From: a virus
Taxonomy: Duplodnaviria > Heunggongvirae > Uroviricota > Caudoviricetes
DNA length: 64,000 bases
Reading direction: 5' to 3' (one strand)
Virus record (IMG/VR): IMGVR_UViG_3300014205_000195
Coordinates: 28,184 to 92,183 of that record
Shown piece by piece: positions 1 through 64,000 of the stretch (within the stretch, counting starts at the first letter, position 1; each line of letters opens with the position of its first letter). Under the pieces are notes generated by a model. The model searched no databases. It saw nothing but the letters and a program-made list of their open reading frames with translations, and was not told the DNA's origin. The translations under genes were made by a program, and so were the position numbers.

Positions 1-2868
1 GTCCACCAGCGAGTCAGTTATGTTGGACGTCGTGACCGGGGTCCCGCTTGTGCAGCTGAAGCCGCTTGGGCCGCCCTTCAGGTCGCCCGGCCCGGGGCCG
101 GTCCCGGCCACCGACTGCGTGTTCACCTGGTAGTACATCTCGCCGGCCTGCGGCGACGGCGCCGCGTCGTTCGGCGTGAACGTGACCTGGTACGGGCCTG
201 TCTGCGAGGTCACCGGCGACGGCGAGACGGAGACGGAGGTGGACGCGGTCGGCGGACTTGGGTCCGTCAGGACGGTGAACGCGCTTGACGTCGTCGTCAG
301 CGTCCCGTCTGAGAGCTCCACCCTGAGCTGCGGCGCCCCGCTGGCGACCCCGACGGCGTTCCACGCCACGGTCACCGTGGTCGGCGAGCCGACGGCCGCG
401 GCACCGGCCTGCACCTGCTGGCTGGACGCGTTTATGAGGCGGTAGGATAGCGACCCTGACTCCGCGTCGGTCGCGGTGAACGTCACGAAGAAGCTCTGGT
501 TCCTGGGGCCGGCGCGGGTGAACCCAGAGCCGTACGAGACGGACGGCTGCACGGAGAACCCAGGCGCCGTGGTCCTGGGGACGACGATCGCGACCTCCGC
601 CGAGTTGCCCGCGGTGTCGACCACTCGGACGTACCGCGTGGCGCCGTTCGTGAGGCTGGGATCGCTCACAGAGGCAGTCACCTGCGTGCCGGCCGTCACC
701 GTCCCCGACGACAGCGTGCCGGCGCCGCCCACACCGGTGGCTATCGTCCACGACAGCTCGTTGGCACCTGTGGACCCTGTGTCGGTGGGCGTGAACCTGA
801 CCTGGTACGACGTGCCGACGACGGGCGAGGACACCAGCGTCGGCGAGCCCGCCGACGGCGCGATAGAGTCCCGCCTGACAGGGAACGAGCTCGTCGCCGT
901 CGACGTCCCATCGCTGACCTGCACCGACCACCCGCCGTTCACGCCATCCGCCGACACTGACGAGTACGGTATCGATGCGCTCGTTTGCTGGGCGCCGGCA
1001 GTGAATGCCACCGGCCCGACTATCGTCGACCCGACCTGGTTCAGCACCCTGTACGACAGCTGGCCGCCGCCGGTCTGCTCTGCGTCTGTCGCCGTGAACC
1101 TCACCTGGAACCCGCTGCTGGGCCCTGTCGCCAGCAGCCCCGCCCCATAGAGGACGACGGGGGCCGAGGTGAACGTCGGTGCGGTGTTTGAGGCGATGAC
1201 CGCCGACCGCTCGGTTATCGCGCCGGCGGCGTTCCTGACCCTCACGTACCTGGTGGCGCCGGCGTAGCCTGGGTCGTTCACATTGGCCGTCACCTGCTGC
1301 CCGGACGTGGCAGTGCCAGACGCCAGCTGGTTGCCTGTGGCGCCAGGCCCCGTGAACACCCAGTAGGTCAGCTGGCCGGCGCCCGTGCTCCTGGCGTCGG
1401 TCGGCGTGAACACCACGTTGTACGCCGGGCCGACGACCGTGGCCGGTGACGTCGTCACGGCGGAGATGGCCGGGGCCTCGTCCTCGCGGTCAAGAGTGAA
1501 GTCCGCCGTGTTGAGAGAGCCGACCACCCCGTCGTTTATCTTCAGCCTCAGGCTGCTCACGCCGTTCGGGATGTTGCCGGCGTTGTACGCTATCGCGACG
1601 CCATGCGTCACGCCGCTCGTGAACGTCCCGGACGCGACCGTCTGGCTCTCCACCCCGGAGACGAGCGTCACCACGGAGTAGTTCAGCTGGTTGCCGCCTG
1701 TCTGCTCGGCGTCAGTCGCGCGCCACGACACGGTCCACAGCGGGTTGGACGGTCCGGTCTTCGTCAGGCCACCGCCGTACGAGACGGACGGCAGGCTGGT
1801 GTAAATAGGGTTGCTGTTCGGCGTGGTCCACCCGACGTACAGCTCGGGGCCGCCGGACGCGTCGCCCATGTAGTATGTGGCGCTCTCCGAGCCACCAGGC
1901 GCTAGCCCGAGCCGCTGGTTGGACGACGACACGACGACCTTCGTCGTCCCCGTCCTGTTCACCTGCGGCCCGACGCCGTTGTCGGCGAACTGGTACCTGG
2001 TGCCGGACGAGAACCCGCCGTTGAGGTTGTACGCGGCCATCAGCGGGAGCGCTGCGAGCTGCGCGCCGGACCTGAAGTCGGCGGCGGCCGGCGTAGAACC
2101 GGACCAGTCGAACCGCCTGACCTCCATCGTGAAGTCGCCGCCGCTGGTGTTGTCTGAGGCGGCCCTCACCGAGAACCCGTGCCCGGAGCCGTCCACCGTC
2201 CCGCCCGCCGCGCCTATGTTGGAGGTGTTGAACCCGTGGAACGTCTGGTAGCAGTAGACGTCGAAGCCGTCGTTGTTCTGGCCCACGGTGTCCGTGCCGT
2301 TGGTGTTCGGCTGGACCGACCTGACCGCCGGCGACGCGCCCGCAGCGACGGCCGCGTAGTTGCCGCCGGAGCACGACGTCGACTGTACCTGCGACAGGTA
2401 CGTGAGGTAGGCCCCGTTGTTGTAGACGGACCAGTCCTCGAACGGTGGGCGCCCGATGTTTATGCGTCCGTTCACGAGCTGCCTGGCGAACAGCCACGGC
2501 TGCAGGATGTACGTCGCCGACGGGCCGCTGGTCGCGCTGGTCGCGCCCGACATGGCCGCCAGGTCGGAGACGCTCGTGTGTATGTCGTTGATCTGGAGGA
2601 TGCCGCGGTCGTACGACCCGTTCGTGTTGGGGCCGCCCCACACGTAGTAGCGGAGACCTGACTCGGCCATCGCGATGGCGACTATCGTGTTCACGTCGGC
2701 GCCGGAGAAGCCGGCCTGCTCCGCCAGGTACTTGGCGTGGCATATGGAGGCGGTGTTTATGTTCGGGTCGCTGAGGTCGCCCCCGCCGCCGGCCGGGGCG
2801 TACGCGAACACCATGCCGTCCTGCACGCCGGACGACGCCGGGGATGACAGGTATGTCGAGATCACCAC
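1..2868 (-). CDS. Virion-associated lytic transglycosylase (SLT domain near N-terminus) with long tandem Ig/FN3-like repeat region; 3' end lies beyond window edge
   Basis: Hand translation of the minus frame (codon 3rd positions at coordinates congruent to 1 mod 3) gives ...DPNINTASICHAKYLAEQAGFSGADVNTIVAIAMAESGLRYYVWGG... (AxxESG / GILQIN SLT motifs), then repeats such as SFFVTFTATDAESGSLSYR and YQVRFTPTD. No stop in this frame from 2901 to position 1. The + frame-2 ORFs at 176..2884 are its high-GC3 antisense shadow (their only stops are TAG). Start is uncertain: GTG 2868 or ATG 2814. Confidence 0.6.
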   Translation of the reverse strand, partial: MVISTYLSSPASSGVQDGMVFAYAPAGGGGDLSDPNINTASICHAKYLAEQAGFSGADVNTIVAIAMAESGLRYYVWGGPNTNGSYDRGILQINDIHTSVSDLAAMSGATSATSGPSATYILQPWLFARQLVNGRINIGRPPFEDWSVYNNGAYLTYLSQVQSTSCSGGNYAAVAAGASPAVRSVQPNTNGTDTVGQNNDGFDVYCYQTFHGFNTSNIGAAGGTVDGSGHGFSVRAASDNTSGGDFTMEVRRFDWSGSTPAAADFRSGAQLAALPLMAAYNLNGGFSSGTRYQFADNGVGPQVNRTGTTKVVVSSSNQRLGLAPGGSESATYYMGDASGGPELYVGWTTPNSNPIYTSLPSVSYGGGLTKTGPSNPLWTVSWRATDAEQTGGNQLNYSVVTLVSGVESQTVASGTFTSGVTHGVAIAYNAGNIPNGVSSLRLKINDGVVGSLNTADFTLDREDEAPAISAVTTSPATVVGPAYNVVFTPTDARSTGAGQLTYWVFTGPGATGNQLASGTATSGQQVTANVNDPGYAGATRYVRVRNAAGAITERSAVIASNTAPTFTSAPVVLYGAGLLATGPSSGFQVRFTATDAEQTGGGQLSYRVLNQVGSTIVGPVAFTAGAQQTSASIPYSSVSADGVNGGWSVQVSDGTSTATSSFPVRRDSIAPSAGSPTLVSSPVVGTSYQVRFTPTDTGSTGANELSWTIATGVGGAGTLSSGTVTAGTQVTASVSDPSLTNGATRYVRVVDTAGNSAEVAIVVPRTTAPGFSVQPSVSYGSGFTRAGPRNQSFFVTFTATDAESGSLSYRLINASSQQVQAGAAAVGSPTTVTVAWNAVGVASGAPQLRVELSDGTLTTTSSAFTVLTDPSPPTASTSVSVSPSPVTSQTGPYQVTFTPNDAAPSPQAGEMYYQVNTQSVAGTGPGPGDLKGGPSGFSCTSGTPVTTSNITDSLVD

Positions 2869-3155
2869 CTGCAGACCGCCGTGACGGTCCTGACCACGGC
2901 CTCACGGAAGCCGGAGGCGTCGGCCATCAGCCCGTACCAGGTGAACGTCCTGGACGGCAGGTCGACGCGCCCCACGCCGTCCACGAGGACGCCGGCGACG
3001 CCGACTATGAGGTGGCCGTCGTCCCGCACAGTCGGCGGGCCCATGAGCTCCACGTGCACGCCGCCGACGCTGAACGACAGCGGCATGCCGACGCAGGCGG
3101 CGGCGGTCGCCCTCGCCATTGCCTCAGGGGACCTGGGCTCCGACTGGCTCGCCAC
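2862..3155 (-). CDS. hypothetical protein (97 aa)
   Basis: ORF track; non-Arg-rich composition; sits immediately upstream of the SLT gene. Confidence 0.35.
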   Translation of the reverse strand: MASQSEPRSPEAMARATAAACVGMPLSFSVGGVHVELMGPPTVRDDGHLIVGVAGVLVDGVGRVDLPSRTFTWYGLMADASGFREAVVRTVTAVCRW

Positions 3156-3171
3156 GCGTCACCCCCTCGGG

Positions 3172-3438
3172 TCAGTCCTCCCAGGACTTCTTCGAGTAAA
3201 TCCTGATGATCATCTCCGGCGGCCACGTGAGGATGATCGTCCCGTCGGCCTCGTTCTGGTACGGCACGTGCTCCCAGCCGCCCTGGAATGCGTCGTACCG
3301 GTAGAAGCCGCCATCGGCCTGCGGCACCCAGCGCTGGTCGGCCGGATACCCGTTCCTGTAGTAGACGTAGCCGAGGCCGTCGACCAGGCTGTAGCCGAAG
3401 TCGAGCAGCAGCTGCTCCGCCTTCTCCTGAAATTCCAA
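3172..3438 (-). CDS. hypothetical protein (88 aa), structural-module neighbour
   Basis: ORF track (TTG start directly after the upstream stop); protein-like composition (MEFQEKAEQLLLDFGYSLVDG...). Confidence 0.45.
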   Translation of the reverse strand: MEFQEKAEQLLLDFGYSLVDGLGYVYYRNGYPADQRWVPQADGGFYRYDAFQGGWEHVPYQNEADGTIILTWPPEMIIRIYSKKSWED

Positions 3439-3867
3439 TTACGCCTCCGAGACTACGAGCGCCCCCACGCCGACCGTGGCCGGCTGGTTCGACGTATCGA
3501 TCGTCTTGGCCGGGCTGATGGTACCCCAGTAGAGCACGTTGCCGGTGCCGGTGCCGGCGGAGTCGCAAACCGCGAACCCGTTGATGTTCGAGGAGCCGGC
3601 GGTGCAGTTGGCGAAGACGAGGGAGCTCGTGTTGGCGATCGTACCGGGCGACGACGACACCACGGGGGCGCCCATGTCGCTGGTCAGGATCTGCTTCCGG
3701 GCGTAGCCCGTGTACGTGGCCTCGACTATCGTGCCGCCGGTGCTGTTGGCGGCCGGCGCGGACGTGGTGAGCGCCAGGTACAGGTTGGCGGGCATCGTGT
3801 ACCCGGTGCCCTTGAAGACGTGCTTCAGCAGCGCGTCGATGAGATAGAGGGACTTGCCTCCGGCCAT
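3439..3867 (-). CDS. tail fibre / minor tail protein-like (142 aa)
   Basis: N-terminal ...LYLALTT... motif and Gly/Thr/Ser-rich body typical of phage tail fibre proteins; position next to other structural genes. Confidence 0.5.
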   Translation of the reverse strand: MAGGKSLYLIDALLKHVFKGTGYTMPANLYLALTTSAPAANSTGGTIVEATYTGYARKQILTSDMGAPVVSSSPGTIANTSSLVFANCTAGSSNINGFAVCDSAGTGTGNVLYWGTISPAKTIDTSNQPATVGVGALVVSEA

Positions 3868-4015
3868 TGTTGCTCCCCAGCCCTGTCGGGCCTAACTTGA
3901 GACGTTAGGACCATCATCCGATGGGGCGGCCGTGGCGGGAAACCCTGGGGTAACTGAAGGGGCGCGCCGAGCAAGCGGCGCGCCCCGATCGGGTCCCCGC
4001 GGCGTCGGGGCCTGC

Positions 4016-4774
4016 TTACGTGCTGAGGCCGAAGAGCTGCGTCGTGTACGTCGACTTCACCGGCGCCTGGGACGCGCTGAGCGCGAGCCTGAGCCAGACG
4101 CCGATGGCGTCGCCGGCGGCGAGGTTGCTGCCCGGGACGGACTTGTCGTTGTCGTCGAACGTGTCCGGGTCGAGCGTGTTGGCGGCGGACGGCGCCGTGA
4201 GCCTGTTGGCGGTCGTCGTCGTGTCGTTCACGGCGCTCGCGAGCAGGTGGGTGATGAGCCCGGTCGGGTCCGCCGACTGCTTCGCGATGGCGTTGATGAG
4301 CGAGAGCGTCCCGTGCGTGTTCTTCCAGAAGAACTTCATGTAGTAGTCCTTCGCCGAGGACAGGTCGGAGAACGCGTTGATGAACAGGCGGACGAACCCG
4401 CGCTCGCCCGGCGGTATCTGCGCGATCTGGATGGCGCCCGTCGTGCGCCTGACCGTCACGACGCCTAGCGCGGCGGACGCGAGCTCGGCCTTCAGGACGC
4501 GCTCGACCGTGCCGAGGGACGACAGCGTGATCGGCGTGGTCCCTGTGAGGGCCTTCGTCTCCGACGCGGTGATGCCGCTGGAGCGCCTGGCCGTGACCGT
4601 GATGTCCATCGCGTCCGCGGCGTTCGAGGAGACGACCTCAAGCGTGTCGGTGGACGCGATGTCGGTGAAGATGATCCTCCGCAGGGCGTCTATCGCGCCG
4701 CCGTTGGTGGACGTGTCGTCCTCCGGCATGTTCTGCGAGGCGTAAGCCACCAGGTCGGTTGTGAGGATTGCCAT
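4016..4774 (-). CDS. hypothetical virion structural protein (252 aa)
   Basis: ORF track; Ala/Thr-rich, protein-like; located in structural block. Confidence 0.55.
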   Translation of the reverse strand: MAILTTDLVAYASQNMPEDDTSTNGGAIDALRRIIFTDIASTDTLEVVSSNAADAMDITVTARRSSGITASETKALTGTTPITLSSLGTVERVLKAELASAALGVVTVRRTTGAIQIAQIPPGERGFVRLFINAFSDLSSAKDYYMKFFWKNTHGTLSLINAIAKQSADPTGLITHLLASAVNDTTTTANRLTAPSAANTLDPDTFDDNDKSVPGSNLAAGDAIGVWLRLALSASQAPVKSTYTTQLFGLST

Positions 4775-4842
4775 GCGAGAGGTCGCCCCTTAGATCGCGG
4801 ATACGTCTACGGTACACGGACGGCCTGGGCGCGGAAAACCCG

Positions 4843-5034
4843 TCACCGCCCCGCCAGGTACCTGTCCACGACGGCCATTATCTGATCGTGCGCGGACGAC
4901 GCCTTCCTGAGCATGGACATGTTGGGGTCACCGCTCGAATCGCTCGGTACCATCCTCATCAGGGCCGCGTCTATCTCGCTCACGAGCTCCTGCCGCGTCA
5001 TCACTCGGCCCTGGTCCCATATAGACCTGCTCAT
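4843..5034 (-). CDS. hypothetical small protein (63 aa)
   Basis: ORF track; stop overlaps start region of next gene. Confidence 0.35.
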   Translation of the reverse strand: MSRSIWDQGRVMTRQELVSEIDAALMRMVPSDSSGDPNMSMLRKASSAHDQIMAVVDRYLAGR

Positions 5035-7997
5035 GCCGGCCCCCCGCCCAGCGCGAAGTTGCGCGATTCGCCGGCCGAGACCAGCCTCACGCTGCCCATG
5101 GACACCGGCGTCGTCTCCACTGACGGCACGCCCCTCGCCTCCAGATCCATGCCTGGCTCGTCGTCCTCATACCGCAGCGTCATGTGCGGCGTGTACCCGT
5201 GCGTGTGATCCACCGGCACGCCGGCGGCCGTCAGGGCCCTCACCAGGTCCGCCCTGAACTCCGACAAGCCCGGGACGTCCATCAGCGCGACGATTGGGGC
5301 GCGTCCTGGGGCGTTGAACCGCCCGACGCCGCCCACCGTGCCGCTGAGCGGTCCCGCCGACGCGCATACGGCCTCCACCGCGCGGACGGCGGCCTCCATC
5401 AGCCCGGCGCCAGTCAGGTCCCGCTTAGCGTCGTCCGTGAGATACGCGATCGTGACGTGCAGCTCGTTCGGCGGCTCCCCGCCGTCCACCGCCAGCCTCG
5501 TCGCGAGCTCCCGGTCGGGGAACCACGCGATCATGGCGCCCGGGTCGGCGTCGGCCGATATCTCCCTGTCGTCGTATCTGCCCGGCAGGTTCTCCGGGCC
5601 GCCCTTGTCCTCGTCGTCGGGGCCCTGTATCGTCACGCCCTTGCTCTCGGTCGACCCGAGGAGGACCTCCGCCTGCCTGACGTCCTCGTACGTCCCGTCG
5701 GCGCCGGCGCGCTCGATTATCTCGTGCTCCGGCTCGTCGCCGAACTTGACGCACGCACCCAGCCTCAGACCGTCGACTATGGCCTCGGCGTCCTCGTGCA
5801 GCGCGTCCACCGCCGCGAGGATGATCGGGTCGAGCGCGTCGCGATCGCGGACGGCCCTCTCGAGCTCCGAGCGGACCATCTCCACGACGTCCGCCCCGAA
5901 GCCTGACTTGGACAGCTTCGAGCCGACGTCGATGCCCAGGTCGGCGGCTGCCGACAGGACGTCAGACGTCCACAGCGCAGCGTCTCGCTCGCGGAGCGGG
6001 CGCACGGTGGTCGCCTTCCTCAGCGCCAGACCGAGCTCGTTGAACAGGGCGCCGTCGCCGGCGGCTGACGCCGACCTCTGCAGCCCGGAGATGAGCTTGG
6101 TGGCGTTCACGTACCCGTGCTCGACGGGGAACCCCGTGCCGTCCACCCATATCAGCCAGTCGCCTCGGTCGGCCCTCGCCGGGCCGCCCATCCACGTCAG
6201 CGCCGGCGGAGGCGCACCCTTGTCGAGGGCGGCGAGCACGGCGAACGCCGGCATCCTCAGGCTCGGCTCCGCTATGTGGATGGCCTTGTCGACTACGTCA
6301 GTTATCGCGTTGAACAGGAACGGCGTCTGCGGCGTCGAGAGCTTCGGCGTCCTCACTGGCTCCGACAGGGCGGGCTCCTTCCTGTCGTCGCTGCCATCCA
6401 CTATCTCGTACGCCCTGCCGGCGAAAGCGTCCGCTGGCATGGACTTCTCCATGCGCTTCTCCGGCGTCGCGGGCTCGAGCTCGTCCTCCTCGCCGCCCTC
6501 CATGTCGCGGAGCTTGGTGTAGTACCTCGGGTCCTCCGCCAGGTGGTCGCGCACGATGTTCGCGATCGAGTCCATGTCGCCGCCCACCGTCTCGTAGTGC
6601 TCAGACGACTCGGCCTCAAGGCCCTCGTCGAACTCGTCGACGCCGTTCTCGAGTCGCGGCCCGCTGATGGCCTCCATGACTATGTCGAGCGTGGCGGCGA
6701 GCTCGTCCCTGACGCCGGGGTTGTCGCTCAGGTCGCTCGGGTCCCACCACGCGAGCGACTCCACCATGTCGCCCCCCGGGTCGTCTGGGTTGTCTGCGTG
6801 GTCGCGCGGTCCCGCTATCGGGACGTCTGCCTCAGACTCCACGGTGTACACGAACCCGGCGTAGACGCCGTCGGGGGTCACCCACCTACCGGTCAGCTTG
6901 CCCGGCGGCAGCGGACACCCAGTCTCCTCCGACCACTCCCGCCTGGCGGCCCACGGGAGGGACTCCGAATCGCCGTCCCTGTGGCCGCCCGGGAACTCCC
7001 ACTTGCCCGCGGCCGCGTCGTCCTCGTTGCCGATGAGCGCCCGCTGCAGCATGAGCACGCGGCCGCTGTCGGCGGCCCTCACGGCCAGCCCGGCGACCTG
7101 CGGGCCGTCTGCGACCTCCGCCGGCGCCGACGCGCGCCGACCGGCCGCGTCCCGCGCGTGCCCGCGCGGCCTGTGCGACTCGACGTCGCCACGGCCGCTG
7201 CGCCTATGGTGCGCCGTGGACCCGTGCTTGTCCTTGTGCTTGTCGAGGAACCCGGCCGGACCTGTAGCCGTCTGTCGCCACGTCTGTATGCCGCCTGGCG
7301 TCTTGGCCTGCCGCTTCGCGGCCTGCGACAGCGCCTTCATGGCCTGCCCAGGTGTCACCGGGCACACGCCGTCCAAGCAGAACGCCGACTGCGCGAACTC
7401 GCCTGCGACATCGAACGACTTCGAGATGATGGTGAACTTGGCGTCAGGGTTGACGGGCGTCTCACAGATTGTGATCTCGTACAGCACGACCTCGTCGATC
7501 ACCCAGAAGCAGGTGCCTCCCTGGCACTCGTGCCTCCTGGACTCGAACGGCGCGTCCGCGGAGATGGAGAAGCTGGCCATCTTTCCGGACATGATGTCCT
7601 CGATGACCTTGTCCACCACCGGCGGCCTGTACTTGTCGGTCCTGACCTTGACCACCGCGAACAGGCCTATGTCGTCGACCTTGGTCTCATACACCTGACC
7701 GGTGCGCGGGTCCTTCCAGCTGCGCAGCACCTCGCCAACCTGCACGTTGCTGTGCAGCAGATTGGCGTTGCGGTACTTCGGGTTGGCCATGAACCTCGGG
7801 AGGTCCCTCGCCAGCGCGCGCTTGGTGATGACGTGCTTCTCGCGGTCCACGACCTGCGGCGACGCGTAGCCGGCGACCACCACGTCCGGTATGTCGCCGT
7901 CTCCCTTGTGCAGCACGGTCAGCTGGCCGTAGCCGCTCAGCGGGTACTGCGGGACCGTGCCGGTGACTATCCTATCCCAGGCCCTCGAAGCTATCAT
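5031..7997 (-). CDS. Multidomain fusion: N-terminal HK97-type prohead protease-like domain, central Nudix hydrolase domain, C-terminal 2H phosphoesterase (LigT-like) domain
   Basis: N-terminus resembles the Caudovirus prohead protease family. Nudix box GKWEFPGGHRDGDSESLPWAARREWSEETG is present. The C-terminus has two H-x-T motifs (HVTIAYL and HMTLRY) of the 2H phosphoesterase fold. Confidence 0.75.
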   Translation of the reverse strand: MIASRAWDRIVTGTVPQYPLSGYGQLTVLHKGDGDIPDVVVAGYASPQVVDREKHVITKRALARDLPRFMANPKYRNANLLHSNVQVGEVLRSWKDPRTGQVYETKVDDIGLFAVVKVRTDKYRPPVVDKVIEDIMSGKMASFSISADAPFESRRHECQGGTCFWVIDEVVLYEITICETPVNPDAKFTIISKSFDVAGEFAQSAFCLDGVCPVTPGQAMKALSQAAKRQAKTPGGIQTWRQTATGPAGFLDKHKDKHGSTAHHRRSGRGDVESHRPRGHARDAAGRRASAPAEVADGPQVAGLAVRAADSGRVLMLQRALIGNEDDAAAGKWEFPGGHRDGDSESLPWAARREWSEETGCPLPPGKLTGRWVTPDGVYAGFVYTVESEADVPIAGPRDHADNPDDPGGDMVESLAWWDPSDLSDNPGVRDELAATLDIVMEAISGPRLENGVDEFDEGLEAESSEHYETVGGDMDSIANIVRDHLAEDPRYYTKLRDMEGGEEDELEPATPEKRMEKSMPADAFAGRAYEIVDGSDDRKEPALSEPVRTPKLSTPQTPFLFNAITDVVDKAIHIAEPSLRMPAFAVLAALDKGAPPPALTWMGGPARADRGDWLIWVDGTGFPVEHGYVNATKLISGLQRSASAAGDGALFNELGLALRKATTVRPLRERDAALWTSDVLSAAADLGIDVGSKLSKSGFGADVVEMVRSELERAVRDRDALDPIILAAVDALHEDAEAIVDGLRLGACVKFGDEPEHEIIERAGADGTYEDVRQAEVLLGSTESKGVTIQGPDDEDKGGPENLPGRYDDREISADADPGAMIAWFPDRELATRLAVDGGEPPNELHVTIAYLTDDAKRDLTGAGLMEAAVRAVEAVCASAGPLSGTVGGVGRFNAPGRAPIVALMDVPGLSEFRADLVRALTAAGVPVDHTHGYTPHMTLRYEDDEPGMDLEARGVPSVETTPVSMGSVRLVSAGESRNFALGGGPA

Positions 7998-8311
7998 CTC
8001 TGATCCGCATCGTAGCCGAGCCTGGAGCGCCGGGAAGCCTTCCGCCGCGACCCTGGGACGTCGGTGTGGGTGTCCATGGAAGTGAGCGGTCCCTGTGCTC
8101 CCTGGGACGCCGCGCCGCCGTCGCCGCCGAACTCCTTCGCGACCGCTGACGCGATCCTGATGGCGGCCTCGGCAGCACCGCCCGGCCTAACCCTGCCCCT
8201 GGCTATCGCGCGGCCCAGCTCCCGGTCCCTCGGGTTCCTGCTCCGCATGAGCTGCTTCGCCACCGCCCTCCTCGGGTTCGTCGACAACTGCCAGCCTCCC
8301 GGCGGCGGCAT
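7994..8311 (-). CDS. hypothetical basic protein (105 aa)
   Basis: ORF track; its stop overlaps the downstream start (ATGA-type overlap) suggesting translational coupling. Confidence 0.35.
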   Translation of the reverse strand: MPPPGGWQLSTNPRRAVAKQLMRSRNPRDRELGRAIARGRVRPGGAAEAAIRIASAVAKEFGGDGGAASQGAQGPLTSMDTHTDVPGSRRKASRRSRLGYDADQR

Positions 8312-8570
8312 CCTCCCTGAGGAGCTGCAGCCCGTATATGATGCGGTCCACGTCCTCCACCGAGAAGTTGGTGCCGCGGCCCGGCGCCATGACGCCGAGG
8401 TGGTTGGGGTAGTACTCGCGTATGTGGACGCGGTACCGCCCGCGCCACCAGACCGCCACCACCCGTAGCTGGGCCCTGAAGCCCCTCCGGTCGTGGAGGT
8501 CTATCGCGGTGTACACCCTGTCCCTCGGCTTGCTGGCCATCAGGCCGACCACCGTAGAGCACGCATCCAT
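8187..8570 (-). CDS. hypothetical protein (127 aa)
   Basis: ORF track; N-terminal half protein-like (…AVWWRGRYRVHIREYYPNHLGVMAPGRGTNFSVEDV…); overlaps previous ORF in another frame so one of the two may be shorter. Confidence 0.4.
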   Translation of the reverse strand: MDACSTVVGLMASKPRDRVYTAIDLHDRRGFRAQLRVVAVWWRGRYRVHIREYYPNHLGVMAPGRGTNFSVEDVDRIIYGLQLLREDAAAGRLAVVDEPEEGGGEAAHAEQEPEGPGAGPRDSQGQG

Positions 8571-8623
8571 ACAATCGTGCCAGTCGATGGCGGCAGCGGG
8601 AAACCTACGTGGCCTTCCATGTC

Positions 8624-8697
8624 TGGTTCCCCCGGAGGGATTCGAACCATCCCCGACGGATTCAAAGTCCGCAGCGCTACCACTACACCACGGGGGA
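8624..8697 (-). tRNA. tRNA-Gln(TTG)
   Basis: minus-strand cloverleaf; T-loop TTCGAAT; anticodon loop CTTTGAA; 7-bp acceptor TCCCCCG/CGGGGGA; CCA encoded; one T-stem mismatch. Confidence 0.7.
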
Positions 8698-8705
8698 GCT
8701 GCTGT

Positions 8706-8779
8706 TGGCTACGCCGCTAGGATTCGAACCTAGACTGCTGGGGTCAGAACCCAGTGTCCTACCGTTAGACGACGGCGTA
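8706..8779 (-). tRNA. tRNA-Gln(CTG)
   Basis: minus-strand cloverleaf; anticodon loop TTCTGAC; perfect acceptor TACGCCG/CGGCGTA; CCA encoded. Confidence 0.8.
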
Positions 8780-8788
8780 ACGACTCGC

Positions 8789-9058
8789 TCAGTTAGATTG
8801 TGCCACGAACTGATCGATGAGCGAAATGAACCACGGCGCGTCACCGCGCCCGCTGTAGGTCACACGCCCGGCGCTCGGGTCGTACACGGTGACGGCGAAC
8901 GGCTCCGCCAGATAGTCGTGCGTCTCGACGATGACCAGCTCACCCGTCGTCAGCCGCGTGCTCAGCCCCATCGTCCCAGGCCACCGGCCGCTCACGGTCG
9001 CGGCCATAGGCTTCCGGCCCGACACCCTCTCGAGGACGTGCGCCGCGAGGGCCTCCAT
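8789..9058 (-). CDS. hypothetical protein (about 89 aa; start trimmed to MEALAAH)
   Basis: ORF track 8789..9346 has an Arg-rich N-terminal extension judged spurious; internal Met start sits at the stop of the upstream gene. Confidence 0.35.
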   Translation of the reverse strand: MEALAAHVLERVSGRKPMAATVSGRWPGTMGLSTRLTTGELVIVETHDYLAEPFAVTVYDPSAGRVTYSGRGDAPWFISLIDQFVAQSN

Positions 9059-9534
9059 CAGTCCCACATCCCGGGCTGGAGGGCGGCGAGCTGGACGAGG
9101 AGCCACGCGGCGAACCGCGTCCCGTAGATCTCGTCCTCGTTGACCTTCCCGTCGTCCCGCATCTTGCGGTAGGAGATGGCGGAGTCCAGCAGGCGCTCCA
9201 GGGCCGGCAGCTCGTCGTGCTGGGCCATGAAGTTGTAGTTGTGCTTGCACGCCCAGACGTAGCCGGAGACGAACTGGATCACGAAGTCGAGGACGATATC
9301 GTCGGTCTCGTAGTTCTTGGAGGCGTCGATGGTGATCTTTCGCCACGGGTTGTCGCGGTAGTCCATCTGGCCGGCGAGCTTGCGGTCAGACCTGGCCATC
9401 AACTTCTTGAGGCGCTTGTCCTTCCGGGCCAGCTCGTCGAAGAAGGACGTCGCCGCGTCTGCGCTCCTCGTCCCACCGCTCGTCTGCTTCAGCTTGGACC
9501 CGCCCGAGCCGCCTGAGCTCTGCGCCTTGGCCAT
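9058..9534 (-). CDS. hypothetical protein (158 aa)
   Basis: ORF track; GGAGGG Shine-Dalgarno 6 nt upstream of the ATG at 9534; protein-like composition. Confidence 0.6.
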   Translation of the reverse strand: MAKAQSSGGSGGSKLKQTSGGTRSADAATSFFDELARKDKRLKKLMARSDRKLAGQMDYRDNPWRKITIDASKNYETDDIVLDFVIQFVSGYVWACKHNYNFMAQHDELPALERLLDSAISYRKMRDDGKVNEDEIYGTRFAAWLLVQLAALQPGMWD

Positions 9535-9622
9535 TCATCGCCCTCCTGAGGGTAACGTACCTGCGGTTCGCGTCGAGGGACGCCCTGACCTCATCGGCCG
9601 AGCCCCCGCGCGCCACGACACA

Positions 9623-9651
9623 AATATAACACTCTGGGGAGCAGTTGTGTA
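9623..9651 (-). promoter_or_regulatory. candidate sigma-70-type promoter (-35 TACACA, 17-nt spacer, -10 TATATT) for gene starting at 9534
   Basis: Read on minus strand in the 150-nt intergenic region upstream of the 9058..9534 gene. Confidence 0.3.
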
Positions 9652-9690
9652 CCCCCTGAGTAGCTTTTTTTACCAAACTGCCACCAGACC

Positions 9691-9765
9691 TGGGCCGGCT
9701 GGCGGGACTCGAACCCGCACGACGACGTTGGAAGCGTCGGATGCTTGCCGTTACATCACAACCGG
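9691..9765 (-). tRNA. tRNA-Gly(TCC)
   Basis: anticodon loop CTTCCAA; AC stem CGACG/CGTCG; T-loop TTCGAGT; CCA encoded. Confidence 0.75.
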
Positions 9766-9770
9766 GCTAC

Positions 9771-9845
9771 TGGGGCCCCCGGTGGGACTCGAACCCACAC
9801 CTCATGCTTGGGAAGCACGCGTCCTTGCCCTTGGACCACGAGGAC
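9771..9845 (-). tRNA. tRNA-Gly(CCC)
   Basis: anticodon loop TTCCCAA; D-stem GTCC/GGAC; acceptor with two G-U pairs; CCA encoded. Confidence 0.7.
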
Positions 9846-9854
9846 CTGCTCTGT

Positions 9855-9929
9855 TGGGGCCCGGACTGAGATTCGAACTCAGATCTCCGCGTTACGACGG
9901 CGGCGTTCTTGCCGTTGAACTATCCGGGC
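9855..9929 (-). tRNA. tRNA-Thr(CGT)
   Basis: anticodon loop GTCGTAA; acceptor GCCCGGA/TCCGGGC; T-loop TTCGAAT; CCA encoded; 31-39 mismatch. Confidence 0.65.
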
Positions 9930-10507
9930 AGGCTCATGGCGCCGACGCGGGCCATGTAGATCGCCACTATGGCGTCCACGGCCGAGTCGGTGCCCTGCAG
10001 GCGCATGTACGGGACGCCGTTGGCGTCCAAGACGTGTCTGATCCTCACGTCCAGGCCTGCGGCCTGCTCCTCCGTCTGCTCGCGCCCAGACGTGACGTAC
10101 GGCTTCCGCCGCTCGAGGACGAAGTTGAGGTTGCTGAACGAGTTGAACTCGTGCCACACGAGGTCCGTGAAGCACGCCGGGTAGTGCGAGCCGTACACCG
10201 CCGACAGCGGCAGCGGCGAGTCGGTGAGCACGACGTCCACGTGCCCGACCACGTCCGTCAACCGCTTGTGCTGCTTGGCGAACACGTAGATCTGGTTGGC
10301 CAGCAGCGAGTTCCGGCCCTCCCACACCACGTCCTTGGCGTACTCACGGACGAGCTCGCAGTTCACGCTAAGTGACTTCAGCCTGAAGAACACGCCGGCG
10401 GCTATGGTCGACTTGCCGACGCCAGGGCCACCGAAGAGATTTACTACATCGCCCATGTGTTCAGCCTTTCGTCTGGGGCCCCCGCCGGGAATCGAACCCG
10501 ACCCCAC
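9920..10507 (-). CDS. P-loop NTPase / putative nucleotide or nucleoside kinase (195 aa)
   Basis: Walker A GGPGVGKST at N-terminus; ORF track. Confidence 0.55.
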   Translation of the reverse strand: MGSGSIPGGGPRRKAEHMGDVVNLFGGPGVGKSTIAAGVFFRLKSLSVNCELVREYAKDVVWEGRNSLLANQIYVFAKQHKRLTDVVGHVDVVLTDSPLPLSAVYGSHYPACFTDLVWHEFNSFSNLNFVLERRKPYVTSGREQTEEQAAGLDVRIRHVLDANGVPYMRLQGTDSAVDAIVAIYMARVGAMSLPG

Positions 10508-10548
10508 GCCTTACCAAGGCGTCGCTCTGCCTACTAAGCTACGGGGGC
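10474..10548 (-). tRNA. tRNA-Thr(GGT)
   Basis: anticodon loop TTGGTAA; acceptor GCCCCCG/CGGGGGC; CCA encoded. Confidence 0.8.
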
Positions 10549-10555
10549 GCTTTTC

Positions 10556-10801
10556 CTAAAGCGGGATAAGCTCGAACTGGACCGGGACGACGGCCCTCTG
10601 CGTCAGCTGACCGACCGCCACATAGTACTCGCGGTACGGCCTGGTGGCAGACCACTTCGCCGTCATCGACAAGGCCTTCTCGATGACCTTGTCCCTGTTG
10701 CCGCCGACAAACGACGACAGCGCGCCGTCAGCACGCTGCGACTCTCCGTCACCCGTCATCACGACGGCGACCCACGTCTCCTGCTTCCTCTTGTTACCCA
10801 T
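10556..10801 (-). CDS. hypothetical protein (about 81 aa, start trimmed to MGNKRKQ)
   Basis: ORF track 10556..10867 overlaps tRNA-Thr(TGT) at its 5' end; internal Met taken as start. Confidence 0.4.
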   Translation of the reverse strand: MGNKRKQETWVAVVMTGDGESQRADGALSSFVGGNRDKVIEKALSMTAKWSATRPYREYYVAVGQLTQRAVVPVQFELIPL

Positions 10802-10834
10802 CGCTGTGTCCCTTCCCTTGAACGTTCTTCTCTG

Positions 10835-10909
10835 TGGAGCCCCCGACCGGAGTCGAACCGATGTCAACCGCTTACAAGGCGGCCGCTCTACCGGCTGAGC
10901 TACGGGGGC
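10835..10909 (-). tRNA. tRNA-Thr(TGT)
   Basis: anticodon loop CTTGTAA; acceptor GCCCCCG/CGGGGGC; T-loop TTCGACT; CCA encoded. Confidence 0.8.
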
Positions 10910-10910
10910 G

Positions 10911-11486
10911 CTACTTCGGCAACCCTGCGATCGCCATCACCGCCTTCATGACCCGGATCTGCTTCACGCAGTCCTCGTCAGCCACATGGCCCACCAGGCC
11001 GTCGCCGGCAGTCTTGTAGGCGAGCGTCGCCGCGTCCGACGCGGCCTGGTTCAGCCTGAACAGCGTCCCCAGGTCCCTGGCGCCCTTGCGTCCCCATGCC
11101 GGCGCTATGCCGACGTGCGTGTACAGGTCGGACAGGAGCCTCTGGTCGTAGTACATGTGGCTCCACATGGCCGTGCACTTGTTCTCGCGGTAGAAAGCGT
11201 TGGCGGCGCGCAGGGCGTCGCCCAGCGGCAGCTTCGGCTCGGCCAGCAGCACGGCCCCCTGGGCCTCCGCCGACTGCTGCGCCCACCACATCACAGTGTC
11301 TACCGATGGCTTGCCGGGCGTGGACTTCGGGTCCACGTTGATGAGCGTCCTGGCGATCGGCTCGAAGTCGACCGTATCGTAGGTCACCATGCCTATCTGG
11401 AGAAGGCACAGGTCGCTCAGGCCCTCGGTGTCCACCATGCACTCAATTGGCATAATATATGCCCGCCACCTTCTCGCAATGCTCAC
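10911..11486 (-). CDS. DnaQ-like DEDDh 3'-5' exonuclease (191 aa)
   Basis: VDTEGL (Exo I) ... H...D motifs; paralogous to 37186..37782 (shared TVMWW motif). Confidence 0.6.
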   Translation of the reverse strand: MSIARRWRAYIMPIECMVDTEGLSDLCLLQIGMVTYDTVDFEPIARTLINVDPKSTPGKPSVDTVMWWAQQSAEAQGAVLLAEPKLPLGDALRAANAFYRENKCTAMWSHMYYDQRLLSDLYTHVGIAPAWGRKGARDLGTLFRLNQAASDAATLAYKTAGDGLVGHVADEDCVKQIRVMKAVMAIAGLPK

Positions 11487-11871
11487 GCACAGCAGCTATC
11501 GCCTCGTCCAGCGTCATCGGCGGCCCGGCGTGGTACCGCATCCACGGGCTCAGCGGCGCGGACGTGTCCGGCATCGCGAGCGCAACCTTGACGTACCCCA
11601 GGTCGTACGCGTAGTGGACCTCCATGGCGGTGCCGACAGACGGCCCGTCGTGGTAGACCAGCATCGCCTCGCATATCGAGATGTTCTTCTTATCGTTGCG
11701 AACTATCCGCTCGTAGTCCACGTCCTCGCGGCCGCGGTAGTCCCTGTCCATGGGGTCCACCACGATGGCGACGTCCCGCAGCTCCCGCTTCGCAGTCTCC
11801 CGCCAGGCTGAGCACTCCTCATCGCTGCGGCCGAATATCGGGCCCGCCAGGTAAACCTTCGGTCTGCGCAT
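11443..11871 (-). CDS. nucleoside 2-deoxyribosyltransferase-like / Rcl-family nucleotide N-glycosidase (about 143 aa)
   Basis: PKVYLAGPIFG motif (YLAGPxF of the Nuc_deoxyrib_tr family); start set at ATG 11871 with an AGGGA SD 5 nt upstream, because the longer ORF-track N-terminus overlaps tRNA genes. Confidence 0.6.
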   Translation of the reverse strand: MRRPKVYLAGPIFGRSDEECSAWRETAKRELRDVAIVVDPMDRDYRGREDVDYERIVRNDKKNISICEAMLVYHDGPSVGTAMEVHYAYDLGYVKVALAMPDTSAPLSPWMRYHAGPPMTLDEAIAAVREHCEKVAGIYYAN

Positions 11872-11958
11872 CTGCGTCCCTGTAGTCTGGGTTGATGCCG
11901 TGGAGGGATAATCACACAGGGTGACAAAACGTGTTGCCATTACACCAGATGGGCCCGT

Positions 11959-12047
11959 TGGTGCCCACCGCAGGACTCGAACCTGCAACTTTCCTTTAGA
12001 AGAGGAAGAAGTAACCCTACGTTCGCCTCTCCGCGGCATCTCGTTCC
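11959..12047 (-). tRNA. tRNA-Arg(TCT)-like element with unpaired acceptor stem (possible pseudo-tRNA)
   Basis: T-arm GCAGG-TTCGAGT-CCTGC and anticodon arm TTCCT-CTTCTAA-AGGAA plus encoded CCA, but the 3' acceptor strand GGTGGGC has no complementary 5' strand. Confidence 0.4.
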
Positions 12048-12049
12048 TA

Positions 12050-12123
12050 TGGTACCGACACCGGGACTCGAACCCGGGCCAACGCATTATGAGCGCGTCG
12101 CTCTGCCTCTAAGCTATGTCGGG
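12050..12123 (-). tRNA. tRNA-Met/Ile2(CAT)
   Basis: anticodon loop CTCATAA; T-arm CCGGG-TTCGAGT-CCCGG; CCA encoded; C1:U72 mismatch at top of acceptor. Confidence 0.65.
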
Positions 12124-12126
12124 GTG

Positions 12127-12202
12127 TGGTGGGCCCGCAGGGATTCGAACCCTGAACCTACCGGTTATGAGCCGGGTGCTCTGACCGTTGAGCTACGGGC
12201 CC
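12127..12202 (-). tRNA. tRNA-Met(CAT)
   Basis: anticodon loop CTCATAA; perfect acceptor GGGCCCG/CGGGCCC; T-loop TTCGAAT; CCA encoded. Confidence 0.75.
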
Positions 12203-12203
12203 T

Positions 12204-12290
12204 CGGAACTGCGTGCCTGATTCGAACAGGCTACTCGGCAGACCGGGCGGTTTCGGTCGTTTCATCCCACTCTCCGTTGCCCCAACCACC
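12204..12290 (-). other. tRNA-like element (canonical T-arm GCCTG-TTCGAAT-CAGGC) with no recognisable acceptor pairing or anticodon arm
   Basis: T-arm read on minus strand at 12215..12231; no canonical cloverleaf could be folded by hand. Confidence 0.3.
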
Positions 12291-12344
12291 AGATCGGGCA
12301 ACAGCCAGACGCGCGTTCCCACCGCGCCGCCGCAGCTTCGTCAA

Positions 12345-13011
12345 TCACCAGTCGCCGGCCATCCAGTCGGACAGCCTCCACCGCCTGCCTGTGCGATGGT
12401 CGAGCGCCTGGTCATCCTTGCACCGGTAGGTGCGTACCTTGTCGCCCCTCTCGCCGCGGCCGATCTGCCCGCGGCGATCGCCGTTCACTGATGCCGCCGC
12501 CTCCGACTTGCCGGCATCCGTCAGCCTCGCTTCCAGCACCGACAGGGCGAGCTGCCTGTTATGGTACTGCGACCGCGTGGACTCTATCCGGACGCGCTCG
12601 CCGGTCGGCCTGTGCACCACCACGACGGCGGACTCCGTCTTGTTCCTATGCTGCCCTCCGGGGCCGTCGCCGCGCGTGACCGAGACGTCCACATCCCGCA
12701 TGTCCAGGCGTGCCTCGGCGCCATCCTGTGGCCGCAGGACGGCCACGGTGACCGTGGACGTGTGCACCTTGCCGTTCTTCTCGTTAGGCGGCACCCTCTG
12801 CCACCTGTGGCCGCCACCCTCGCCCAGGAAGTCCGAGGCGTCGTCGCCGCTCACCTCCAGTGCGATGAACCCTGGCCTCTCCTCTATCGGAGAGAGGTCA
12901 AAGACCCCTCCGGTCGCAGCGGCGGGCGTAGGCCCTCGCCATCTCCGCAACCAGTGCCTTGGCCTCGTCGCCGCCCTCGGCGGCCCGTATCTCGATGAGC
13001 AACGTATCCAT
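12345..13011 (-). CDS. PrfH/RF-H-like peptide chain release factor (GGQ domain, lacks RF domain 1 and the SPF motif); translation appears to need a +1 programmed frameshift at CUU UGA C (codon 38)
   Basis: ATG at 13011 (AGGA 9 nt upstream) opens MDTLLIEIRAAEGGDEAKALVAEMARAYARRCDRRGL, which aligns with the start of RF2 domain 2 and then hits TGA. The +1 frame continues DLSPIEERPGF...GDGPGGQHRNKTESAV...RTYRCKDDQALDHRTG to the stop at 12345. The shift site GGAGGGG-U-CUU-UGA-C matches the prfB autoregulatory frameshift motif. The ORF-track N-terminus (12899..13241) is Arg/Pro-rich and out of frame. Confidence 0.7.
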
Positions 13012-13029
13012 GTGCTAATCCTGTCGTGT

Positions 13030-13103
13030 TGGTCGGACCATCGGGAATCGAACCCGAGCCTGGGACTTATCAGATCCCCGTTTTGCCACTCAACTATGGT
13101 CCA
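13030..13103 (-). tRNA. tRNA-Ile(GAT)
   Basis: anticodon loop CTGATAA; AC stem GGGAT/GTCCC; T-loop TTCGATT; CCA encoded. Confidence 0.75.
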
Positions 13104-13111
13104 ACTGGATA

Positions 13112-13180
13112 TGTCGCCAGGCGGACTCGAACCGCCTCGACGGTCGCCCGTCTTTATCCTTGGCTGGCCAGGCCGACGAC
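13112..13180 (-). ncRNA. tRNA-like RNA module (acceptor stem + T-arm + small GCGA-tetraloop hairpin, no anticodon arm); Y-RNA-like candidate adjacent to rsr
   Basis: Acceptor GTCGTCG/TGGCGAC (two G-U pairs), T-arm GGCGG-TTCGAGT-CCGCC, internal hairpin GACGG-GCGA-CCGTC. Only 69 nt, no 7-nt anticodon loop with U33, and no encoded CCA. It lies in the 175-nt gap between tRNA-Ile and the rsr stop. Confidence 0.4.
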
Positions 13181-13279
13181 ACGTGGCGGAAGGAGGAGCA
13201 CTCGAAGCCCAGCCCGGAGACCGGACCGCTCCGTTTAGCAAACGGGCCCGGCGCGCCTGTCCGGTTCACCTTCCATCGG

Positions 13280-14794
13280 CTACGACCCAGCGAGCGCCGT
13301 CCCAGCGATGGCTTGGACGAGCGCGTCCTGGCCGCCGCCGCTCTCGACGATGCCCATGAGGTCGAAGATCTTCTCGCTGAAGCCGGCCAGCGCCACGACA
13401 CGCTTCTCCGGGAACATCAGCGTCCCGTAACCGGCGAGGTCGATGCTGTACAGCATCGGGTCGGCGCCGGTCGCCTTCTTGTACGCCTTGAACGCGCCCT
13501 TGGTGGGACGGCTGTCGCCGTACGAGTCCTCCGCCCAACCCTGCATGTCCGACAGGATGATGATCCTGTCGTACGCGGTCCCCGTCTTCGTGATGAGATT
13601 GAACGCCGCGTGGAAGTTGGTCCCGCCGTAGTTGAACCGCAGCGACTCAGCCGCCGCAAGCACCGAGGACCCGGTGCCGAGGCTGTGGTACGACGCGTCT
13701 GTGCCGAACAGCACGAGGTCAGCACCGGTGGCGCGGACCAGGGCGGCCGCGAACAGCGCGCCCTTTTGGGCGGCACTGGCTGCGTCCCTCCCCTTCGTCC
13801 ACGTCATCGACGACGAGACGTCGAGGATGACGAGCGTCTTTCCGGGGAGGTCCGGGATGTTCCCGAGCGCGATGTCCGCCGCCCGCTCCACCGCGCCGAT
13901 CGCCTTGGCGGTCCCAGGGACCGACTTCAGCGTGTCACGTGCGACGGCAAACCTGAACGGGAGCACGAGACTGCCACGGATCCGCCGCTCGTCCGTCAGC
14001 TGCTCGCAGGCGATGTCGACAGCGTCCGGGGCGTCCTTCACGATGTTCCGCAGGTTGCGGAGGAGCGCGAAGTAACCGAGCTTGTTGTCACGGAGCAGCT
14101 GCTCCCAGGCGGCGCCCTTCGTGGCGCCGGTGCCCTCGTCGGACTGCCCAGCCTGCGTGAGGGCGACCTCCCACGTCTCCGCCGGCTTCAGCGTGCCGCC
14201 CATGAGGGCGGACAGGGCCGGCGTCGGCCGCGGGTGCGTCAGGTTGACCAGGTCGAGCATGTTGATGTCGCGCCCGGTGCCGAGGTACTTGGCCAGCTGG
14301 TACTCGTCGAGGCCCTCGATGGCCCGCGCGAACCCCTTCCGCATGGCGGCCGGCTCGTTCTTGCCGATGTTAGCGCGGTAGTAGCCGAGGATCTCGAACA
14401 TGTCGTCCGGGCGCCGGACGATGCGTTCGAAGAACGTCTTCGTCCACTGGGCACCCTTGACGCGCGCGGCGAGCTCCGCCGCCACGACGTGTGAGATAGA
14501 ACGCATGCCGAACTCTCGGCGAGCGTACAGGGCCGCCTTGGCGGCGAACTCCGGGTCGACCATATCGAGGACCCGCTTGAGCTGCTCGCGGCCGGCCGCC
14601 TCCGAGCGGTAGAACTTGTCATCCATGAAAGACGTAAGGAGCATCGAGACCAGCTCGAGATTGTCGGATTCCTTGTAGGCCCGCCCTCCGGCGAGGTTGG
14701 CGACCTTCGGCTTGGCGATCTTTACCGCCGGTGCCGGTGCCTTCTCCTGGAGCTTGTTGTACTTCGCCATCTCTGTCTCTCCTAAGCGCTGCAT
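13280..14794 (-). CDS. rsr: Ro60/Rsr orthologue (TROVE domain + C-terminal vWA domain)
   Basis: 504 aa; TROVE-like N-terminal region; vWA MIDAS motif LVILDVSSSM; architecture identical to bacterial Rsr. Confidence 0.8.
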   Translation of the reverse strand: MQRLGETEMAKYNKLQEKAPAPAVKIAKPKVANLAGGRAYKESDNLELVSMLLTSFMDDKFYRSEAAGREQLKRVLDMVDPEFAAKAALYARREFGMRSISHVVAAELAARVKGAQWTKTFFERIVRRPDDMFEILGYYRANIGKNEPAAMRKGFARAIEGLDEYQLAKYLGTGRDINMLDLVNLTHPRPTPALSALMGGTLKPAETWEVALTQAGQSDEGTGATKGAAWEQLLRDNKLGYFALLRNLRNIVKDAPDAVDIACEQLTDERRIRGSLVLPFRFAVARDTLKSVPGTAKAIGAVERAADIALGNIPDLPGKTLVILDVSSSMTWTKGRDAASAAQKGALFAAALVRATGADLVLFGTDASYHSLGTGSSVLAAAESLRFNYGGTNFHAAFNLITKTGTAYDRIIILSDMQGWAEDSYGDSRPTKGAFKAYKKATGADPMLYSIDLAGYGTLMFPEKRVVALAGFSEKIFDLMGIVESGGGQDALVQAIAGTALAGS

Positions 14795-14868
14795 GGTCCC
14801 GAAGGGATAAGCGGTGGTGGGCGTTTCATTGACCAGCGTTCTGCCGTCTGAACTACACGCCGCCGAAG

Positions 14869-14933
14869 CAGGCGAGGTTGGACTCGAACCAACGACATCC
14901 GGTTTCGATAAGAAGTAGCCCTCTACCTCGCCT
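14869..14933 (-). ncRNA. 65-nt tRNA-like element (perfect 7-bp acceptor AGGCGAG/CTCGCCT, T-arm GTTGG-TTCGAGT-CCAAC, 4-bp D-like hairpin, no canonical anticodon arm, no CCA)
   Basis: Read on minus strand; located just upstream of rsr inside a 380-nt non-coding region. Confidence 0.4.
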
Positions 14934-15176
14934 CTCCAGGACTTGCTGCGCTCAAAATGGTGACCGGGGGATTGGTCTGTCTGGGAGTCAACTGAGCGGA
15001 TTTAGAGTCCGATGTACGAAGTAACCCAGACGGTCGCCTCCCGACCGACCCTTTGCTCTGTGGAAGTATCTGAGGCAGGGATAGTTCCAGACGGGGGCTG
15101 TTGGAGAACACACAAGTTCGAAGTACCCGTCACGGTCGCCTCTGCGTCCGACACTCACATGATACCGAGACCTACG

Positions 15177-15252
15177 TGGTTGGCCCGGGGGGATTCGAAC
15201 CCCCGACCTCCCGCATGTCGAGCGGGGGCTCTAGCCGCTGAGCTACGGGCCA
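15177..15252 (-). tRNA. tRNA-Val(GAC)
   Basis: anticodon loop TCGACAT (C at position 33); perfect acceptor TGGCCCG/CGGGCCA; T-arm GGGGG-TTCGAAT-CCCCC; CCA encoded. Confidence 0.75.
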
Positions 15253-15261
15253 ACTTTTTGC

Positions 15262-15336
15262 TGGTTCCCCCGGAGGGATTCGAACCCTCGTACCCGGTGC
15301 TTCAAGCCGGTGCTACGCCGTCTCAGCTACAGGGGA
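15262..15336 (-). tRNA. tRNA-Phe(GAA)
   Basis: anticodon loop TTGAAGC; D-stem GCTG/TAGC; T-loop TTCGAAT; CCA encoded; C31:A39 mismatch. Confidence 0.65.
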
Positions 15337-15342
15337 ACTTGG

Positions 15343-15650
15343 ACCGGCCGCCTGGCAGTTGGACGCCGTCTCAGGCTGGCCGGTTTCTATGCCACGGACG
15401 CGCAGGGCCTCCGCAAAGTAGCGATCGCTCGCCGAGCGATCGCGGTCGTCCACGACACTGACGTCGCACGCCAGCGGCGGCCACGACGTCGGTGGAACCT
15501 TCCCCGTGGCCCGCCACCTGAGGTACTCGACGACCCTACCGTGCGTAAACGCACCGGTGGCGAGGTCAGTATCGTACGTGGTGATGCCGTCGGACACGAA
15601 CACGCAGTGATCATCGCGCTGGAAAATCGTCAGTTTCACGACCGTCTCCG
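15343..15650 (-). CDS. possible small hypothetical protein between tRNA-Phe and tRNA-Leu
   Basis: Trimmed from ORF track 15313..15696, which overlaps tRNAs at both ends; weak. Confidence 0.2.
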
Positions 15651-15654
15651 ATTG

Positions 15655-15741
15655 TGGTGCTCCGGGAGGGACTCGAACCCTCACGACCGAGGTCACCCGC
15701 TCTTGATGCGGGCGCGTCTGCCACTATTCCGCCACCAGAGC
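15655..15741 (-). tRNA. tRNA-Leu(CAA) (class II, long variable arm)
   Basis: anticodon loop ATCAAGA; AC stem CCCGC/GCGGG; V-arm hairpin; acceptor GCTCTGG/CCGGAGC; CCA encoded. Confidence 0.75.
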
Positions 15742-15748
15742 GTTCGTA

Positions 15749-15824
15749 TGGTACTCCCGGGGGGATTCGAACCCCCATCTCCTCGGGTAAGAGCCGAGCA
15801 CTCTGGCCATTGAGCTACGGAAGC
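15749..15824 (-). tRNA. tRNA-Lys(CTT)
   Basis: anticodon loop CTCTTAC; AC stem CTCGG/CCGAG; T-arm GGGGG-TTCGAAT-CCCCC; CCA encoded. Confidence 0.75.
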
Positions 15825-15857
15825 ATGTTCCCGTCCCCGTGGGGTTGGGATCGTTCG

Positions 15858-16013
15858 TCAGGCCGCCAGGACCTGCTCCTGGGCGGCACGGATGCGACGC
15901 CACTCGCTGTGACGCCACTTCGTCTTCTCGGGGACGTGGGCGACCTTGTGCGTCTTGCACATCTTGCAGCCGGCCCTGGCGTTCCTCGCCCGGCCGCGCT
16001 TGTGGTTAGCCAT
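15858..16013 (-). CDS. small basic Cys-containing protein (about 51 aa, MANHKRGRARNARAGCKMCKTHK...)
   Basis: Trimmed from ORF track 15858..16178, whose N-terminus overlaps tRNA-Cys. Confidence 0.35.
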   Translation of the reverse strand: MANHKRGRARNARAGCKMCKTHKVAHVPEKTKWRHSEWRRIRAAQEQVLAA

Positions 16014-16036
16014 GCCGCCCACCCCCGTGGTTAGTC

Positions 16037-16112
16037 TGGAGTCCCGTGTCGGATTCGAACCGACGTCTGCAGGGTTGCAGCCTGCCGCCTGCTGCCTCTC
16101 GGCGAACGGGAC
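16037..16112 (-). tRNA. tRNA-Cys(GCA)
   Basis: anticodon loop CTGCAAC; AC stem GCAGG/CCTGC; discriminator U followed by encoded CCA (a Cys identity feature); perfect acceptor GTCCCGT/ACGGGAC. Confidence 0.8.
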
Positions 16113-16125
16113 GTCTCTTACCAGG

Positions 16126-16206
16126 TGCTCCGGGAGGGACTCGAACCCCCATGGCTCGCGGGGCCACACGCGTTGCATGATACATTTCCAATTCTGTCAC
16201 CGGAGT
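16126..16206 (-). other. class-II-sized tRNA-like element of uncertain identity (T-arm GGGGG-TTCGAGT-CCCTC, acceptor with A1:C72 mismatch, no clean anticodon arm)
   Basis: D-arm and variable-arm-like hairpins fold, but the anticodon loop lacks U33 and its stem is mostly G-U pairs. Confidence 0.3.
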
Positions 16207-16247
16207 ATGCTTACACTATACCACTCAACGGCGCCCGTGTAAACCCC

Positions 16248-16511
16248 TCAGAGGATCAAAATCTTCCTCTCCGTCGTCGCATGCACGAAGTAGGCCGTGC
16301 GCCGATCGAGACCGATGAGGTGCACGCTGCCCACCAGGCCGACCATGTCGTCGGCGTACGCGACGACACGCCCATCGTGCACCGCCAGCCACGAGCCATC
16401 GCCGTACCTGGAGACCAGCGAGTCCATCGTGTTCATCGACCAGAACGCGTTCACGCTGTGGCTGAATCTTTGGATGCCCCGTGCGGCCTCCTCGGCCTCC
16501 ACCTGATCCAT
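16248..16511 (-). CDS. hypothetical protein (87 aa)
   Basis: ORF track; protein-like composition. Confidence 0.45.
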   Translation of the reverse strand: MDQVEAEEAARGIQRFSHSVNAFWSMNTMDSLVSRYGDGSWLAVHDGRVVAYADDMVGLVGSVHLIGLDRRTAYFVHATTERKILIL

Positions 16512-16525
16512 GCCTGCCTCCTGAT

Positions 16526-16571
16526 AGCTGGGGGCGGGGTTCGAACCCGCGGCGACTTCTGTCTACCCCAG
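16526..16571 (-). other. 46-nt tRNA minihelix-like element: 7-bp acceptor-like stem GCTGGGG/CCCCAGC enclosing a canonical T-arm GCGGG-TTCGAAC-CCCGC, no D or anticodon arms
   Basis: Direct reading; resembles the 3' acceptor/T-arm portion of a tRNA. Confidence 0.35.
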
Positions 16572-16805
16572 CGTCACTGTCTCTCTGGGGAAGTCTTCCC
16601 TCCCCATGATGAGAACGAAGCACCGGCAGCACACGTAGGCCGTCAGCCCGTGCGCCGGCCGGCGCCGGTCGTCAAACATCCGCTCCTCGCCCACCTTGTG
16701 GGTCGCAGGCGCTCGACACATGGAACATCGCTCGCCGGCACACGCGGCGGACACCCAATGCTCGACACTCACGACATCCTCGGGATCATGCTGATCAGCT
16801 GCCAC
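16563..16805 (-). CDS. hypothetical Cys-rich small protein (80 aa)
   Basis: ORF track; CxxC pairs. Confidence 0.35.
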   Translation of the reverse strand: MAADQHDPEDVVSVEHWVSAACAGERCSMCRAPATHKVGEERMFDDRRRPAHGLTAYVCCRCFVLIMGREDFPRETVTLG

Positions 16806-17458
16806 CGGTGCTCGCGCCAGTTGAACGCCTGCGTCATGGCGCCGTCTGGCTCGACGAGCCCGCCCATCCTGTCACGCGGCGTCGCCACCTCGTCCAGCAT
16901 GACGTCGTTCAGCTCCAGCCGCTCCACTAGCTCATGCACCTTCATGCCCTGGCACGCAGAGTGCCCGAACCGGCTCTGCGCGATGGCGTTGATGCTGTTC
17001 CTAACGGCATCTTTCTGTCGCCAGAGGAAGTAGTTCTCCACCTCTGTAGGGTCCGGTATTGTCCAGACCCGCGAATCGAACGTCGCGAGCCGTCTCCACT
17101 CAGGCATGGCCGCGTTGAAGCACGCGGTCGCTATCGACGCCGACACGCTAGCGAGCTTCTGGACGTTGTTGTCGAACATGGCCTCCGTCTCTACCGTCTC
17201 GAAGTCGGTCATCAGAAGGCTCACCTCGTCGCTCTGCACGTACGCAAACCTCGCGTTCTGCATCGTGGTGACGAGCCCTGAGGCGACCGCGTCCATCGCG
17301 TTCGTTATCATCCGGTCGAACGGCTTCTCGAACGGGCGACACAGCGTGTGGAACGCGCGTCCGTCCACCCTGATGAGCGTGTACGTGCGGCGCGGCAGCA
17401 TGTACCGGGTCCTGTCCTCGTACTGCCTCTTCATCCGATCGCCTAGCTCGTCGCGCAT
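16769..17458 (-). CDS. Thg1-like protein (tRNA-His guanylyltransferase family, 3'-5' nucleotidyltransferase used in tRNA 5'-end repair)
   Basis: YTLIRVDGRAFHTLCRPFEKPFD...AYVQSDEVSL matches the Thg1/TLP signature (RIDGRxFHKF...KPND...SDE); start trimmed to the internal Met because the ORF-track N-terminus overlaps tRNA-Arg. Confidence 0.7.
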   Translation of the reverse strand: MRDELGDRMKRQYEDRTRYMLPRRTYTLIRVDGRAFHTLCRPFEKPFDRMITNAMDAVASGLVTTMQNARFAYVQSDEVSLLMTDFETVETEAMFDNNVQKLASVSASIATACFNAAMPEWRRLATFDSRVWTIPDPTEVENYFLWRQKDAVRNSINAIAQSRFGHSACQGMKVHELVERLELNDVMLDEVATPRDRMGGLVEPDGAMTQAFNWREHRWQLISMIPRMS

Positions 17459-17481
17459 CACACCAGCCTCGCTGTGGTCTT

Positions 17482-17556
17482 TGGTACCCTCGGCAGGACT
17501 CGAACCCACATCCTGACGTTCGAAGCGTCGCATCCTATCCGTTGGACGACGAGGGC
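17482..17556 (-). tRNA. tRNA-Arg(TCG)
   Basis: anticodon loop CTTCGAA; T-loop TTCGAGT; CCA encoded; G1:U72 wobble. Confidence 0.7.
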
Positions 17557-17710
17557 ATTGTACCGGGCTACTTCAGACCCCGGCCCGGCAGGCACGTCTC
17601 GCAGCGTCCTGCTCTGCTGCACCGTCGGACCGCTCGCCACCCACCCCGGCTACCCACTCGCGCGATGTGGTTCACGGGCCTAAGCCTCGTCCGTCCGACA
17701 GTCTCTAGTT

Positions 17711-17787
17711 TGGCGCCCCCGGCAGGACTCGAACCCGCGGCCTTGGAGGTAGAAGCTCCCTGCTCTATCCGACTGAGCTACGGAGGC
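17711..17787 (-). tRNA. tRNA-Arg(TCT)
   Basis: anticodon loop CTTCTAC; D-arm GCTC-AGTCGGATA-GAGC; T-loop TTCGAGT; CCA encoded. Confidence 0.75.
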
Positions 17788-17995
17788 GCTCGATGGTCGC
17801 AGTCTCCTTGGACTGCCTGTACCCTGGCCTCGCCAGGACTATGTTCTGGGCGGCGTGCACGGCGGCCACGAACTCGGCAGAGTCCGATGGGTGCTCATCT
17901 GGGAGGAGCCAGAACGCCTTCGCGGCGGCCCCAAGCAGCTCCAGGACGCGCAGCTCGACGTCTGTGATCAGGAACCCGCTCAGGTCGTCAGTCAC
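17765..17995 (-). CDS. hypothetical small protein (GTG start, about 76 aa)
   Basis: Trimmed from ORF track 17765..18094; weak. Confidence 0.25.
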   Translation of the reverse strand: MTDDLSGFLITDVELRVLELLGAAAKAFWLLPDEHPSDSAEFVAAVHAAQNIVLARPGYRQSKETATIERLRSSVG

Positions 17996-18194
17996 GGAGG
18001 CGGTACTCCTTCTCTGCGTTCCACTCGAGGGCCTCCACGATGAGGCGCGCCTCGAGCGGGTCATAGCCGCCGGCGACCAGCGCTGAGTGGACAACCTCCC
18101 TCGTCTCTATCGAGCTTCGACCCAGCCAGCTCATCCAGAGCCCCCTCGTCTCTGCGTTCAACGCCCTGTCCGGGTTCACGTCGTACCACCCCAT
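17988..18194 (-). CDS. hypothetical protein (68 aa)
   Basis: ORF track; protein-like. Confidence 0.4.
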   Translation of the reverse strand: MGWYDVNPDRALNAETRGLWMSWLGRSSIETREVVHSALVAGGYDPLEARLIVEALEWNAEKEYRLRD

Positions 18195-18212
18195 CGCATG
18201 CCCTCCGTCTCG

Positions 18213-18288
18213 TGGTAGGCCGGGCGGGACTCGAACCCGCGACCTCGTCCTTCGCAGGGACGCGCTCTATCCGCTGAGCCACCGGCCT
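18213..18288 (-). tRNA. tRNA-Arg(GCG)
   Basis: anticodon loop CTGCGAA; AC stem CGTCC/GGACG; perfect acceptor AGGCCGG/CCGGCCT; CCA encoded. Confidence 0.75.
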
Positions 18289-18294
18289 GTGTCG

Positions 18295-19185
18295 CTACTC
18301 CGGCTCCTGCTCCCCCCGTCCGGGTACGTACCTCGTCTTGCCATACCCGCCGGCCCTGATCCTGTCGTACTTGAAGTACTCGCACAGCCAGTGCTCTATC
18401 GAGCTCAGGTGGAGGCGCTGGAGGCCTGGCGCGGCGACCGACTGGAAATCGAGCTCCAGCCTGTGGTACGCCTCGTCCTGGACGTCCCTGAGCCGCCGCA
18501 TGGCGCCCATGGCCTCGGTCGGCTTGAGCTTGTACCCGAAGACGACCTCGAGCCCGCCGAGCGCGCCAGGGCCGGCGTGCGCCCACTCGTCCACGCCGAC
18601 GGTGACGACTGGGTCCGGGCCGTACGTGAGGTCCTGCACCATCTGGTACCCGAGGAAGCTGCCGACGCCGTCCACGCAGGTCATCCACTCATAGGCGCCC
18701 TCCAGCGAGGGCGCGGCCTTGAGCTTCACCGCCAACGCCTCGGACATCCACGCGACCGTCGGGATCGCCTCCGTCACCGCCTTGAACGACGGCGCCATGT
18801 GGGCGGACGTGAACACCGGCTTCTTGGACTTCTTCCGTTCGGCCATCCTGGCCACCACGTCCCGCGGCTCCAGGTCGGCCATGCTCACGAAGCCGCCGAG
18901 CACGTCCCGCCACGAGTCCACGTTGTTCAGCTCGCGGTAGAACCACACGTTCCACACGATGTCCGCGTCGGACAGCCCCGCCGCCCTCGCCTCTGTGATT
19001 CTGTCTATCAGGAACACGGTCCCTGCGTCCAACTCCCTGAACACGTTCGTGAACTTCCACGAGGAGAAGACCGGGTCGTCCGTCCACGGGGCGGACGCTC
19101 CTGAGTCCCTCACGTGCCATATGCGCTGGCGCTCGTGCGCGGTCCTGAAGAAGTCCTCTAGGGCAGCAGTCCAGTCGAGCCGCAA
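18295..19185 (-). CDS. hypothetical protein (296 aa), conserved-looking, function unknown
   Basis: ORF track; globular composition (…FTNVFRELDAGTVFLIDRI…); no family recognised with confidence. Confidence 0.6.
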   Translation of the reverse strand: MRLDWTAALEDFFRTAHERQRIWHVRDSGASAPWTDDPVFSSWKFTNVFRELDAGTVFLIDRITEARAAGLSDADIVWNVWFYRELNNVDSWRDVLGGFVSMADLEPRDVVARMAERKKSKKPVFTSAHMAPSFKAVTEAIPTVAWMSEALAVKLKAAPSLEGAYEWMTCVDGVGSFLGYQMVQDLTYGPDPVVTVGVDEWAHAGPGALGGLEVVFGYKLKPTEAMGAMRRLRDVQDEAYHRLELDFQSVAAPGLQRLHLSSIEHWLCEYFKYDRIRAGGYGKTRYVPGRGEQEPE

Positions 19186-19398
19186 GCCATCTCCCGGCCG
19201 GAGGTCACCGGCATCGGCTACAGCTTACCAGGAAGTCGTGGCCGTAGTACGAGGCCCTGTCGATGTCCACGTCGTCGCGGTGACGGCCCAGCACGTGGCA
19301 CAGCACAAATGATATTATGGCATTCATATCACGATTATACCGGCGCCGGCACTGCGACCGGACCCGCGCACCAACGGCGCTCCCTATGGCATCGATAG

Positions 19399-19487
19399 TG
19401 GAGGAGGGCGGCGGACTCGAACCCCCACGCCGGCTCTCGCCGACCTCACCGCTTTCGAGGCGGCGTACCTCTCCTTTGGGGCCCTCC
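19399..19487 (-). tRNA. tRNA-Ser(CGA) (class II)
   Basis: anticodon loop CTCGAAA; perfect acceptor GGAGGGC/GCCCTCC; long variable arm; CCA encoded. Confidence 0.75.
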
Positions 19488-19489
19488 AC

Positions 19490-19702
19490 TCATGTGACGA
19501 CGACGAATATGACCGCCATGCAGCAGGCGACAGCCAGGGCGTACGTACCGACGTAACCGATCAGCAGCGCGGCGACCCAGTGGCTGCCGATCGACAGGGT
19601 GCTCTCCCTCTGCCGGGCGACGTCGATGAGCAGCGACCTGATGTTGGCCACGCATAGCGCGATAACGACGACGCTTATAATGACAGCCAGCCAACCGACC
19701 AT
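19490..19702 (-). CDS. small two-TM membrane protein (70 aa), holin-like topology
   Basis: Two hydrophobic segments (LAVIISVVVIALCV / VAALLIGYVGTYALAVACCMAVIFVVV). Confidence 0.45.
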   Translation of the reverse strand: MVGWLAVIISVVVIALCVANIRSLLIDVARQRESTLSIGSHWVAALLIGYVGTYALAVACCMAVIFVVVT

Positions 19703-19940
19703 TCCAGCCTCCGGCGACGGCGGCCCGATAGATCGATTGGTCGCAGCGAGGGGGACCCGAGAGGTCGAGCTCGCTAACCGCGGTTATCGCCGATGGCCGC
19801 TGGGGTCCCACGCCAAAGCGCCATCCCCAGGTTTTGGATACGGAAAGCCATCGACGCTTCCCCGTGCCCAATCCAGGCACGCTGGTCGGGCCCCCGTCGC
19901 TGTGTTAGATAATACCGCGAACCGAGCTCGCGCTCAGCAG

Positions 19941-20288
19941 CTACTTCCCGATGAACTTCCACGGCTTACGGGTCTCATGGCACCGGCCGTCGAACCCGTC
20001 GACCCTCGCGGCCCATCTCAGGTCGGACGCTTCACGGCGCATCCACTGGAGCGGGTTGGACTCCTCATGGCAGGTCCGCCAATGGTCCCAGACGTAATCG
20101 TTCCAGTCCCACACCTGCGACACGTCCCGGAGAGTCGGCGGCGGCCTTGACTCTATGTCGCCCGCCAACCACGAGCGAACGGCCGCCCTGAGCGTCCTGT
20201 TGGCGAGCGTCTTCCAGTAACGCGCAACACGCGGCCTGCCGGCCCCCTTTCTGACCGGCGAGCTCCTGTACGAACGAGACATGATCAC
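19941..20288 (-). CDS. hypothetical protein (115 aa)
   Basis: ORF track; Trp-rich, protein-like. Confidence 0.45.
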   Translation of the reverse strand: MIMSRSYRSSPVRKGAGRPRVARYWKTLANRTLRAAVRSWLAGDIESRPPPTLRDVSQVWDWNDYVWDHWRTCHEESNPLQWMRREASDLRWAARVDGFDGRCHETRKPWKFIGK

Positions 20289-20328
20289 CTCCCTAGAGGA
20301 ATCTCATGCCTACACCTCCCAGTTTATC

Positions 20329-20417
20329 TGGCGGAAGGACAGGGAATCGAACCCTGGACCCGGTCTCCCGGGCAGCCGCTTTCAAGGCGGTGTCCTCGTC
20401 CGTGCCGGACGCCTTCC
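20329..20417 (-). tRNA. tRNA-Ser(TGA) (class II)
   Basis: anticodon loop CTTGAAA; discriminator G; long variable arm; CCA encoded. Confidence 0.7.
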
Positions 20418-20433
20418 GTACGACTCTATCATC

Positions 20434-20528
20434 TGGCGGACAGGGAGGGATTCGAACCCTCGGACCGCCCGTAATGGGCGACCACCCGCTTTCCAAGCGG
20501 GCCCGTTCGGCCTCTCCGGCACCTGTCC
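20434..20528 (-). tRNA. tRNA-Ser(GGA) (class II)
   Basis: anticodon loop TTGGAAA; AC stem CCCGC/GCGGG; perfect acceptor GGACAGG/CCTGTCC; CCA encoded. Confidence 0.75.
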
Positions 20529-20732
20529 GTTCCGCTGGAAGTGGGACGCCAGCCGGGTGGATTCCAACCACCTGGCAACATTACGTTCTCCGGTTTCCAC
20601 CCCGCAGCCTAACGCGGGGGAACCTTCCTGCGAGCGAGGGTGTCACGCACCACGCCGCGGCCGACGGAGCCCACACGCGATCGGTACCACGGGTCTACCC
20701 GTAGCCCTAGTCGCCGTCCCCAGCCTGGATCT

Positions 20733-20807
20733 TGGTGGACCGGCCGGGACTCGAACCCGGAACTCCTCGGTGCGAGCGAGGTGTTTTCCCATTAGCACTA
20801 CAGGCCC
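20733..20807 (-). tRNA. tRNA-Ala(CGC)
   Basis: anticodon loop CTCGCAC; G3:U70 wobble (Ala identity element) present; CCA encoded. Confidence 0.75.
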
Positions 20808-20819
20808 ATGCTGTTGCGT

Positions 20820-20894
20820 TGGTGGACCGGCCGGGACTCGAACCCGGAACTCCTCCATGCCATGGAGGCGTTTTCCCGTTGCTACTACAGGCCC
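20820..20894 (-). tRNA. tRNA-Ala(GGC)
   Basis: anticodon loop ATGGCAT; AC stem CCTCC/GGAGG; G3:U70; same 3' half as the neighbouring Ala tRNA; CCA encoded. Confidence 0.75.
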
Positions 20895-20905
20895 ACGCTG
20901 CTAGA

Positions 20906-21697
20906 TCAGTCGATGTCGGGCATGAGCCCGCGCGACTCGAGGTACTTGGCTGTCCGCTCGGCCTCGTCGACGGAGATGCCGGCCGCCGCGGCCACGAGGC
21001 TCGCATCGGTGGAACCGATGCTCGCGGAGGTGGCGACGTAGGACCTGGCGCTGTTGACGAGGCCCGCCGTGCTCGCCATGGTCATGTGCACGGAGTGCGA
21101 CGCCTGGTGGATGTCATCGACCGACATCGTCGTGTACTCGCCCTCGCAGGCCGTCGCCAGGTCCTTGAACCCAGCAACGTCGGAACCGATCGATATCACG
21201 CTCAGGCGCAACGATCCCTCGTTTATCGAGCGGGCGACGCCGCCGAGCGTTAGGCCGCACGGGCATCCCTGCGGGAACCCGTCGCCCCACTGACCCGCCA
21301 TCCCGTGCGGCGGCGCGTCGCCGACCAGCCACAGGCGCCGGTCCGCCTTCCTGCGCCACTTGAGGGAGACCGCCGCGTCCAGCCCGTCGAACACGGCCTC
21401 CGGCGCGTCGCCGCCGCCGCTCGCGAACATGCGACCGAGGGCCATCTTGAAGCCCTGCGTGTCCTTCCAGTCGGTGACATGCGTGACGAAGGACGAGTCC
21501 TGCGGCGGGTGATCGCGGTACGCAACGAGCGCGACCCTCAGATCGAGGCCGGCGTCCGTCGCCACCTCGTCGAGGATCCGCTTGATCTCGCGGCGAGCCT
21601 CATCGATGAACGGGCTCATGCTGCCCGTGCTGTCCACCACGAACGCAAGGTCTACCTTGCCGATGTCGTCTGTCACGTGTTTCCCGTCCTTGCCCAT
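20906..21697 (-). CDS. von Willebrand factor A (vWA) domain protein (about 263 aa)
   Basis: MIDAS motif DLAFVVDSTGSM near N-terminus; start trimmed to MGKDGKH (ATG 21697) since the ORF-track N-terminus overlaps tRNAs. Confidence 0.7.
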   Translation of the reverse strand: MGKDGKHVTDDIGKVDLAFVVDSTGSMSPFIDEARREIKRILDEVATDAGLDLRVALVAYRDHPPQDSSFVTHVTDWKDTQGFKMALGRMFASGGGDAPEAVFDGLDAAVSLKWRRKADRRLWLVGDAPPHGMAGQWGDGFPQGCPCGLTLGGVARSINEGSLRLSVISIGSDVAGFKDLATACEGEYTTMSVDDIHQASHSVHMTMASTAGLVNSARSYVATSASIGSTDASLVAAAAGISVDEAERTAKYLESRGLMPDID

Positions 21698-21721
21698 TGT
21701 GTCTACGCAAGCATACCGGGA

Positions 21722-21800
21722 TGCGCCCGCCCCGGAGTCGAACCGGTCCTTCCTCCGCAATGGAGGACGTGCTGCCGCAACACCTCTGCGAACTCTGGCC
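21722..21800 (-). other. tRNA-like element with T-arm (CCGG-TTCGACT-CCGG) but no clean acceptor pairing
   Basis: minus-strand reading; a CCTCC/GGAGG hairpin is present but no canonical anticodon loop. Confidence 0.25.
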
Positions 21801-21900
21801 GTGCAGCGCTGCCGCGCCGAGACGGGGGCCGTCGCCCGTCCAAGCCGGCGGGTGATCGGCCCGCCGGACCGGCGCCCGCGGAGCGCCGGCTTACATGCTA

Positions 21901-21977
21901 TGGTCCCCAGTACGGGATTCGAACCCGTGTTCTCTTGATTGACAATCAAGTATGTTGGGCCTCTACACCAACTGGAG
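21901..21977 (-). tRNA. tRNA-Asp(GTC)
   Basis: anticodon loop TTGTCAA; AC stem CTTGA/TCAAG; T-arm ACGGG-TTCGAAT-CCCGT; CCA encoded. Confidence 0.7.
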
Positions 21978-21981
21978 GTCT

Positions 21982-22066
21982 TGGTACCGGGGGAGGGAGT
22001 CGAACCCTCACGCTCGTGGAGCATCGCATTCTGAGTACGACGTGGCTGCCGTTACACCACCCCGGT
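21982..22066 (-). tRNA. tRNA-Leu(CAG) (class II)
   Basis: anticodon loop CTCAGAA; perfect acceptor ACCGGGG/CCCCGGT; variable-arm hairpin; CCA encoded. Confidence 0.75.
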
Positions 22067-22102
22067 GAGCGAGCGGCTGGACTGCCAGCCGCATCAATGC
22101 CT

Positions 22103-22187
22103 TGGTACCGTCGGCAGGGATCGAACCTGCTAGCGCGAACGCACCGGGTTTACAGTCCGGCTCCCAGTCCATTAGAGAATCAACGGC
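22103..22187 (-). tRNA. tRNA-Tyr(GTA) (class II)
   Basis: anticodon loop CTGTAAA; T-arm GCAGG-TTCGATC-CCTGC; variable arm GCGTTCGCGC; CCA encoded. Confidence 0.7.
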
Positions 22188-22231
22188 ATGGTGCCGGGCT
22201 ATTCAATGCGGTGCCCGGCGGAACGCTCCTT

Positions 22232-22307
22232 TGGCTGGTCGGGAGGGATTCGAACCCCCACCTTAGCGGGTAACAACCGCCCATCATACCTATTAGACCA
22301 CCGACCA
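22232..22307 (-). tRNA. tRNA-Asn(GTT)
   Basis: anticodon loop TTGTTAC; perfect acceptor TGGTCGG/CCGACCA; discriminator G; CCA encoded. Confidence 0.75.
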
Positions 22308-22310
22308 ATC

Positions 22311-22397
22311 TGGTACGGACGGGGGGAGTCGAACCCCCACCCCCTCTCGAGGACCGGACTCTCATTCCGGCGCGTCTGCCATTCCAGCCACGTCCGT
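22311..22397 (-). tRNA. tRNA-Leu(GAG) (class II)
   Basis: anticodon loop ATGAGAG; AC stem CCGGA/TCCGG; perfect acceptor ACGGACG/CGTCCGT; CCA encoded. Confidence 0.75.
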
Positions 22398-22778
22398 GCT
22401 TACCCTGCTCCTGAGCTTGAACTCGGCGAGCAGGATCTCCATCTCTCGTCGACCGACCAGCTCCTCGCCGGGACGGGTCAGCCCGAGCTCGAACAGGCGA
22501 CACGGCTTGTTGTCCCAACGGACGCACACGCCGCGGCCCCACCTGGCGTGCTTCATGTCGCACACCAGGCAACGATAATGCCCGTGGTGGCCGCAGTCGT
22601 CGCCAACCACCTTGACCGCTGCGTCGGTGTGGTGGACGAACCGCCCCATGCCGAGGTGCTCGGTCCAGCACACCTTGACGCCCAGCCTCGATGCACGACG
22701 CATCTTCCTTATCGTCGGGAGCGCCGCGACGGCGACCGCTACCGACGCCAGACAGACCACCATGATCGCCGTCAGCAT
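22362..22778 (-). CDS. hypothetical membrane/secreted protein (138 aa)
   Basis: ORF track; hydrophobic N-terminus; its 3' end overlaps tRNA-Leu(GAG) by about 35 nt so the true stop may differ. Confidence 0.4.
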   Translation of the reverse strand: MLTAIMVVCLASVAVAVAALPTIRKMRRASRLGVKVCWTEHLGMGRFVHHTDAAVKVVGDDCGHHGHYRCLVCDMKHARWGRGVCVRWDNKPCRLFELGLTRPGEELVGRREMEILLAEFKLRSRVSTDVAGMADAPE

Positions 22779-22779
22779 C

Positions 22780-22856
22780 TGGTACCCCCCGGGGGATTCG
22801 AACCCCCATCTCCACGGGTAAAAGCCGCGCGCTCTAGTCCGTTGAGCTAGGGAGGC
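22780..22856 (-). tRNA. tRNA-Lys(TTT)
   Basis: anticodon loop CTTTTAC; D-arm GCTC-AACGGACTA-GAGC; T-loop TTCGAAT; CCA encoded. Confidence 0.75.
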
Positions 22857-23043
22857 CCTTCTTGGCGGCCCAGGCCTCCTCGACCACGCGGTCGACGAGC
22901 TCCCTGGTTATCCTCGGGTTCTCGATGTGAAGGTTGCCCCAGACAAACGACTTGGCCTGCTCCTTCTTCATCTCGTCCGTCATCACGAACCCGCTGGCGC
23001 GGATGCGGTCCAGCATGGCCACTATGTCGTCGTTGCTTGGCAT
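22834..23043 (-). CDS. hypothetical small protein (about 69 aa, MPSNDDIVAMLDRIRASGF...)
   Basis: Trimmed from ORF track 22834..23181; start set at ATG 23043. Confidence 0.4.
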   Translation of the reverse strand: MPSNDDIVAMLDRIRASGFVMTDEMKKEQAKSFVWGNLHIENPRITRELVDRVVEEAWAAKKGLPSSTD

Positions 23044-23061
23044 CCGCCGCCTTTCTTTCTT

Positions 23062-23135
23062 TGGAGCAACCGGAGGGAGTTGAACCCTCGACCCGACCTT
23101 GGCAAGGTCGTGCGTTACCGCTACGCCACGGCTGC
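23062..23135 (-). tRNA. tRNA-Gly(GCC)
   Basis: CGACC-TTGCCAA-GGTCG anticodon arm (classic Gly-GCC arm); T-loop TTCAACT; discriminator U; CCA encoded. Confidence 0.8.
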
Positions 23136-23236
23136 GAGGTGGACCGCCATGGACGGTCCCGTTGGGCGCGTCGCCTACCATCCAACGCCCTTCAGGGGAG
23201 CCACATCGACCACTCCCCCAACCCGAAACGCCTTCT

Positions 23237-23314
23237 TGGTCTGGGTGGCAGGATTTGAACCCGCGACATCTCGGATCCGAACCGAGTACTCTGGCCAGGC
23301 TGAGCTACACCCAG
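23237..23314 (-). tRNA. tRNA-Pro(CGG)
   Basis: anticodon loop TTCGGAT; AC stem CTCGG/CCGAG; perfect acceptor CTGGGTG/CACCCAG; T-loop TTCAAAT; CCA encoded. Confidence 0.75.
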
Positions 23315-23319
23315 ACGAT

Positions 23320-23394
23320 TGGTCGGAACGACGGGATTCGAACCCGCGTCCTCCCGGTCCCAAACCGGGCGCGCGACCGCTGCGCTACATTCCG
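23320..23394 (-). tRNA. tRNA-Pro(TGG)
   Basis: anticodon loop TTTGGGA; AC stem CCCGG/CCGGG; T-loop TTCGAAT; CCA encoded. Confidence 0.75.
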
Positions 23395-23405
23395 ACTGAC
23401 TTGAT

Positions 23406-23483
23406 TGGTAACGGGGTCGAGAGTCGAACTCGATGATCTTCGGCTTATGAGGCCGACGAGACTTCCCTTTCTCCATCCCCGCA
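23406..23483 (-). tRNA. tRNA-Met(CAT)-like (third CAU tRNA; 1:72 mismatch)
   Basis: anticodon arm TCGGC-CTCATAA-GCCGA; T-arm TCGAG-TTCGACT-CTCGA; CCA encoded; the top acceptor pair is unpaired. Confidence 0.55.
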
Positions 23484-23587
23484 CCGCGGTGATCGCCGGT
23501 CGGATTCCCACCGACCGTCCGGGCCTGTGTTTCCCGGCGGTGGAGCGTGCGGCTTTACCCGCATGCCCTGTCGCCAGCGCACGTACC

Positions 23588-23603
23588 ACGCGTCGCGACG
23601 CGT
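23588..23603. repeat. perfect 16-bp palindrome ACGCGTCGCGACGCGT
   Basis: Sequence reads the same on both strands. Confidence 0.8.
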
Positions 23604-23620
23604 CGCGGCGATCGGCTCTT

Positions 23621-23697
23621 TGGTCTGGAAGGCGGGATTTGAACCCACGGCCCCTAGCCCCCCGAGCTAGTGCTCTACCAGGCTGAGCTACATCCAG
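23621..23697 (-). tRNA. tRNA-Pro(GGG)
   Basis: anticodon loop TCGGGGG (C33); AC stem CTAGC/GCTAG; T-loop TTCAAAT; CCA encoded; one acceptor mismatch. Confidence 0.65.
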
Positions 23698-23815
23698 ACG
23701 GGATTAGTAGTGGCGCGACCGACCACTCTCTCCCGGACCTTTCGTTGGCTTACCATGCGAGCACTCAAGGTGCCGATGGTCGGTCGCTTGCCAACATGAT
23801 ACCGGGGGACTGCTT

Positions 23816-23890
23816 TGGGGTGACCGGAGGGGCTCGAACCCTCGCCAGCTGAGTCACAATCAACCGTGCTGCCCTTACACCACGGTCACC
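23816..23890 (-). tRNA. tRNA-His(GTG)
   Basis: anticodon loop TTGTGAC; encoded extra 5' G(-1) opposite discriminator C (His hallmark); T-loop TTCGAGC; CCA encoded. Confidence 0.8.
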
Positions 23891-24050
23891 ATCCAGTGCC
23901 GGGCCTGACCCATCAGCCCAACCGCCCCGGCCTCCGCAGGTGATACCTACGCCAGGGTTCCCACCAACCGCCTCGTGAGGGCGGCGCCTTCGTCGGGACG
24001 GCGCGCTCTACCGCGGTGCGAACGCGGGAGCGCTGGCCGTCCTTCGTATA

Positions 24051-24125
24051 TGGTACCACGACCGGGAATCGAACCCGGGCCTCCGCCTTGAGAGGGCGGT
24101 GTCCTGGCCGCTAGACAATCGTGGC
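24051..24125 (-). tRNA. tRNA-Glu(CTC)
   Basis: anticodon loop CTCTCAA; AC stem CCGCC/GGCGG; T-arm CCGGG-TTCGATT-CCCGG; CCA encoded. Confidence 0.75.
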
Positions 24126-24128
24126 ACT

Positions 24129-24204
24129 TGGTAGCCCGTGCCGGATTCGAACCGGCGCCGTCCCGCTTGAAAGGCGGGCGTCCTGTCCGGTAGACGAACG
24201 GGCC
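24129..24204 (-). tRNA. tRNA-Glu(TTC)
   Basis: anticodon loop CTTTCAA; AC stem CCCGC/GCGGG; T-arm GCCGG-TTCGAAT-CCGGC; CCA encoded. Confidence 0.75.
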
Positions 24205-24361
24205 ACTTGTTCACTGCGGGCCGGGCTCGACACCGGCTTCCTTGTTTTCCCCGTTATAAGCGGGACATTCGGTATCCACCAACGGGCTAGCACGCGTTGG
24301 CGAAGGGGGAACCGCCTATCCAGCACCCCGCGTGTCCTTCCACGCTGCCGCAGTTCATTCT

Positions 24362-24437
24362 TGGTACCCCCGGCAGGACTCGAACCTGCGACCATCTCGT
24401 TAGGACCGAGCGACTCTATCCTCTGAGCTACGGAGGC
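24362..24437 (-). tRNA. tRNA-Arg(CCT)
   Basis: anticodon loop GTCCTAA; T-arm GCAGG-TTCGAGT-CCTGC; CCA encoded; one AC-stem mismatch. Confidence 0.65.
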
Positions 24438-24600
24438 ACTTCTTCATAAGGCCGGGCGACGAACTAAGCCGCCGCCCGGCCGAAGGCATACTATAAGGTT
24501 TCCCGCTTGGACTGGCCGCGACGCATCCTGTTGCGCCGCGACTCCTTGGTCGGATCGCATTACGCGGATATCGACCGGCGAACCGATCGACGTGTGTGTC

Positions 24601-24676
24601 TGGTACTCCAGGGGGGATTCGAACCCGCGACCTCCCAGATGTGAGCTGGGTGCTCTAGCCACTGAGCTACTGGAGT
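24601..24676 (-). tRNA. tRNA-Val(CAC)
   Basis: anticodon loop CTCACAT; AC stem CCCAG/CTGGG; perfect acceptor ACTCCAG/CTGGAGT; CCA encoded. Confidence 0.75.
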
Positions 24677-24838
24677 GCCTGGTCGTTAGACCCGCCTCCA
24701 GCGCTGCATGGGGGCGGGCTAGCCGGTCCTCGATGGCGTCCGACCTGCGGACTGTCCAAATACCGGCTCATACGATGGTAGGCGCGGGTCTGTGCGCTTA
24801 TTGCCTTGCATACTGCCTCTGCCTCCCATTGTGTTCTC

Positions 24839-24913
24839 TGGCACGGCCTGTAGGATTCGAACCCACATCGTCCGGGTTGGAGCCGGATGTCCTATCCGTT
24901 GAACGAAGTCCGC
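24839..24913 (-). tRNA. tRNA-Trp(CCA)
   Basis: anticodon loop CTCCAAC; AC stem TCCGG/CCGGA; T-loop TTCGAAT; CCA encoded; one acceptor mismatch. Confidence 0.65.
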
Positions 24914-24972
24914 GCGTCCCGTGCCCGCATTCCGTATAGGATTGCACTCACGATGTACCTATATTACCGGGT

Positions 24973-24995
24973 CGGTGCCCGCTTGTAAACCCCCC
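24973..24995 (+). terminator. intrinsic-terminator-like hairpin CCCCCCTCAGGGG followed by ATTTTTT
   Basis: GC stem plus T-run on the plus strand, immediately downstream of the tRNA island and next to the stop of the phosphatase gene; may act bidirectionally. Confidence 0.35.
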
Positions 24996-25436
24996 TCAGG
25001 GGATTTTTTCGACGTACCCCGCGAACGTCCTGTTGAACAGGCAGTCCGGGCTCCGGCGCGCCCTGATGTACTCTACCAGCTCCGGCCCGCGCATCGGCGT
25101 CAGCCGAGCGAGGACCAGGGCGGTCACCAGGGATGAGCGGTTCAGCCCCGCTGCGCAGTGTACCAGGACGCGCGTCCCCGCCCTCACGGCAGCCGCCGTC
25201 CGGTCAGCCACGGCCGCGAGGGCCGCCTCGTCCGGGAGGACGTGGTCGTCGTCGAACTCCCACCTGACCTCAGTGAACGGCTGCAGGTCGCTGGGCACGT
25301 GCCTAATGGGGTCGTCGCCGCAGAGGTTCACGACGTAGCGTATCCCTCTGCGCCACACCTCCATCTCGTCGAACGGCGTGTCGAGCGAGCCGGACTGCCA
25401 CAGCTTGCCGGGGATGATCTCCGACAACATCACCAC
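24996..25436 (-). CDS. dual-specificity / tyrosine protein phosphatase
   Basis: Active-site signature VHCAAGLNRSS (HCxxGxxRS). Confidence 0.8.
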   Translation of the reverse strand: MVMLSEIIPGKLWQSGSLDTPFDEMEVWRRGIRYVVNLCGDDPIRHVPSDLQPFTEVRWEFDDDHVLPDEAALAAVADRTAAAVRAGTRVLVHCAAGLNRSSLVTALVLARLTPMRGPELVEYIRARRSPDCLFNRTFAGYVEKIP

Positions 25437-26647
25437 GCCGACTGCGAGTGGTCGATGCCGTCCTGCCTGCGGTCAGCCAGGAGGTCGACGTCGTCGTCGG
25501 GCACGCCTGCCCCTCCGAGGGGACGCGGCGTCGGGCCGCCGTCGTCGAACGGGAGCGGGCCGCCCAGGTCCGGCGCCTGCTTCCTGTCGCGATGGTAGTG
25601 GTGGCCGGTGCCGCCGCGGGCGTCGCGGTGCTTCTCCTCTGGTGCGCCCCAGCCGTCCTCGGCCGGCGCCCTCTGGTCGCGGAGCTTGCTGCGGAGCCGC
25701 ACGGGGTCGCCCTCGTACTTGACGGGATACTCCTGCCGCTCGCTCTTGGGCCTGAGACTCTGCCGCCTCGGGAACTGCTTCACGGCGGACCCGGCGTCCT
25801 CCTGGTGGTGATGCGCGGTCGAGCCGAACGAGTCTCTGTGCTTCTCCTCCATCGACTTCGCGATGGCCGACGAGGCGGCTATGACGTCGTCGACGTCACC
25901 CTCGCCGTAGGCGAGCGCGAGGCGGCTCGCCGTATCGATGGCCTTCGCCAGGAGCGGCCTGTGGTCGGAGAGGGCGCTCTTCGGCTTCACCGCGGCGCCG
26001 GCATCCTCCGGGTCGAGGAGCTCGTCCGGGGCCTCTATGCCGGGGTCGAGCGCGTCCTTCGGCTTCTCGACGACGGCCGTGTCCCCGTCCCGCGACACGA
26101 CGAAGTCCGCCTGCGACAGCGCTCTGATGATCCGTCTCGACAGCTTCTTGACGCCCGCCTCGTCGACCGCCTCGGCGTCGACGTGGTACGAGCTCCCGTC
26201 GTCGGTGACCACGTACCCGTCCGGCTGCGTCGGCGACGCCGGCGGTATGTCGGCCGCGGCGAGCGCCTCGCGGATCCTCGCCAGCGTGCTCTCACGCACG
26301 TCGTCTACGGCAGCGGTCTGGGCGGTGTCCGGCATCTCGTCCTGCGCCAGCCCTGGGTCGCCGGCCGACGGGTCGTCAGCCTGTCCGTCCCCAAGCCCGC
26401 GCGCCGCGACGTCGTCAGACACGGGCGGCCTGGTGCGGCCGTCCGCCACGTAGAAGCGCCCGCCACGCGGGCCCTCCTGAACGAATATGCCGGCCGGCGG
26501 CTTCTCGTTCTGCCTGAGGTATATGCGCTTGGCCGGCAGCTCCATCCGCCTGTCGGAGTCGGACTCCTTGACGGCGAACGGGTCGGCCGTCCTCATGGTC
26601 GTCCGTCTGCGCGCCGCCCTGCTCTGGTGCTTGCTATCCGGCATCAT
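25430..26647 (-). CDS. hypothetical acidic protein (405 aa) with RGGxFY and KHRD...G(S/T)(A/G)HH repeat motifs
   Basis: ORF track; motifs GPRGGRFYVADGR, EEKHRDSFGSTAHHHQ and EEKHRDARGGTGHHYH. Confidence 0.55.
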   Translation of the reverse strand: MMPDSKHQSRAARRRTTMRTADPFAVKESDSDRRMELPAKRIYLRQNEKPPAGIFVQEGPRGGRFYVADGRTRPPVSDDVAARGLGDGQADDPSAGDPGLAQDEMPDTAQTAAVDDVRESTLARIREALAAADIPPASPTQPDGYVVTDDGSSYHVDAEAVDEAGVKKLSRRIIRALSQADFVVSRDGDTAVVEKPKDALDPGIEAPDELLDPEDAGAAVKPKSALSDHRPLLAKAIDTASRLALAYGEGDVDDVIAASSAIAKSMEEKHRDSFGSTAHHHQEDAGSAVKQFPRRQSLRPKSERQEYPVKYEGDPVRLRSKLRDQRAPAEDGWGAPEEKHRDARGGTGHHYHRDRKQAPDLGGPLPFDDGGPTPRPLGGAGVPDDDVDLLADRRQDGIDHSQSAW

Positions 26648-26885
26648 CGCCTCCCGTGTCTATCATGCTGGCCCGTCGCCTCCACCGCGACCCCGCGCGG
26701 CATCCCGCTCACCCTGGCCACGACGTAGCCGTTGGTGAGCGCCACGGCCATGTCCGCCAGGCTCCGGCCTCGCCTCTTCCCGGCCACCAGCCTCGCCCAT
26801 TGGGGGTCGCCGGCGTACCGGCCGTCATCGTACACCGAACACGCCAGCTTAGGCTGCCCGTCCGTCATCTCATATATGTCCAACT

Positions 26886-27869
26886 TCACCGGAGGCCGCC
26901 GTGCAGCGACGCGAGGACGTCCAGCCTCGCGTCTATTATTGACGCCTTCTCTGACTCGCTCAGCTTCACCTTCCCGACGCCATCGGAGCCGTGCGTGTTC
27001 ACCACGCGGGCGAGCACCGGCGCGAGCTGGTGGCGCTTCGCGAGCACCTCGCCGCAGGCGGCCAACACGTTCCGACGGATGACGTCGTTCCCACGGTAGT
27101 CGTCCGCCTCGACGCTCTCCGGGCTGCCTATCCCGAGCTGCTGCTCGAGCCCCGGCCAGGAGTTTCCCTTCAGGAGCTCCCACACGGACTCCTCGTCCGT
27201 CGGGTCGTCCCACCGTCCGGCGTTGTCTATCGCCCACAGCCTGTCGTTCTCTGGGTCCACGATGAAGTTCGCGCCGTGCCTGTCCCAGTTGCCCAGCATC
27301 AGATCCATGACGACCATGCGGCTGTAGTCCCTGACCATCGCCTCGCTGATCTCGCCGTCGTACATCTGGGCCAGTCTCGCCTTGCCGCCGAACCCGGCGT
27401 CGTCCACCCACCGCAGCGCCATGCCGTCGAACCGTTTCTCCTCCGTCAGCTGGTAGACGCCGGGATGGAGCCCCCACCCCATGATCTCGTCCAGCTGTTG
27501 CCACTGCAGCTCGCCAGCCCTGTCCACCTTGCTGGCCTTGATGAGCATCCTGCTGTCGGATAGGCCGGGGACAGGATCGAACGTCCCAGGCTTAGCGTAC
27601 GCGGTGGCGCACTTCCCGCGGTTCAGCGTGCCCTGCTGATCGGCGCACGTCCACGTGTCGTCAACCTTGACGATGTGACCGAAACCCATCCGACCGCCGC
27701 GAGCCAACGAACGGCCGGAGGCGGCTGGCTGCTGCTCTGCCGGCCTGCCTGCCGAGTCGGCGTCGTAGTAGAGCCCACCGCGCTCGCCCTGACGGACGGT
27801 CGCGCCAGGCGGCGCCGAGCCGGGCCTCCCGGTGACGTAGACTCGTCCCTTCTCGTAGATCTGGGTCAC
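26886..27869 (-). CDS. PI3/PI4-kinase-like atypical protein kinase (327 aa) with N-terminal RGGLYYDAD motif
   Basis: Catalytic-loop-like LGNWDRHGANFIV and metal-binding-like LWAIDNAG (DRHxxN / IDxG). Confidence 0.6.
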   Translation of the reverse strand: MTQIYEKGRVYVTGRPGSAPPGATVRQGERGGLYYDADSAGRPAEQQPAASGRSLARGGRMGFGHIVKVDDTWTCADQQGTLNRGKCATAYAKPGTFDPVPGLSDSRMLIKASKVDRAGELQWQQLDEIMGWGLHPGVYQLTEEKRFDGMALRWVDDAGFGGKARLAQMYDGEISEAMVRDYSRMVVMDLMLGNWDRHGANFIVDPENDRLWAIDNAGRWDDPTDEESVWELLKGNSWPGLEQQLGIGSPESVEADDYRGNDVIRRNVLAACGEVLAKRHQLAPVLARVVNTHGSDGVGKVKLSESEKASIIDARLDVLASLHGGLR

Positions 27870-28072
27870 CGTCGCCGCTGCCTCTCCGCCTCGAAATCTA
27901 TCACATCATGCGCCCGACGGTGGCGGTTCTCAAACCTACCTATCGTCCAACCAGCGAAGGCGCACGCGACGAACCCTGCCGCGAAGGCGGTTCGTGACCC
28001 CAACGGAGCGGCCAGGATGAAGCCGACCACGAGGGTCGCAGTCCCGATGACCGGCGCCAGCTTGTTGCCCAT
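27866..28072 (-). CDS. small membrane protein (68 aa)
   Basis: Two hydrophobic segments; TATAAT 6 nt upstream of the ATG suggests a leaderless transcript. Confidence 0.45.
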   Translation of the reverse strand: MGNKLAPVIGTATLVVGFILAAPLGSRTAFAAGFVACAFAGWTIGRFENRHRRAHDVIDFEAERQRRR

Positions 28073-28075
28073 GCT

Positions 28076-28100
28076 GTAATTATAACGTATCTAACGCCGC
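28076..28100 (-). promoter_or_regulatory. candidate leaderless promoter: -10 TATAAT ending 6 nt before ATG 28072, preceded by GTTAGATA motif
   Basis: minus-strand reading GGCGTTAGATACGTTATAATTACAGC-ATG. Confidence 0.3.
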
Positions 28101-28273
28101 TCGCGAGCCCGCCTGGCGACGGCGCCCACGACGTCCTCGTTCACGCCGCCGTTCCCGACCCTCACTCCGACGGACAGCCTGACGAACCATAGCCCGAACA
28201 CGACGGCGCCGGGCATGGTGACCATGCCGAGCACCCTCCCGGCGAAATCCGGCCTGAAGAGCCTACGCCTCAC
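28091..28273 (-). CDS. small hydrophobic protein (60 aa)
   Basis: ORF track; one TM-like segment. Confidence 0.3.
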   Translation of the reverse strand: MRRRLFRPDFAGRVLGMVTMPGAVVFGLWFVRLSVGVRVGNGGVNEDVVGAVARRARERR

Positions 28274-28285
28274 GTCCCCCTCCGA

Positions 28286-28714
28286 TCAGGCGACGAGCGC
28301 CGCCGCCACGGCCACCGCGATGCCGACGTGGAGCGCCTGGTCGATCTTGTAACTGATGAGACCGCCTATCCGGCAGACGTCGATGGCGAAGTGGGTGACA
28401 CCGATCGCCGCACCGGCCAGCAGCGGGTCGTAGGAGCCGGCGCCCATGAGGCTGGCCGCGATGGCTGCGCACCCGCCGTGCATGAAGGCGTGGGCCGTCA
28501 GCAGCCACCCGGCATCGAACGGTCCGAACCCCCACGTCAGCACCTTGGGGCGCTTCGGCCACACGGCCGTCATGCCATCCGACAGTTCGGCGTCATTGAG
28601 CCTCACGTACGCCTTGAGCTTGCCCTTCGTGTTCGACATGTAATCGCCCTGGAGCGGGTAGTCGGCCAGGAAGTGGGCGAACACCATGGCCAGCGCGCAA
28701 CTGATAATGTGCAA
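28286..28714 (-). CDS. integral membrane protein (142 aa)
   Basis: Several hydrophobic helices; FLADYPLQGDY motif. Confidence 0.5.
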   Translation of the reverse strand: MHIISCALAMVFAHFLADYPLQGDYMSNTKGKLKAYVRLNDAELSDGMTAVWPKRPKVLTWGFGPFDAGWLLTAHAFMHGGCAAIAASLMGAGSYDPLLAGAAIGVTHFAIDVCRIGGLISYKIDQALHVGIAVAVAAALVA

Positions 28715-28717
28715 GGA

Positions 28718-30127
28718 TCACCCCTGGAGGTAGATCGGGTAGACGGACTCTACCTTGTGCTTCTCTGACACGACGTACACGGTCTGCACCGGCCGGGACG
28801 ACCTCCCGTACGCCTTAGTGTACCAGAGCGACCCGCCGTCTGCCGTCCCGTTCTGGATGACGACGACGCCGCTGACGTCCATCATGAGGAACGAGTGCCG
28901 GTGCGCCGTCAGGAAGACGTCAGGCCTGCAGCCGAAGATGTCCGACAGGACCCAGCTCGGGAGGAGCTGCTCTAGCTTCGCGACCGGCCCGTTCCACTGG
29001 TCGCCGTGGATGGCCACGTTCCTGTGCCCGAGCACGTCGAACCTCGCCCACCACTCGTCCTCGATCTCCCACCGCACGTTCGGCTGGAGCGCAGCCTTGT
29101 CCTTGGCCCACTCTGCCACGAGCGTATCGAAGTTGTCCTCAGGGTCGCTGAAGTCGTTCTTCCCGTTCGGCCGGCCGTGGTTGCCGGGGACGGACACGAC
29201 GACGACCTCAGGGGCCACCTCCGCCATCTTCAGGGCGAGGGTCGCCTCCAGGTGGGCCGCCAGCTGTATCTGACGGATGAGCCTGTGCGTGTTGCCGGAC
29301 CTGTCGAGGCCGGTGACGTTCTGGCCTCCGTAGATGAAGCAGCCCTCTATCATGTCGCCGTCGTAGACCACCCATATGCGCTCAACCGGGTGCCCAGACG
29401 CCCGCAGGTGCTCGACTATGGCGGTGACCGCCTCGATTATCCTGGGGAACCTGTGCTCCACGAACTCGCGGACGCCTATACCGTTCTCCAGCTTCCCTAT
29501 CTGCCAGTCTGAGCAGAACAGGACTACCTCGCGCGGCTTCCCGCCGCGGCCGCCGGCGCCGTCAGGCTCGCGCACCCTCGGTATGCGCACGGACGGGTTC
29601 GCCTTGCTGATGGACGCCAGCTCGTACTTGAGGAAATCGCGGAGCGACGTCAGCTGCTGGACCCGCCGCTGGAGTGTGTTCTTCTGCCCGAACGCGCGTG
29701 CGACCATCTCCGGCCCTGACGCGTTGGGCCACATGGAGCCCTCCTCGCGAAGGATCTCCTCCTTGGTCCACAGGTCCTCTGACCGCCTGCAGTCAGCGTG
29801 ATGGTACCAGTGATTGTCGTTCACCGGGGTGAACCGTTCGATGCAGAACTTGTTCATGCACCGCCGCTTCACCGGCGGTACGGAGTCCTCCAGGTCGTCC
29901 AGTGCCTCGTACGAGGAGACTACGTCCAGCTCAGCCGTCCGCCTCACGTGTATGCCGTAATTCCTCCGCAGCAGGTCGTACACGCACTGCTGAGAAGCCA
30001 CGACGCCGAACTCGTCGGCGACCGCCTTGGACAGCGCCGCCGCCGACTTCGTCCCGCCTGCCGCCGACACCAGGAACTCCCTGATGTCAGACTTCAGGTC
30101 CTGGTCACAATCGCGGTATGGTGTCAC
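28718..30127 (-). CDS. calcineurin-like metallophosphoesterase with N-terminal Cys/His zinc-finger-like region (469 aa)
   Basis: Metallophosphatase motifs (…DWQIGK…, VYDGDMIEG, …PGNHGRP…). Confidence 0.7.
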   Translation of the reverse strand: MTPYRDCDQDLKSDIREFLVSAAGGTKSAAALSKAVADEFGVVASQQCVYDLLRRNYGIHVRRTAELDVVSSYEALDDLEDSVPPVKRRCMNKFCIERFTPVNDNHWYHHADCRRSEDLWTKEEILREEGSMWPNASGPEMVARAFGQKNTLQRRVQQLTSLRDFLKYELASISKANPSVRIPRVREPDGAGGRGGKPREVVLFCSDWQIGKLENGIGVREFVEHRFPRIIEAVTAIVEHLRASGHPVERIWVVYDGDMIEGCFIYGGQNVTGLDRSGNTHRLIRQIQLAAHLEATLALKMAEVAPEVVVVSVPGNHGRPNGKNDFSDPEDNFDTLVAEWAKDKAALQPNVRWEIEDEWWARFDVLGHRNVAIHGDQWNGPVAKLEQLLPSWVLSDIFGCRPDVFLTAHRHSFLMMDVSGVVVIQNGTADGGSLWYTKAYGRSSRPVQTVYVVSEKHKVESVYPIYLQG

Positions 30128-30132
30128 CGCGG

Positions 30133-30420
30133 CTACGCCAGCTTCGACGTAAGGTCTATGACCTCCTGGACGGCCTTCGAGAGCGTCTTCGTGCCGAGGG
30201 ACTTCCTGGCCGCGCTCTCGACGTCGGAGACGCTCATCCCGCCGTCGCCAGATTCCGTGCGGGAGTTGGGTCCTCCCGTCACCTTGTCGCCTGAGTCCAG
30301 CACGCCGTCTGTGTCGGTCTTGGCGTCCTCTATCGGGTCGTCCGTCGGCTCTATCGCCTTCTGAGCGACGCTCGAGAAGGTCATGGCGCTTGACAGCTGC
30401 CTGGTCATATTCGGCTTCAC
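30133..30420 (-). CDS. hypothetical protein (95 aa)
   Basis: ORF track. Confidence 0.4.
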   Translation of the reverse strand: MKPNMTRQLSSAMTFSSVAQKAIEPTDDPIEDAKTDTDGVLDSGDKVTGGPNSRTESGDGGMSVSDVESAARKSLGTKTLSKAVQEVIDLTSKLA

Positions 30421-30478
30421 CTCGACGCTTATTGTCTCCCCGTCCAGCCGACGGCGAAACCTGGCCGAGCCGCCGTCG

Positions 30479-30919
30479 CTATGCCACGTCGCCAGCCTGG
30501 CCGCTGTTGAACGTCTTCAGCGACTCCCGCATCTCCGGCCCGCACTCTGTGTCTGCGTCCGCCGTCGGCGTCTCATCGTGCATCGCCTTCCATGCCCTGA
30601 ACGACTTCATCAGGATGTTCTTCCCTATAGGAAGGCCGGACGTGTCCTTGGCCGCCTGGGGGACGACGTAGTCCACGAGCATGAGGAAGTGCGCCGTCAT
30701 CGGCAGCGCCACGTCCGAGAACCCGTCATCGGCGCAGTTCACGATGGCCTCGGCGATGAGCCTATTGAACTCCAGGCTGGTGGCCGGATGCTGCCACCGA
30801 CTCTGGTCCTGGCTCTCGTGACGCACGACGCCCTGGAGGAGCCACAGCTCGTCCAGCGTGAAGATGACGGGGACAACCTTGCCGGCCACCATGGGAGCCT
30901 CCACCGGTCCAATTACCAT
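30479..30919 (-). CDS. hypothetical protein (146 aa)
   Basis: ORF track; protein-like. Confidence 0.45.
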   Translation of the reverse strand: MVIGPVEAPMVAGKVVPVIFTLDELWLLQGVVRHESQDQSRWQHPATSLEFNRLIAEAIVNCADDGFSDVALPMTAHFLMLVDYVVPQAAKDTSGLPIGKNILMKSFRAWKAMHDETPTADADTECGPEMRESLKTFNSGQAGDVA

Positions 30920-30983
30920 TGTGGGGGCTTCTGCGTGGTTGCAGGGCCCCCATGCTGCGGTGAATGTACCGGCTACAGTCCGA

Positions 30984-33176
30984 TCAGCCGCACTTTGAGT
31001 ACGTGCAGTTCGGGCATATGGCGCACCCCTCGGCCCGCCTCAGGCTGGACCCGCACGACGGGCACACGTCGCCGTTCCTGGCGAACTCCCTGACGTTATC
31101 GTACTGGACCGACGCCGCGGTGCTGCCGCCGAAGTGCTGGTTGGCCTTCCGACCGACGTAATCGACGAGGCTCGTGGCGAACGGTATCTGCCGGTTGCCA
31201 GTCGGCCCGGCCGGCTCGAACGATATCCCGGTCCACTTGTCGGCGAGGTCGAAAATCGGGCAGCCCCACTGGAGGGCGAACGACGTGACCATGCTGAAGG
31301 CGTCGGCCAACCCGTTCACCGTCGAGCCCTGCTTGCTGATGTTCAGGAACATCTCGCCTGGCGTCCCATCATCATACAGGCCGAACGTGAGGTAGCCCTC
31401 GACCCCGTCGATGTTGAACTTGTGCGTAAACGCCTGCCTGTCGTCGGGCAGCCTGCGCCTCGACTGCCTCGGCTGGTCGACCACGACCTGCTCGATGACC
31501 TCATCGTCGGCCTGCGAGGCCGCCGTGTAGAGCGCCTGCTCGCTGCGACTACCGTCCCGGTACACGGAAAGCGACTTGAGGTTGTGCTTGTAGGCCAGCC
31601 TGTAGAGGCGGTCCACGTCGTCCCGCGTCGCACTGTTCGGCAGATTCGCCGTCTTCGAGATGCTCGAGTCGTTCGACGCCTGAGCGGCGGCCTGCATGAG
31701 GACGTGCTCCTCCGGCGTCACGTCCATGGACGTGACGAGGTGGGCCGGCCTGGTCTCGACGGCGTCGTACTCGTCAGACCAGTCGGACTTGACCCAGTAC
31801 TCGCCGATCCTGTCCTTGCGAAAGTACTTGAAGTCGAAGTACGGCTCTATGCCGGAGTTGACACCGGCCATCAAGGCGATGGTCCCTGTCGGCGCCTGGG
31901 TCAGCAGGTAGCAGTTGCGGATGCCGTGCTGCCGTATGGCCGCCCGGACGTCTGACGGCAGCCTCTTGATGAACGGGCGCTTCAGGTACTCGTCGGCGAC
32001 GTACTCGGGGAACGGCCCACGCTCAGCGGCGAGCGCGGCGCTCGCCCTGTAGGCGGAGTCACGGAGCGACCGGCACACACGCTCGGTGAACTCGATGGCC
32101 TCAGGCGACCCGTAGCGCAGCCTCATGTCGAGGAGGGCGTCCGCCAGTCCCATGACGCCTATGCCCATGCGGCGGATGCGCCTCTGGCTGTCGCGGCACT
32201 CCTCCAGCGGGTAGCTCGACAGGTCGATGACGTTGTCCTGGAACCTAACGGCGACCGGCACCCACCTCTCGAACTCGTCGAAGTCGAAGTGGGCCGCGCC
32301 GTCGCCGTCCCTGCGGACGAACGCCCTGAGGTTGAAGCTGCCGAGCAGGCAGGCGCCGTACGGGCCGAGCGGCTGCTCGCCGCACGGGTTGGTCGAGATG
32401 AGCTCCTCGAAGTAGCCGGAGTTGGCCTCCTTGTTGGCCCTCTCCATGAAGTAGATGCCAGGCTCCGCCGACCTCCACGCCGCGTCGATGATCTCGTCCC
32501 ATATCTGCCGCGCCTTCACGGTCCTGTACACGCGGCCGCCCCACTTCAGGTCCCAGTCGCCGTTCACCTCGACGGCGGCCATGAACGCGTCGCTGATGCA
32601 CACGCTCATGTTGCATCCCTCGAGCCGGCCCGGCTTCTCCTTCGCGTGGATGAACTCGAAGATGTCCGGGTGGTCGTCGTTCATCATGATCATCGCGGCG
32701 CCGCGGCGGCTGCCGCCCTGTATCACGATGTCGTGCGACACGTACGCGAACAGCTGCGCCCACGTCACCGGACCGGAGCTCGTGCCGTTCACGCCGTGGA
32801 CGCGGTCGCCGGACGGCCTGAGCGACGATATGTTCACGCCGACGCCGCCGCCCTTCGACTGTATCTCGACCCACTCCATCAGCGACTTGCCGACTATGCC
32901 GGCACGGCTGTCCTCCGGACACGGTATGACGTAGCAGTTCTGGGCGGTCTCGCCTGAGTCGGTGCCGATGGCCCGCATGATCCTACCGCCGGGTACGAAC
33001 TTGAACCCCTCCAGGAGCCCGAAGTACTCCTGGACCCTCGCCGGGTCGTCGCCGTCCAGCGTCGCGACCGCCTTGGCAAGCCTCATCCACGCCTGGTGCG
33101 GGTACTGCTCGCCGTCGTGTGAGTACCGGTCCCTGAACGTGACGAGCGAAATCTCCGAATAGTCTGCCTCGGCCAC
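30984..33176 (-). CDS. nrdJ: class II (adenosylcobalamin-dependent) ribonucleotide reductase
   Basis: 730 aa; signature TNPCGEQPLGPYGACLLGSFNL and the overall motif set of NrdJ. Confidence 0.9.
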   Translation of the reverse strand: MAEADYSEISLVTFRDRYSHDGEQYPHQAWMRLAKAVATLDGDDPARVQEYFGLLEGFKFVPGGRIMRAIGTDSGETAQNCYVIPCPEDSRAGIVGKSLMEWVEIQSKGGGVGVNISSLRPSGDRVHGVNGTSSGPVTWAQLFAYVSHDIVIQGGSRRGAAMIMMNDDHPDIFEFIHAKEKPGRLEGCNMSVCISDAFMAAVEVNGDWDLKWGGRVYRTVKARQIWDEIIDAAWRSAEPGIYFMERANKEANSGYFEELISTNPCGEQPLGPYGACLLGSFNLRAFVRRDGDGAAHFDFDEFERWVPVAVRFQDNVIDLSSYPLEECRDSQRRIRRMGIGVMGLADALLDMRLRYGSPEAIEFTERVCRSLRDSAYRASAALAAERGPFPEYVADEYLKRPFIKRLPSDVRAAIRQHGIRNCYLLTQAPTGTIALMAGVNSGIEPYFDFKYFRKDRIGEYWVKSDWSDEYDAVETRPAHLVTSMDVTPEEHVLMQAAAQASNDSSISKTANLPNSATRDDVDRLYRLAYKHNLKSLSVYRDGSRSEQALYTAASQADDEVIEQVVVDQPRQSRRRLPDDRQAFTHKFNIDGVEGYLTFGLYDDGTPGEMFLNISKQGSTVNGLADAFSMVTSFALQWGCPIFDLADKWTGISFEPAGPTGNRQIPFATSLVDYVGRKANQHFGGSTAASVQYDNVREFARNGDVCPSCGSSLRRAEGCAICPNCTYSKCG

Positions 33177-33260
33177 CTGGCCCCCTTTTCACTATGCAAA
33201 AGATGGGTATGGGCCAGACAGACGGTCTGGCCCGATGGAGAAAATCGCTGTGGCTGCGCG

Positions 33261-34511
33261 CTACAAGTAGCGCGGATCGTGCTTCGGGCCGTACTTGGGG
33301 CGCCCGAGCACGTCGCGTTCCGGACCCCGCTCGTCATCGAGCTCCTGCTCCCTGTCCTTCACCCGCTGATCGCCCGCCGCTATCATGAGGTTCCAGGCCT
33401 TGTTGCCCTCCGGCGAGAGACCGCCACCCGGGACGTCCTCCCGGTCGCCGTGACCGAACATCGCCTGGAAGGCGGGGTAGAACATGTCCACCATGTCGTC
33501 CTCTGAGAAGTCGTCGGCCCCGCCGTGCTCGCTCTCCCACACGCCGTTCGCCCACACGTCAGCCATCTCGTTTATAGCGGGATGCTTCTTGGCCCAGCGG
33601 TTCGCGGTCCAGCCGTTCATGCTGTTTTTTCCGTCGTCCGGCTCCGGCGCCTCGAGGTCGCCGTCCCACCCCTGCCGCTGCCTGCCCTGCGTGCCGTACC
33701 CGGTCTCCGATGGGCCGTCGTCGTAGAAGAGGCCGCCACGCGGGCCCTGCCTCAGCTCCGCGCCCTCCGGGGCGTCGCCGCGGCCGTGCACGTACACCTT
33801 GTCCTTCTCGAGGCCGCCCTTGCCGACCCCCTCGCCGAACGTGGGATCGGTCATCGAGCCGTCGGTGCCGTAGTCGTACGGGTCGTCGTCCGGGTAGTTC
33901 GGCTCGCCGTGGCCCTTCGATATGTCCCCGGTGGCCATGATGGCGGCGTCCACCGCCTTGGACAGCGTCCCCGCCGGCCGTCGTGACGGACGGTGCTTCT
34001 GCCCGATGGCGAACCCGTCGCCGTCGCGGTCCCACTCGCCCATGCTCCCGAGGACGCGCCTGGCCTCGCCCTCTCTGGCAGCGTTTATCTCGGACAGGCG
34101 GCCACGTATGTCCCTGACCCTGCCGAGCTCAGCCGGCGTGCACTCGCCGCGTCGCGCCTTGTCGTAGAGGTCCTTGTACTCGTCGACGAGCTTGTCCTCC
34201 TCGCCGTGAAGCGGGTCTGCGCTGCCCTTACGGTGGCGCATGGCCACCGGGTGCTCGTCCGGGTGCCCGAAGTGCCGGTGCGTCAACGCGTGGCCGGCCT
34301 CCACCACCTCGATCGGGTCCTGCGTGTACGTGGCCTCGATGTCCGGCCTCGGCGCCGGGCCCTGGCCGCCCATGGCGCCGGCCATGTGCTTCACGACGAC
34401 GGAGTCGCCCACGCGTATGTACCTCTTGGTCACGTCACAGCTCCTGCGGGTCAACGGGCACGAGCCCCAAGCGTCCAGGCGCCGGCGGGTCTGCCCTGAG
34501 CGCCCACTCAA
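33261..34511 (-). CDS. hypothetical protein (416 aa) with RGGLFYDD motif (paralogous motif family)
   Basis: ORF track; GPRGGLFYDDGPSETGYG; Asp/Gly-rich. Confidence 0.55.
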   Translation of the reverse strand: MSGRSGQTRRRLDAWGSCPLTRRSCDVTKRYIRVGDSVVVKHMAGAMGGQGPAPRPDIEATYTQDPIEVVEAGHALTHRHFGHPDEHPVAMRHRKGSADPLHGEEDKLVDEYKDLYDKARRGECTPAELGRVRDIRGRLSEINAAREGEARRVLGSMGEWDRDGDGFAIGQKHRPSRRPAGTLSKAVDAAIMATGDISKGHGEPNYPDDDPYDYGTDGSMTDPTFGEGVGKGGLEKDKVYVHGRGDAPEGAELRQGPRGGLFYDDGPSETGYGTQGRQRQGWDGDLEAPEPDDGKNSMNGWTANRWAKKHPAINEMADVWANGVWESEHGGADDFSEDDMVDMFYPAFQAMFGHGDREDVPGGGLSPEGNKAWNLMIAAGDQRVKDREQELDDERGPERDVLGRPKYGPKHDPRYL

Positions 34512-34676
34512 CCCGGCGCTCTGATATTGGCCTCACACGAGCGACCGGCCGGGTCGCCAGCATGAGGAACTGAAACCACCGCACGCGCACGGTGCACTTG
34601 CCGCACTTCTCGTAGCCGGTGAGCTTGGTCACCGGCCAGAAGACGACTGTGAGTGCGGCGTCGATGGCGTTTACGA

Positions 34677-35159
34677 TCACTTCTCGCCCTTGCACCCGCA
34701 GCCACCGGCCTTCACGCCGGACGGGCCGAACACCTCCGCCATGAACCTGGCGGCGGCGTGGTCGATGCTGGCGCCCTTGTGGACGCGCGGTATGGCGTAG
34801 ATGCCGCCGGTGCTGGACTTGGCGATCTTGTCGTCGTCGCCGAACATGGCGCCAGTGACAGCGTACCAGTTGCCATCCGGCTTGGTCCAGAGCTCAGCGT
34901 AACCGGCCGGGTTGTCGACGGAGACGACGTGGTTGAACCCGCCGGACACGGCCTTCGTCAGCTTCGGCCATCTAGACGCCCTGACCACCTCCACCGCCCG
35001 CTTGAGGTCAGTCTTGGCGAGCCGCGCCGCAGCCGCATCGTACTGGATGGCGCGCGCCACGGCCTGCGCGGCCTCCCTCAACGGGAACCCGGCCGGCATG
35101 AGCCCCGGCTCCGCCTTCAGGACACCCATGCACTCGTCTATCATCCTAGGACCCTCCAC
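34677..35159 (-). CDS. hypothetical protein (160 aa)
   Basis: ORF track. Confidence 0.45.
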   Translation of the reverse strand: MEGPRMIDECMGVLKAEPGLMPAGFPLREAAQAVARAIQYDAAAARLAKTDLKRAVEVVRASRWPKLTKAVSGGFNHVVSVDNPAGYAELWTKPDGNWYAVTGAMFGDDDKIAKSSTGGIYAIPRVHKGASIDHAAARFMAEVFGPSGVKAGGCGCKGEK

Positions 35160-35203
35160 CTAACCGTAGGATCTTACGGCCGGACGCTCTCGCCTAAGAA
35201 CCC

Positions 35204-35755
35204 CTACTTGGCCCTGGACCTGGATCGGCTGGACTTCGCTTCCTCGGTGGCGACCGGCTCTGACGCGGCTGCGGGCCCGTCGCCGTCGGTTATGCCCGCC
35301 TGGCCCTCGCCGATGGACTCGAGGGCGATGTCCAGCCCCAGCGGCACGACGACGAGCTCGCTCTCGTCAACGGCACCGTCGACGAACGCCTCATCATCAG
35401 ATGAGGAGGCCGATTCTGCCTCAACGGCGTATTCGCCGTCCTCGTCCTGCCAGCCGTACGGCCTGCCTATGGGATCTGCGAACCTGTGGGCAAGCGTGCG
35501 CTCGAGCACCTCCGACTCGTCCAGCCGCCTGAGACCGTCGAAGCCGTTGCCCTCGACAGCGAACACGTCGCCTGTCGGATCAGTCACGGTGGCGAGCGAC
35601 CCCACCCGGATCTCCGTCCCACCCTCAGCGATGAGCGCGTTGCCGTACGCTCCGCCGCGGTCGCCGATCACGCGGCAGTCCATGAACCCACCGCCCACGA
35701 GACCGAGCCTGTACAGCCCAGGCATGGGCACAAAACCATCACTCGTCATCATCAA
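35204..35755 (-). CDS. hypothetical acidic protein (183 aa)
   Basis: ORF track. Confidence 0.45.
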   Translation of the reverse strand: MMMTSDGFVPMPGLYRLGLVGGGFMDCRVIGDRGGAYGNALIAEGGTEIRVGSLATVTDPTGDVFAVEGNGFDGLRRLDESEVLERTLAHRFADPIGRPYGWQDEDGEYAVEAESASSSDDEAFVDGAVDESELVVVPLGLDIALESIGEGQAGITDGDGPAAASEPVATEEAKSSRSRSRAK

Positions 35756-35969
35756 ACTCCTCTATGGGGTCGGTCAGCAGACCGCCCTGGTAAATCGGCG
35801 ACCGAGCCTCGCCTGCCGCGACGCTAGCGGTCATCATAGCAAATTGCAACGCTATGCACGCATCCTTATACATGCCAGACCTGGTGGCCCTCCTAGACAC
35901 GCGCATGAGCTGCTTGAACACCCGGTCGAGCCGGTCGGCCTCGACGGCCGCGCGCTCGTCGTCGGTCAC
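35739..35969 (-). CDS. hypothetical protein (76 aa)
   Basis: ORF track. Confidence 0.35.
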   Translation of the reverse strand: MTDDERAAVEADRLDRVFKQLMRVSRRATRSGMYKDACIALQFAMMTASVAAGEARSPIYQGGLLTDPIEEFDDDE

Positions 35970-36316
35970 GCCACCACCTCGTCCACCGCGGCACGCTCCC
36001 TCATGGCGGCGCGCCAGGCGAGCGCTGACATCGTCCTGAACAGGATCTTGTTCACCCTGCGTATGGAGTCGTCCAGCGACCTGTTGCGCATGCTGTCGTT
36101 GGCTATCGCCTGGTATACGGCCGACAGGTTAGCCTTCATCACGCGTGCTACGTCTGGGTCTGACTCCAGCCACGACAGCAGTCCCGGCTCATCGCCGTAC
36201 ATCATCACGGACGTGGCCTCGTCTATCCAATCGTCCGCCATAGCTATCTCACGCGCCGCGTCACCGGTCACTCGCCCCCGCAGCAGTCGAGTAAACACCC
36301 GAGCATTGACAGCCAT
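35966..36316 (-). CDS. hypothetical protein (116 aa)
   Basis: ORF track; preceded by the conserved TGTTAGATAATACCG motif. Confidence 0.4.
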   Translation of the reverse strand: MAVNARVFTRLLRGRVTGDAAREIAMADDWIDEATSVMMYGDEPGLLSWLESDPDVARVMKANLSAVYQAIANDSMRNRSLDDSIRRVNKILFRTMSALAWRAAMRERAAVDEVVA

Positions 36317-36352
36317 CTGACGACACGTTCCCCCTCTGTTAGATAATACCGG

Positions 36353-36616
36353 TCACCTGCTCCTGACCCTCCTCCTCACGGGCCTCCGCTCGAGCTCCAG
36401 TCTCTTGTCCTCCAGGGAGGCCCTATCGGCCTCCAAGGCGGCCGTGGCCTCGCGCATGCGATCGACGTCCAGCGTCATCACATGCAGCAGGCTACGGATG
36501 TCGTCGGACGGCTGCCTGGTGATGGCTGCTCGTCCCCTCTGCTCTGTGTTGTCGGTCATAGGGTCTGCCGCGTCCAGCAGCAATATGCCGCGGAGCCACG
36601 AGAAAATGGCGTTCAC
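36353..36616 (-). CDS. hypothetical protein (87 aa)
   Basis: ORF track. Confidence 0.35.
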   Translation of the reverse strand: MNAIFSWLRGILLLDAADPMTDNTEQRGRAAITRQPSDDIRSLLHVMTLDVDRMREATAALEADRASLEDKRLELERRPVRRRVRSR

Positions 36617-36876
36617 TGGTCACCCCCGTGCGCCCTCTTGACCTCATCGACTAGCGCTGAGGCCGTCTTCTGAAAGTCCGCCATCGCCTGCGTGACCTCG
36701 TGCATGACGTTTATTGTCTCCCGTAGGTCGGCGCGATTCTGTATCTGGAGGTCCCGCCCATCGCGGTACAACTTGCCTATGGCGGTGGCGCACGCCGTGA
36801 AGCCGACGCCGATAGCTGTCATGATCAGGACAGCCAGATCGCCGTCAACATCGGCAAGCATAAAGACAGGCTTCAC
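36613..36876 (-). CDS. hypothetical small protein, possibly membrane (87 aa)
   Basis: ORF track; hydrophobic stretch. Confidence 0.35.
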   Translation of the reverse strand: MKPVFMLADVDGDLAVLIMTAIGVGFTACATAIGKLYRDGRDLQIQNRADLRETINVMHEVTQAMADFQKTASALVDEVKRAHGGDQ

Positions 36877-36973
36877 CGCGTCCCTCCCCCTGCAACGATG
36901 CGTCGCGCCACGCTCGCGACCTACCGTACTCGGCGGAGCCGCCGGGTGAAGCCCATGGTGGTTTACCTGTCGG

Positions 36974-37255
36974 TCAGGCGCCTATACGGTCAGCCTGCAG
37001 CGGGCCCAGCTTGACCAGCGTCATCTCAAACACGTCGCCCGGCAGCGGGCTCTCGTCCGCCCGGCAGACGAAGACCACTGTCGAGTCGCCCCTGGCAGTC
37101 ACCTGCACGAGCTGCTCAGACTGGGCCACGGTGCCCTGCGTCGGGACCACCAGCGCGACGTTGCTGACCTGGACCTTCGTCTTGATCATATCTCCACCGT
37201 CTCCAGCGACGCCGGATCCACCGGAACGGCCATCGCCCTCATCGCGGCGTGGCAC
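36974..37255 (-). CDS. hypothetical protein (93 aa)
   Basis: ORF track. Confidence 0.35.
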   Translation of the reverse strand: MPRRDEGDGRSGGSGVAGDGGDMIKTKVQVSNVALVVPTQGTVAQSEQLVQVTARGDSTVVFVCRADESPLPGDVFEMTLVKLGPLQADRIGA

Positions 37256-37782
37256 TTCTGCAGGTGCTCCGCCTGTGTTATGGCATCGAACAGCGCGGTG
37301 TGTCCATCCGCACGGTCGTCCGCCCGCGGCAGTTTCATGCCGACGCGCCTGAACACCGTCCTGGTGTCATTCACGTCCCAGAACTTCCACGGCGCCTTGA
37401 GCCCGAGCCGCTCGTAGCACTCCGAGATCAACGGCACGTCGAACGTGGCACCGTGCGACCACACGCAGCTGCCGTACCGAGTCACGCTCGAGTACCACTC
37501 GGTGAATGCGGTCAGCACGTCCGTCACCGGCACCGGCGGCGGGTCCATCAAGCTCTGCCTGGCCACATCCGGTCTGGACAGCCACCACATCACCGTGTCG
37601 CCGCTCACCCTGAGCCCTAGGTCTATGCAGCTCTGCAGGTCAACGTTCCTATGGAACACCTTCTTGCCGTCCTTCGGTACCGATGACCCGTCAGGGTCGA
37701 ACGCCACGGCACCTATGGACACGAACGCCGCGTCCCCCCGGGTCGACATGGTCTCCAAGTCGACCATCACATCCACAACCAT
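37186..37782 (-). CDS. DnaQ-like DEDDh 3'-5' exonuclease (198 aa)
   Basis: VDLETMS (Exo I), HGATFD (Exo II), H...D (Exo III); paralogue of 10911..11486. Confidence 0.65.
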   Translation of the reverse strand: MVVDVMVDLETMSTRGDAAFVSIGAVAFDPDGSSVPKDGKKVFHRNVDLQSCIDLGLRVSGDTVMWWLSRPDVARQSLMDPPPVPVTDVLTAFTEWYSSVTRYGSCVWSHGATFDVPLISECYERLGLKAPWKFWDVNDTRTVFRRVGMKLPRADDRADGHTALFDAITQAEHLQKCHAAMRAMAVPVDPASLETVEI

Positions 37783-37785
37783 CGT

Positions 37786-38262
37786 TCAGATCAGCCCTTC
37801 CCTGGCGGAGTCCGCTATCCATAGCGCGTCCGCTTCGTCGTGCTTGATCGTACCGAGCTCCGGCCACCTCGCCACCGCCGCCTCCACCATCGCGTCCTTC
37901 TGCGCGTTGCCCTTACCGGTGGCATGCTTCTTGTACGTCCCCGGTCTCACGCCGCCGTATGCTATCCCGAGCTCGTCGAGGCACGACTCCAACCGGCCGA
38001 CGAGCTTGTAGTACATGGCCACGGCGGACACCGACCCGTATGGGTGCACCAGGTCGTAGGCCACCAGCACCTCGTGCGGCTGCCACGGAGCCACCAGCTC
38101 GCGCAGCAGGCGCTCCAGTCGTATCGCCCTCATGCCGGGCCCGTCAGTCTTCGCCCGGTCTAGCATCCATGTGCCTGAGGCCACCAGCCCGCCGTGCTGG
38201 TCCAGCACCCCCCAGCCGCAGTTGGTCCCTGGATCTATGCCCACGTACCTTAGTATTGTCAC
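37786..38262 (-). CDS. ruvC: RuvC-like Holliday junction resolvase
   Basis: N-terminal VGIDPGTNCGWGVLD (RuvC catalytic Asp motif); 158 aa. Confidence 0.7.
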   Translation of the reverse strand: MTILRYVGIDPGTNCGWGVLDQHGGLVASGTWMLDRAKTDGPGMRAIRLERLLRELVAPWQPHEVLVAYDLVHPYGSVSAVAMYYKLVGRLESCLDELGIAYGGVRPGTYKKHATGKGNAQKDAMVEAAVARWPELGTIKHDEADALWIADSAREGLI

Positions 38263-38277
38263 GTAGACATTGTATCG

Positions 38278-38868
38278 TTATGCGTGCCGTCCCAACAGCC
38301 TCATGTACCGGGTCAGCGCGACTATGGACTTGGCGTCTGCCACGCGGCCACCGTCTATGGCCGCCCACACCTCGTCCAGCCCGAGCCAGTGCATCGAGAC
38401 GCCCTCGCCGTGATCCTGCGGCAACGGGTCGCGCGTCAGCCCGGCGCAGTGGAAGATGGTTATCCGTTCGTTGCTGTACCCGGGCGACATGAGCAACGGC
38501 CGCCCCAGCCTGGTCAGCATGGACGGTCTCAGCCCGCACTCTTCGCGCAGCTCGCGCGCCGCCGCTTCGAAGTCCGTCTCACCGTCGTCCACGCGGCCGG
38601 CCGGCACCTCGTATGTCAGGTTCTCCACCGCGTGCCTGTACTGCGACACCAGCGCCACGCGGCCGTCGTCTGTCGCCACCATGGCGACCGTCCGTGGACG
38701 CTCGACCACCGAGCGCACCTGCTCGACGCCATCCACGATCACCACGTCGTCCCTCACCGGGACGAACCCGGTGAGAAGGTACTTGCTGCTCACGGGAGTG
38801 ACTGCGATGCGCCTGCTCCAGTTCATGGTCACAGCGCCGCCGCGAGGCGGACCTCGCCGAAGCTCCAC
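38278..38868 (-). CDS. Nudix hydrolase, ADP-ribose pyrophosphatase-like
   Basis: Nudix box GRVDDGETDFEAAARELREECG; 196 aa. Confidence 0.75.
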   Translation of the reverse strand: MELRRGPPRGGAVTMNWSRRIAVTPVSSKYLLTGFVPVRDDVVIVDGVEQVRSVVERPRTVAMVATDDGRVALVSQYRHAVENLTYEVPAGRVDDGETDFEAAARELREECGLRPSMLTRLGRPLLMSPGYSNERITIFHCAGLTRDPLPQDHGEGVSMHWLGLDEVWAAIDGGRVADAKSIVALTRYMRLLGRHA

Positions 38869-40259
38869 TCGCGAAGCAGCTCGCCGTCACGGAACACCTC
38901 CACGAGGTGGTTGCCCAAGGCGTCCGCCTTCGACTCGCTGACCGTCTTGAACGCGTTGCCGCTGGCGATCAGCCCCAGCCTGCCCTCCTTGGAGTTCTTG
39001 GACGGCATGCCGATGGGATGCTTGGAGACGCCCCGTCGCTCGCCGTTCACCGTGATCTCCGAGCACTTGATGGCGAACTGGATGGTGTCGCGGTTCACGT
39101 CGCGCAGCAGACCGCCGCCGGACCCGAACGCGATGTTGTCGAGCGACCATCGCGCATCGGCCACGGCCTGCATGATCCCGACGATGGACCGCCTGTTGAT
39201 GCCGTCGCCCTGGATCACCCTGATCTGCGGCGGCAGGACCCTGTACCCGGCGCCGTTCACGGTGAACCCGAACGCATCGCCCAGGATGCCAAGGACCTCG
39301 ACCACCACCTTCGCCGGCTCTCCGCTGTCAGGCCTCACGACCACGGTCCCGTTCCTCGAACGGACCGCATCCTTGAGCGAACCGCCCCACAGGTCGCGGC
39401 AGGCGTCGTAGATGTTGTAGCTGTCGCTGACGACCGCCACCATGCCTGTCGGGAACTGCTGCAACATGTTCCTGAAGGCGTCGCCCTCGTAAGCGCGGCC
39501 CCAGCTCGTGATGGTCGAGTGCTCCGCCGCGGGGATGCTGTGTCCAGGGTTGTCGGCCCCGTAGTAGGCGATGGCCAGCTCCATGCCGAGGTAGTTGTCG
39601 CTGCCGCTGAAGTTCACCAGGTGGGCGGCGCCGCCGAGGGCGGCCTCCTCCGGGCACGACACTCCGCGCGCGCCGAAGTCGTGGAGCCTGTAATCGGAGT
39701 ATGGGTCCGCGCCGGTCATCCTGGCGAACCTCACGATGTCAGCCTTCTGGGAACGCGACTGGCTGGCCACCGAGGTTGGGTACCAGACGTTGCTCAGGAG
39801 GGTCTCGATGTAGTTGGTCACCCACGGCATGGTCGGGTCGGTGTTCACGACGGAGAACAGCACGTTGCTCGGACCGATGACGGTGCCCTCCGGAACGGCC
39901 TTGATGCTCACCGGCCACCGGCCACCGTGCTTGCTCACTATCCGCTCCAGCCCGGCGCGGTTGTACACGAGCCCGTTCCCGCCGTGGACGGCGGCGACGC
40001 GGTCAGCCATGTACTCGACATCGTCGCTCGTCACCTGCTGGCCGACCAGGTACTCCTTCAGGAAGTACTGCAAACCGAAGAACACGATCGGGAAGTCAGA
40101 CCCGCGGGACTCGGCGTACGAGTACACCTCCTCGGTGTTCGGCGGGTAGCCGAGCCAGTGCCCTGACTTGTAGCTGTCCGTCCGCGCGATCCCACCGCCC
40201 CTGATCAAGCTGAGTGCCATGCCCGCGCCTCCTGCGCCAGTTTCGGAGACGGGCCGCAT
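38829..40259 (-). CDS. nadV: nicotinamide phosphoribosyltransferase (NAMPT/NadV)
   Basis: 476 aa; type II phosphoribosyltransferase architecture and motif set typical of NadV. Confidence 0.8.
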   Translation of the reverse strand: MRPVSETGAGGAGMALSLIRGGGIARTDSYKSGHWLGYPPNTEEVYSYAESRGSDFPIVFFGLQYFLKEYLVGQQVTSDDVEYMADRVAAVHGGNGLVYNRAGLERIVSKHGGRWPVSIKAVPEGTVIGPSNVLFSVVNTDPTMPWVTNYIETLLSNVWYPTSVASQSRSQKADIVRFARMTGADPYSDYRLHDFGARGVSCPEEAALGGAAHLVNFSGSDNYLGMELAIAYYGADNPGHSIPAAEHSTITSWGRAYEGDAFRNMLQQFPTGMVAVVSDSYNIYDACRDLWGGSLKDAVRSRNGTVVVRPDSGEPAKVVVEVLGILGDAFGFTVNGAGYRVLPPQIRVIQGDGINRRSIVGIMQAVADARWSLDNIAFGSGGGLLRDVNRDTIQFAIKCSEITVNGERRGVSKHPIGMPSKNSKEGRLGLIASGNAFKTVSESKADALGNHLVEVFRDGELLREWSFGEVRLAAAL

Positions 40260-40299
40260 CTCTGCGGCCCGTCAGGTACATGCTACCGGGCCGACGGCC

Positions 40300-41286
40300 C
40301 TACTTCGCCGGCGTCAGGAACGACGACGGGTCGAGGATGAAGCCCTGCCCAGACGGGACGAGGGCGATGGTGACGTTGTCAGCGAGCTTCTCGATGGCGC
40401 GGTTCTGGAGGATCTGTGGGGTGAGCGACGAGTCCACGATGCGGTTCGCGTCGGCCTCGCCCTGCGCCTCGATGACCTGCGCCTCTGCCCGGCCGTTCGC
40501 CTGGGCGACCAGCTGCTGCGCTTCGAACTCGCGCTGCTTCACCACTTCCTGGGCGCGGAGCGCTTCCTGGGTCGCGACCTGCTTCTGCTCGATGCTGTCG
40601 TTGAAGGCCGCCGAGTAGGAGATGTTGTCGATCTGGAGCGAGTTCACGGCGATCGAGTACGGGGCGAGCTCCTCGCCGAGCCGGCGCGTGACGACCTCGC
40701 GGATCTCGTCGCGCTTCTGCGTGACCTCGATCGCGTTGTACTGGACGGTCTCGTCCTTGAAGTACTGGTTGACACGGCTGAGGACGAGGATGTTGAAGTA
40801 GTCCGGCCCGACGTTGCGGAACAGGTCCTGCACGCGATTCGCGCTGATGGAGTAGTTGAGTGTGACCGTGAAGTTGACGTCCTGCGTCTCCGACGACGCG
40901 GCCGCGATGTTCTCGAACTTGAACGCCTGGATCTGGACGTTGGCGTTCTTGACGTTCTGCCATGGCGCGGTCAGGTTGAGGCCCTCATCGCGCTGGCCGA
41001 CGATCGATCCGAACTGGTACACGACCCCGACGTGGCCGGCAGGGACCGCATGGACGGAGCTGATGACGGTCATCAGCAGCCAGACGCCGGCCATGAAGCC
41101 GGCGACGCCGGCGAGGATCCGCCCAACGATGAGCGAGTCCTTGCTGGGCTGCCTGGTGCCGTAGCGGGACTCTGAGGAGGCGGCCGCAGCCAGCGCCTTG
41201 TGGTACGCGCCGAGAAATCGGCGCCTGATCTCCAGGCTGCCAACGCCGACGATGCCCAGGAGAATTGTCATCACTAACCAGAACAT
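40300..41286 (-). CDS. SPFH/band-7 (prohibitin/HflK-like) membrane protein
   Basis: N-terminal TM helix followed by SPFH domain and coiled-coil-like Ala/Gln/Glu-rich C-terminus. Confidence 0.75.
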   Translation of the reverse strand: MFWLVMTILLGIVGVGSLEIRRRFLGAYHKALAAAASSESRYGTRQPSKDSLIVGRILAGVAGFMAGVWLLMTVISSVHAVPAGHVGVVYQFGSIVGQRDEGLNLTAPWQNVKNANVQIQAFKFENIAAASSETQDVNFTVTLNYSISANRVQDLFRNVGPDYFNILVLSRVNQYFKDETVQYNAIEVTQKRDEIREVVTRRLGEELAPYSIAVNSLQIDNISYSAAFNDSIEQKQVATQEALRAQEVVKQREFEAQQLVAQANGRAEAQVIEAQGEADANRIVDSSLTPQILQNRAIEKLADNVTIALVPSGQGFILDPSSFLTPAK

Positions 41287-41338
41287 GGGACTCCTTTTGC
41301 CTCTGTGCTTTGAGTACTGTTTGAATGATACCTGGAAG

Positions 41339-41848
41339 CTAGGCCTCGACCGACCTCAGGCTCACCAGCAGGTCAACGACCGCCCGGTCGGCGATCTGTT
41401 CCATGATGTCGAGGCGATCGCCGTGGAAGAGGTACTCGTTGCACCTGACCTCGCGGAACGAATGGGCGATCGCGATGAAGCTCAGCCCCGCAGGCTTGGT
41501 CGACCTGGCGCCCGGGCGCTTGTACGAGAGGCTGCTCTCCGCGAGGCACACGTCGACCTTCGACCGGTCCCTCGCCCACATGGCCATCAGGCGCGTGGTG
41601 TCTGCGCTCACGGCGCCCATCTGGACGATGGCCTCCTCGCTGATGCCGGTGTGCTCGACCTTCGAGCGGTTGGAGTAGGCGACAACGCCGCCGTCGAACC
41701 AGGCTGACGCGCCGTTCACCGACACCAGCCGGCTGCTGATGAGGCCGCCGGCCGCCGTCTCAACGACGCAGATCTTCAGACCCCTGTCGGTCAGGATCCG
41801 ACCGATCTCCTGCAGACTCGTGTTGATGCTGACGGTATGAGCGTTCAA
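41339..41848 (-). CDS. CinA C-terminal-domain / PncC-like NMN amidohydrolase
   Basis: 169 aa; VVETAAGGLISSRL matches the ESCTGG signature of CinA/PncC. Confidence 0.65.
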   Translation of the reverse strand: MNAHTVSINTSLQEIGRILTDRGLKICVVETAAGGLISSRLVSVNGASAWFDGGVVAYSNRSKVEHTGISEEAIVQMGAVSADTTRLMAMWARDRSKVDVCLAESSLSYKRPGARSTKPAGLSFIAIAHSFREVRCNEYLFHGDRLDIMEQIADRAVVDLLVSLRSVEA

Positions 41849-41973
41849 TTCGTTCCATCCATTCGCGATCGCGACGCTTGCCCTTTACGTATGCTATAGG
41901 CCACAGGATGACCAGCGCGACCGCGAGGCCGAGCTGGATACCTGCGACGACGTGCTGGACGACGTCCATAGAG

Positions 41974-42879
41974 CTAGAAGTCCCCGTCCGCCACCTGCAG
42001 GCAGGTGAGCCCGAGCGATCTCCAGAGCTGGACGACCTGGTTCCGGTCGTCCAGGACGAACCGGATGTTGTACTTGCCGCGGATGTGGGCGTCGAAGATC
42101 TCGGCCTTCACGACCGCGTCCTTCCGGCTGTCGCCCGTCCTCCGCATGTGGAGCGTGTAGTCCTTGATGGCAGCCGGCCCCTCGATGAACTCGACGGTCT
42201 GGTCGCGGTAGAGGCTCTCGCGCCCGGAGACGAAGATGATGTCGGTATCCCCTGAGAACCGCTTCAGCATGTGCCTCACTGGCCTGTTGGGGACGTCCAG
42301 GTGCGCGGTCGACGCGTTGTACGGGCTCCTGTGGTTGAGCTCGCAGGCGCACCCGTGCTCCTTGCAGAACAGGGCCAGCGTCCCGTCGAGGTCGCAGATG
42401 ATCGCCCACCGAAGGCCGGGCGTGTGCGCGTACTGCTCGAGCCTCCACGGCTCGCCGTAGTAGCGCCGAGCCATGTCTCTGATGACGGCCTCGCCGACCG
42501 GCCTGGCCCGCCGCGAGTCCCGCTCGATGGCGTCCTCAACGTCGACGTCCATCGTCTTGATCTCGACGCGGACGCCGAATACGTTGGCCAGCTCGTACAG
42601 GCGGCGCAGGTGCCGGTCCTCGAGGTTCGTGTCGTCCACGATGACCGAGCGGCCGGCCACGAGCGCCTCCGTGATCAGCCGGTCGCGCTCCGGCTCGACC
42701 TCGGACTTCTCGCGGTGCTTGTTCCAGCGGCCACTGTCCGGGCCGAGGCCGAGCCGCTCGCGGATATCGTCCTTGTTCACGCGGGTCCAGACGTCCGGGT
42801 CGCTGGCCTCGATGGCCCTGGCGAGGGTCGACTTGCCGGAGGCCGGCAGCCCGCGCATGATGGTCATGGTCTGCCTCAA
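41974..42879 (-). CDS. pnk: polynucleotide 5'-kinase / 3'-phosphatase (T4 Pnk-like: P-loop kinase + HAD phosphatase)
   Basis: Walker A GLPASGKST; C-terminal HAD motif I ICDLDGTL. Confidence 0.8.
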   Translation of the reverse strand: MRQTMTIMRGLPASGKSTLARAIEASDPDVWTRVNKDDIRERLGLGPDSGRWNKHREKSEVEPERDRLITEALVAGRSVIVDDTNLEDRHLRRLYELANVFGVRVEIKTMDVDVEDAIERDSRRARPVGEAVIRDMARRYYGEPWRLEQYAHTPGLRWAIICDLDGTLALFCKEHGCACELNHRSPYNASTAHLDVPNRPVRHMLKRFSGDTDIIFVSGRESLYRDQTVEFIEGPAAIKDYTLHMRRTGDSRKDAVVKAEIFDAHIRGKYNIRFVLDDRNQVVQLWRSLGLTCLQVADGDF

Positions 42880-43682
42880 AACAGGTTCCTCCTCACCTCG
42901 ATGATGAAATCGTTGACGGGCTCGACCTCGGTCGCCTTGCGGTCCGCCTCGCGGTACGTCCTGTCGAGCCGACGGGCGTAGTCGTCGGTGATCCTGATGA
43001 TCTCGTGCGGCTGCAGCGGGACGTCAAACGTCTCCGAGCTCAGCCCGGCCTTCCACGCCCTGAGCACGCTCTCGATGTCCGAGCCGACCACGCTCATGCT
43101 GAACGAGCCCGTGCGGATGAGCTCCTCGGCAATGTAGAGCGTGCGGAGCCACGCGACCGCGTACTTGTTGTAGCGCCCGTCCTTGTTGTCAAGCATCTTC
43201 GTGCGCTGATTGAACCCGTAGCCGCGGAAGGCGCTGTAGACGCCCTCGGTGCTCCAGACGTGCTCGAACAGGCCAAGCAGGCGCAACGTGTAGCCGGTGG
43301 CCGTCCACGAGTCGTCGTTCGACGAGACCGGCGACTTGAACGCCTCCAGGACGGACGGGTTTGACTTGCACGCCAGGAACAGGAAGTGCCCGAGCTCCCA
43401 CGACGTGTCGTCGACGGCCCCCTCGATCCACTGGCTGTTCCCGACCCTCGGCCGCTGCCCGTTCTCGGGGAGGACGAAGAAGTCCCTGGTGCGGGCGGCG
43501 TAGACGCCGCGGTAGTCGATGTCTGACGCCGGAGTCGCCAGCCCGTGGGCGTGGCTCCCGACGATGGTCTTGAGCAGAATCACTGTCCATCCTCCAACCC
43601 GTGGTAGTGCATGCCGTCCCACTCGTCCAGCCTCACGATCGGCTCGCCGTACTGGACTGGCGCAGGACGGCAGTCCTGCCAC
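42876..43682 (-). CDS. Pol-beta-superfamily nucleotidyltransferase
   Basis: GSHAHGLATPASDIDYRGVY (hG[GS]...D[IV]D motif); 268 aa. Confidence 0.6.
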   Translation of the reverse strand: MAGLPSCASPVRRADREAGRVGRHALPRVGGWTVILLKTIVGSHAHGLATPASDIDYRGVYAARTRDFFVLPENGQRPRVGNSQWIEGAVDDTSWELGHFLFLACKSNPSVLEAFKSPVSSNDDSWTATGYTLRLLGLFEHVWSTEGVYSAFRGYGFNQRTKMLDNKDGRYNKYAVAWLRTLYIAEELIRTGSFSMSVVGSDIESVLRAWKAGLSSETFDVPLQPHEIIRITDDYARRLDRTYREADRKATEVEPVNDFIIEVRRNLF

Positions 43683-44737
43683 ACCTTCTCGGTGCTCTTA
43701 CCGTCAAGCAGCAGCATGACGAGGCCCGGGTGCTTCGTTGCCTTGGCCTGCTCGGCTATCCAGCGGCGATCGTCGCCGCCCGGCCGCCTGGCCAGGATGT
43801 CCCTAAGGTCGACGGCCGCGGCCGCCAGCCTCTCGTCGTACCAGCCACGTATGGTGGCCTCCGTCGTCTCGACCCAGTCGACGAACCAGGCAGGCGCCTC
43901 GTGCCGGATGGAGTCGGCGTAGCCGTCGACGCCGCCGCGCATCGCGCGCCATATGGTCGCCGCGTTCGTGTCGAACACGTGCTTGTTCGCGATCAGGTAG
44001 TCGTCGAACTTCACCTTCAGCTTCAGGCCTGAGCCGGTGTACCTGATGACGAAGCCCTCCCTGTTCGGCTCCTGGAGGAGCTTCAGGTGGAGCGGGTTCT
44101 CGTCCGAGCCGGCGATGCCGAAGAACTCGGGGAGGTGCGGCCACTGGTCGTCGCGCGGCGGGAACTCCTGGCCGGTCGCCTTGTCGACGGTGCCGAGCAG
44201 GACTAGCCTCTCCTCGTCGTAGCGCACGACGGACGGGTTCTCCGGGTACACGATCTCGAAGACGTAGGTGACGTCCCTGTCGATGGACGGCCACAGGCCG
44301 GCGTACTGCGAGCGCAGGAGCCGGTTGGCGACCGCCGACTGCTTCGTGCGGAAGCTGCGCCGCGTGGCGACGTACGGCTCGTCGTCCATCCAGTACATCA
44401 CGCCGAGCGAGCCGTCGACCTTCTCCCACACCTCGTACGGGCCGGTCGGCAGCGGGCCCATGTGCTCCTCGTAATCGAAGAACTTCCCGAATGGGCGGGC
44501 CACGACGTTGCCGACGCCGTCCGTCACCAGGCCGCGGCACATGAGCGTCACGCGGTCCCACTGCCTGGAGTTGACGGCCAGGCTGGAGTAGCACCACGAG
44601 CTTAGGTCGGTCCGCGGATGCCGGCCGCGGTCGAGCAGGCCCCTGGAATGGTAGTCCTCGAGCTCGGCGATGTCGACGCGGGGCACGGCGCGATGGAGGG
44701 CCATCCCGGTCTCTTCCTTGGTTCTCATCTTGGCCAT
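43580..44737 (-). CDS. ATP-dependent RNA ligase (Rnl-family)
   Basis: Nucleotidyltransferase motif I EKVDGS (KxDG); 385 aa; adjacent to pnk. Confidence 0.7.
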   Translation of the reverse strand: MAKMRTKEETGMALHRAVPRVDIAELEDYHSRGLLDRGRHPRTDLSSWCYSSLAVNSRQWDRVTLMCRGLVTDGVGNVVARPFGKFFDYEEHMGPLPTGPYEVWEKVDGSLGVMYWMDDEPYVATRRSFRTKQSAVANRLLRSQYAGLWPSIDRDVTYVFEIVYPENPSVVRYDEERLVLLGTVDKATGQEFPPRDDQWPHLPEFFGIAGSDENPLHLKLLQEPNREGFVIRYTGSGLKLKVKFDDYLIANKHVFDTNAATIWRAMRGGVDGYADSIRHEAPAWFVDWVETTEATIRGWYDERLAAAAVDLRDILARRPGGDDRRWIAEQAKATKHPGLVMLLLDGKSTEKVWQDCRPAPVQYGEPIVRLDEWDGMHYHGLEDGQ

Positions 44738-44778
44738 GACCTGCCCTCCAGCCGCGGCGCTATCGTCGCGTGTTGTTA

Positions 44779-45228
44779 CTATACCTCTTCTTTATCGAAA
44801 CGTACACGGCCGTCGGTCGCCCACTCGACGTACCGCCTGAGCTCCTTGTCGGCCACGTCCTCCACCAGATCGCCGGAGACGAACATCCTGTAGCTATCGG
44901 AGGCGTACCTCCCGACGCCGGGCAGCGACCTGACGTCCCCTGACCCGTCCCACGAGCAAAGCGCGGCAGACATCTTCACGATGAGCGCGGCCCTCCGGTT
45001 CTGGAGGCCGAGCGTCCGTATGAAGTCCGCCATCTCGTCCACGTCGGCGCTCGCCGCGGCGCTCGCCGTCGGCCACCTGACGAAGAAGTCCCATATGATG
45101 GGCCTGACCTGCTTGATGCTCGTCTGGTTCAGCATCATGCACGCCACCAGCAACCGCCACGGGTTGCCCCTCAGCTCCTCCTGGATGAGGCAGTACGGGG
45201 AGACGTCCAGCGGCGTGAGCACTGGCAC
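44779..45228 (-). CDS. HhH-GPD DNA glycosylase resembling the MBD4 / Mig-type mismatch (T/U/5hmU:G) glycosylase domain
   Basis: PWRLLVACMMLNQTSIKQ...IRTLGLQNRRAALIVKMS...LPGVGRYASDSYRMF parallels the MBD4 glycosylase core (PWKLLIATIFLNRTS...LGLYDLRAKTIVKFS...LHGIGKYGNDSYRIF). Confidence 0.6.
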   Translation of the reverse strand: MPVLTPLDVSPYCLIQEELRGNPWRLLVACMMLNQTSIKQVRPIIWDFFVRWPTASAAASADVDEMADFIRTLGLQNRRAALIVKMSAALCSWDGSGDVRSLPGVGRYASDSYRMFVSGDLVEDVADKELRRYVEWATDGRVRFDKEEV

Positions 45229-45231
45229 ATG

Positions 45232-45507
45232 CTACCGGAAGACGCCGAGGACCTCCCAGTCCAGGAGCGACACGCGCTCGACCCCGTCCACCCGCGTGCG
45301 ATGCCCGGCGCCGTACGGCGGGAAAAGCACACGGGCCCCCTTCACTATGCCGTCGGCGCGGCACGTCGGCCCGACGGACTCCACCACGCCGGTGGTCCTG
45401 AACGCGCTCGGTCTGGCGGGGACCACCAGCCCGTGGGCGCCGGTGACGACCTCTCCGGGCTGGTCCACCAGCACGGTCACGTAATTGTTCAGCGCTTCCC
45501 AGGTCAT
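45232..45507 (-). CDS. GroES (Cpn10)-like co-chaperonin
   Basis: 91 aa; VTVLVDQPGE...GLVVP...GVVESVGP...GARVLFPPYG pattern matches the Cpn10 fold. Confidence 0.5.
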   Translation of the reverse strand: MTWEALNNYVTVLVDQPGEVVTGAHGLVVPARPSAFRTTGVVESVGPTCRADGIVKGARVLFPPYGAGHRTRVDGVERVSLLDWEVLGVFR

Positions 45508-45511
45508 CGCA

Positions 45512-45724
45512 CTACCCCCACGAGTCCCAGACTCGCTCAGTCTGCAGCTTTGTCGCCCCGCAACGCTTGCACGTCGACGGCCGTCCGATGCAGTTCGGGT
45601 GCCTGCTGAGCACGTCGCGGCTGAGCCGTTGCGCCGGCACGTCCGTGAGGACCCAGTGATGCACGCACTCTACGACAGCCGCCTCGTCAGCGACCGGCCC
45701 ATTATCCTGGGCAACGATCTCCAT
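45512..45724 (-). CDS. hypothetical protein (70 aa)
   Basis: ORF track. Confidence 0.3.
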   Translation of the reverse strand: MEIVAQDNGPVADEAAVVECVHHWVLTDVPAQRLSRDVLSRHPNCIGRPSTCKRCGATKLQTERVWDSWG

Positions 45725-46074
45725 GTCTCCTCCACGGCCCGGGCCATGTAACCGCTGCCCCGACCTGTATAGCCTGACCGTTGGTACGGCATCGTGGTTC
45801 TCCGGCCGACCATGACCGTCGGCCTCGGCGCGCTGTACCTATGCACACGTGGCGCGCCTGGACGCCTGGTCCTAGCGCCATTCGCCTCCACCGCCGCCGC
45901 GTACGGCGCGCTGAACCCGACCACGAACCCCCTCGGGAGCTTCCTCATGTACGAGCTCGCCCTGAGGTTCCCGCTGCCCAACGGCGCGTTCATCCGTGCC
46001 TGCTGTAGCAGGTAGGCCCCGACTTCCTGCAGCGCGCGCACCATTGCGTCTGCCAGTCGCTCGCCGTCGGTCAT
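45670..46074 (-). CDS. hypothetical protein (134 aa)
   Basis: ORF track. Confidence 0.4.
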   Translation of the reverse strand: MTDGERLADAMVRALQEVGAYLLQQARMNAPLGSGNLRASSYMRKLPRGFVVGFSAPYAAAVEANGARTRRPGAPRVHRYSAPRPTVMVGRRTTMPYQRSGYTGRGSGYMARAVEETWRSLPRIMGRSLTRRLS

Positions 46075-46076
46075 GG

Positions 46077-46694
46077 TTAGATGCCCCGCACGTACTTCAA
46101 ATCATGCCGCCACCGGCCCACGTCCGTCAACGCGTCGTGGATGGCTGCCATGTCCTCCGTGATCTGCACAAACCGGCTGAGCGCCTGCATGATGCCCTCT
46201 ATCACAGTGGGCGTGTAGTCAGGGTCGTCCACCAGGAGCGCCCTGTACGCCGGGCGGAGCGCCTGTCGGAGGGTTATCCTCTCCGCGCCGACGGTGTTGT
46301 CTATGGCGGCCACGCGACCGTCCGCGGTCACCAGCCAGTTGTTGGAGTGCCTGTCGCTGTTGCCGACAACGTAGTCCATGACGACCATGTTGGCGATGTC
46401 CAGGATCGCCCGTTCAGACGACCTGACCGCCATGTATAGGTCCGGGCCGAGCTCGTCGGCGGTCCTGCCATCGACGAACATCTGGGCGGATCTGTGCTCG
46501 TCGTACTGGACGGTCAGCGGGACTATCCCGTCGAACACGGCTGCCGCGACCGCGTACGCCGCCACCTCGTCGTGCCCGTCCCGAAGAACCCACCTGTTGC
46601 CGAGCACGTCCGTCGCTATCCTGATGCCCGACAGCCCAGGCCTCACCTCCCCGGCGTTCGGCTCCCTGACTGACACGAACCACCCGTTATCCAC
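46077..46694 (-). CDS. PI3/PI4-kinase-like atypical protein kinase (205 aa), paralogue of 26886..27869
   Basis: VGNSDRHSNNWLV ... AAIDN motifs. Confidence 0.55.
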   Translation of the reverse strand: MDNGWFVSVREPNAGEVRPGLSGIRIATDVLGNRWVLRDGHDEVAAYAVAAAVFDGIVPLTVQYDEHRSAQMFVDGRTADELGPDLYMAVRSSERAILDIANMVVMDYVVGNSDRHSNNWLVTADGRVAAIDNTVGAERITLRQALRPAYRALLVDDPDYTPTVIEGIMQALSRFVQITEDMAAIHDALTDVGRWRHDLKYVRGI

Positions 46695-48708
46695 GGTACT
46701 TCCCGCGGCTCGGCGTCCTCCCGGCTGGGATGACGGCCTTCACGATCGGCGATGCCGGCGGGGCTGGCGTTTGACCCGGCGGCGGCTGTATGGAACCGTC
46801 GTTCCCAACCACCCCAACCACCTGGTTCTGAGCTGACGCGGCCGGCTGTCCAGCGGTCGGCGCCCCGGCCGCTGGCGCACCAGCCGCGGCCGCCGGGGCG
46901 GCGCCTCCAGCGCCGAACGGGCTGGCGCCCTGCATCTGCGCCTTCTGCTGGTCCTCCATGGACAGGACACGCCCGTTGAACGTGAACTCCTCGTCCTCTG
47001 AGTTGTACTCCACGCCGAACCCCATGCCGGCCATCGTCTGCGCAACGGCCGCCTTGGTCTGCAGTATCTGGAGCTCCACGAGCTCGTTCGACTCCTCGGG
47101 CGTCTTTATCCTGAGGTACCAGTCCTCGATACCAAGCGCCTTCTGCAGCTTCGGGAAGACGTCCGTGTGGTAGTTCCGCTGGGCGCCCTCCACGACGCGG
47201 CTCATGACCGTCAGCTGCTGGCTCTCGCTGTTCAGCCCGCCGATGCCCTCCGTGGACTGCATCCATATCTGCGACACGCCGTACATGCCGGCTATGCGCT
47301 CGCGGATCTCGTCCCTGACCGGGAGGTAGTCGAGCTCGTCGAGCGAGTAGGCGAAGCGGACGAACTCCATCTTCCCCATGCCAGTCTTGGACGATATCGC
47401 TATCCACGGAACGAAGTGCGGGTCCTGGGCCATCTTGGCCTCGACCTCCAGCTTCGCCGCGTTGAAGGACGGCACGTCGTCGGTGGTGACCGTCACGACG
47501 CCCTGCGGGACCTTCCTCTCGTAGAAGTAGTCGTACAGGTACCGGTCCATGCCTATGAGGGTCATGGCCTTCTCGTAGATGCTCAGGACCGGCGGGTACC
47601 CGTACGTCTCCGTCGGGCTGTACCGCGACCAGTGGATGACCTCATCGTCGAGCAGGTACATCGTCTGGGGGCGGCCGGCGCCGTACATCATCGTCTGCTG
47701 CTCGATGTACTTGTAGTAGACCGGGTACGTCCTGATGCCGCACTTCGGGCACACGCCGCGCCACTCGACGTCCCAGTCCTCGCCGCCGGGCACGTCGAGT
47801 ATGTCCTCGCGATGGAACACGCACACGTGGTGCGCCAGGCCGGGGACGCCTCGGTCGTCCATGTCCATCTCGACGAGCGTCGGGTCCAGCCTGAATATCT
47901 GGACGACGAGGGCGTCTGGCTTCAGGTCCGTGATGAGCGGGTCCTGGCGCGCCTCCTCCATCTCGTAGTCGGCCATCTCGTACACCTTCCTGAGGAAGAT
48001 GAACCCGTCGTCGACCGTGTTTATGTCGTCCTCGCACGCCCGCAGCAACGACTCGAACGACTGGCCGAAGTAGTTGCACCTGTCCAGCAGGTTATCGAAC
48101 TCCTTTAGCTCAGAGGCATCAGGGCGCCTCATCCTGTGACCGAGGGCGCGCGCCTCCGGGTCCTCGGGGACCTTCGGTATCTCCGGGTCCCAGCCCTCGA
48201 CCTCGCAGAAGCACACGAACTTCAGCTTCTTGGCCTGCTTCTCCGTGTACTCCTCTTCGCAGTGGTCGCACTTGAACTCGAAGGCCGGCTCCCACTCCAG
48301 GCCGCGCCTGAACACCTCGTTGCGGAGGTGGACGGTGGCCGTCCTGACGTCGGCGCTGTTCTGGACTATCTGGTAGAGGTCCAGCAGCCTGCGCCGCTCT
48401 GCGGCGAACTGCCTCCTGCCCTTCACGCCGTAGTCGTTTATGCCTATGGCGTCGTTCACCGTCCTGGCGCGGTTCAGGGTCGAGGCCAGGCCGCCGAACG
48501 CACGCCTGTCCTCTGACTTGTCCATGAAGTCCTGTACCGTCTGCGCGTGGAGCGCCAGCTCGCCGCCCTGCGACTTCATGGTGCTCAGGAAGGAGTCGAA
48601 CTCGGCGCGCTGCTTCGTCACGGAGCGCGCCGGCCTCAGGGCGTCGGAGTTGGTGCCCGTCGCCACCGCCGGATCGCGTCGCCTGAGAACGAAGTCAGCG
48701 ATTCCCAT
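46687..48708 (-). CDS. portal-like protein (673 aa) with low-complexity Ala/Gly/Pro-rich C-terminus
   Basis: Size, Cys4 cluster, and position just downstream (in transcription order) of the terminase large subunit. Confidence 0.5.
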   Translation of the reverse strand: MGIADFVLRRRDPAVATGTNSDALRPARSVTKQRAEFDSFLSTMKSQGGELALHAQTVQDFMDKSEDRRAFGGLASTLNRARTVNDAIGINDYGVKGRRQFAAERRRLLDLYQIVQNSADVRTATVHLRNEVFRRGLEWEPAFEFKCDHCEEEYTEKQAKKLKFVCFCEVEGWDPEIPKVPEDPEARALGHRMRRPDASELKEFDNLLDRCNYFGQSFESLLRACEDDINTVDDGFIFLRKVYEMADYEMEEARQDPLITDLKPDALVVQIFRLDPTLVEMDMDDRGVPGLAHHVCVFHREDILDVPGGEDWDVEWRGVCPKCGIRTYPVYYKYIEQQTMMYGAGRPQTMYLLDDEVIHWSRYSPTETYGYPPVLSIYEKAMTLIGMDRYLYDYFYERKVPQGVVTVTTDDVPSFNAAKLEVEAKMAQDPHFVPWIAISSKTGMGKMEFVRFAYSLDELDYLPVRDEIRERIAGMYGVSQIWMQSTEGIGGLNSESQQLTVMSRVVEGAQRNYHTDVFPKLQKALGIEDWYLRIKTPEESNELVELQILQTKAAVAQTMAGMGFGVEYNSEDEEFTFNGRVLSMEDQQKAQMQGASPFGAGGAAPAAAAGAPAAGAPTAGQPAASAQNQVVGVVGNDGSIQPPPGQTPAPPASPIVKAVIPAGRTPSRGKYRG

Positions 48709-48709
48709 G

Positions 48710-49057
48710 CTAGTCCTCTACCCTCGCGAGCACGTGCTCAGTTCTCATGATAAGGCACCGGACCACGCCGTCCGCCGCCCCCTCGTCCAGCATCGCCCAC
48801 CTTCCGCCCTCCCACTGGGCGAACATCACCCTGTCGTTCACGGCGACGCCGGCAGCGACGGCCAACGGGCCGGCCTTCAGCACGAGGCCGATCGTGGTGT
48901 TGGACGCCGGGGGGATGATGATCGACGCGTGCAGCCGCTCCAGCTCCTCCGCGATGACGACGTAGTCGAGCGTCGGCTCGAAGTCCTCCAGGCTGCGCTC
49001 CACCCTCGTGTACCCGGCCAGCTTTCCCAACGGGTTAGGCCTCTTAGTTGTCAGCAC
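48710..49057 (-). CDS. hypothetical protein (115 aa), possibly Cpn10-fold
   Basis: ORF track. Confidence 0.35.
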   Translation of the reverse strand: MLTTKRPNPLGKLAGYTRVERSLEDFEPTLDYVVIAEELERLHASIIIPPASNTTIGLVLKAGPLAVAAGVAVNDRVMFAQWEGGRWAMLDEGAADGVVRCLIMRTEHVLARVED

Positions 49058-49301
49058 GGCCCCTCCTCCTTCTCCTGTGTATGGCGTCAGCCAACGGCCC
49101 GTCCGACGTCAGCAGCCTCGGGTCTGGGCCCTCCGGCAGCACGAATCGGCGCCGGTACTCCCTCAGCTCCTCCAGCTCCATGTCGACCGCCGCCTGGCTC
49201 CACCCGCGCGTCAACAGCGCCTCCGCGAACTCCTCCTCGTCGAGGAGGGCGATCGTGGCCTGGACCTTCGTTGTCGACTCGAACTGGAACGGGCCTATCA
49301 C
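49044..49301 (-). CDS. hypothetical protein (85 aa)
   Basis: ORF track. Confidence 0.35.
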   Translation of the reverse strand: MIGPFQFESTTKVQATIALLDEEEFAEALLTRGWSQAAVDMELEELREYRRRFVLPEGPDPRLLTSDGPLADAIHRRRRRGRADN

Positions 49302-49516
49302 GCCTCGCCCGTCTCGTACTTGTCGTACCAGTAGGCCGACAGCTCCTCGAGCTGCGCGAGGCCGGCCACGATCTGCTCGTCGGTCAGGCCCTGCTGCCTC
49401 GCCCAGTCCTCGAACGGCGCGCGGTAGCCGGCGTACTTCTCCGCCTTCTCCAGCGCGTGCGTCCTCACCTGCACGCCGTGGTCATGGTCTCGGTTGGTGT
49501 TTATGTAGACGGCCAC
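49298..49516 (-). CDS. hypothetical protein (72 aa)
   Basis: ORF track. Confidence 0.35.
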   Translation of the reverse strand: MAVYINTNRDHDHGVQVRTHALEKAEKYAGYRAPFEDWARQQGLTDEQIVAGLAQLEELSAYWYDKYETGEA

Positions 49517-49567
49517 TTGCCCCTGCCTTCCTGCTTTATCCTATCGACTGGCTGCCCGTTGGTGGGC

Positions 49568-51088
49568 CTACGTGTTCCTTCCGGCTATCAGGGCGTCGCG
49601 TCTGCGCTGGCCGAACATGCCCTGCGCGTCGCCGAGTATCGCCATCACCGGCCCGTCGTCCGCCGCCCTGATCATCAGGGCTATCGACCAGAACGCATCG
49701 CCGTGGCCGTCCTTCGTCTGTATGGACTTCAGCAGCCTGTCGACGGCGACTATCTGCGACGTCTGCCTCCTGTCTTCCAGGAGGACGATGCCGGGCTCGT
49801 CGCCGTCGGCGTAGAACCTGGCCTCCATGGCGAGTGCCATCTGGGCCTTTGACCGCTGCGTGAACGTGACGCCGATGGCCCTTTTCGGCATGTTCCGGTC
49901 GTCCATCTCGGACCGTGTTGAGTCGTAGTAGAAACGCTTGATGTTGAAGTGCTCGATGAGCCTGCGCACGTGCTTGGCCTGCGCGCGGTAGTCCATCCCG
50001 TCCAGGAACTCCTGGTACACCTGCACCAGGTCGCCCGTCGGCATCAGCGCGGCGATGCTCACGTGCGTGGGGTGCACGTTCTTGCCGACGTCCATGCCGC
50101 CGTACATGCCCAGCGTGCCGGTCTGGTTGAACGGCTCCGACAGCTTCGCCGCGCGAAGGAGCGGGTCGCAGTTGGTCTCGACGACGGCCTGAGGTATGAA
50201 GCTGTTGACGGCGAGCACGGGCACGAGCATGTACTCGACCTCGTACGCCGTGTCGTGGACCCTGCGCCGCGTCCTCTTCAGACGCTCCATGTCGAACTTC
50301 TCCGGCCATAGCGTCCTGCCGTCGCCCAGCTCGGCCGGGAACTTGGCCCAGACGTACTCCGGGTTGTTCCTCAGCTTATAGAGCGTGTCCTCGTACGACT
50401 GCGGCGTGCCTATGACGACGAGGGAGTCGCCCTCGTCAGGCAGCGACTCCAGCGACTGTCTGAATATGGTGTCTATGCGCCTGATCTGCGTCGGCTCCAG
50501 CGCGTTTGCGAAGTCGGACAGGATGTCGTCGCATATGAGGAACTTGGGATGCAGTCCGCGAACGGCCGACATTATGCCGTACGGGTCTATCTGCCCCCGC
50601 CACTCTCTGTCCGTGCCGAACGATATCTTGAAGTCCACCACGGACTCCGCCCGCGGCTTGTTGTCCACCCAGAAGCGACAGTACGGGTTGTTCACTATCG
50701 CCTCCTTTATCTTGATGACGTGCTCCTGCGCGAGCGTGTCCTTGTAGGACATCACTATGCCGTCGACGTTCTGGTTGGCCCTGAACAGCTTCCAGAAGGA
50801 GAACGCGTGGTTGATTATGGTCGACTTCAGGTGCGCCCGCGGCGCCAGTATGCAGACGCGCGGGTTCTCCTCGACTATCTTGGCCCAGACGAAATGAGCC
50901 TTGCCGAGCGAGAACTCGTGGTACTGCTTGTCCGCCATCCTGAACTTCTTGCCATCGAAGCTTCGCGGGTACACGTACGCCAGGAAGAACTGGAACGACG
51001 CCTGGGCGGCCGTTATGACCGCCATGTCCTTCTTGGAGAACGGCGTCGGCGCCGGGCCCTGCCCGCCGCTAGTAGTCGTCTTCCTCAT
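49568..51088 (-). CDS. terL: terminase large subunit
   Basis: 506 aa; ATPase Walker A-like ILAPRAHLKST and Walker B FLICDDI; C-terminal RNase-H-like nuclease region (GMDVGKN...). Confidence 0.8.
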   Translation of the reverse strand: MRKTTTSGGQGPAPTPFSKKDMAVITAAQASFQFFLAYVYPRSFDGKKFRMADKQYHEFSLGKAHFVWAKIVEENPRVCILAPRAHLKSTIINHAFSFWKLFRANQNVDGIVMSYKDTLAQEHVIKIKEAIVNNPYCRFWVDNKPRAESVVDFKISFGTDREWRGQIDPYGIMSAVRGLHPKFLICDDILSDFANALEPTQIRRIDTIFRQSLESLPDEGDSLVVIGTPQSYEDTLYKLRNNPEYVWAKFPAELGDGRTLWPEKFDMERLKRTRRRVHDTAYEVEYMLVPVLAVNSFIPQAVVETNCDPLLRAAKLSEPFNQTGTLGMYGGMDVGKNVHPTHVSIAALMPTGDLVQVYQEFLDGMDYRAQAKHVRRLIEHFNIKRFYYDSTRSEMDDRNMPKRAIGVTFTQRSKAQMALAMEARFYADGDEPGIVLLEDRRQTSQIVAVDRLLKSIQTKDGHGDAFWSIALMIRAADDGPVMAILGDAQGMFGQRRRDALIAGRNT

Positions 51089-51645
51089 CTTCGTCCGTCA
51101 CTCTGCCCTCTCCCGGGAGGCGAACGTTCTCGGCGCCGTACTCGTCCACTATGTCCCCCACCGGCGGGCGCAGGCGGTTGAACTCCGTCACGACCTCCAC
51201 CAGGTAGGACTGCGCGTCCTGCTGGTCGTCGTCGCCGTCGGCCTGGTCGTCGCGCTGACCGCCGTGCTCGAGCAGCGCCGTGTTCATCTTCACGGCCAGC
51301 TCGCTGCACTGACGCGCCCAGTTGAACGCGCGGCCGGACCACTCCCAGTGCTTGCTCTCCAGCAGGGCGCGACGACCCTCGGTCAGGTCCGGGTCGTCGA
51401 GCTCCTCGTCCACCATGCCGAGGCGGTTCAGGGCCTCGCTCGTCAGGTCCTTCATGATCTCGAACGAGTTGAAGTCACGCGCGACCGTCTCGTACCTGCG
51501 CCTGAGGAACCTGGACGTGACGGTCGGGAGGTGCAGGTCCGCCGGCGCGTGACGCAGCCCGTTGCCTATCGACCGGTACGTCAGCTCCTGATACCCCGCC
51601 TCGTGCGCTGCCTCCGTGATCCTGACGAGCGAGTGCTGGCCCTGT
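51069..51645 (-). CDS. hypothetical acidic protein (possible small terminase subunit)
   Basis: Trimmed from ORF track 51069..51908 (Arg-rich N-terminal extension removed); position immediately upstream of terL. Confidence 0.3.
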
Positions 51646-51720
51646 CTCATAGAGACGGCCTGCGTCCAGAACGGGTGTCCCGGGCCGAACCTCTGCACAG
51701 GCGCTCGCTGGTCCACCTCT

Positions 51721-52293
51721 CTACCTCGGCACGTAGCCCAGCTGGGCCGCCTTCGTGACAAGGAATGAGACGACGTCCATCGGCGAGAACCGGCCCCGCC
51801 GCTTGGACGGGCTCGCGACAAAGCTGAGGAGCCAATAGGCACCGTACGCGTACGCCATGAGGGACCGCCAGCTGGTCGCCTCGCCATTCGTGAAGATGTC
51901 GACCTCATGCGCGTGCATCGCCTCGGCGAAGTCCTCGTCTATCGTCGGGAGCGAGCCACTGTTGATGATCCTCTGCGCGACTGCGGTGCAGGACTCCTTG
52001 ATGGGGTCCAGCTGGCCTGGCTCGAGCATCGACGACACCATCACGACGCCCCTGACGAAGTCGGTGAAAGACACGTCCTCCTCTACGGGAGGTATCTCGA
52101 ACATGAGGCTGATCGTGTCCGGGTCGCCGGGCTCGAACGTCTCTGGATCGGCGATCTTCTTGACCGGCCTCAGCACCTTCGTCCCGTCGACGTACCTGGA
52201 GAACCTGGGCCGGAGCCGCTCCATGCCCATCGCCGCGTACTCCGACACTATGCTCGCATCCTGCGCCGTGATTGCTGGTCCGACTGCTCTCAC
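51721..52293 (-). CDS. hypothetical protein (190 aa)
   Basis: ORF track. Confidence 0.45.
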   Translation of the reverse strand: MRAVGPAITAQDASIVSEYAAMGMERLRPRFSRYVDGTKVLRPVKKIADPETFEPGDPDTISLMFEIPPVEEDVSFTDFVRGVVMVSSMLEPGQLDPIKESCTAVAQRIINSGSLPTIDEDFAEAMHAHEVDIFTNGEATSWRSLMAYAYGAYWLLSFVASPSKRRGRFSPMDVVSFLVTKAAQLGYVPR

Positions 52294-52772
52294 TGTATGA
52301 ACCCCGTCACCCTGTTGAAGATACTGGCGATGTTTCCAGCGAAGCCCTCCTCGCTGTCGCCGTCGAACGCGTCCCGCCTGATGTCGGCCACGCCGGTCGA
52401 CGCGGTCACGGTTATCCCGTTGCCGAGCGCGGCCTGCTCGGGCGGCGACCAGCCGTCCGTCGACCCGTCTGCGATCACCGGCTGGTCGTCATCGTCGCCC
52501 CTGAACCGGGCGAGGTCATCGTTGGCCGGCGCCCGCTGGGCCGTGGCTACGGCCACGGCGCCGACAGCGACCGTCGGGACAGATATGCCGTACTTCTCGC
52601 GGAGCAGCGACCCTAGCCCGTTCAGCAGGTCAGCGGTGCCGCTGAGCTCACCGCGCGCCCTCTCGAACGCAACCTTCAGCCTGTGCCACTCAGACACCAT
52701 CTCGCCGGGGTCCTGGCCGTCAACTACCTCAACCGTTTCATTGTCCATCGGTGATGCCTCCACCCTCTCCAT
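52290..52772 (-). CDS. hypothetical protein (160 aa)
   Basis: ORF track. Confidence 0.45.
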   Translation of the reverse strand: MERVEASPMDNETVEVVDGQDPGEMVSEWHRLKVAFERARGELSGTADLLNGLGSLLREKYGISVPTVAVGAVAVATAQRAPANDDLARFRGDDDDQPVIADGSTDGWSPPEQAALGNGITVTASTGVADIRRDAFDGDSEEGFAGNIASIFNRVTGFIQ

Positions 52773-53130
52773 TATGTCGCAACTGGACCGGCTGTCCGTC
52801 TAGCAGCTTCTTTCGTTGCGCGCGTATGTCAAGCAGCCTCTTGTCTGGGGCCTGTGGCTCGAACGTATCCGGGTCGACGGTGCTTATCTCAGCCCTGTCG
52901 TTGTACTTGGACCCAAGGCAGGGGCACGACGCGCACACCAGGTCGTCCCATCGGGAGCACTTGCCCGCGCAGCCGCGCTTGAACAGTGGGCACGCGTCGC
53001 AGTCGTCTATACATACGATGGAGTCCACGAAATCGACCGGACGCGTGAGCGTGAACGCCCCCCGCACCCAGTCGGCCGCGTTGGTTCGCTTCCCGTTGTC
53101 CGGCTGCTTGTCCTGCCTCTGCCGCGTCAT
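52738..53130 (-). CDS. Cys-rich zinc-binding protein (130 aa)
   Basis: CIDDCDACPLFKRGCAGKCSRWDDLVCASCPC. Confidence 0.4.
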   Translation of the reverse strand: MTRQRQDKQPDNGKRTNAADWVRGAFTLTRPVDFVDSIVCIDDCDACPLFKRGCAGKCSRWDDLVCASCPCLGSKYNDRAEISTVDPDTFEPQAPDKRLLDIRAQRKKLLDGQPVQLRHNGEGGGITDGQ

Positions 53131-53133
53131 GCG

Positions 53134-53658
53134 TCACCGCATGACGTGCGCCTCGGCCTCCCTTCGGGACTGCTCCCGCGACAGACGAACGAGCTGCTCT
53201 TTGTAGATGTTGGCCTGAGTCTCGAGTAGCTTGACACGGTGTCGGCGCGCCAGAAGCGCCTGGTACATCTTCTTCACGTCCTCATCGTTGGAGAGGGCCA
53301 GCGCCCTGAGGACCTCCTTCACTGTCCTTCCGTCACCCGCACGCCTGGAGGCCTCCTCGTCCATGGCGATCCCCAGCTTCACGCTGAACACCTCCTCCAA
53401 CGCCCCCAACTCAGACTCCTCGCGGCCCAGTAGTTGCAGTGTGTATGTGTAGAATGCCGTCAACTGCAGCGACAGCGTGCCCAACGTATTCGACTTTATC
53501 ACGGATACGTCGGAAGGGTAACTGTACTGTCGCCCGAGACCCTCCGGCTTCTCCATCTGCGGCAGCTGCAGGCCCGTCATCCACCGGTCGGCCGCCTTGA
53601 ACATCTCGCCCAGCGTCCACTTCTGGGCGCCGTCGTCATCAGAACTCGACGAGCTCAT
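53134..53658 (-). CDS. hypothetical protein (174 aa)
   Basis: ORF track. Confidence 0.45.
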   Translation of the reverse strand: MSSSSSDDDGAQKWTLGEMFKAADRWMTGLQLPQMEKPEGLGRQYSYPSDVSVIKSNTLGTLSLQLTAFYTYTLQLLGREESELGALEEVFSVKLGIAMDEEASRRAGDGRTVKEVLRALALSNDEDVKKMYQALLARRHRVKLLETQANIYKEQLVRLSREQSRREAEAHVMR

Positions 53659-54535
53659 CCACGTCCCCCAATTCGTCCTCGGCCACGTAGACCTCGCGGC
53701 CCTCGTTGTCCGCCGTGAACACGGTCTCGTCCCACTTGGTCATCAGCGCCTCGCTGACGGCCTTAGGCCCCACGCCCAGGCCGTCCTGGAGGTTGTAGCA
53801 CGCCTGCTCACGGTAGCACTTCCGGCACGTGATCGACCCGCGCTTGAACGGTGGGTCTATCAGCTGGCCAGCCAGCGTCGCCTCGCGAGCGGCCAGGCTG
53901 TTTGTGAAGGCCATCGTCATCAGCTTCTCGTTCGGCCTGAACCAGCGTATGCAGTAGTCCTGGTCGTTGGTGTTCTCGAACAGGAAGAAGACGTCGTCTG
54001 ACAGCTCTGGGTACAGCCGCCTGAACTCCACGAGGTACTGCGTCAGCTGGAAGACGTATGACGATTCAGCCTTGTACATCACGCTCGCCATGGCCAGGTA
54101 GTCGCGCTCCTGCGCCGGGACGCGCCTGAACCGACCGTCGTTCATCGTCTTTATCTCGCCAAGATGCGTCTTCCCGGTGACGGGGTTCCTGACCATGACG
54201 TCGTACTCGCCGGACCAGTAGCCCGGGATCTTCAGGCGCTCGCCGCCCTTGACGAGGACGCCGGCCTTGTCCAACTCGGCGGTCCACCTGGCGTGCGCCG
54301 CCGTCCCGTTGTCCATGCGCCTGCGGTTCTTCGGCTTTATCTCCGTGTGGTGGCCGAGCATGGACAGCTGTATGTCGCGGATGCACGGGCTGCCTGCCCC
54401 AGACGGGTGGATCTCTGGGTTGGGGGCGGTCCACCGCTCCGGCTCGCCAGACGGCGCGCGGTCTATGGCGGTCCCAAGCCAGTCACCCGTGTCCAGCTGC
54501 TTCAGCCTCCTGGCGAGCAGCCCGCCGTCAGCCAA
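53639..54535 (-). CDS. PD-(D/E)XK-family nuclease-like protein (298 aa)
   Basis: ...GEYDVMV...HLGEIKT... pattern consistent with a D..(D/E)xK nuclease core. Confidence 0.45.
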   Translation of the reverse strand: MADGGLLARRLKQLDTGDWLGTAIDRAPSGEPERWTAPNPEIHPSGAGSPCIRDIQLSMLGHHTEIKPKNRRRMDNGTAAHARWTAELDKAGVLVKGGERLKIPGYWSGEYDVMVRNPVTGKTHLGEIKTMNDGRFRRVPAQERDYLAMASVMYKAESSYVFQLTQYLVEFRRLYPELSDDVFFLFENTNDQDYCIRWFRPNEKLMTMAFTNSLAAREATLAGQLIDPPFKRGSITCRKCYREQACYNLQDGLGVGPKAVSEALMTKWDETVFTADNEGREVYVAEDELGDVDELVEF

Positions 54536-55379
54536 CGTCGGCCGCCAGCTTCTTCACCCAGGCAGCCATCGGCTCGCCGTCCCACGGGGCCAACACGTCC
54601 CCCCAGCGACCGGAGCTGGCCGCATCCACCGAGCATACGGCGCTGAACTGCGATGCCATCATGCGCATGATTGGGCCTTCGTCCCTGGCAAGGTGCGAGG
54701 CAGCGACGTTCGCGAGCGTCTTGCCCTTGACCGGCGTCGGGCGCAGATCGAAGTGCCGCTCGTACACGTGCGCGTTGCCGGCCAGGTGCGAGTACGGGCC
54801 GAGCTCGACACCGAGCGCGTCTGCCACGCACATCTGCACTGCAACGAAGCATGGGACGTCGTTTGTCAGGCCCCACACCAGGTCCCACGACCTCATGTTC
54901 ACCGTCATCTCAAGCCGGCCGTGCCTGACCATGAACTGCCACGACACTGTGCACGGGACCTCGCGCTCGCTGCGCTGCTGCACCTTCAGGAGGTCGTTCT
55001 CGCGGCCCACGTGCACGATCGCGCGCCTCGAGTCTGGGTCGTCCGTCAGCTCCCTGACCACGTCCAGCAGCTGCGAGCTCACGCGCGGCCCGTACGCGCC
55101 GTGAGGCGTCATGAGATCGGCAGCCTGCTGCGATATCCGGGCGAGCACCCCGCCGTCGTACGTGCCACCTATCATCTGGGCGGCCTCCATCCACATGAGG
55201 GCGCGACTGATGCCTGGCCTCGTGACGAGGCACGCCTCTGGCCTCGTGAGCCTGAGCAGGAGCGGCCGCACCTCCATGACCTCCATGCCGCGCGGCCTAG
55301 ACAGCTCGCCGTCGTCCAGCACGTCCAGGAGCAGGTCCGGGTACGTGAACCCCAAGTCGTCGGTCTCGTGCACGAGCAT
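54528..55379 (-). CDS. thymidylate synthase / dNMP hydroxymethylase-family protein (divergent)
   Basis: 283 aa; ThyA-fold signatures including the nucleophile Cys in VPCTVSWQF (ThyA reads PCHxxFQF; here His is replaced by Thr). Confidence 0.65.
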   Translation of the reverse strand: MLVHETDDLGFTYPDLLLDVLDDGELSRPRGMEVMEVRPLLLRLTRPEACLVTRPGISRALMWMEAAQMIGGTYDGGVLARISQQAADLMTPHGAYGPRVSSQLLDVVRELTDDPDSRRAIVHVGRENDLLKVQQRSEREVPCTVSWQFMVRHGRLEMTVNMRSWDLVWGLTNDVPCFVAVQMCVADALGVELGPYSHLAGNAHVYERHFDLRPTPVKGKTLANVAASHLARDEGPIMRMMASQFSAVCSVDAASSGRWGDVLAPWDGEPMAAWVKKLAADVG

Positions 55380-55381
55380 CG

Positions 55382-56320
55382 CTAAACCACCGTGAACCCG
55401 CGCTCCTCGAGCGTCGGGAACTTTGTTATATTGGACGGCACCTCCGGCTCCGTCACGCGCCCGCTGGCGCCGTCGATGAGCCGCCCGTACTCGACGACGT
55501 CCTTGTAGCGCTCAGCCGACCACAGCGTGGCCGACGGGACGCTCCGGTACTCGGTGACACCGGCCGCCTCGCAGGCAGCCTCGCCAGCGTCGCCGAACGC
55601 CACGAACTCGGTCGACATCCAAAAGTCGCTGCCGTCGAACCCGTCCAGCGACTCGACGACGCACACCTGGTTCAGCGGTATGCCGGCCCCGACCATCGCC
55701 CTGAACAGGTACCTGTTGGGCGCGTCGCCGACGAGACAGAGCCTCGGGCTGTAGCCGTTGCCGAACCACGAGCCCAGCGGCATCGGCGACGACTCGAAGA
55801 ACCCGACGATGCCCTCTATCTCGGCGATCGCCGACTCGAGCGCACCTGGCACGGTAAAGTCGTACGAGATCCACGGGAGCGCCGTGATGCTGCCGACGTA
55901 CGCCTCGTACAGCTGCCTGACCTGCGCCTGCATGGCAGGCGCCTCGTACACCGCCGCATCCTCGTCTATCGGGCCTGCGGCTACGTTCGCGTCGCTGGCG
56001 GATGCCGGCGGGTTAGCCCATACGAGCAGCGAGTTGTAGCCCATCAGGGTCCCCTCTATCTGCCAGTGCTCGTACGGCGTCAGGTCATCCATGCCGCGGA
56101 AGATGGTCCCGTACACGAAGCTGCCGATGTGCAGCCTGTCCAGGACGGCATGCCCGTACGGGTGCCGGCGCACAGCGTCTAGGTAGAACGCGAGCGGCTC
56201 GTACGTCGGCGGGCCGGCGTGCTCTATGCCCCAGCCGCGCTCCACGAGCGCGTTCGCCAGCGTCGTCTTCCCCGTGCCGTCTGCGCCCTCTATCAAAACG
56301 AACGGACGTCTGGTCATGCC
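55382..56320 (-). CDS. thymidylate-kinase-like dNMP kinase fused to a C-terminal domain of unknown function
   Basis: P-loop LIEGADGTGKTT (Tmk signature); start trimmed to MTRRPFV (ATG 56320) giving a 4-nt overlap with the upstream deaminase gene. Confidence 0.65.
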   Translation of the reverse strand, partial: GMTRRPFVLIEGADGTGKTTLANALVERGWGIEHAGPPTYEPLAFYLDAVRRHPYGHAVLDRLHIGSFVYGTIFRGMDDLTPYEHWQIEGTLMGYNSLLVWANPPASASDANVAAGPIDEDAAVYEAPAMQAQVRQLYEAYVGSITALPWISYDFTVPGALESAIAEIEGIVGFFESSPMPLGSWFGNGYSPRLCLVGDAPNRYLFRAMVGAGIPLNQVCVVESLDGFDGSDFWMSTEFVAFGDAGEAACEAAGVTEYRSVPSATLWSAERYKDVVEYGRLIDGASGRVTEPEVPSNITKFPTLEERGFTVV

Positions 56321-56757
56321 TGCCCCCTCTTGCCGCCGGTCAGGTCCGGCGCACCACTGTGGTCCTCGTAGTCCTCGAGCCACCGCCACTCGTCTATGCC
56401 GGCGGCCCTCAGCAGCTTCTGGCACTCGTAGCACGGCTTCACGAGCGTGAACAGCACCGCGCCGGCCGTCGGGTGCCCATGGGCCGCCGCCTGGGCGACG
56501 GCGTTGGCCTCTGCGTGGACCGTCCGCTTGCAGTGGCCGTCCACGATGAAGCACCCGACGTCAGTGCAGTGCGGCTCGCCAGGGGGCGAGCCGTTGAAGG
56601 CTGTCGCCACGATGTAGGGCTTGCCGCCGGCCCCTGTGCGCGTCAGAACTGCGCCGACGCGCCTCCGCGGGCACGTGCTCTGCTCCGCCCACACCCTGGC
56701 CGTCTGCCAGATCGACTCGTCCTTGGACGGCCTAGTACCCGGTGTTCTGTCTGTCAA
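56314..56757 (-). CDS. dCMP deaminase (cytidine/deoxycytidylate deaminase family)
   Basis: HAEANAV ... PCYECQKLL zinc-binding motifs (HAE / PCxxC). Confidence 0.8.
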   Translation of the reverse strand: MTDRTPGTRPSKDESIWQTARVWAEQSTCPRRRVGAVLTRTGAGGKPYIVATAFNGSPPGEPHCTDVGCFIVDGHCKRTVHAEANAVAQAAAHGHPTAGAVLFTLVKPCYECQKLLRAAGIDEWRWLEDYEDHSGAPDLTGGKRGQA

Positions 56758-57166
56758 TGTTCACCGCCGCCTTCTCGAAGTAGAGCTCCACCATCCGCCT
56801 CGGGTCCACGCCCGCCCTCAGGTAAAGGTTCAGCAGCAGCACGAGCACGTCCGTGATCTCGAGCCTTGCCTCGGCCCACTCCTCCGCCGTCGGCTCGCGG
56901 CCCCAGTCCCGCTTGTGCATCTTCCACGGCAGGCATCGCAGCACCTCGTGGGCCTCGTCCAGCAACATGAGGATGTTCTCCTTCATGAACACGACGTCTC
57001 CGCTGACGGGCTTGCCGTTCACCGTCTGGTCCCAGTTGCCGCGTAGCCTGTCCTGCAGCTCCGCCTGCGTTGCCATCATCCTGCCGATGATCGCGACGTC
57101 CTCGGCGCTCACTCCATCCATCCCGACACCCACCTCACACGCCTGACCTCGACGTCCTCGCCACAC
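56732..57166 (-). CDS. MazG-like all-alpha nucleoside triphosphate pyrophosphohydrolase
   Basis: 144 aa, helical; EAHEVLRCLPWKMHKRDW...EEWAEARLEITDVLVLL resembles the MazG/dUTPase-like NTP-PPase fold. Confidence 0.5.
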   Translation of the reverse strand: MWRGRRGQACEVGVGMDGVSAEDVAIIGRMMATQAELQDRLRGNWDQTVNGKPVSGDVVFMKENILMLLDEAHEVLRCLPWKMHKRDWGREPTAEEWAEARLEITDVLVLLLNLYLRAGVDPRRMVELYFEKAAVNIDRQNTGY

Positions 57167-57501
57167 TCGTCCACGAACGCCGTTATCCTGTCCTTCAGAT
57201 TACCGAGATTAGATGCGGTCACCTCGTCGTCCCTGACGCGCAGCACTGCCACGCCGGCGACGCTCAGCAGGAGTGCGTCCCTCTCCGTATCCTTCCTGGA
57301 CTTTGCCGTGCTGCCGTGGTGCCAGTCGCGCCCGTCGTACTCGACCGCTGCGTGCACCTCCTCGAGGTAACAGTCGACCGTGTACGGACCGACCTCGTAC
57401 TCATCCTCCACGGCCAGCCCGAGCGACCTCAACAGCGACGACAACCGCTGGTGACCGGCCGTCAGCGACGTCGACTGGCCCGGCCTCCCGCTACGAAGCA
57501 A
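57109..57501 (-). CDS. Vsr/DUF559-like endonuclease-fold protein
   Basis: VDCYLEEVHAAVEYDGRDWH core. Confidence 0.4.
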   Translation of the reverse strand: MLRSGRPGQSTSLTAGHQRLSSLLRSLGLAVEDEYEVGPYTVDCYLEEVHAAVEYDGRDWHHGSTAKSRKDTERDALLLSVAGVAVLRVRDDEVTASNLGNLKDRITAFVDECGEDVEVRRVRWVSGWME

Positions 57502-57961
57502 AGTTGTCCCGGACGTACCTCAGCCACGCCCCGTCGGCCCTCTCCCGGTTCTCCTCGCGCACCTGCATCAACAACATGCCGAGCCTGTTCAGCCCGACGC
57601 CGTCCACCACGCCCCAATACCTGTCTCCCCAGCGGTTGTCCTCCAGGAGGATTGAGTCGCCGGTGTCGTCCAGCATGAGCACCAGGTTGGAGTACACAAA
57701 CTTCTGCCTGAGGAGGTCCAGCATGACGTCGTCCTTGACGTCCTCCCAGTCCGGCCTCAGATCTGCCAGGCGGCCCAGCGCCTTAGCGTCGGCCGCCTTG
57801 TACGAGTTCATCACAGCCACCCTGTAGTCTGGATCGAGCGACTTGGACGCCTGGTACGCGTGCTCCACTGACCTGAACGGGAGCGAGAACGCGACCACCT
57901 CCACCGGCCAGAAGTTGGACAGGAACCGGTGCCGACCCTGGAACCCCATCACGACGTCCAC
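57491..57961 (-). CDS. NADAR (YbiA-like) domain protein
   Basis: FLSNFWP ... EHAYQASK motifs characteristic of the NADAR/DUF1768 family. Confidence 0.7.
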   Translation of the reverse strand: MDVVMGFQGRHRFLSNFWPVEVVAFSLPFRSVEHAYQASKSLDPDYRVAVMNSYKAADAKALGRLADLRPDWEDVKDDVMLDLLRQKFVYSNLVLMLDDTGDSILLEDNRWGDRYWGVVDGVGLNRLGMLLMQVREENRERADGAWLRYVRDNFAS

Positions 57962-57962
57962 G

Positions 57963-59015
57963 TCAGACTTCCAGCTGCTCTATGGCATCGATCGACGCCT
58001 CCAGGATGGACTTCAGCTCGGCGTCTGACCTGACCGCCTCTATGAGGTTCGAGCGTCCGTAGAACTCGCGCTCCACCACCTGGCCGTCGTCGTCGACGCC
58101 GATCTTTATCCAGTACTTGGCGCCCTTCTGACGAATGACCTCCGTCTCGAGCCCCACCTCGACAATGCCGGCCACCTCGTCGATGTCACCGGTGAAGTAG
58201 AACGGGACCTGGGCCTCCTGCCACGGTGCGCCCTGCTTGTTCTTCTGGACGCTGATCTTGAGCATGTACCCGATGCGACGGGTGCCGTCGAGGATCCACT
58301 CGCCCCGCCTGACGCGGACTATCTGCCAGGCCACGAACTCCTGGGCCTTGCCGCCTGGTATCGTCTCTGGCGACCCGTACGACACGCCCGGCTTCTCGCG
58401 GATCTGGTTGATGCAGAGGACGAGCGTGCCCTTGTTCTCGTTCTCTATCATCGTCAGCCCGCGGCCGACCAGCTTGGCCACCGTGCCGACGAACTGCTTC
58501 TCGAACATCTCCTCGATGTCCACGTCTATCTCAGCCGTGGCCCTGAGCGCGGCCAGCGAGTCGATGACCACAACGCCGACCTTGCGCCGCACGAGCGCGA
58601 CCGCTGCGTCGAACGCCTTCTCGCCGCTCGGCGGCCTGATGACGATCACGTCCGCCGCCTTGATGCCGAGCTGCTCGGCCCACTCCGGCGTCCACGTCTT
58701 CTCGACGTCTATGAACGCGACCGACTGCCCCAGGAGCTGGGCGGCCCTCATCGTCAGCATGGCGAGCACGGTTTTGCCGGCCGAGAACTGGCCGATGATC
58801 AGCGTCACCCGGTCGTACGCGAACCCGCCGCTGAGCGCCTTGTCCAGCGTCGCGATGCCGAGCGGTAGCTTCTTGAGCTTAAGCTTCTCGTCGTCCCCGA
58901 ACAGGAGGTCCATGCCGAGCTCTTTGGCGAGCTCCGTCCTGGCCTGGGCGAGCTCGGTCATCGTCATCAGCCCGTCGTCGTCGGCCTGCTCCGTCTTGCG
59001 CCTACTTGCCGCCAC
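57963..59015 (-). CDS. RecA/UvsX-family recombinase
   Basis: Walker A GQFSAGKT; Walker B VVIDS; RecA-like core of 350 aa. Confidence 0.75.
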   Translation of the reverse strand: MAASRRKTEQADDDGLMTMTELAQARTELAKELGMDLLFGDDEKLKLKKLPLGIATLDKALSGGFAYDRVTLIIGQFSAGKTVLAMLTMRAAQLLGQSVAFIDVEKTWTPEWAEQLGIKAADVIVIRPPSGEKAFDAAVALVRRKVGVVVIDSLAALRATAEIDVDIEEMFEKQFVGTVAKLVGRGLTMIENENKGTLVLCINQIREKPGVSYGSPETIPGGKAQEFVAWQIVRVRRGEWILDGTRRIGYMLKISVQKNKQGAPWQEAQVPFYFTGDIDEVAGIVEVGLETEVIRQKGAKYWIKIGVDDDGQVVEREFYGRSNLIEAVRSDAELKSILEASIDAIEQLEV

Positions 59016-59421
59016 CCTTCACCTCCGCCGATATGACGTCGACGCGCTCGCCGAGCTCCTTCAGCCGGCTCACGACGCGCTTCAGGTTCTCCCTGGCGAC
59101 GTTCAGGTTCCTCATCCCAGTCTCGACCGCCTCCAGCCTCTCCCTGAACCCTGGCAGCCCTGTCTCCGGTGCTAGTATGTTGCTGATGACGTTTATCATC
59201 TCGCCGTCCACGAGCCCGAAGGCGCGCGTCGCCGTCTTCAGGGCGACGGACACCTGCTCGTCGACGTCGCCGTACGGGTCGATGTTGTTGATCGTCACCC
59301 TCGGGCGCACGTTGCCGTAGTCGGTGACCGGGAGCGTCATGCCGAGCTCCACGGTCACCGACAGGCGCGGGTCGCTAGCGTCGTCCGCCGCCTGGCGGCG
59401 GGCGTCCGGCTGCCCGCCCAC
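59002..59421 (-). CDS. hypothetical protein (139 aa)
   Basis: ORF track. Confidence 0.4.
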   Translation of the reverse strand: MGGQPDARRQAADDASDPRLSVTVELGMTLPVTDYGNVRPRVTINNIDPYGDVDEQVSVALKTATRAFGLVDGEMINVISNILAPETGLPGFRERLEAVETGMRNLNVARENLKRVVSRLKELGERVDVISAEVKGGGK

Positions 59422-59424
59422 CGG

Positions 59425-60249
59425 CTAGACCTCGAACGGCAGGTCCGTGCCGTCCTCGTCGTTGAAGTAGTCTAGGACTTCCGGCTGCGCGGCCGATGAC
59501 GCGGGCTGGCCCCAACCGCCGGTCTCCACCGGGAGGCCGTTCCCGGAGGCCACCGTCGGCGCCTTGGGCGCGCCGAACTCGGCGATGATGGTCTCCTCGA
59601 GGCTGGGGGCGGTCCGCCTGGCCTGGATGACGGCGTCCGGCACCGTGGGCGTGGCGTCCGGGGTCAGCGTCTCCATCTTGTTGGCGCGCTCCCCCATCGC
59701 CTTGTAGCGCCATCCCCGGTCGAGGATAGTGGTCGGCGGCGGCGTGTCGCTGATGGGGTCGCCCGTGAGGTAGTCCGTCAGCTGACCTGTCAGCTTGTCC
59801 CTCATGATGAGGAGCTGGTAGCCCTTGACCTCCTCCTTGTAGAAGGTCCCGGTCGCGCCGGTCACGGCGATGGGCTGCCAGCTCTTGCCCTCGGGCCTCG
59901 TCGGGTGGACGATGATGTCCACCCAGACGATGGCCACGTAGCGCGGCCACGGGCCGCGCTCGCCGTCCACGCAGTACGCGCACGTCTTGGGGTCGTCGGA
60001 TAGCGTCTTGCGGGCGCAGAGGACATCGGCGTTGTACGCCTCGCCGTTCTTCTTCTTCCGCTCCACCATGTGCACCAGGGGGACGGCGATGTCCTCGTGG
60101 TCCTGGATGAACCAGAACTTTGCCGTGTCACCGTTCTTCAGCCACAGCTTGAACATCCTGTTGCCGCTGCCCCTGCCGCCGATCTGCTCCTGCTGGTCAC
60201 GCAGGAACTTCAGTCCAGTACCAAATCCACCCGACATCCACACATCCAC
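59425..60249 (-). CDS. putative ssDNA-binding protein (gp32-like?) with acidic C-terminal tip DLPFEV
   Basis: Cys/His cluster (H...C...CxxC) and acidic tail; weak. Confidence 0.35.
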   Translation of the reverse strand: MDVWMSGGFGTGLKFLRDQQEQIGGRGSGNRMFKLWLKNGDTAKFWFIQDHEDIAVPLVHMVERKKKNGEAYNADVLCARKTLSDDPKTCAYCVDGERGPWPRYVAIVWVDIIVHPTRPEGKSWQPIAVTGATGTFYKEEVKGYQLLIMRDKLTGQLTDYLTGDPISDTPPPTTILDRGWRYKAMGERANKMETLTPDATPTVPDAVIQARRTAPSLEETIIAEFGAPKAPTVASGNGLPVETGGWGQPASSAAQPEVLDYFNDEDGTDLPFEV

Positions 60250-60288
60250 CGATAAGTGATCACCACTCCCTGGCGATCACCGACCAGG

Positions 60289-60900
60289 TCACTGTAGTGT
60301 CTCTTGGAATATACCGGAACCGGCGACGTGCTCGCGGATCAGCCGCTGCAGCTTCACGGGCAGCTGGGTGGGCTTGACCTTGCCGTTCTGGCTGACGACC
60401 GGGATGTCGAGGACGACGCGGTACAGGGCGGCGCGGGCCTCGGCGCGGTGGGCCGCCGGGAGGCGGTCCACGATGCGGTCGACCAGGTCCGTCGCCTCGC
60501 CGTCGTACTCGTCGCTCGCCGTCGGCTGCCAGAAGTCGCCGGCCTCCGCGAGCTTGTCGACTGAGCCGATCTGGTTGCCGTAGACGGACTTCCACCGCCC
60601 GCCGCCGCACGAGGCGCACTTCTTGTCGCCCGGTGCCCGATGGAGCCGGCCCGGCGCGCCGCAGCCCTCGCACTCGAGGGAGACGACAACGTGCCTCTGG
60701 CGACGACCGTAGTAGTCGAGGTTGCCGAGGCAGTTTGAGATGGCGTGGATCACATAGTTGATGAAGCTGGAGGGCTTGCCGTTGTGGCCGACCTTCGTCG
60801 GATCGTAGTTCTGCTGGCACCGCCAGATGCGCAGCAGCAGCTCCTGCATCTTGTCGTCGTGCTCGAAGCCTGGAACGTGCGAGCGGAAGACGCTACGGGT
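60289..60900 (-). CDS. sigma-factor-like transcription regulator with embedded Cys4 zinc ribbon
   Basis: ELLLRIWRCQQNYDP...SFINYVIHAISN resembles sigma region 2; CEGC...CASC; the ORF-track N-terminus overlaps the primase gene, so the start is trimmed. Confidence 0.45.
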   Translation of the reverse strand, partial: TRSVFRSHVPGFEHDDKMQELLLRIWRCQQNYDPTKVGHNGKPSSFINYVIHAISNCLGNLDYYGRRQRHVVVSLECEGCGAPGRLHRAPGDKKCASCGGGRWKSVYGNQIGSVDKLAEAGDFWQPTASDEYDGEATDLVDRIVDRLPAAHRAEARAALYRVVLDIPVVSQNGKVKPTQLPVKLQRLIREHVAGSGIFQETLQ

Positions 60901-62026
60901 GAGGAGCGGCTTCAGCAGGCCGAACAGCTCCTCCGGGGCGATCGACTTCAGCTCCTCCACGGTCATGCCGGTCACTGTCGTCCGGGCCGGCGCCTGATCC
61001 TCTACTATTGGGTCGGTCATCGTGCTCTCCGTTCTCTGTGGTGGTATGCCCAGTTCTGCCGTGCAAGGTTGGCACGGTCGAAGACAGGTCATTATACCAC
61101 AGAACAGCTACGGAAGCGAGCACGTTTTCGACCTCATCGCCATCGCATTCCTGGATGTCCTTCCGTCCAGGCGGGAGGCTAATCCCCATGACGTTCAGCC
61201 TGGACAGTATCCCCCTCGCCTCGTCCGTGATGAGCCTGCCGGCAGTGTCCTGATCGAACCCGAGCACGACTGTCCAGAACCGCCTCTTTATTATGTCGGC
61301 CTGCTCGGCTGACATGGACGCGCCGAGCAGCGCGACCGCTGGGTAGCCGAACTGCTCCAGCCACATGCAGTCCAACGGGCCCTCTGTGACGATCACCGTC
61401 CGGCTGTTCGGGTCCACCTTGTCCAGACCGAACAGGTGCCCGGACTTGCCGAGGCCGCGACTGTTCATGTACTTGGGTCCCGGGCCCAGGTTGCGCCTGA
61501 CGAGGCCGATGAGCTTGCCGTCTGCCTTGAACGGGATGACCGCGCACCTCATCTGCGGGTCGTAGCCGACCTCCCACCGGCGCAGCGTCTCCATCGAGAA
61601 CCCGCGGTCCACCATGTACTTGGGGACGCGGCTGCGCTCGTAGAACAGCGGCTCCGGCGGGCGCTCCCTGACCGGCCTGTCACGCCGGCGCTTCAGCATG
61701 TCCACTATGGTACGGCTATCCGCGGGTATCTTCAGCCGCAGCCGCCTGCGGGCCGATTGGTCGGACTCGCCGGTGACCTTCGCCACCAGGAACGCGAGGT
61801 CCGGGCTGGACCCGCAGCCGGCGCGGCAGCGCCACGCGCCGTCGTTCACGTGGACGGTGAACGACGGGCTCTGCTCGTCGTGGAGCGGGCAGCACGCGTT
61901 GTGCCATCCCTCGCTGTCGCCGTCCGTCAGATCTATCCCGAGCTCGTCCAGCGTCGCGAGCACCACCTCGCGCCCGTAGCTCGGGTACTCGTCTGGGTTA
62001 CGCCTGCGCTGTCGTCTCCGGATCAA
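60893..62026 (-). CDS. dnaG: DnaG-type DNA primase (CHC2 zinc finger + TOPRIM)
   Basis: CCPLHDEQSPSFTV...CRAGCG zinc-binding domain; TOPRIM VIVTEGPLDCMW ... GFDQDTAG. Confidence 0.8.
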   Translation of the reverse strand: MIRRRQRRRNPDEYPSYGREVVLATLDELGIDLTDGDSEGWHNACCPLHDEQSPSFTVHVNDGAWRCRAGCGSSPDLAFLVAKVTGESDQSARRRLRLKIPADSRTIVDMLKRRRDRPVRERPPEPLFYERSRVPKYMVDRGFSMETLRRWEVGYDPQMRCAVIPFKADGKLIGLVRRNLGPGPKYMNSRGLGKSGHLFGLDKVDPNSRTVIVTEGPLDCMWLEQFGYPAVALLGASMSAEQADIIKRRFWTVVLGFDQDTAGRLITDEARGILSRLNVMGISLPPGRKDIQECDGDEVENVLASVAVLWYNDLSSTVPTLHGRTGHTTTENGEHDDRPNSRGSGAGPDDSDRHDRGGAEVDRPGGAVRPAEAAPHP

Positions 62027-62566
62027 TCTCGTTCCCCCAGGACGAAAAGCCGTCTATCCCGCGCCTGGCGAACAGATCTATCCTGGGCCCCGGGGATGCG
62101 GTCCTCACCATGTCGTAGAACTGCCCGGGCTTCTCCGAGTGCCTCGTCCTCGGGGCATAGAATACCGTGGGGAGGCTCCTGGACGCCGTGGGGAGCCGGC
62201 CGCGGACGCCGAACGCCACGTGCTCCGTCACGTTCCTGAAGTAGTGGCCCATGCCGATGTGCGGGTTCCCGGCCTTGTTCACCTTCACCCACGTCAGCAA
62301 CGTCTTGTAGGTGAACCCCCACTCGCCTATCAGCCTGACTGCCTCGGCCACGAAGCCGTTCGTGGCCCAGACGTAGACGTGCGCGTCCGGGGCGGCCATG
62401 TCGCCTATCGGCATGGCCGCTATCTCGTCCAGCGTCATCAGGGAGTAGTGCTTCGCGGCCCCCCTCCCGCCGCCGGGGAGCCGGTCGTCGTACGGCCACG
62501 GTGGGTCCATCACTATCGTCGAGAACGGTCCCGGCGGTAGCCCGGTCGCGAGCGTCACCTCAGGTC
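61998..62566 (-). CDS. N6-adenine DNA methyltransferase (DPPW motif)
   Basis: IVMDPPWPY catalytic motif; start trimmed (GTG near 62566) because the upstream 115 codons of the ORF-track entry are Arg/Gly-rich and overlap the dnaB gene. Confidence 0.65.
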
Positions 62567-63847
62567 CCAGTCGACGATGCCGGTCCCCTCGTCGATGTTC
62601 GGCACGAGGTCGCCGATGTCGCCTGAGTCCACGTCGAACCGCAGGTACTGCTTGTCTGTTATCTTCTCGCCGTCCCTGTTCTTGGGCATCTTCCACACCC
62701 TCTGCATCGGGTCTGACTTCTTCGTGCCGAGGCTTATCACCTTGTTGGCCGCCTCCATGAACGCCATGCCGTACGCCGAGTCCTCGAGCCCTGCAGGGTC
62801 GTCGGCCGCCGCCACGGCGTCCCGCTTCACCTGAGTGCCGCCGATGACCACCAGCCCGTCGTGCTGCGCCGCCCCCTTGATGGCCTTCGAGGCGGCCTGC
62901 ATGTTCTCCCACGACTTGCCGCCGCCGTCTATGAGGTGCACGCCGTCTATCGCCACGACGTCCGGCCTGTGCTCGCGTATCTGCTGGAGTATCTCCGTGA
63001 TGGAGAACGCCCCCATGTCGCCGGCATCGCGGGTTATCCAGTCCGCGCGGCCGTCAGCGGCGATGGCCTGCTGGTACGCCTCGTACTGCTCGAAGTCGAT
63101 GTTGGTGCCGTTCCTGAGGCCGAGGTTGGAGAACCTGAACCCCATGAACCTGGCCATCATCGGGTCCAGCCTGTCCTCGATGTCGGTTATCGTCGACTCC
63201 GGCGTGAGGAACAGGACCTTTGACCTGTCGTAGAAGTACGTGTATGCGCACGTCCACAGGAGCAGCGTTGACTTGCCTACGTTCAGCGGCCCCTGTATGG
63301 CGACGACGTCGCCCTGGCGCCAGTTCAGCCCCCTCGAGTCGAGGAGCTTCAGCCCCGTCCTGAGACCGATGAGCTCGCCCCGCGACCGCTGCTCCGCCCG
63401 CTGCCTGAGCAGCTCCAGGCGCCGGCCCCTGTTGTCGTCGAAGTACGTCGTGTGGGCGGTCGAGTTGCGGCCTATCTCCGACAGGTCGCCGACCAGCAGC
63501 TCTATGGCCTTCTGCGGGTTCTGCTTGAACAGCTCCGCCCTGTCGCCGATGGCGGAGATGGCGAGCCTCTCGACGGTGCGCCTGAGCAGCTCCTCCATGT
63601 ACGTCTCGGCGTCCGCCACGTCCGTCCTGAGCGCGACGCCGGTCACGGCGCCGACGTCGGCGGGCGTCGGCTGGTCGCCGACCCGCGCGCGTTCCAGCAT
63701 GTACTCCCACGCCCTGGCGTGGTCGTCCACCTGCCAGGACTCGTCGCGGATGCCGGCCGCGGCGGCCTTCAGCACGAGGTCCGACGTCCTGAGAGACGAG
63801 AGGACCAGGAGCTCGACCTCCTCGGGGGACGCGTCGCCTATGGTCAA
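62555..63847 (-). CDS. dnaB: DnaB-family replicative helicase
   Basis: 430 aa; Walker A GPLNVGKST and the DnaB C-terminal RecA-like domain motifs. Confidence 0.85.
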   Translation of the reverse strand: MTIGDASPEEVELLVLSSLRTSDLVLKAAAAGIRDESWQVDDHARAWEYMLERARVGDQPTPADVGAVTGVALRTDVADAETYMEELLRRTVERLAISAIGDRAELFKQNPQKAIELLVGDLSEIGRNSTAHTTYFDDNRGRRLELLRQRAEQRSRGELIGLRTGLKLLDSRGLNWRQGDVVAIQGPLNVGKSTLLLWTCAYTYFYDRSKVLFLTPESTITDIEDRLDPMMARFMGFRFSNLGLRNGTNIDFEQYEAYQQAIAADGRADWITRDAGDMGAFSITEILQQIREHRPDVVAIDGVHLIDGGGKSWENMQAASKAIKGAAQHDGLVVIGGTQVKRDAVAAADDPAGLEDSAYGMAFMEAANKVISLGTKKSDPMQRVWKMPKNRDGEKITDKQYLRFDVDSGDIGDLVPNIDEGTGIVDWDLR

Positions 63848-64000
63848 ATCGTTATCTCCTCAATCGCGTGTGCGTCGGCGACCTGCGCGCCCATCAGCTT
63901 CTCCAGCATGGACCGGGCGACGGCCACCCTGTCATGCTCTCCGGCCCCGTCGGCGTCCGCCCACAGGCCCAGCCAGTACTCGGCGGACGAGCTCACCTTC
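63844..64000 (-). CDS. partial ORF (3' end of upstream minus-strand gene, start beyond window)
   Basis: Open minus-strand frame continuing to the window edge with high GC3. Confidence 0.3.
   Translation of the reverse strand, partial: KVSSSAEYWLGLWADADGAGEHDRVAVARSMLEKLMGAQVADAHAIEEITI

Follow-up and report, generated by a model that had tools for sequence, protein, structure and literature searches.

Two divergent PI3/4-kinase-like proteins of an uncultivated phage, members of a metagenomic family that may circulate as exchangeable effector cassettes

Phage kinases such as T7 gp0.7 rewire host translation and defeat defence systems, and to our knowledge few of them have been studied. The two phage proteins analysed here, K1 and K2, have catalytic-core relatives that phosphorylate lipids (PI3K/PI4K), sugars (Fam20B) or proteins, so that the label 'protein kinase' cannot be deduced for them from homology. 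Among these relatives, CtkA of Helicobacter pylori and HipA are small bacterial atypical Ser/Thr kinases of the same structural branch, with effector or toxin roles. Another likeness is to the polyvalent and MuF-toxin proteins of phages (Iyer et al. 2017, PMC5512222; Jamet et al. 2017, PMC5576092): members of the K1/K2 family are found within large multi-effector proteins that have ADP-ribosyltransferase (ART) and GNAT domains and are adjacent or fused to head-module proteins. Polyvalent proteins have a kinase clade of their own (Iyer et al. 2017), which is of S/T/Y type, has lost the C-terminal subdomain and occurs in elements of Verrucomicrobia, Chlamydia and Bacteroidetes; it differs from the PI3/4K-like phage family of K1 and K2 (PMC5512222).

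K1 and K2 are encoded in a 64-kb stretch of DNA (the window, by which we mean the whole stretch analysed) that is recognisable as phage by its portal gene, its ribonucleotide reductase, its 39 tRNA genes and a portal relative in IMG/VR. Among the other phage genes are those for an RNA ligase and a polynucleotide kinase-phosphatase. The GC content of the window is 66%, and the ORFs of K1, K2 and a phosphatase, all on the minus strand, have GC3 values of 0.86-0.87, a high-GC coding signature. Megablast of the K1 and K2 regions against isolate phages found no close relatives; a 107-kb metagenome contig carries an identical 20.6-kb stretch that spans K2. The neighbours of K1 are non-structural genes (exonuclease, ribonucleotide reductase, the tRNA array), outside the head module.

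K1 (26886..27869, minus strand) is a 327-aa protein made up of a leader motif and an atypical kinase, and its GTG start shares the letters GTGA with the stop of an upstream 68-aa membrane-like ORF. The kinase-like domain (26961..27677, minus strand; aa 65-303) was delimited from the family alignment, an AF2 model and Foldseek against the PDB. It contains the catalytic loop GNWDRHGAN (27267..27293, minus strand; aa 193-201) and the metal-binding IDN that is equivalent to DFG (27222..27230, minus strand; aa 214-216), and in the family alignment the full catalytic set is present: Lys111 (beta3), Glu120 (alphaC), Asp196, Asn201 and Asp215. In the AF2 model (pLDDT 86.5, pTM 0.88) Lys111 lies on a strand and Glu120 on the next helix, and the hinge strand is MALRWVDD. 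A promoter 5' of K1 was sought and rejected: the single weak sigma-70-like match falls within the 68-aa ORF, whose translation is coupled to that of K1, and was given no weight.

K2 (46077..46694, minus strand; GTG start) is a minimal kinase-like protein of 205 aa, with the catalytic loop GNSDRHSNN (46338..46364, minus strand; aa 111-119) and an IDN (46296..46304, minus strand; aa 131-133). The first-pass annotation had singled out both ORFs by their GNxDRHxxN and IDN motifs, and both motifs are indeed found in each protein. K2 retains Asp114, Asn119 and Asp132, and Glu43 is also kept. Its N-lobe has no lysine, K200 being the sole Lys of the whole protein, and the family Lys column is occupied by D29 or R38, depending on the aligner. 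Because it lacks the N-lobe lysine, K2 is possibly inactive and may be a pseudokinase; it might bind without phosphorylating, or it might work through the non-canonical Arg38. Its AF2 model, made from 15 sequences, was poor (pLDDT 56.7) and was for this reason left out of the fold search.

The position of K2 differs from that of K1. The portal gene (46687..48708, minus strand; phrog_18178, E=5.3e-54) lies directly upstream, with its stop overlapped by the start of K2 by 8 nt, and a neck or tail-completion gene of the HK97 gp10-like type (45670..46074, minus strand; phrog_5 at E=1.8e-8 and a weak PF04883 match) lies directly downstream. In a related portal locus K2 is absent and the neck gene directly follows the portal, and no relatives of K2 were found in IMG/VR or the JGI metagenomes. 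We infer a lineage-specific insertion of K2 at the junction of the portal and neck genes. Fusion of the portal protein to K2 by frameshifting was also considered and dropped: K2 is read in frame +1 with respect to the portal gene, and the last 15 portal codons contain no slippery heptamer.

In Pfam searches, PI3_PI4_kinase matched K2 at E=4.4e-10 (40.3 bits, over the cutoff of 27.1) and K1 at E=5.8e-6 (26.8 bits, 0.3 bits below that cutoff), with alignments that in both cases cover ~40 residues around the catalytic loop, at profile positions ~128-168 of 241. Profile searches of the PDB returned Fam20C (3.9e-8), PI4KII-alpha (1.7e-6), Vps34 (6e-6) and CtkA (4e-5). With the K1 model, Foldseek against the PDB found Bud32, PI3K-gamma (TM 0.55), ATR/ATM, PI4KII-alpha, CtkA and HipA; the probability was 1.0 for Bud32, PI3K-gamma, PI4KII and CtkA, at TM 0.4-0.55, the CtkA match had an E of about 1e-3, and HipA was a distant match at E=2.2e-3. 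Pfam scores for Fam20C (PF06702) were 11.7 bits for K1 and 18.2 bits for K2, both under the cutoff of 26.8. At E<=1 neither K1 nor K2 matched HipA_C or HipA_N in Pfam, no HipB-like partner was seen, and Pfam detected none of the accessory (helical/C2) or membrane-binding domains of PI3K/PI4K in either protein.

These searches place K1 and K2 in the PI3/4-kinase-like branch of the protein-kinase-like fold, as had been proposed from their motifs, with Pfam and the PDB profile search speaking for both proteins and Foldseek for the K1 model. They do not make them PI3K/PI4K or HipA proper, since the catalytic loop alone aligns, accessory domains are missing and HipA_C does not match. The comparison with three families that the first-pass annotation had suggested came out positive for PI3_PI4_kinase over the catalytic loop, with K1 just under the cutoff, positive for CtkA by profile, and negative for HipA in Pfam.

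The likeness to PI3K/PI4K (PF00454; type II PI4K, Vps34) consists of the helix and catalytic-loop signature D..(G)N.DRH..N, the IDN/IDF loop, the fold and, in K1, the Lys-Glu pair of the N-lobe. However, just ~40-90 residues align, the domain of the phage family is 200-270 aa long and has neither a helical/C2 domain nor a lipid-binding activation loop, and the hosts of the family (which spans phages of GC 0.30-0.72 and a haloarchaeal virus) mostly have no phosphoinositides. Fam20C/Fam20B gave the top profile-to-PDB sequence match, over the Lys/alphaC-Glu segment (FKP...AEIAAF..D.IL.F..VP) and the catalytic loop, but the phage kinases lack both a signal peptide and the Fam20 N-terminal region, and the biological setting is unrelated. 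They differ from CtkA and HipA in showing no significant full-length sequence similarity to either and in having neither the N-terminal domain of HipA nor its partner HipB.

When K1 and K2 were compared directly by BLASTP, 43 residues aligned, 47% of them identical (with an E of 1e-7 in this one comparison), and a family profile made without K2 gave K2 80.7 bits. The two had been called paralogous; the profile score bears out their homology, but a recent duplicate pair they are not, given that 43 residues align. K1 and K2 are distant members of one family. An exhaustive phmmer search brought together at least 84 cluster representatives at E<=1e-3, with 23 at E<=1e-10, all of them metagenomic; the best family match to K1 has 35% identity (E=2.7e-34). 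The catalytic Asp196 and Asn201 columns are kept in 92/92 family domains, so that the loss of these residues in homologues, raised by the first-pass annotation as a ground for doubting a kinase, is not seen; the Asp215 column is kept in 91/92, and the ATP-binding Lys in 62 of the 74 aligned domains. Several copies per genome are common.

Outside metagenomes the family is scarcely visible. With K1, K2 and the proteins P0010 and P0035 as queries, tblastn against 50,697 isolate phage genomes returned nothing, word-indexed homologue searches, including one with the family alignment as input, returned the query only, and a scan of 185,579 reference genomes with two peptide patterns found no family member, prophage or host. 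A profile search recovered a single isolate member, gp16 of Halorubrum sodomense tailed virus 2 (HSTV-2; UniProt L7TJZ0, phrog_37179), which scores 68.8 bits against the family HMM and is also the top structural match in BFVD. HSTV-2 resembles the window phage in also encoding a DSP phosphatase, ~24 kb from the gp16 kinase. Unlike K1 and K2, gp16 is 490 aa long, with an additional N-terminal domain; it is without the leader motif and lies in the head-tail structural module. A similarity between its N-terminus and the window neck protein was not significant (BLASTP E=1.7), and we therefore draw no domain-fusion argument from gp16. The family is an uncharacterised, metagenome-based set of phage kinase domains.

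At its N-terminus K1 carries a 33-aa leader motif with the consensus K.RVY..P.EAPEG..V.EGPRGG.YYE, present as RVYVTGRPGSAPPGATVRQGERGGLYY (27765..27845, minus strand; aa 9-35; 43.1 bits with the motif HMM; matching the phrog_24083 N-terminus). Three window proteins have it: K1, ORF405 (at 26438..26536; 36.8 bits, iE 5.3e-10) and, internally, a ~400-aa ORF at 33261..34454 (at 33717..33821, minus strand; 39.7 bits, iE 6.6e-11, and a regex match); it is absent from K2. The motif HMM was trained on 41 sequences including K1's own, and the copies in ORF405 and 33261..34454 were outside the training set. Recent gene conversion of the three copies was rejected, as their DNA identity of ~69% is accounted for by protein conservation.

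In other phages the motif precedes kinase, ART and Zeta-toxin domains, accompanies GNATs and occurs behind a portal domain. One protein (P0003) consists of two motif-plus-kinase units and an extra motif and is preceded by two motif-plus-kinase genes, so that four cassettes follow one another. Another (P0051) combines a kinase, a motif, a minor-capsid-protein-like region, a second motif and ADPrib_exo_Tox (61 bits), and its ART part resembles MuF-like/VIP2 virion proteins of actinophages. Two motifs stand with a Zeta_toxin domain (105 bits) in P0075 and with Phage_portal (40.3 bits, cutoff 39.1) in L028, and P0025 joins the motif to GNATs. A 1699-aa protein (L012) contains a kinase and a weak DRAT-like ART. 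The structural neighbours in BFVD include, besides gp16, a 1201-aa 'portal' and 1220-1340-aa 'ADP-ribosyltransferase' proteins; these portal-kinase and Mycobacterium-phage ART-kinase fusions are structure matches alone, at TM 0.48-0.56. The N-terminus of one further protein (P0008) contains PPFHPGCRC, which we took to resemble MuF, and this assignment was dropped because Pfam gave no MuF match.

The leader motif adds to the likeness with polyvalent and MuF-toxin proteins, since it also joins Zeta-toxin and peptidase-like domains. K1 and K2 differ from polyvalent proteins in having one catalytic domain each; their homologues P0051, L012 and P0003 are multi-domain. Term searches of PMC5512222 and PMC5576092 found no mention of the 33-aa motif in either text. 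It may direct K1 to the capsid, from which the protein would be ejected together with the DNA, or it may mark a site of processing. More generally, we tentatively suggest, at odds clearly below even, that it is a capsid- or portal-targeting or prohead-processing signal on interchangeable ejected proteins (kinases, ARTs, Zeta toxins, GNATs, peptidases). K1 itself, although its gene lies outside the head module, is possibly packaged in the virion, judging from the companions of the motif in other phages alone. For the family, indirect pointers to packaging are the portal fusion of L028, the minor-capsid- and MuF-ART-like parts of P0051 and the place of HSTV-2 gp16 among structural genes.

K1 lies in a tightly packed same-strand run in which the starts and stops of K1, ORF81, ORF405 and a phosphatase overlap. 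ORF81 (26644..26889, minus strand) overlaps K1 by 4 bp and is similar to L009 (BLASTP E=1.7e-5, with HMM matches). The gene after the kinase begins with an ORF81-like domain in the loci L009, L010/L011 and L013/L014, as in the window; in L012 and HSTV-2 the similarity is weak. In leave-one-out profiles the omitted member was found at E 0.09-2.7, which makes ORF81 as a conserved partner a weak lead. ORF405 (25430..26647, minus strand), the leader-motif protein between ORF81 and the phosphatase, has no match in Pfam, PHROG or NCBIfam.

The phosphatase (24996..25436, minus strand; 146 aa) is the final gene before the tRNA array. It has the P-loop HCAAGLNRS (25134..25160, minus strand; aa 93-101), of the form HCx5R(S), and upstream of it the acid loop WEFDDD (25245..25262, minus strand), which aligns with WPFDDG of PRL-3. 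It scores 38.8 bits against Pfam DSPc (PF00782; cutoff 33.5), and its closest sequence matches are PRL-3, DUSP10 and Mycobacterium tuberculosis PtpB. The phosphatase recognised earlier by its HCxxGxxRS motif is therefore of the dual-specificity type: it shares the P-loop, the upstream general-acid loop, size and fold class with PRL-3 and DUSP10, and differs from them in being phage-encoded. That kinase and phosphatase form a set, as the first-pass annotation had it, agrees with their place in one gene run; the other loci examined, most of them short, do not show the pairing again, and of these only HSTV-2 has a phosphatase as well.

We favour, with a probability of roughly 55%, the reading that K1 and K2 are divergent members of a phage-borne atypical-kinase family that circulates as exchangeable effector cassettes, possibly virion-packaged. 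K1 is a predicted ATP-dependent phosphotransferase that would modify host (possibly phage) proteins in takeover or counter-defence. The phosphatase, presumably co-transcribed, could limit or reverse the action of K1, or strip Ser/Thr/Tyr phosphorylation from the host; in either case the set would presumably act on host proteins. A different role for the phosphatase would be on RNA or tRNA ends, like RNA 5'-phosphatases, where it would serve the tRNA array and the RNA-repair genes and would not be a partner of the kinase. Its place as last gene before the 39 tRNAs, the RNA ligase and polynucleotide kinase-phosphatase of the phage, a faint match of the HSTV-2 DSP to the Rit1 DUSP-like tRNA-modifying domain and the lack of a conserved pairing in other loci are all in keeping with this role. 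We think it unlikely, however, since the top sequence matches are protein phosphatases and overlapping start and stop codons tie the gene to the K1 operon.

Other explanations concern the kinases themselves. They could be toxin kinases of the HipA kind that stop host translation or growth or keep out superinfecting phages, with a small ORF81-like protein as their cognate inhibitor or as an immunity factor, and with the phosphatase as a second safeguard. Points in favour are the HipA/PI3K-type catalytic loop, a weak HipA_C match of P0051, the genes that come after the kinase in several loci and begin with an ORF81-like domain, and the presence of the family in the same polypeptides as bona fide toxins (Zeta toxin, ADP-ribosyltransferases). 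K1 and K2 themselves gave no HipA match in Pfam at E<=1 and no HipB-like partner was seen, however, and the similarity among ORF81-like segments is weak; moreover, the L010 and L013 segments form the N-termini of larger proteins, with a further effector-type domain in the case of L013, which is unusual for an immunity protein. We consider this reading improbable, and slightly more so the proposal that K1 and/or K2 phosphorylate phosphatidylinositol in the membrane of an actinobacterial host, a sugar or cell-wall precursor (as do Fam20B and Zeta toxin) or a small molecule. The closest named families do include the lipid kinases PI4KII-alpha, Vps34 and PI3K-gamma and the xylose kinase Fam20B, and a GC content of 66% is compatible with an actinobacterial host; actinobacteria make phosphatidylinositol. 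Against a non-protein substrate stand the hosts of the family as a whole, mostly without phosphatidylinositol, the missing accessory and membrane-binding domains, and the equally good matches to the protein kinases Bud32, CtkA, Fam20C and PIKKs. By far the least probable reading is thymidine hypermodification. In the pathways of phages ViI, M6, SP10 and PhiW-14, paralogous 5-hmdU DNA kinases are paired with glycosylase-fold transferases, and the signature described by Lee et al. 2018 comprises a pair of paralogous kinases together with HhH-glycosylase-fold enzymes and a thymidylate synthase (TS)-family dUMP hydroxymethylase (PMC5889632). The window has, beside its two kinases, a TS homologue, a dCMP deaminase and an HhH-GPD protein ~0.85 kb downstream of K2. 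Homology refutes the match: the M6 5-HMUDK (gp54) is a P-loop kinase (GCNGSGKTT; PF18748, 65 bits), whereas a P-loop is missing from K1 and K2, whose fold is different, and tblastn with them against all isolate phages was empty; the M6 glycosylase-fold partners match PF18724 and PF18723, but the window protein is a classical HhH-GPD (PF00730) only, not of the ADDT or aGPT-PPlase type.

The kinase family of K1 and K2 is unseen by BLAST in the isolate phage genomes searched, yet it recurs in metagenomic phages across GC 0.30 to 0.72. If K1 is active, it would represent a new enzyme class in the phage toolkit for takeover and counter-defence. K2, for its part, may illustrate the decay or repurposing of an effector cassette beside a portal gene. 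If the leader motif does target proteins to the capsid or portal, K1 would be injected and act before phage gene expression. If it turns out to act in packaging or processing, it would give a simple sequence handle on virion-delivered effectors, and the ejected effector sets of uncultivated phages could be read straight from sequence.

The first-pass annotation had proposed two atypical kinases and a dual-specificity phosphatase, and all three ORFs were confirmed, each on the minus strand: K1 (327 aa, 26886..27869), K2 (205 aa, 46077..46694) and the phosphatase (146 aa, 24996..25436). The GNxDRHxxN and IDN motifs that had been read in both kinase ORFs are present, as GNWDRHGAN (residues 193–201) and IDN (214–216) in K1 and as GNSDRHSNN (111–119) and IDN (131–133) in K2. 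The Pfam PI3_PI4_kinase model (cutoff 27.1 bits) covered only some 40 residues surrounding the catalytic loop of each protein, scoring 26.8 bits on K1 and 40.3 bits on K2, and Pfam Fam20C matched both weakly. In a 27-sequence family alignment, Lys111, Glu120, Pro136, Asp189, Asn194, Asp196, Arg197, His198, Asn201, Ile214 and Asp215 (K1 numbering) are invariant or nearly so. The catalytic Asp196 and Asn201 are kept in all 92 domain copies of the family, in line with the original kinase call, Asp215 is kept in 91 of the 92, and lysine fills the Lys111 column in 62 of the 74 copies aligned there. With this alignment as input, AlphaFold2 modeled residues 60–327 of K1 with a pLDDT of 86.5 and a pTM of 0.88, with Lys111 in a strand and Glu120 in the helix after it. 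Foldseek matched the model in the PDB to Bud32, PI3K-gamma (TM 0.55), ATR/ATM, PI4KII-alpha, PI4KB, CtkA and HipA, while the alignment profile matched PDB sequences of Fam20C (E=3.9e-8), Fam20B, PI4KII-alpha (E=1.7e-6), Vps34 (E=6e-6), CtkA (E=4e-5), SMG1 and TOR. From the conservation, the model and these matches, K1 is predicted to be a complete protein-kinase-like domain of the branch that holds PI3/4K, Fam20 and CtkA, and it is very probably an intact kinase-fold enzyme. The suggested placement in a PI3/4K–HipA superfamily, to be checked against PI3_PI4_kinase, HipA and CtkA, thus stands for the fold, the catalytic loop and the CtkA match, but K1 as a PI3K/PI4K or HipA in the family sense is ruled out: unlike PI3K/PI4K proper, it has no accessory domains and resembles them at the catalytic loop only, and Pfam gave no match to HipA_C. 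UniProt automatically labels some relatives ‘PI3K/PI4K catalytic domain-containing’.

Next, we asked how K1 and K2 are related. BLASTP aligned only 43 residues, at 47% identity, and word-indexed searches with either protein returned the query itself only. With K1 as query, an exhaustive phmmer run over 1.84 billion cluster representatives yielded 84 proteins at E<=1e-3, of which the closest was 35% identical (E=2.7e-34). A family profile built from these with K2 left out scored 80.7 bits over K2 residues 32–135, and within the window the family profile picked out K1 and K2 and nothing else. Because of this score and the short BLASTP alignment, the two are distant members of one family, and the paralogy proposed earlier holds in that sense and not as a recent duplication. 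Among predicted viral structures, Foldseek matched the K1 model to several proteins of uncultured Caudovirales, a ‘portal’ protein of 1,201 aa, ‘ADP-ribosyltransferase’ proteins of 1,220–1,340 aa (one from Mycobacterium phage Onyinye) and gp16 of HSTV-2 (Halorubrum sodomense tailed virus 2; KC117376), which is also a family member by HMM (68.8 bits). The gp16 gene (10647..12119) lies inside the head-tail module, between the capsid and tail-sheath genes. Altogether, these data show a phage-restricted family of rapidly diversifying atypical kinase domains, often in multiple copies. Kinases and polyvalent effector proteins of phages have been described before (PMC5512222), but the kinase clade in that paper is an S/T/Y-type domain and differs from this family, of which we found no characterised member in the literature.

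K2 retains Glu43, Asp114, Arg115, His116, Asn119 and Asp132, but its N-lobe has no lysine: the sole lysine of the protein is K200, and the lysine column is occupied by Asp29 (MAFFT) or Arg38 (HMM). Its AlphaFold2 model was poor (pLDDT 56.7) and was left out of the analysis, and no close relatives were found by homologue search or in IMG/VR and JGI metagenomes. Judged by these residues, K2 would be a pseudokinase or else a non-canonical enzyme, perhaps a decayed or repurposed copy. It begins at a GTG codon, overlapping the end of the portal gene by 8 nt, and is followed by an HK97 gp10-like neck gene. Since an IMG/VR fragment with a 62%-identical portal runs from portal to neck, Cpn10-like and HhH-GPD genes with no kinase, K2 is probably a lineage-specific insertion adjoining the portal. 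In the window, an HhH-GPD glycosylase-fold protein is encoded just downstream of the neck gene, as is a Cpn10-like protein; genes for a thymidylate-synthase homologue and a dCMP deaminase lie further upstream (44779..45507 and 54528..55379, minus strand).

The window is a phage genome segment (66% GC) with nearly all genes on the minus strand; it encodes a portal, a class II ribonucleotide reductase, an exonuclease and 39 tRNAs. A stretch of 20.6 kb around K2 is found unchanged on a 107-kb ENA metagenome contig, and the K1–K2 interval is on a 46-kb Logan contig as well; megablast of the K1 and K2 regions against 50,697 isolate phage records gave no match to either. The tRNA genes, covering 20 amino acids, stand among small ORFs in an array (8624..24913, minus strand) that begins directly downstream of the phosphatase gene. 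Together with an RNA-repair set (41974..44737, minus strand) of T4 Rnl1-type RNA ligase (43580..44737), RlaP nucleotidyltransferase (42876..43583) and polynucleotide kinase-phosphatase (41974..42879), the array suggests defence against host anticodon nucleases. A row of NAD-related genes (38278..41848, minus strand), encoding CinA (41339..41848), Band_7 (40300..41286), NAMPT/NAPRTase (38829..40259) and NUDIX (38278..38832) proteins, may rebuild NAD+ to counter defence systems that deplete it.

K1 is joined by overlapping start and stop codons to a 68-aa membrane-like ORF, ORF81 (26644..26889, overlapping the K1 stop), ORF405 (25430..26647) and the phosphatase, a run that stops just short of the tRNA array. 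The classic HCxxGxxRS signature noted earlier reads HCAAGLNRS, the DSPc model scores 38.8 bits (cutoff 33.5), and a WEFDDD loop lines up with WPFDDG, the general-acid loop of PRL-3; the best solved relatives are PRL-3, PRL-2 and DUSP10. These data show that it is a real dual-specificity phosphatase. The pairing with a kinase did not recur in the other loci fetched; in HSTV-2 the gene for a phosphatase of this type (35377..35826) and that for the kinase are about 24 kb apart. Similarity between ORF81 and the beginning of the post-kinase gene was seen in several unrelated loci, weakly in L009 (BLASTP E=1.7e-5), L010/L011 and L013/L014 and faintly in L012 and HSTV-2 gp17. Leave-one-out profiles recovered the left-out member at E=0.09–2.7, so we treat this conservation as a weak lead; ORF81 could be an immunity or adaptor domain.

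The most novel element of the system is the leader motif, a stretch of about 33 residues at the K1 N-terminus (RVYVTGRPGSAPPGATVRQGERGGLYY; 27765..27845; consensus K.RVY..P.EAPEG..V.EGPRGG.YYE) that no Pfam or NCBIfam model covers and that a term search did not find mentioned in PMC5512222 or the MuF-toxin paper PMC5576092. A motif HMM, trained on 41 instances that excluded both proteins, found it near the N-terminus of ORF405 (26438..26536, 36.8 bits) and internally in a roughly 400-aa ORF at 33261..34454 (33717..33821, 39.7 bits), all on the minus strand. A scan of IMG/VR located GPRGGxYYE at 16 loci (GC 0.30–0.69), commonly with several neighbouring motif-bearing genes and with proteins of up to 2,095 aa. 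Proteins of metagenomic phages carry up to five copies. P0003 consists of two motif-kinase units and a further motif, and follows two more motif-kinase genes in locus L007, making four cassettes in a row. P0051 runs kinase, motif, middle region, motif and ADPrib_exo_Tox (61 bits), its non-kinase parts resembling isolate-phage ‘minor capsid’ and ‘MuF-like minor capsid & VIP2-like ADP-ribosyltransferase toxin’ genes. Elsewhere the motif precedes a Zeta toxin domain (P0075, 105 bits), accompanies GNAT domains in one protein (P0025), precedes or links DRAT-like ADP-ribosyltransferases (L017, L029) and an HExxH region with a weak, sub-cutoff Peptidase_M90 match (354-aa protein of L013, 19 bits versus 26.2) and, as two copies in a single ORF, comes after a Phage_portal domain (L028, 40.3 bits, cutoff 39.1). 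These results show that the motif is common to the kinase family, established toxin/effector domains and head-module proteins.

Several further features of motif proteins were observed. Histidine-rich short repeats occur in ORF405 (EEKHRDxxGxTxHH, twice) and in ORF 33261..34454 (THRHFGHPDEHPVAMRHRK), whose N-terminal region is 43% identical (E=3e-31) to the L010 gene lying upstream of the kinase (1753..2559). In L012, a 1,699-aa protein encoded upstream of kinase P0011 (422..5521) combines the motif with a second, more divergent PI3/4K-like domain (ANWDAHGMDGDN...IDNGG, 28.8 bits); it also contains long internal repeats and, at its C-terminus, a region weakly matching DRAT-like ADP-ribosyltransferases (14 bits). 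The ORF81-like profile weakly matches an alternative frame within the low-complexity linker between motif and kinase in L004 (5200..6711) and L007 (5790..6953), and gene callers disagree here, P0009 being a short, kinase-only version of the L004 gene; for these reasons some ‘motif+kinase’ genes may really be two or three genes.

We propose that K1 would serve takeover or counter-defence by phosphorylating host, and possibly phage, proteins; we put the probability of protein substrates at about 0.5. A lipid or sugar substrate for K1, K2 or both would fit the lipid kinases and xylose kinase among their nearest named relatives, but the family is spread across hosts without phosphoinositides and we consider this quite improbable. 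Slightly better, but still poor, are the chances that K1 is a HipA-style toxin inhibited by ORF81, and equally that the phosphatase serves RNA or tRNA metabolism instead. The co-occurrence of two kinases with an HhH-GPD protein and a thymidylate-synthase homologue in the window also recalls thymidine hypermodification (PMC5889632); a role for K1 and K2 as its 5-hmdU DNA kinase is ruled out by homology, since that enzyme, 5-HMUDK, is one of the P-loop kinases and the families of its partners are different too.

If K1 does modify proteins, the phosphatase would temper or complement that phosphorylation. The leader motif may be a signal for incorporation into the capsid or for processing, in which case K1 could be delivered with the DNA, a tentative suggestion that we hold less firmly than protein phosphorylation itself. 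HSTV-2, a cultivated haloarchaeal myovirus, is the sole isolate we found in which virion proteomics could bear on packaging.

What the first reader, a model, noticed from the sequence alone, without database searches (positions are those of the whole stretch)
38278..41848. NAD+ salvage block (Nudix ADP-ribose pyrophosphatase, NAMPT, CinA/PncC-like) with an SPFH protein; a NADAR gene elsewhere
NAMPT beside an ADPR pyrophosphatase resembles phage NAD+ reconstitution pathways that counter NAD-depleting defences such as Thoeris, DSR and SIR2-type effectors. A CinA/PncC-like NMN deamidase next to them is unexpected, and no NMNAT domain was seen. A NADAR domain protein (57491..57961) could reverse ADP-ribosylation (DarT-like) or process ADPR. 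Together these suggest a multi-pronged NAD/ADPR counter-defence.
Basis: partly seen in the sequence, partly recalled or inferred. Interest (0 to 1): 0.75.

Follow-up and report, generated by a model that had tools for sequence, protein, structure and literature searches.

The report
Phage NAD salvage block without NMNAT
An uncultured high-GC phage carries an NAD+ salvage gene block (ADP-ribose pyrophosphatase, NAMPT and an unusual PncC/CinA-like amidohydrolase) with no NMN adenylyltransferase found, a variant of the known phage NAD+ rebuilding pathways that probably hands the last steps to host enzymes.

Summary
At the stated coordinates, all on the minus strand, lie a NudF-type Nudix, a NAMPT with every catalytic residue intact, a membrane SPFH protein and a single-domain CinA/PncC-family protein. 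A YbiA-type NADAR lies 15.6 kb away.

CinA–NAMPT–Nudix is a conserved module. It recurs in at least three other uncultured phage lineages (CinA 44–59% identical), and where the Nudix is present it overlaps NAMPT by 4 nt. Those relatives also carry PnuC and a NadR-like NMNAT/kinase (the published NARP3) immediately upstream. The window phage lacks both. No NMNAT was found in about 84 kb of its 107-kb contig.

SPFH is an insertion specific to this phage and belongs to a common phage family. NADAR shows no linkage to the block.

The CinA-like protein has the PncC fold and keeps the phosphate-binding and general-base residues. However, the catalytic Ser is Thr and the active-site loop "TGIAGP" reads "SSLSYK". 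Both changes are invariant in the phage clade, so NMN deamidase activity is inferred, not shown.

Most likely mechanism: ADPR → ribose-5-phosphate → (host Prs) PRPP → NMN → NaMN → (host NadD/NadE) NAD+. This is a new variant of NARP2-type NAD+ reconstitution. PncC-like genes are not reported in published surveys of phage NAD genes.

The parts
38278..38832 (-). NudF-type Nudix hydrolase, predicted ADP-ribose pyrophosphatase. It is 184 aa from the GTG at 38832; the longest ORF runs to 38868.
   Evidence: Pfam NUDIX 1.1e-16. Best solved-structure matches are all ADPR pyrophosphatases at about 1e-17: 8wv3, Mtb 1mk1, T. thermophilus 1v8i. The Nudix box GRVDDGETDFEAAARELREECGL is complete, and the SPGYSNE loop has a Pro 16 residues after the box. 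The start overlaps the NAMPT stop by 4 nt (GTGA) here and in L003 and L005.
38829..40259 (-). Nicotinamide phosphoribosyltransferase (NAMPT/NadV), 476 aa
   Evidence: NAMPT_N plus NAPRTase. NF006629 518.6 bits against cutoff 405. 424 bits to human NAMPT, with Y18, F193, R196, D219, H247, R311, D313, G353-D354-G355 and R392 all conserved in the alignment. phrog_448 1.4e-138.
40300..41286 (-). Membrane-anchored SPFH/Band 7 protein, 328 aa. It is an insertion specific to this phage and not part of the conserved module.
   Evidence: Band_7 9.2e-24. phrog_200 5.3e-50. Two N-terminal hydrophobic segments are visible in the sequence. It is absent between CinA and NAMPT in L003, L005, L007, L009 and L011.
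41339..41848 (-). Single-domain CinA/PncC-family amidohydrolase, Thr-variant subclade, 169 aa. Predicted NMN deamidase or related enzyme.
   Evidence: PF02464 1.5e-34. TIGR00199 83.9 against cutoff 68.9. AF2 model pLDDT 93.8 with TM 0.86-0.89 to CinA structures including 2A9S. Compared with the published blocks: ETAAGG (S31T), GAS, YSNRSK, GAVS, SSLSYKRPGA, KPAG, GDR.
57491..57961 (-). YbiA-type NADAR protein, 156 aa. It lies elsewhere in the genome and no linkage to the block was demonstrated.
   Evidence: PF08719 1e-18. Best structure match is E. coli YbiA 2b3w at 1e-14, with Glu in the last strand. phrog_1017 8e-36. Neighbours are RecA, a DUF559-type endonuclease, a dUTPase_2/MazG-like protein and dCMP deaminase.

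Best explanation
The block is a phage NAD+ salvage/reconstitution module built from bacterial-type parts. Its conserved core is CinA-like – NAMPT – Nudix.

Proposed flow:
1. The NudF-type Nudix splits ADP-ribose, the product of TIR/SIR2/SEFIR-type NADases, into AMP and ribose-5-phosphate.
2. Host Prs turns ribose-5-phosphate into PRPP.
3. NAMPT joins PRPP and nicotinamide to give NMN.
4. The PncC-like protein deamidates NMN to NaMN.
5. Host NadD and NadE, which prefer the deamidated route, finish NAD+.

Removing NMN would also protect NAD-dependent DNA ligase from NMN inhibition. This phage appears to have no NMNAT of its own, so the PncC step is what connects NAMPT to NAD+.

Related phages keep the same core and add PnuC and a NadR-like NMNAT/NR kinase, giving a direct amidated route as well. 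The likely benefit is keeping NAD+ up during infection, including against NAD-depleting defences.

The SPFH gene is an unrelated insertion and the NADAR gene is independent.

Shown here: domain identities, an intact NAMPT active site, an ADPRase-type Nudix, conserved synteny with overlapping genes, and absence of NMNAT in about 78% of the contig. Inferred: all enzyme activities, the hand-off to host NadD/NadE, and the counter-defence role.
For: - Domains and curated cutoffs.
- NAMPT catalytic residues all conserved against human NAMPT.
- The Nudix matches ADPR pyrophosphatase structures and carries the ADPRase loop.
- The CinA fold is confirmed. It keeps G46/S48, Y58, N60, K63, G120 and R145, the residues whose loss marks inactive paralogues or whose mutation abolishes activity.
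- All pocket residues are invariant across phage homologues only 44-59% identical, which argues for selection on function.
- CinA sits next to NAMPT in four phage lineages: the window phage, L003, L005-7 and L009/L011. The Nudix follows with a 4-nt overlap where the contig extends that far.
- No minus-strand terminator was found in 37.7-45 kb, consistent with co-transcription.
- No NMNAT was found by Pfam, by tblastn with the relatives' NadR and PnuC, or by a NadR profile and NatV phmmer with a positive control. The fetched flanks show only PolA/DnaB on one side and structural genes on the other.
- None of the top 120 NadR-like homologues comes from the 107,438, 92,183 or 46,412-bp contigs of this phage.
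- Literature: PncC channels NMN into the deamidated route. ADPRases supply ribose-5-phosphate/PRPP and tend to associate with NAD-recycling enzymes, as in the COG1058-PncC and Nudix-NadM fusions (PMC3680494; PMC10907753). Phage Nampt pathways counter Thoeris, DSR and SIR2-HerA (bioRxiv 10.1101/2024.02.11.579819).
Against: - The catalytic nucleophile Ser31 is Thr. Cys32 and Thr33 are Ala, and block P-VI (S/T)G(I/V)AGPxGG reads SSLSYKRPGA. S31A is inactive in AtCinA, and S31T has not been tested anywhere I could find.
- Relatives encode a NadR-type NMNAT next to the same CinA gene. PncC is therefore not needed there as a substitute, and its role may be something else.
- About 23 kb of the 107-kb contig could not be read, so an NMNAT could still be there.
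- The Nudix is below the NCBIfam ADPRase cutoffs, so its substrate is not established.
- The host is unknown; the terminase is only about 23% identical to any cultured phage. Host NadD/NadE preference is assumed from general bacterial biochemistry.
- There is no experimental evidence for any step.
Confidence: 0.5

Rival explanations
1. This is an ordinary NARP2 pathway. The phage does encode an NMNAT (NadM/NatV-type or other) in the roughly 23 kb of genome that could not be read. NAMPT plus that NMNAT make NAD+ directly. The CinA-like protein is only an accessory that trims excess NMN, for example to protect NAD-dependent ligase.
For: 94% of phages with a KVP40-type Nampt also encode Nmnat. 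Relatives of this phage do carry a NadR-type NMNAT beside CinA, so CinA coexists with NMNAT in this lineage.
Against: No NMNAT was found in record positions 1-84,231 of 107,438. The unread part follows a long run of structural and tail genes. No NadR orthologue from this phage's contigs appears among the best 120 homologues. In relatives the NMNAT sits directly in the NAD cluster; here that position runs straight from Pnkp to CinA.
Confidence: 0.17
2. The CinA-like protein is not an NMN deamidase. The Thr-for-Ser change and the rebuilt, more basic active-site loop (YKRPGAR) mark a subfamily with another substrate or role. Candidates are another nicotinamide nucleotide, such as NR, NAD(P) or a larger phosphorylated ligand, or a non-catalytic nucleotide binder. 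The module then does something beyond the classical pyridine nucleotide cycle.
For: S31T, C32A, T33A and P-VI changes are invariant in the phage clade. Only 26 of 166 top family hits have Thr at this position. Only one representative cluster in 1.84 billion scores below E 1e-30. Known CinA paralogues (YdeJ, YfaY) lack deamidase activity despite sharing the fold. The gene coexists with NMNAT in relatives.
Against: The inactive paralogues lose the phosphate-binding residues or Tyr58, whereas this protein keeps G46/S48, Y58, N60, K63 and R145. Thr can act as a nucleophile or support the water-attack mechanism proposed for TtCinA. The protein passes the PncC_domain cutoff. Its constant neighbour is the enzyme that makes NMN.
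Confidence: 0.23
3. The genes are general auxiliary metabolic genes that boost NAD+ supply for a large, metabolically demanding phage. This phage has RNR, RNA repair genes, 39 tRNAs and probable DNA hypermodification. On this view the genes are not specifically a counter-defence.
For: The block sits among nucleotide-metabolism and RNA-repair genes. NARP2 raises NAD+ even without a defence system. There are no PADLOC or anti-defence hits for these proteins beyond weak Nudix and NADAR matches.
Against: This rival is not exclusive of the main reading and uses the same biochemistry. The ADPRase partner makes most sense when ADPR is abundant, that is after NADase attack. Published Nampt pathways do overcome NAD-depleting defences.
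Confidence: 0.1

Closest known systems
NARP2 (Nampt + Nmnat; Vibrio phage KVP40 NadV/NatV; Osterman et al. 2024)
   Same: A true NAMPT-clade enzyme (47% identical to NAMPTs of phages that carry NatV). A Nudix ADPR-pyrophosphatase-type activity is associated with it. The starting substrates, PRPP and nicotinamide, are the same.
   Different: No NMNAT was found. The Nudix is a stand-alone bacterial NudF type, not the NadM/NatV-fused type (only 28 bits to the ACP17 NatV Nudix), and this type is rare in cultured phages (19 records). A PncC-like gene is added.
NARP3 (PnuC + NadR-like; Sci Adv 2026, PMC13464706)
   Same: Relatives L003 and L005/6 carry PnuC and a NadR-like NMNAT/NR kinase directly upstream of the same CinA–NAMPT–Nudix core; the short contigs L007, L009 and L011 show the NadR-like gene but end before a PnuC position.
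   Different: The window phage has neither gene. NARP3 as published has no NAMPT, Nudix or CinA component.
Bacterial pyridine nucleotide cycle: NadV–PncC–NadD–NadE route, and the bifunctional CinA (COG1058 ADPRase fused to PncC)
   Same: The reaction logic is the same: Nam to NMN to NaMN to NaAD to NAD. It also pairs an ADPR pyrophosphatase with an NMN deamidase (PMC3680494).
   Different: The module is phage-encoded. The ADPRase is a Nudix, not COG1058, and is a separate gene. The PncC-like protein has Thr instead of the catalytic Ser and a rebuilt P-VI loop.
NARP1 (Adps + Namat)
   Same: Both recycle the two NADase products, ADPR and nicotinamide, into NAD+.
   Different: There is no PRPS-like Adps in the window. 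The transferase is far closer to NAMPT (424 bits) than to the weaker 'NAMPT'-named PDB entries at about 200 bits. ADPR is broken down rather than pyrophosphorylated.

Membership tests
NARP2 (phage Nampt + Nmnat) | Nampt-clade phosphoribosyltransferase with intact catalytic residues | tested here: met
   NF006629 518.6 against 405. Y18, F193, R196, D219, H247, R311, D313, GDG and R392 are conserved against human NAMPT.
NARP2 (phage Nampt + Nmnat) | Nmnat (NadM/NatV or NadR type) encoded by the same phage | tested here: not met
   No PF01467 in the window. The NadR profile and NatV searches were negative in the window, L050, L051 and L062, with a positive control. Caveat: 23 kb of the 107-kb contig was not read.
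NARP2 (phage Nampt + Nmnat) | Raises NAD+ and rescues the phage from NAD-depleting defence | not testable with these tools
   Needs infection assays and NAD+ measurements.
NARP1 (Adps + Namat) | PRPS-like ADPR diphosphokinase (Adps) next to the transferase | tested here: not met
   No Pribosyltran or PRPP-synthetase domain in any window ORF.
NARP3 (PnuC + NadR-like) | PnuC transporter and bifunctional NadR-like enzyme | tested here: not met
   Absent from the window by tblastn and HMM. Both genes are present in relatives L003 and L005/6; L007, L009 and L011 show the NadR-like gene only.
PncC NMN deamidase (CinA C-terminal domain family) | CinA/PncC fold and family model | tested here: met
   PF02464 1.5e-34. 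TIGR00199 83.9 against 68.9. TM 0.89 to 2A9S with pLDDT 93.8.
PncC NMN deamidase (CinA C-terminal domain family) | Block P-I AESCTGG with the catalytic Ser31 | tested here: not met
   The block reads VETAAGG, with Ser31 changed to Thr and Cys32 and Thr33 changed to Ala. This is invariant in the phage clade. S31A is inactive in AtCinA.
PncC NMN deamidase (CinA C-terminal domain family) | General base Lys63 with Tyr58/Asn60 (YxNxxK), and phosphate binders G46/S48 and R145 | tested here: met
   YSNRSK, GAS and GDR align to the AtCinA residues.
PncC NMN deamidase (CinA C-terminal domain family) | Block P-VI (S/T)G(I/V)AGPxGG | tested here: not met
   The block reads SSLSYKRPGA. Only the Ser/Thr105 position is kept.
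PncC NMN deamidase (CinA C-terminal domain family) | NMN to NaMN activity | not testable with these tools
   Needs an enzyme assay.
Nudix ADP-ribose pyrophosphatase (NudF/YffH/NUDT5 group) | Complete Nudix box GX5EX7REUXEEXGU | tested here: met
   GRVDDGETDFEAAARELREECGL, read from the sequence.
Nudix ADP-ribose pyrophosphatase (NudF/YffH/NUDT5 group) | ADPRase-specific downstream Pro/SPGxxxE loop, and closest relatives are ADPRases | tested here: met
   Pro lies 16 residues after the box within SPGYSNE, aligned to SPGFADE of 8wv3. The top 11 PDB matches are ADPRases or NudF. The Pro rule is from Dunn et al. 1999, from my own knowledge.
Nudix ADP-ribose pyrophosphatase (NudF/YffH/NUDT5 group) | Passes a curated ADPRase family cutoff | tested here: not met
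   TIGR00052 28.5 against 79.55. NudE NF008736 64.4 against 169.
SPFH/Band 7 | Band_7 domain with an N-terminal membrane anchor | tested here: met
   PF01145 84.9 against 23.6. Hydrophobic segments at residues 2-17 and 55-76. phrog_200.
NADAR (YbiA subfamily) | NADAR domain with Glu in the last strand | tested here: met
   PF08719 68.5 against 35.1. Alignment to YbiA 2b3w pairs LLED with LVEH. Subfamily rule from PMC11125620.

The most novel reading that the evidence does not exclude
A fourth kind of phage NAD+ reconstitution route. NAMPT-made NMN is deamidated by a phage-specific Thr-type PncC and handed to the host's NadD/NadE, while a NudF-type ADPRase recycles the ADP-ribose left by immune NADases into PRPP precursors. 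The phage needs no NMNAT of its own. A stronger version is that the Thr-type CinA subfamily has a new substrate among NAD-derived nucleotides.
Probability: 0.35. Interest if true: 0.7.

Novelty: new variant of a known kind. Interest (0 to 1): 0.55.

Why it matters
Phage NAD+ reconstitution (NARP1, NARP2, NARP3) is a recent and active topic. All published routes end with a phage-encoded enzyme that makes NAD+ itself.

A module that stops at NaMN and relies on host NadD/NadE would show that phages can plug into the deamidated branch. It would add PncC-like enzymes to the anti-defence repertoire. It would also explain some of the roughly 6% of Nampt phages that lack Nmnat.

The relatives carry PnuC, NadR, CinA, NAMPT and Nudix in one island. 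This shows that NARP2-like and NARP3-like parts can be combined.

The Thr-variant CinA subfamily is itself uncharacterised. All parts are small and easy to test in the published Thoeris/DSR assay systems.

Tried and rejected
- **AAA_28 protein at 9920-10507 as a NadR-type NR kinase: rejected.** It has no similarity to the relatives' NadR and gives only a P-loop hit to the NadR profile. Its best PHROG is thymidylate kinase.
- **Nucleoside 2-deoxyribosyltransferase at 11443-12087 as an NAD gene:** no evidence.
- **megablast of the block against INPHARED phages:** no match. The terminase is only about 23% identical to any cultured phage, so no annotated relative or host could be used.
- **IMG/VR scan for the phage CinA clade:** no relatives.
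- **JGI metagenome and GTDB genome scans:** these returned mostly canonical ESCTGG bacterial CinA genes. My regex test for neighbouring Nudix genes was too strict to be informative. The genomic context of the bacterial Thr-type subfamily therefore stays unresolved, apart from one Nudix–CinA overlap in L010.
- **Walking the contig:** limited by tool rules.
- **Papers:** a search for the sample accessions found nothing. The KVP40 paper (PMC5388814) is not held.
- **PADLOC:** no meaningful hits.
- **The idea that SPFH anchors the pathway to the membrane:** dropped, because the gene is absent from all relatives.


Full report
**What the window is.** The window is 66% G+C, with almost all genes on the minus strand. 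It encodes a portal, prohead protease, ribonucleotide reductase, RecA, primase and a DnaB-like helicase, plus 39 tRNAs. It is therefore part of a tailed phage genome.

An exact protein look-up places it on a 107,438-bp ENA metagenome contig (ERZ27247358 k141_1647009). The window corresponds to record positions of about 3,907-67,906, reversed. It also lies on Logan contigs of 46 and 30 kb and on a 92-kb JGI contig.

No cultured phage is close. megablast of the block finds nothing, and the 506-aa putative large terminase (no Pfam hit; named from weak tblastn matches to annotated terminases) is only about 23% identical to its best INPHARED hits. The host is unknown.

**Check of the observation.** Pfam confirms NUDIX (1.1e-16), NAMPT_N plus NAPRTase (1.3e-23 and 7.4e-48), Band_7/SPFH (9.2e-24) and CinA PF02464 (1.5e-34), and NADAR (1e-18) at 57491-57961.

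*NAMPT.* It passes the curated NAMPT equivalog (518.6 bits, cutoff 405) and scores 424 bits against human NAMPT. In that alignment every residue I know to be needed for nicotinamide/PRPP binding and autophosphorylation is conserved: Y18, F193, R196, D219, H247, R311, D313, G353-D354-G355 and R392.

*Nudix.* The box is complete. Its best solved relatives are all ADP-ribose pyrophosphatases at about 1e-17: a Bacillus NudF-like enzyme, M. tuberculosis Rv1700 and T. thermophilus Ndx4. It has the SPGxxxE loop with a proline 16 residues after the box, which is typical of ADPRases. It stays below the NCBIfam equivalog cutoffs, so the substrate is a good inference, not a demonstration. Gene callers on the source contigs start the Nudix at 38832, where its GTG overlaps the NAMPT TGA by 4 nt.

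**No NMNAT.**
- Pfam on every plausible window ORF found no cytidylyltransferase-like domain.
- I built a profile from 120 NadR-type homologues. It detects the NMNAT domain of the Acidovorax phage ACP17 NatV protein as a positive control. It finds nothing in the window, in the 3.4 kb beyond the right edge (a 177-aa ORF, DNA polymerase A, then the contig end) or in the 16.3 kb beyond the left edge (tail and fibre genes).
- None of the 120 best homologues of the relatives' NadR-like protein comes from a contig of this phage.

About 84 of 107 kb is therefore cleared. About 23 kb, downstream of a long structural block, could not be reached with the tools.

**Related phages.** The closest CinA homologues (44-59% identical) lie on other metagenome contigs with phage gene content. 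The gene order is the same in all of them: RNA ligase – RlaP – Pnkp – PnuC – NadR-like – small Cys-rich ORF – CinA – NAMPT – Nudix – RuvC-like – Rv2179c-like exonuclease … RNR.

CinA next to NAMPT is seen in four lineages: the window phage, L003/4, L005-7 and L009/L011. The 4-nt NAMPT/Nudix overlap is seen in the three lineages that extend that far. This is good evidence that the three genes work together.

The relatives' 358-aa NadR-like protein has the GKFAPFHKGHQ nucleotidyltransferase motif plus an AAA_28 kinase domain. Its homologues are named NadR-type NMN adenylyltransferase by JGI. With PnuC it matches the recently published NARP3 pathway.

The window phage differs in two ways. PnuC and NadR are missing, so Pnkp is followed directly by CinA. 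An SPFH gene sits between CinA and NAMPT.

That SPFH gene is absent from all relatives and belongs to phrog_200, a large phage family. It has the same codon bias as its neighbours and no terminator around it. I read it as an inserted passenger gene, not a pathway component.

**The CinA-like protein.** It has the PncC fold: AF2 pLDDT 93.8, TM 0.86-0.89 to CinA-family structures including the characterised A. tumefaciens NMN deamidase 2A9S. It passes the PncC_domain model.

I compared it with the conserved blocks and mutational data published for NMN deamidases (PMC3855486 and PMC5384747).

| Block | Canonical | This protein |
|---|---|---|
| P-I | AESCTGG | VETAAGG (nucleophile Ser31 → Thr; Cys32, Thr33 → Ala) |
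| P-II | G46/S48 | GAS, kept |
| P-III | Y58, N60, K63 | YSNRSK, kept |
| P-IV | GAVS | kept |
| P-VI | (S/T)G(I/V)AGPxGG | SSLSYKRPGA |
| – | G120 | kept |
| – | R145 | kept |

K63 is the general base. Loss of the kept positions (P-II, P-III, R145) marks the inactive paralogues YdeJ and YfaY, and mutating Y58, K63 or R145 abolishes activity.

All of these residues, including the unusual ones, are invariant among the six phage-clade sequences. The pocket is therefore under selection.

In a search of 1.84 billion representative proteins, only one cluster scores below 1e-30. Among the 166 best family hits, 26 have Thr at the Ser31 position. Most of these belong to a bacterial 'ETAAGG … AETGIAGPQTGRRS' subgroup from which the phage clade probably derives.

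I found no biochemical data on any Thr-type member. NMN deamidase is thus the best available inference but is not secure.

**Mechanism.** Established bacterial biochemistry gives a coherent route.
- ADPRases are repeatedly found fused or linked to NAD-recycling enzymes, as in COG1058–PncC and Nudix–NadM (PMC3680494).
- NAMPT makes NMN.
- PncC converts NMN to NaMN and so links the nicotinamide salvage route to the Preiss-Handler steps.
- NadD and NadE complete NAD+.

For a phage with NAMPT but no NMNAT, the PncC step is what makes NAMPT useful in a host whose adenylyltransferase prefers NaMN. That preference is my knowledge of NadD and was not tested here. Removing NMN would also avoid inhibition of NAD-dependent DNA ligase, again from my own knowledge.

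Osterman et al. showed that a phage Nampt pathway overcomes Thoeris and other NAD-depleting systems, and that 94% of Nampt phages also carry Nmnat. This phage would belong to the remaining minority and shows one way such phages may cope.

The main weakness is that relatives have both NadR and CinA, so CinA cannot be only a substitute for NMNAT. It may provide a parallel deamidated branch, control NMN levels, or do something not yet known.

**NADAR.** The protein is of the YbiA type, with Glu in the last strand and a best structure match to E. coli YbiA at 1e-14. It belongs to a common phage family, phrog_1017.

However, the gene lies 15.6 kb away, next to RecA, a DUF559-type endonuclease, a dUTPase_2/MazG-like protein and dCMP deaminase. 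Nothing here ties it to the NAD block.

**Comparison with known systems and novelty.** The module works like NARP2 and like the bacterial NadV–PncC–NadD–NadE cycle.
- It fails the NARP2 membership test on Nmnat, within the sequence that could be read.
- It fails NARP1 (no Adps).
- It fails NARP3 (no PnuC or NadR in this phage).

Both accessory enzymes are bacterial types that are rare in cultured phages. The CinA-like protein matches only 10 of 50,697 records and the NudF-type Nudix only 19, and most of those are unannotated fragments. The 2022 survey of viral NAD/ADPR systems lists NadV, NadM and NadR and never mentions CinA or PncC. A full-text search for phage NMN deamidase found only unrelated neuroscience papers.

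I classify it as a new variant of a known kind. It is of moderate to good interest because it is directly testable in the published assay systems.

Noticed in passing
window 5031-7997 (-): A 988-aa fusion of prohead serine protease (S78), a second NUDIX domain, DUF5661 and a 2H phosphoesterase (LigT-like) domain. Nudix fused to the capsid-processing protease is a pattern described by Iyer et al. 2022 as probably packaged and injected. The added 2H domain was not examined.
   Followed up: partly
window 41974-44737 (-); also L005 2074-4906: An RNA-repair cassette (T4 Rnl1-like ligase, RlaP nucleotidyltransferase, Pnkp kinase/phosphatase) lies directly upstream of the NAD block. The same order is seen in relatives.
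   Followed up: partly
window 8624-24913 (-), 12345-13241 (-), 13280-14794 (-): A 39-tRNA array is interspersed with a PrfH-like release-factor homologue (RF-1/PCRF) and a Ro60/TROVE-vWA protein. Together these form an unusually rich translation and RNA-rescue set.
   Followed up: no
window 18295-19185 (-); ~54528-55379 (-); 56314-57166 (-): A 5-hmdU DNA kinase helical domain (2e-53), a thymidylate-synthase-like gene, a dCMP deaminase and a dUTPase_2/MazG-like gene suggest thymidine hypermodification of the phage DNA.
   Followed up: no
L003 1857-2129; L005 6821-7159; L009 741-1037: A conserved 90-112 aa Cys-rich ORF (CKIC…DPWD) sits between the NadR-like gene and CinA in the relatives L003, L005/6/7 and L009 (not checked in L011). 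It is absent from the window phage.
   Followed up: no
L010 7613-8471 (bacterial contig ERZ25039562): A bacterial Thr-type (ETAAGG) CinA gene overlaps the end of a weak-Nudix ORF, and a MoCF_biosynth gene lies two genes upstream. This hints that the Nudix–CinA pairing predates the phage module.
   Followed up: partly
window 26886-27869 (-) and 46077-46694 (-): Two small proteins have PI3/PI4-kinase-like catalytic motifs. One of them sits next to the portal gene.
   Followed up: no
window ~61998-62558 (-): An MT-A70 family methyltransferase lies between the DnaB-like helicase and the primase. It was seen only in the gene table of the source contig.
   Followed up: no
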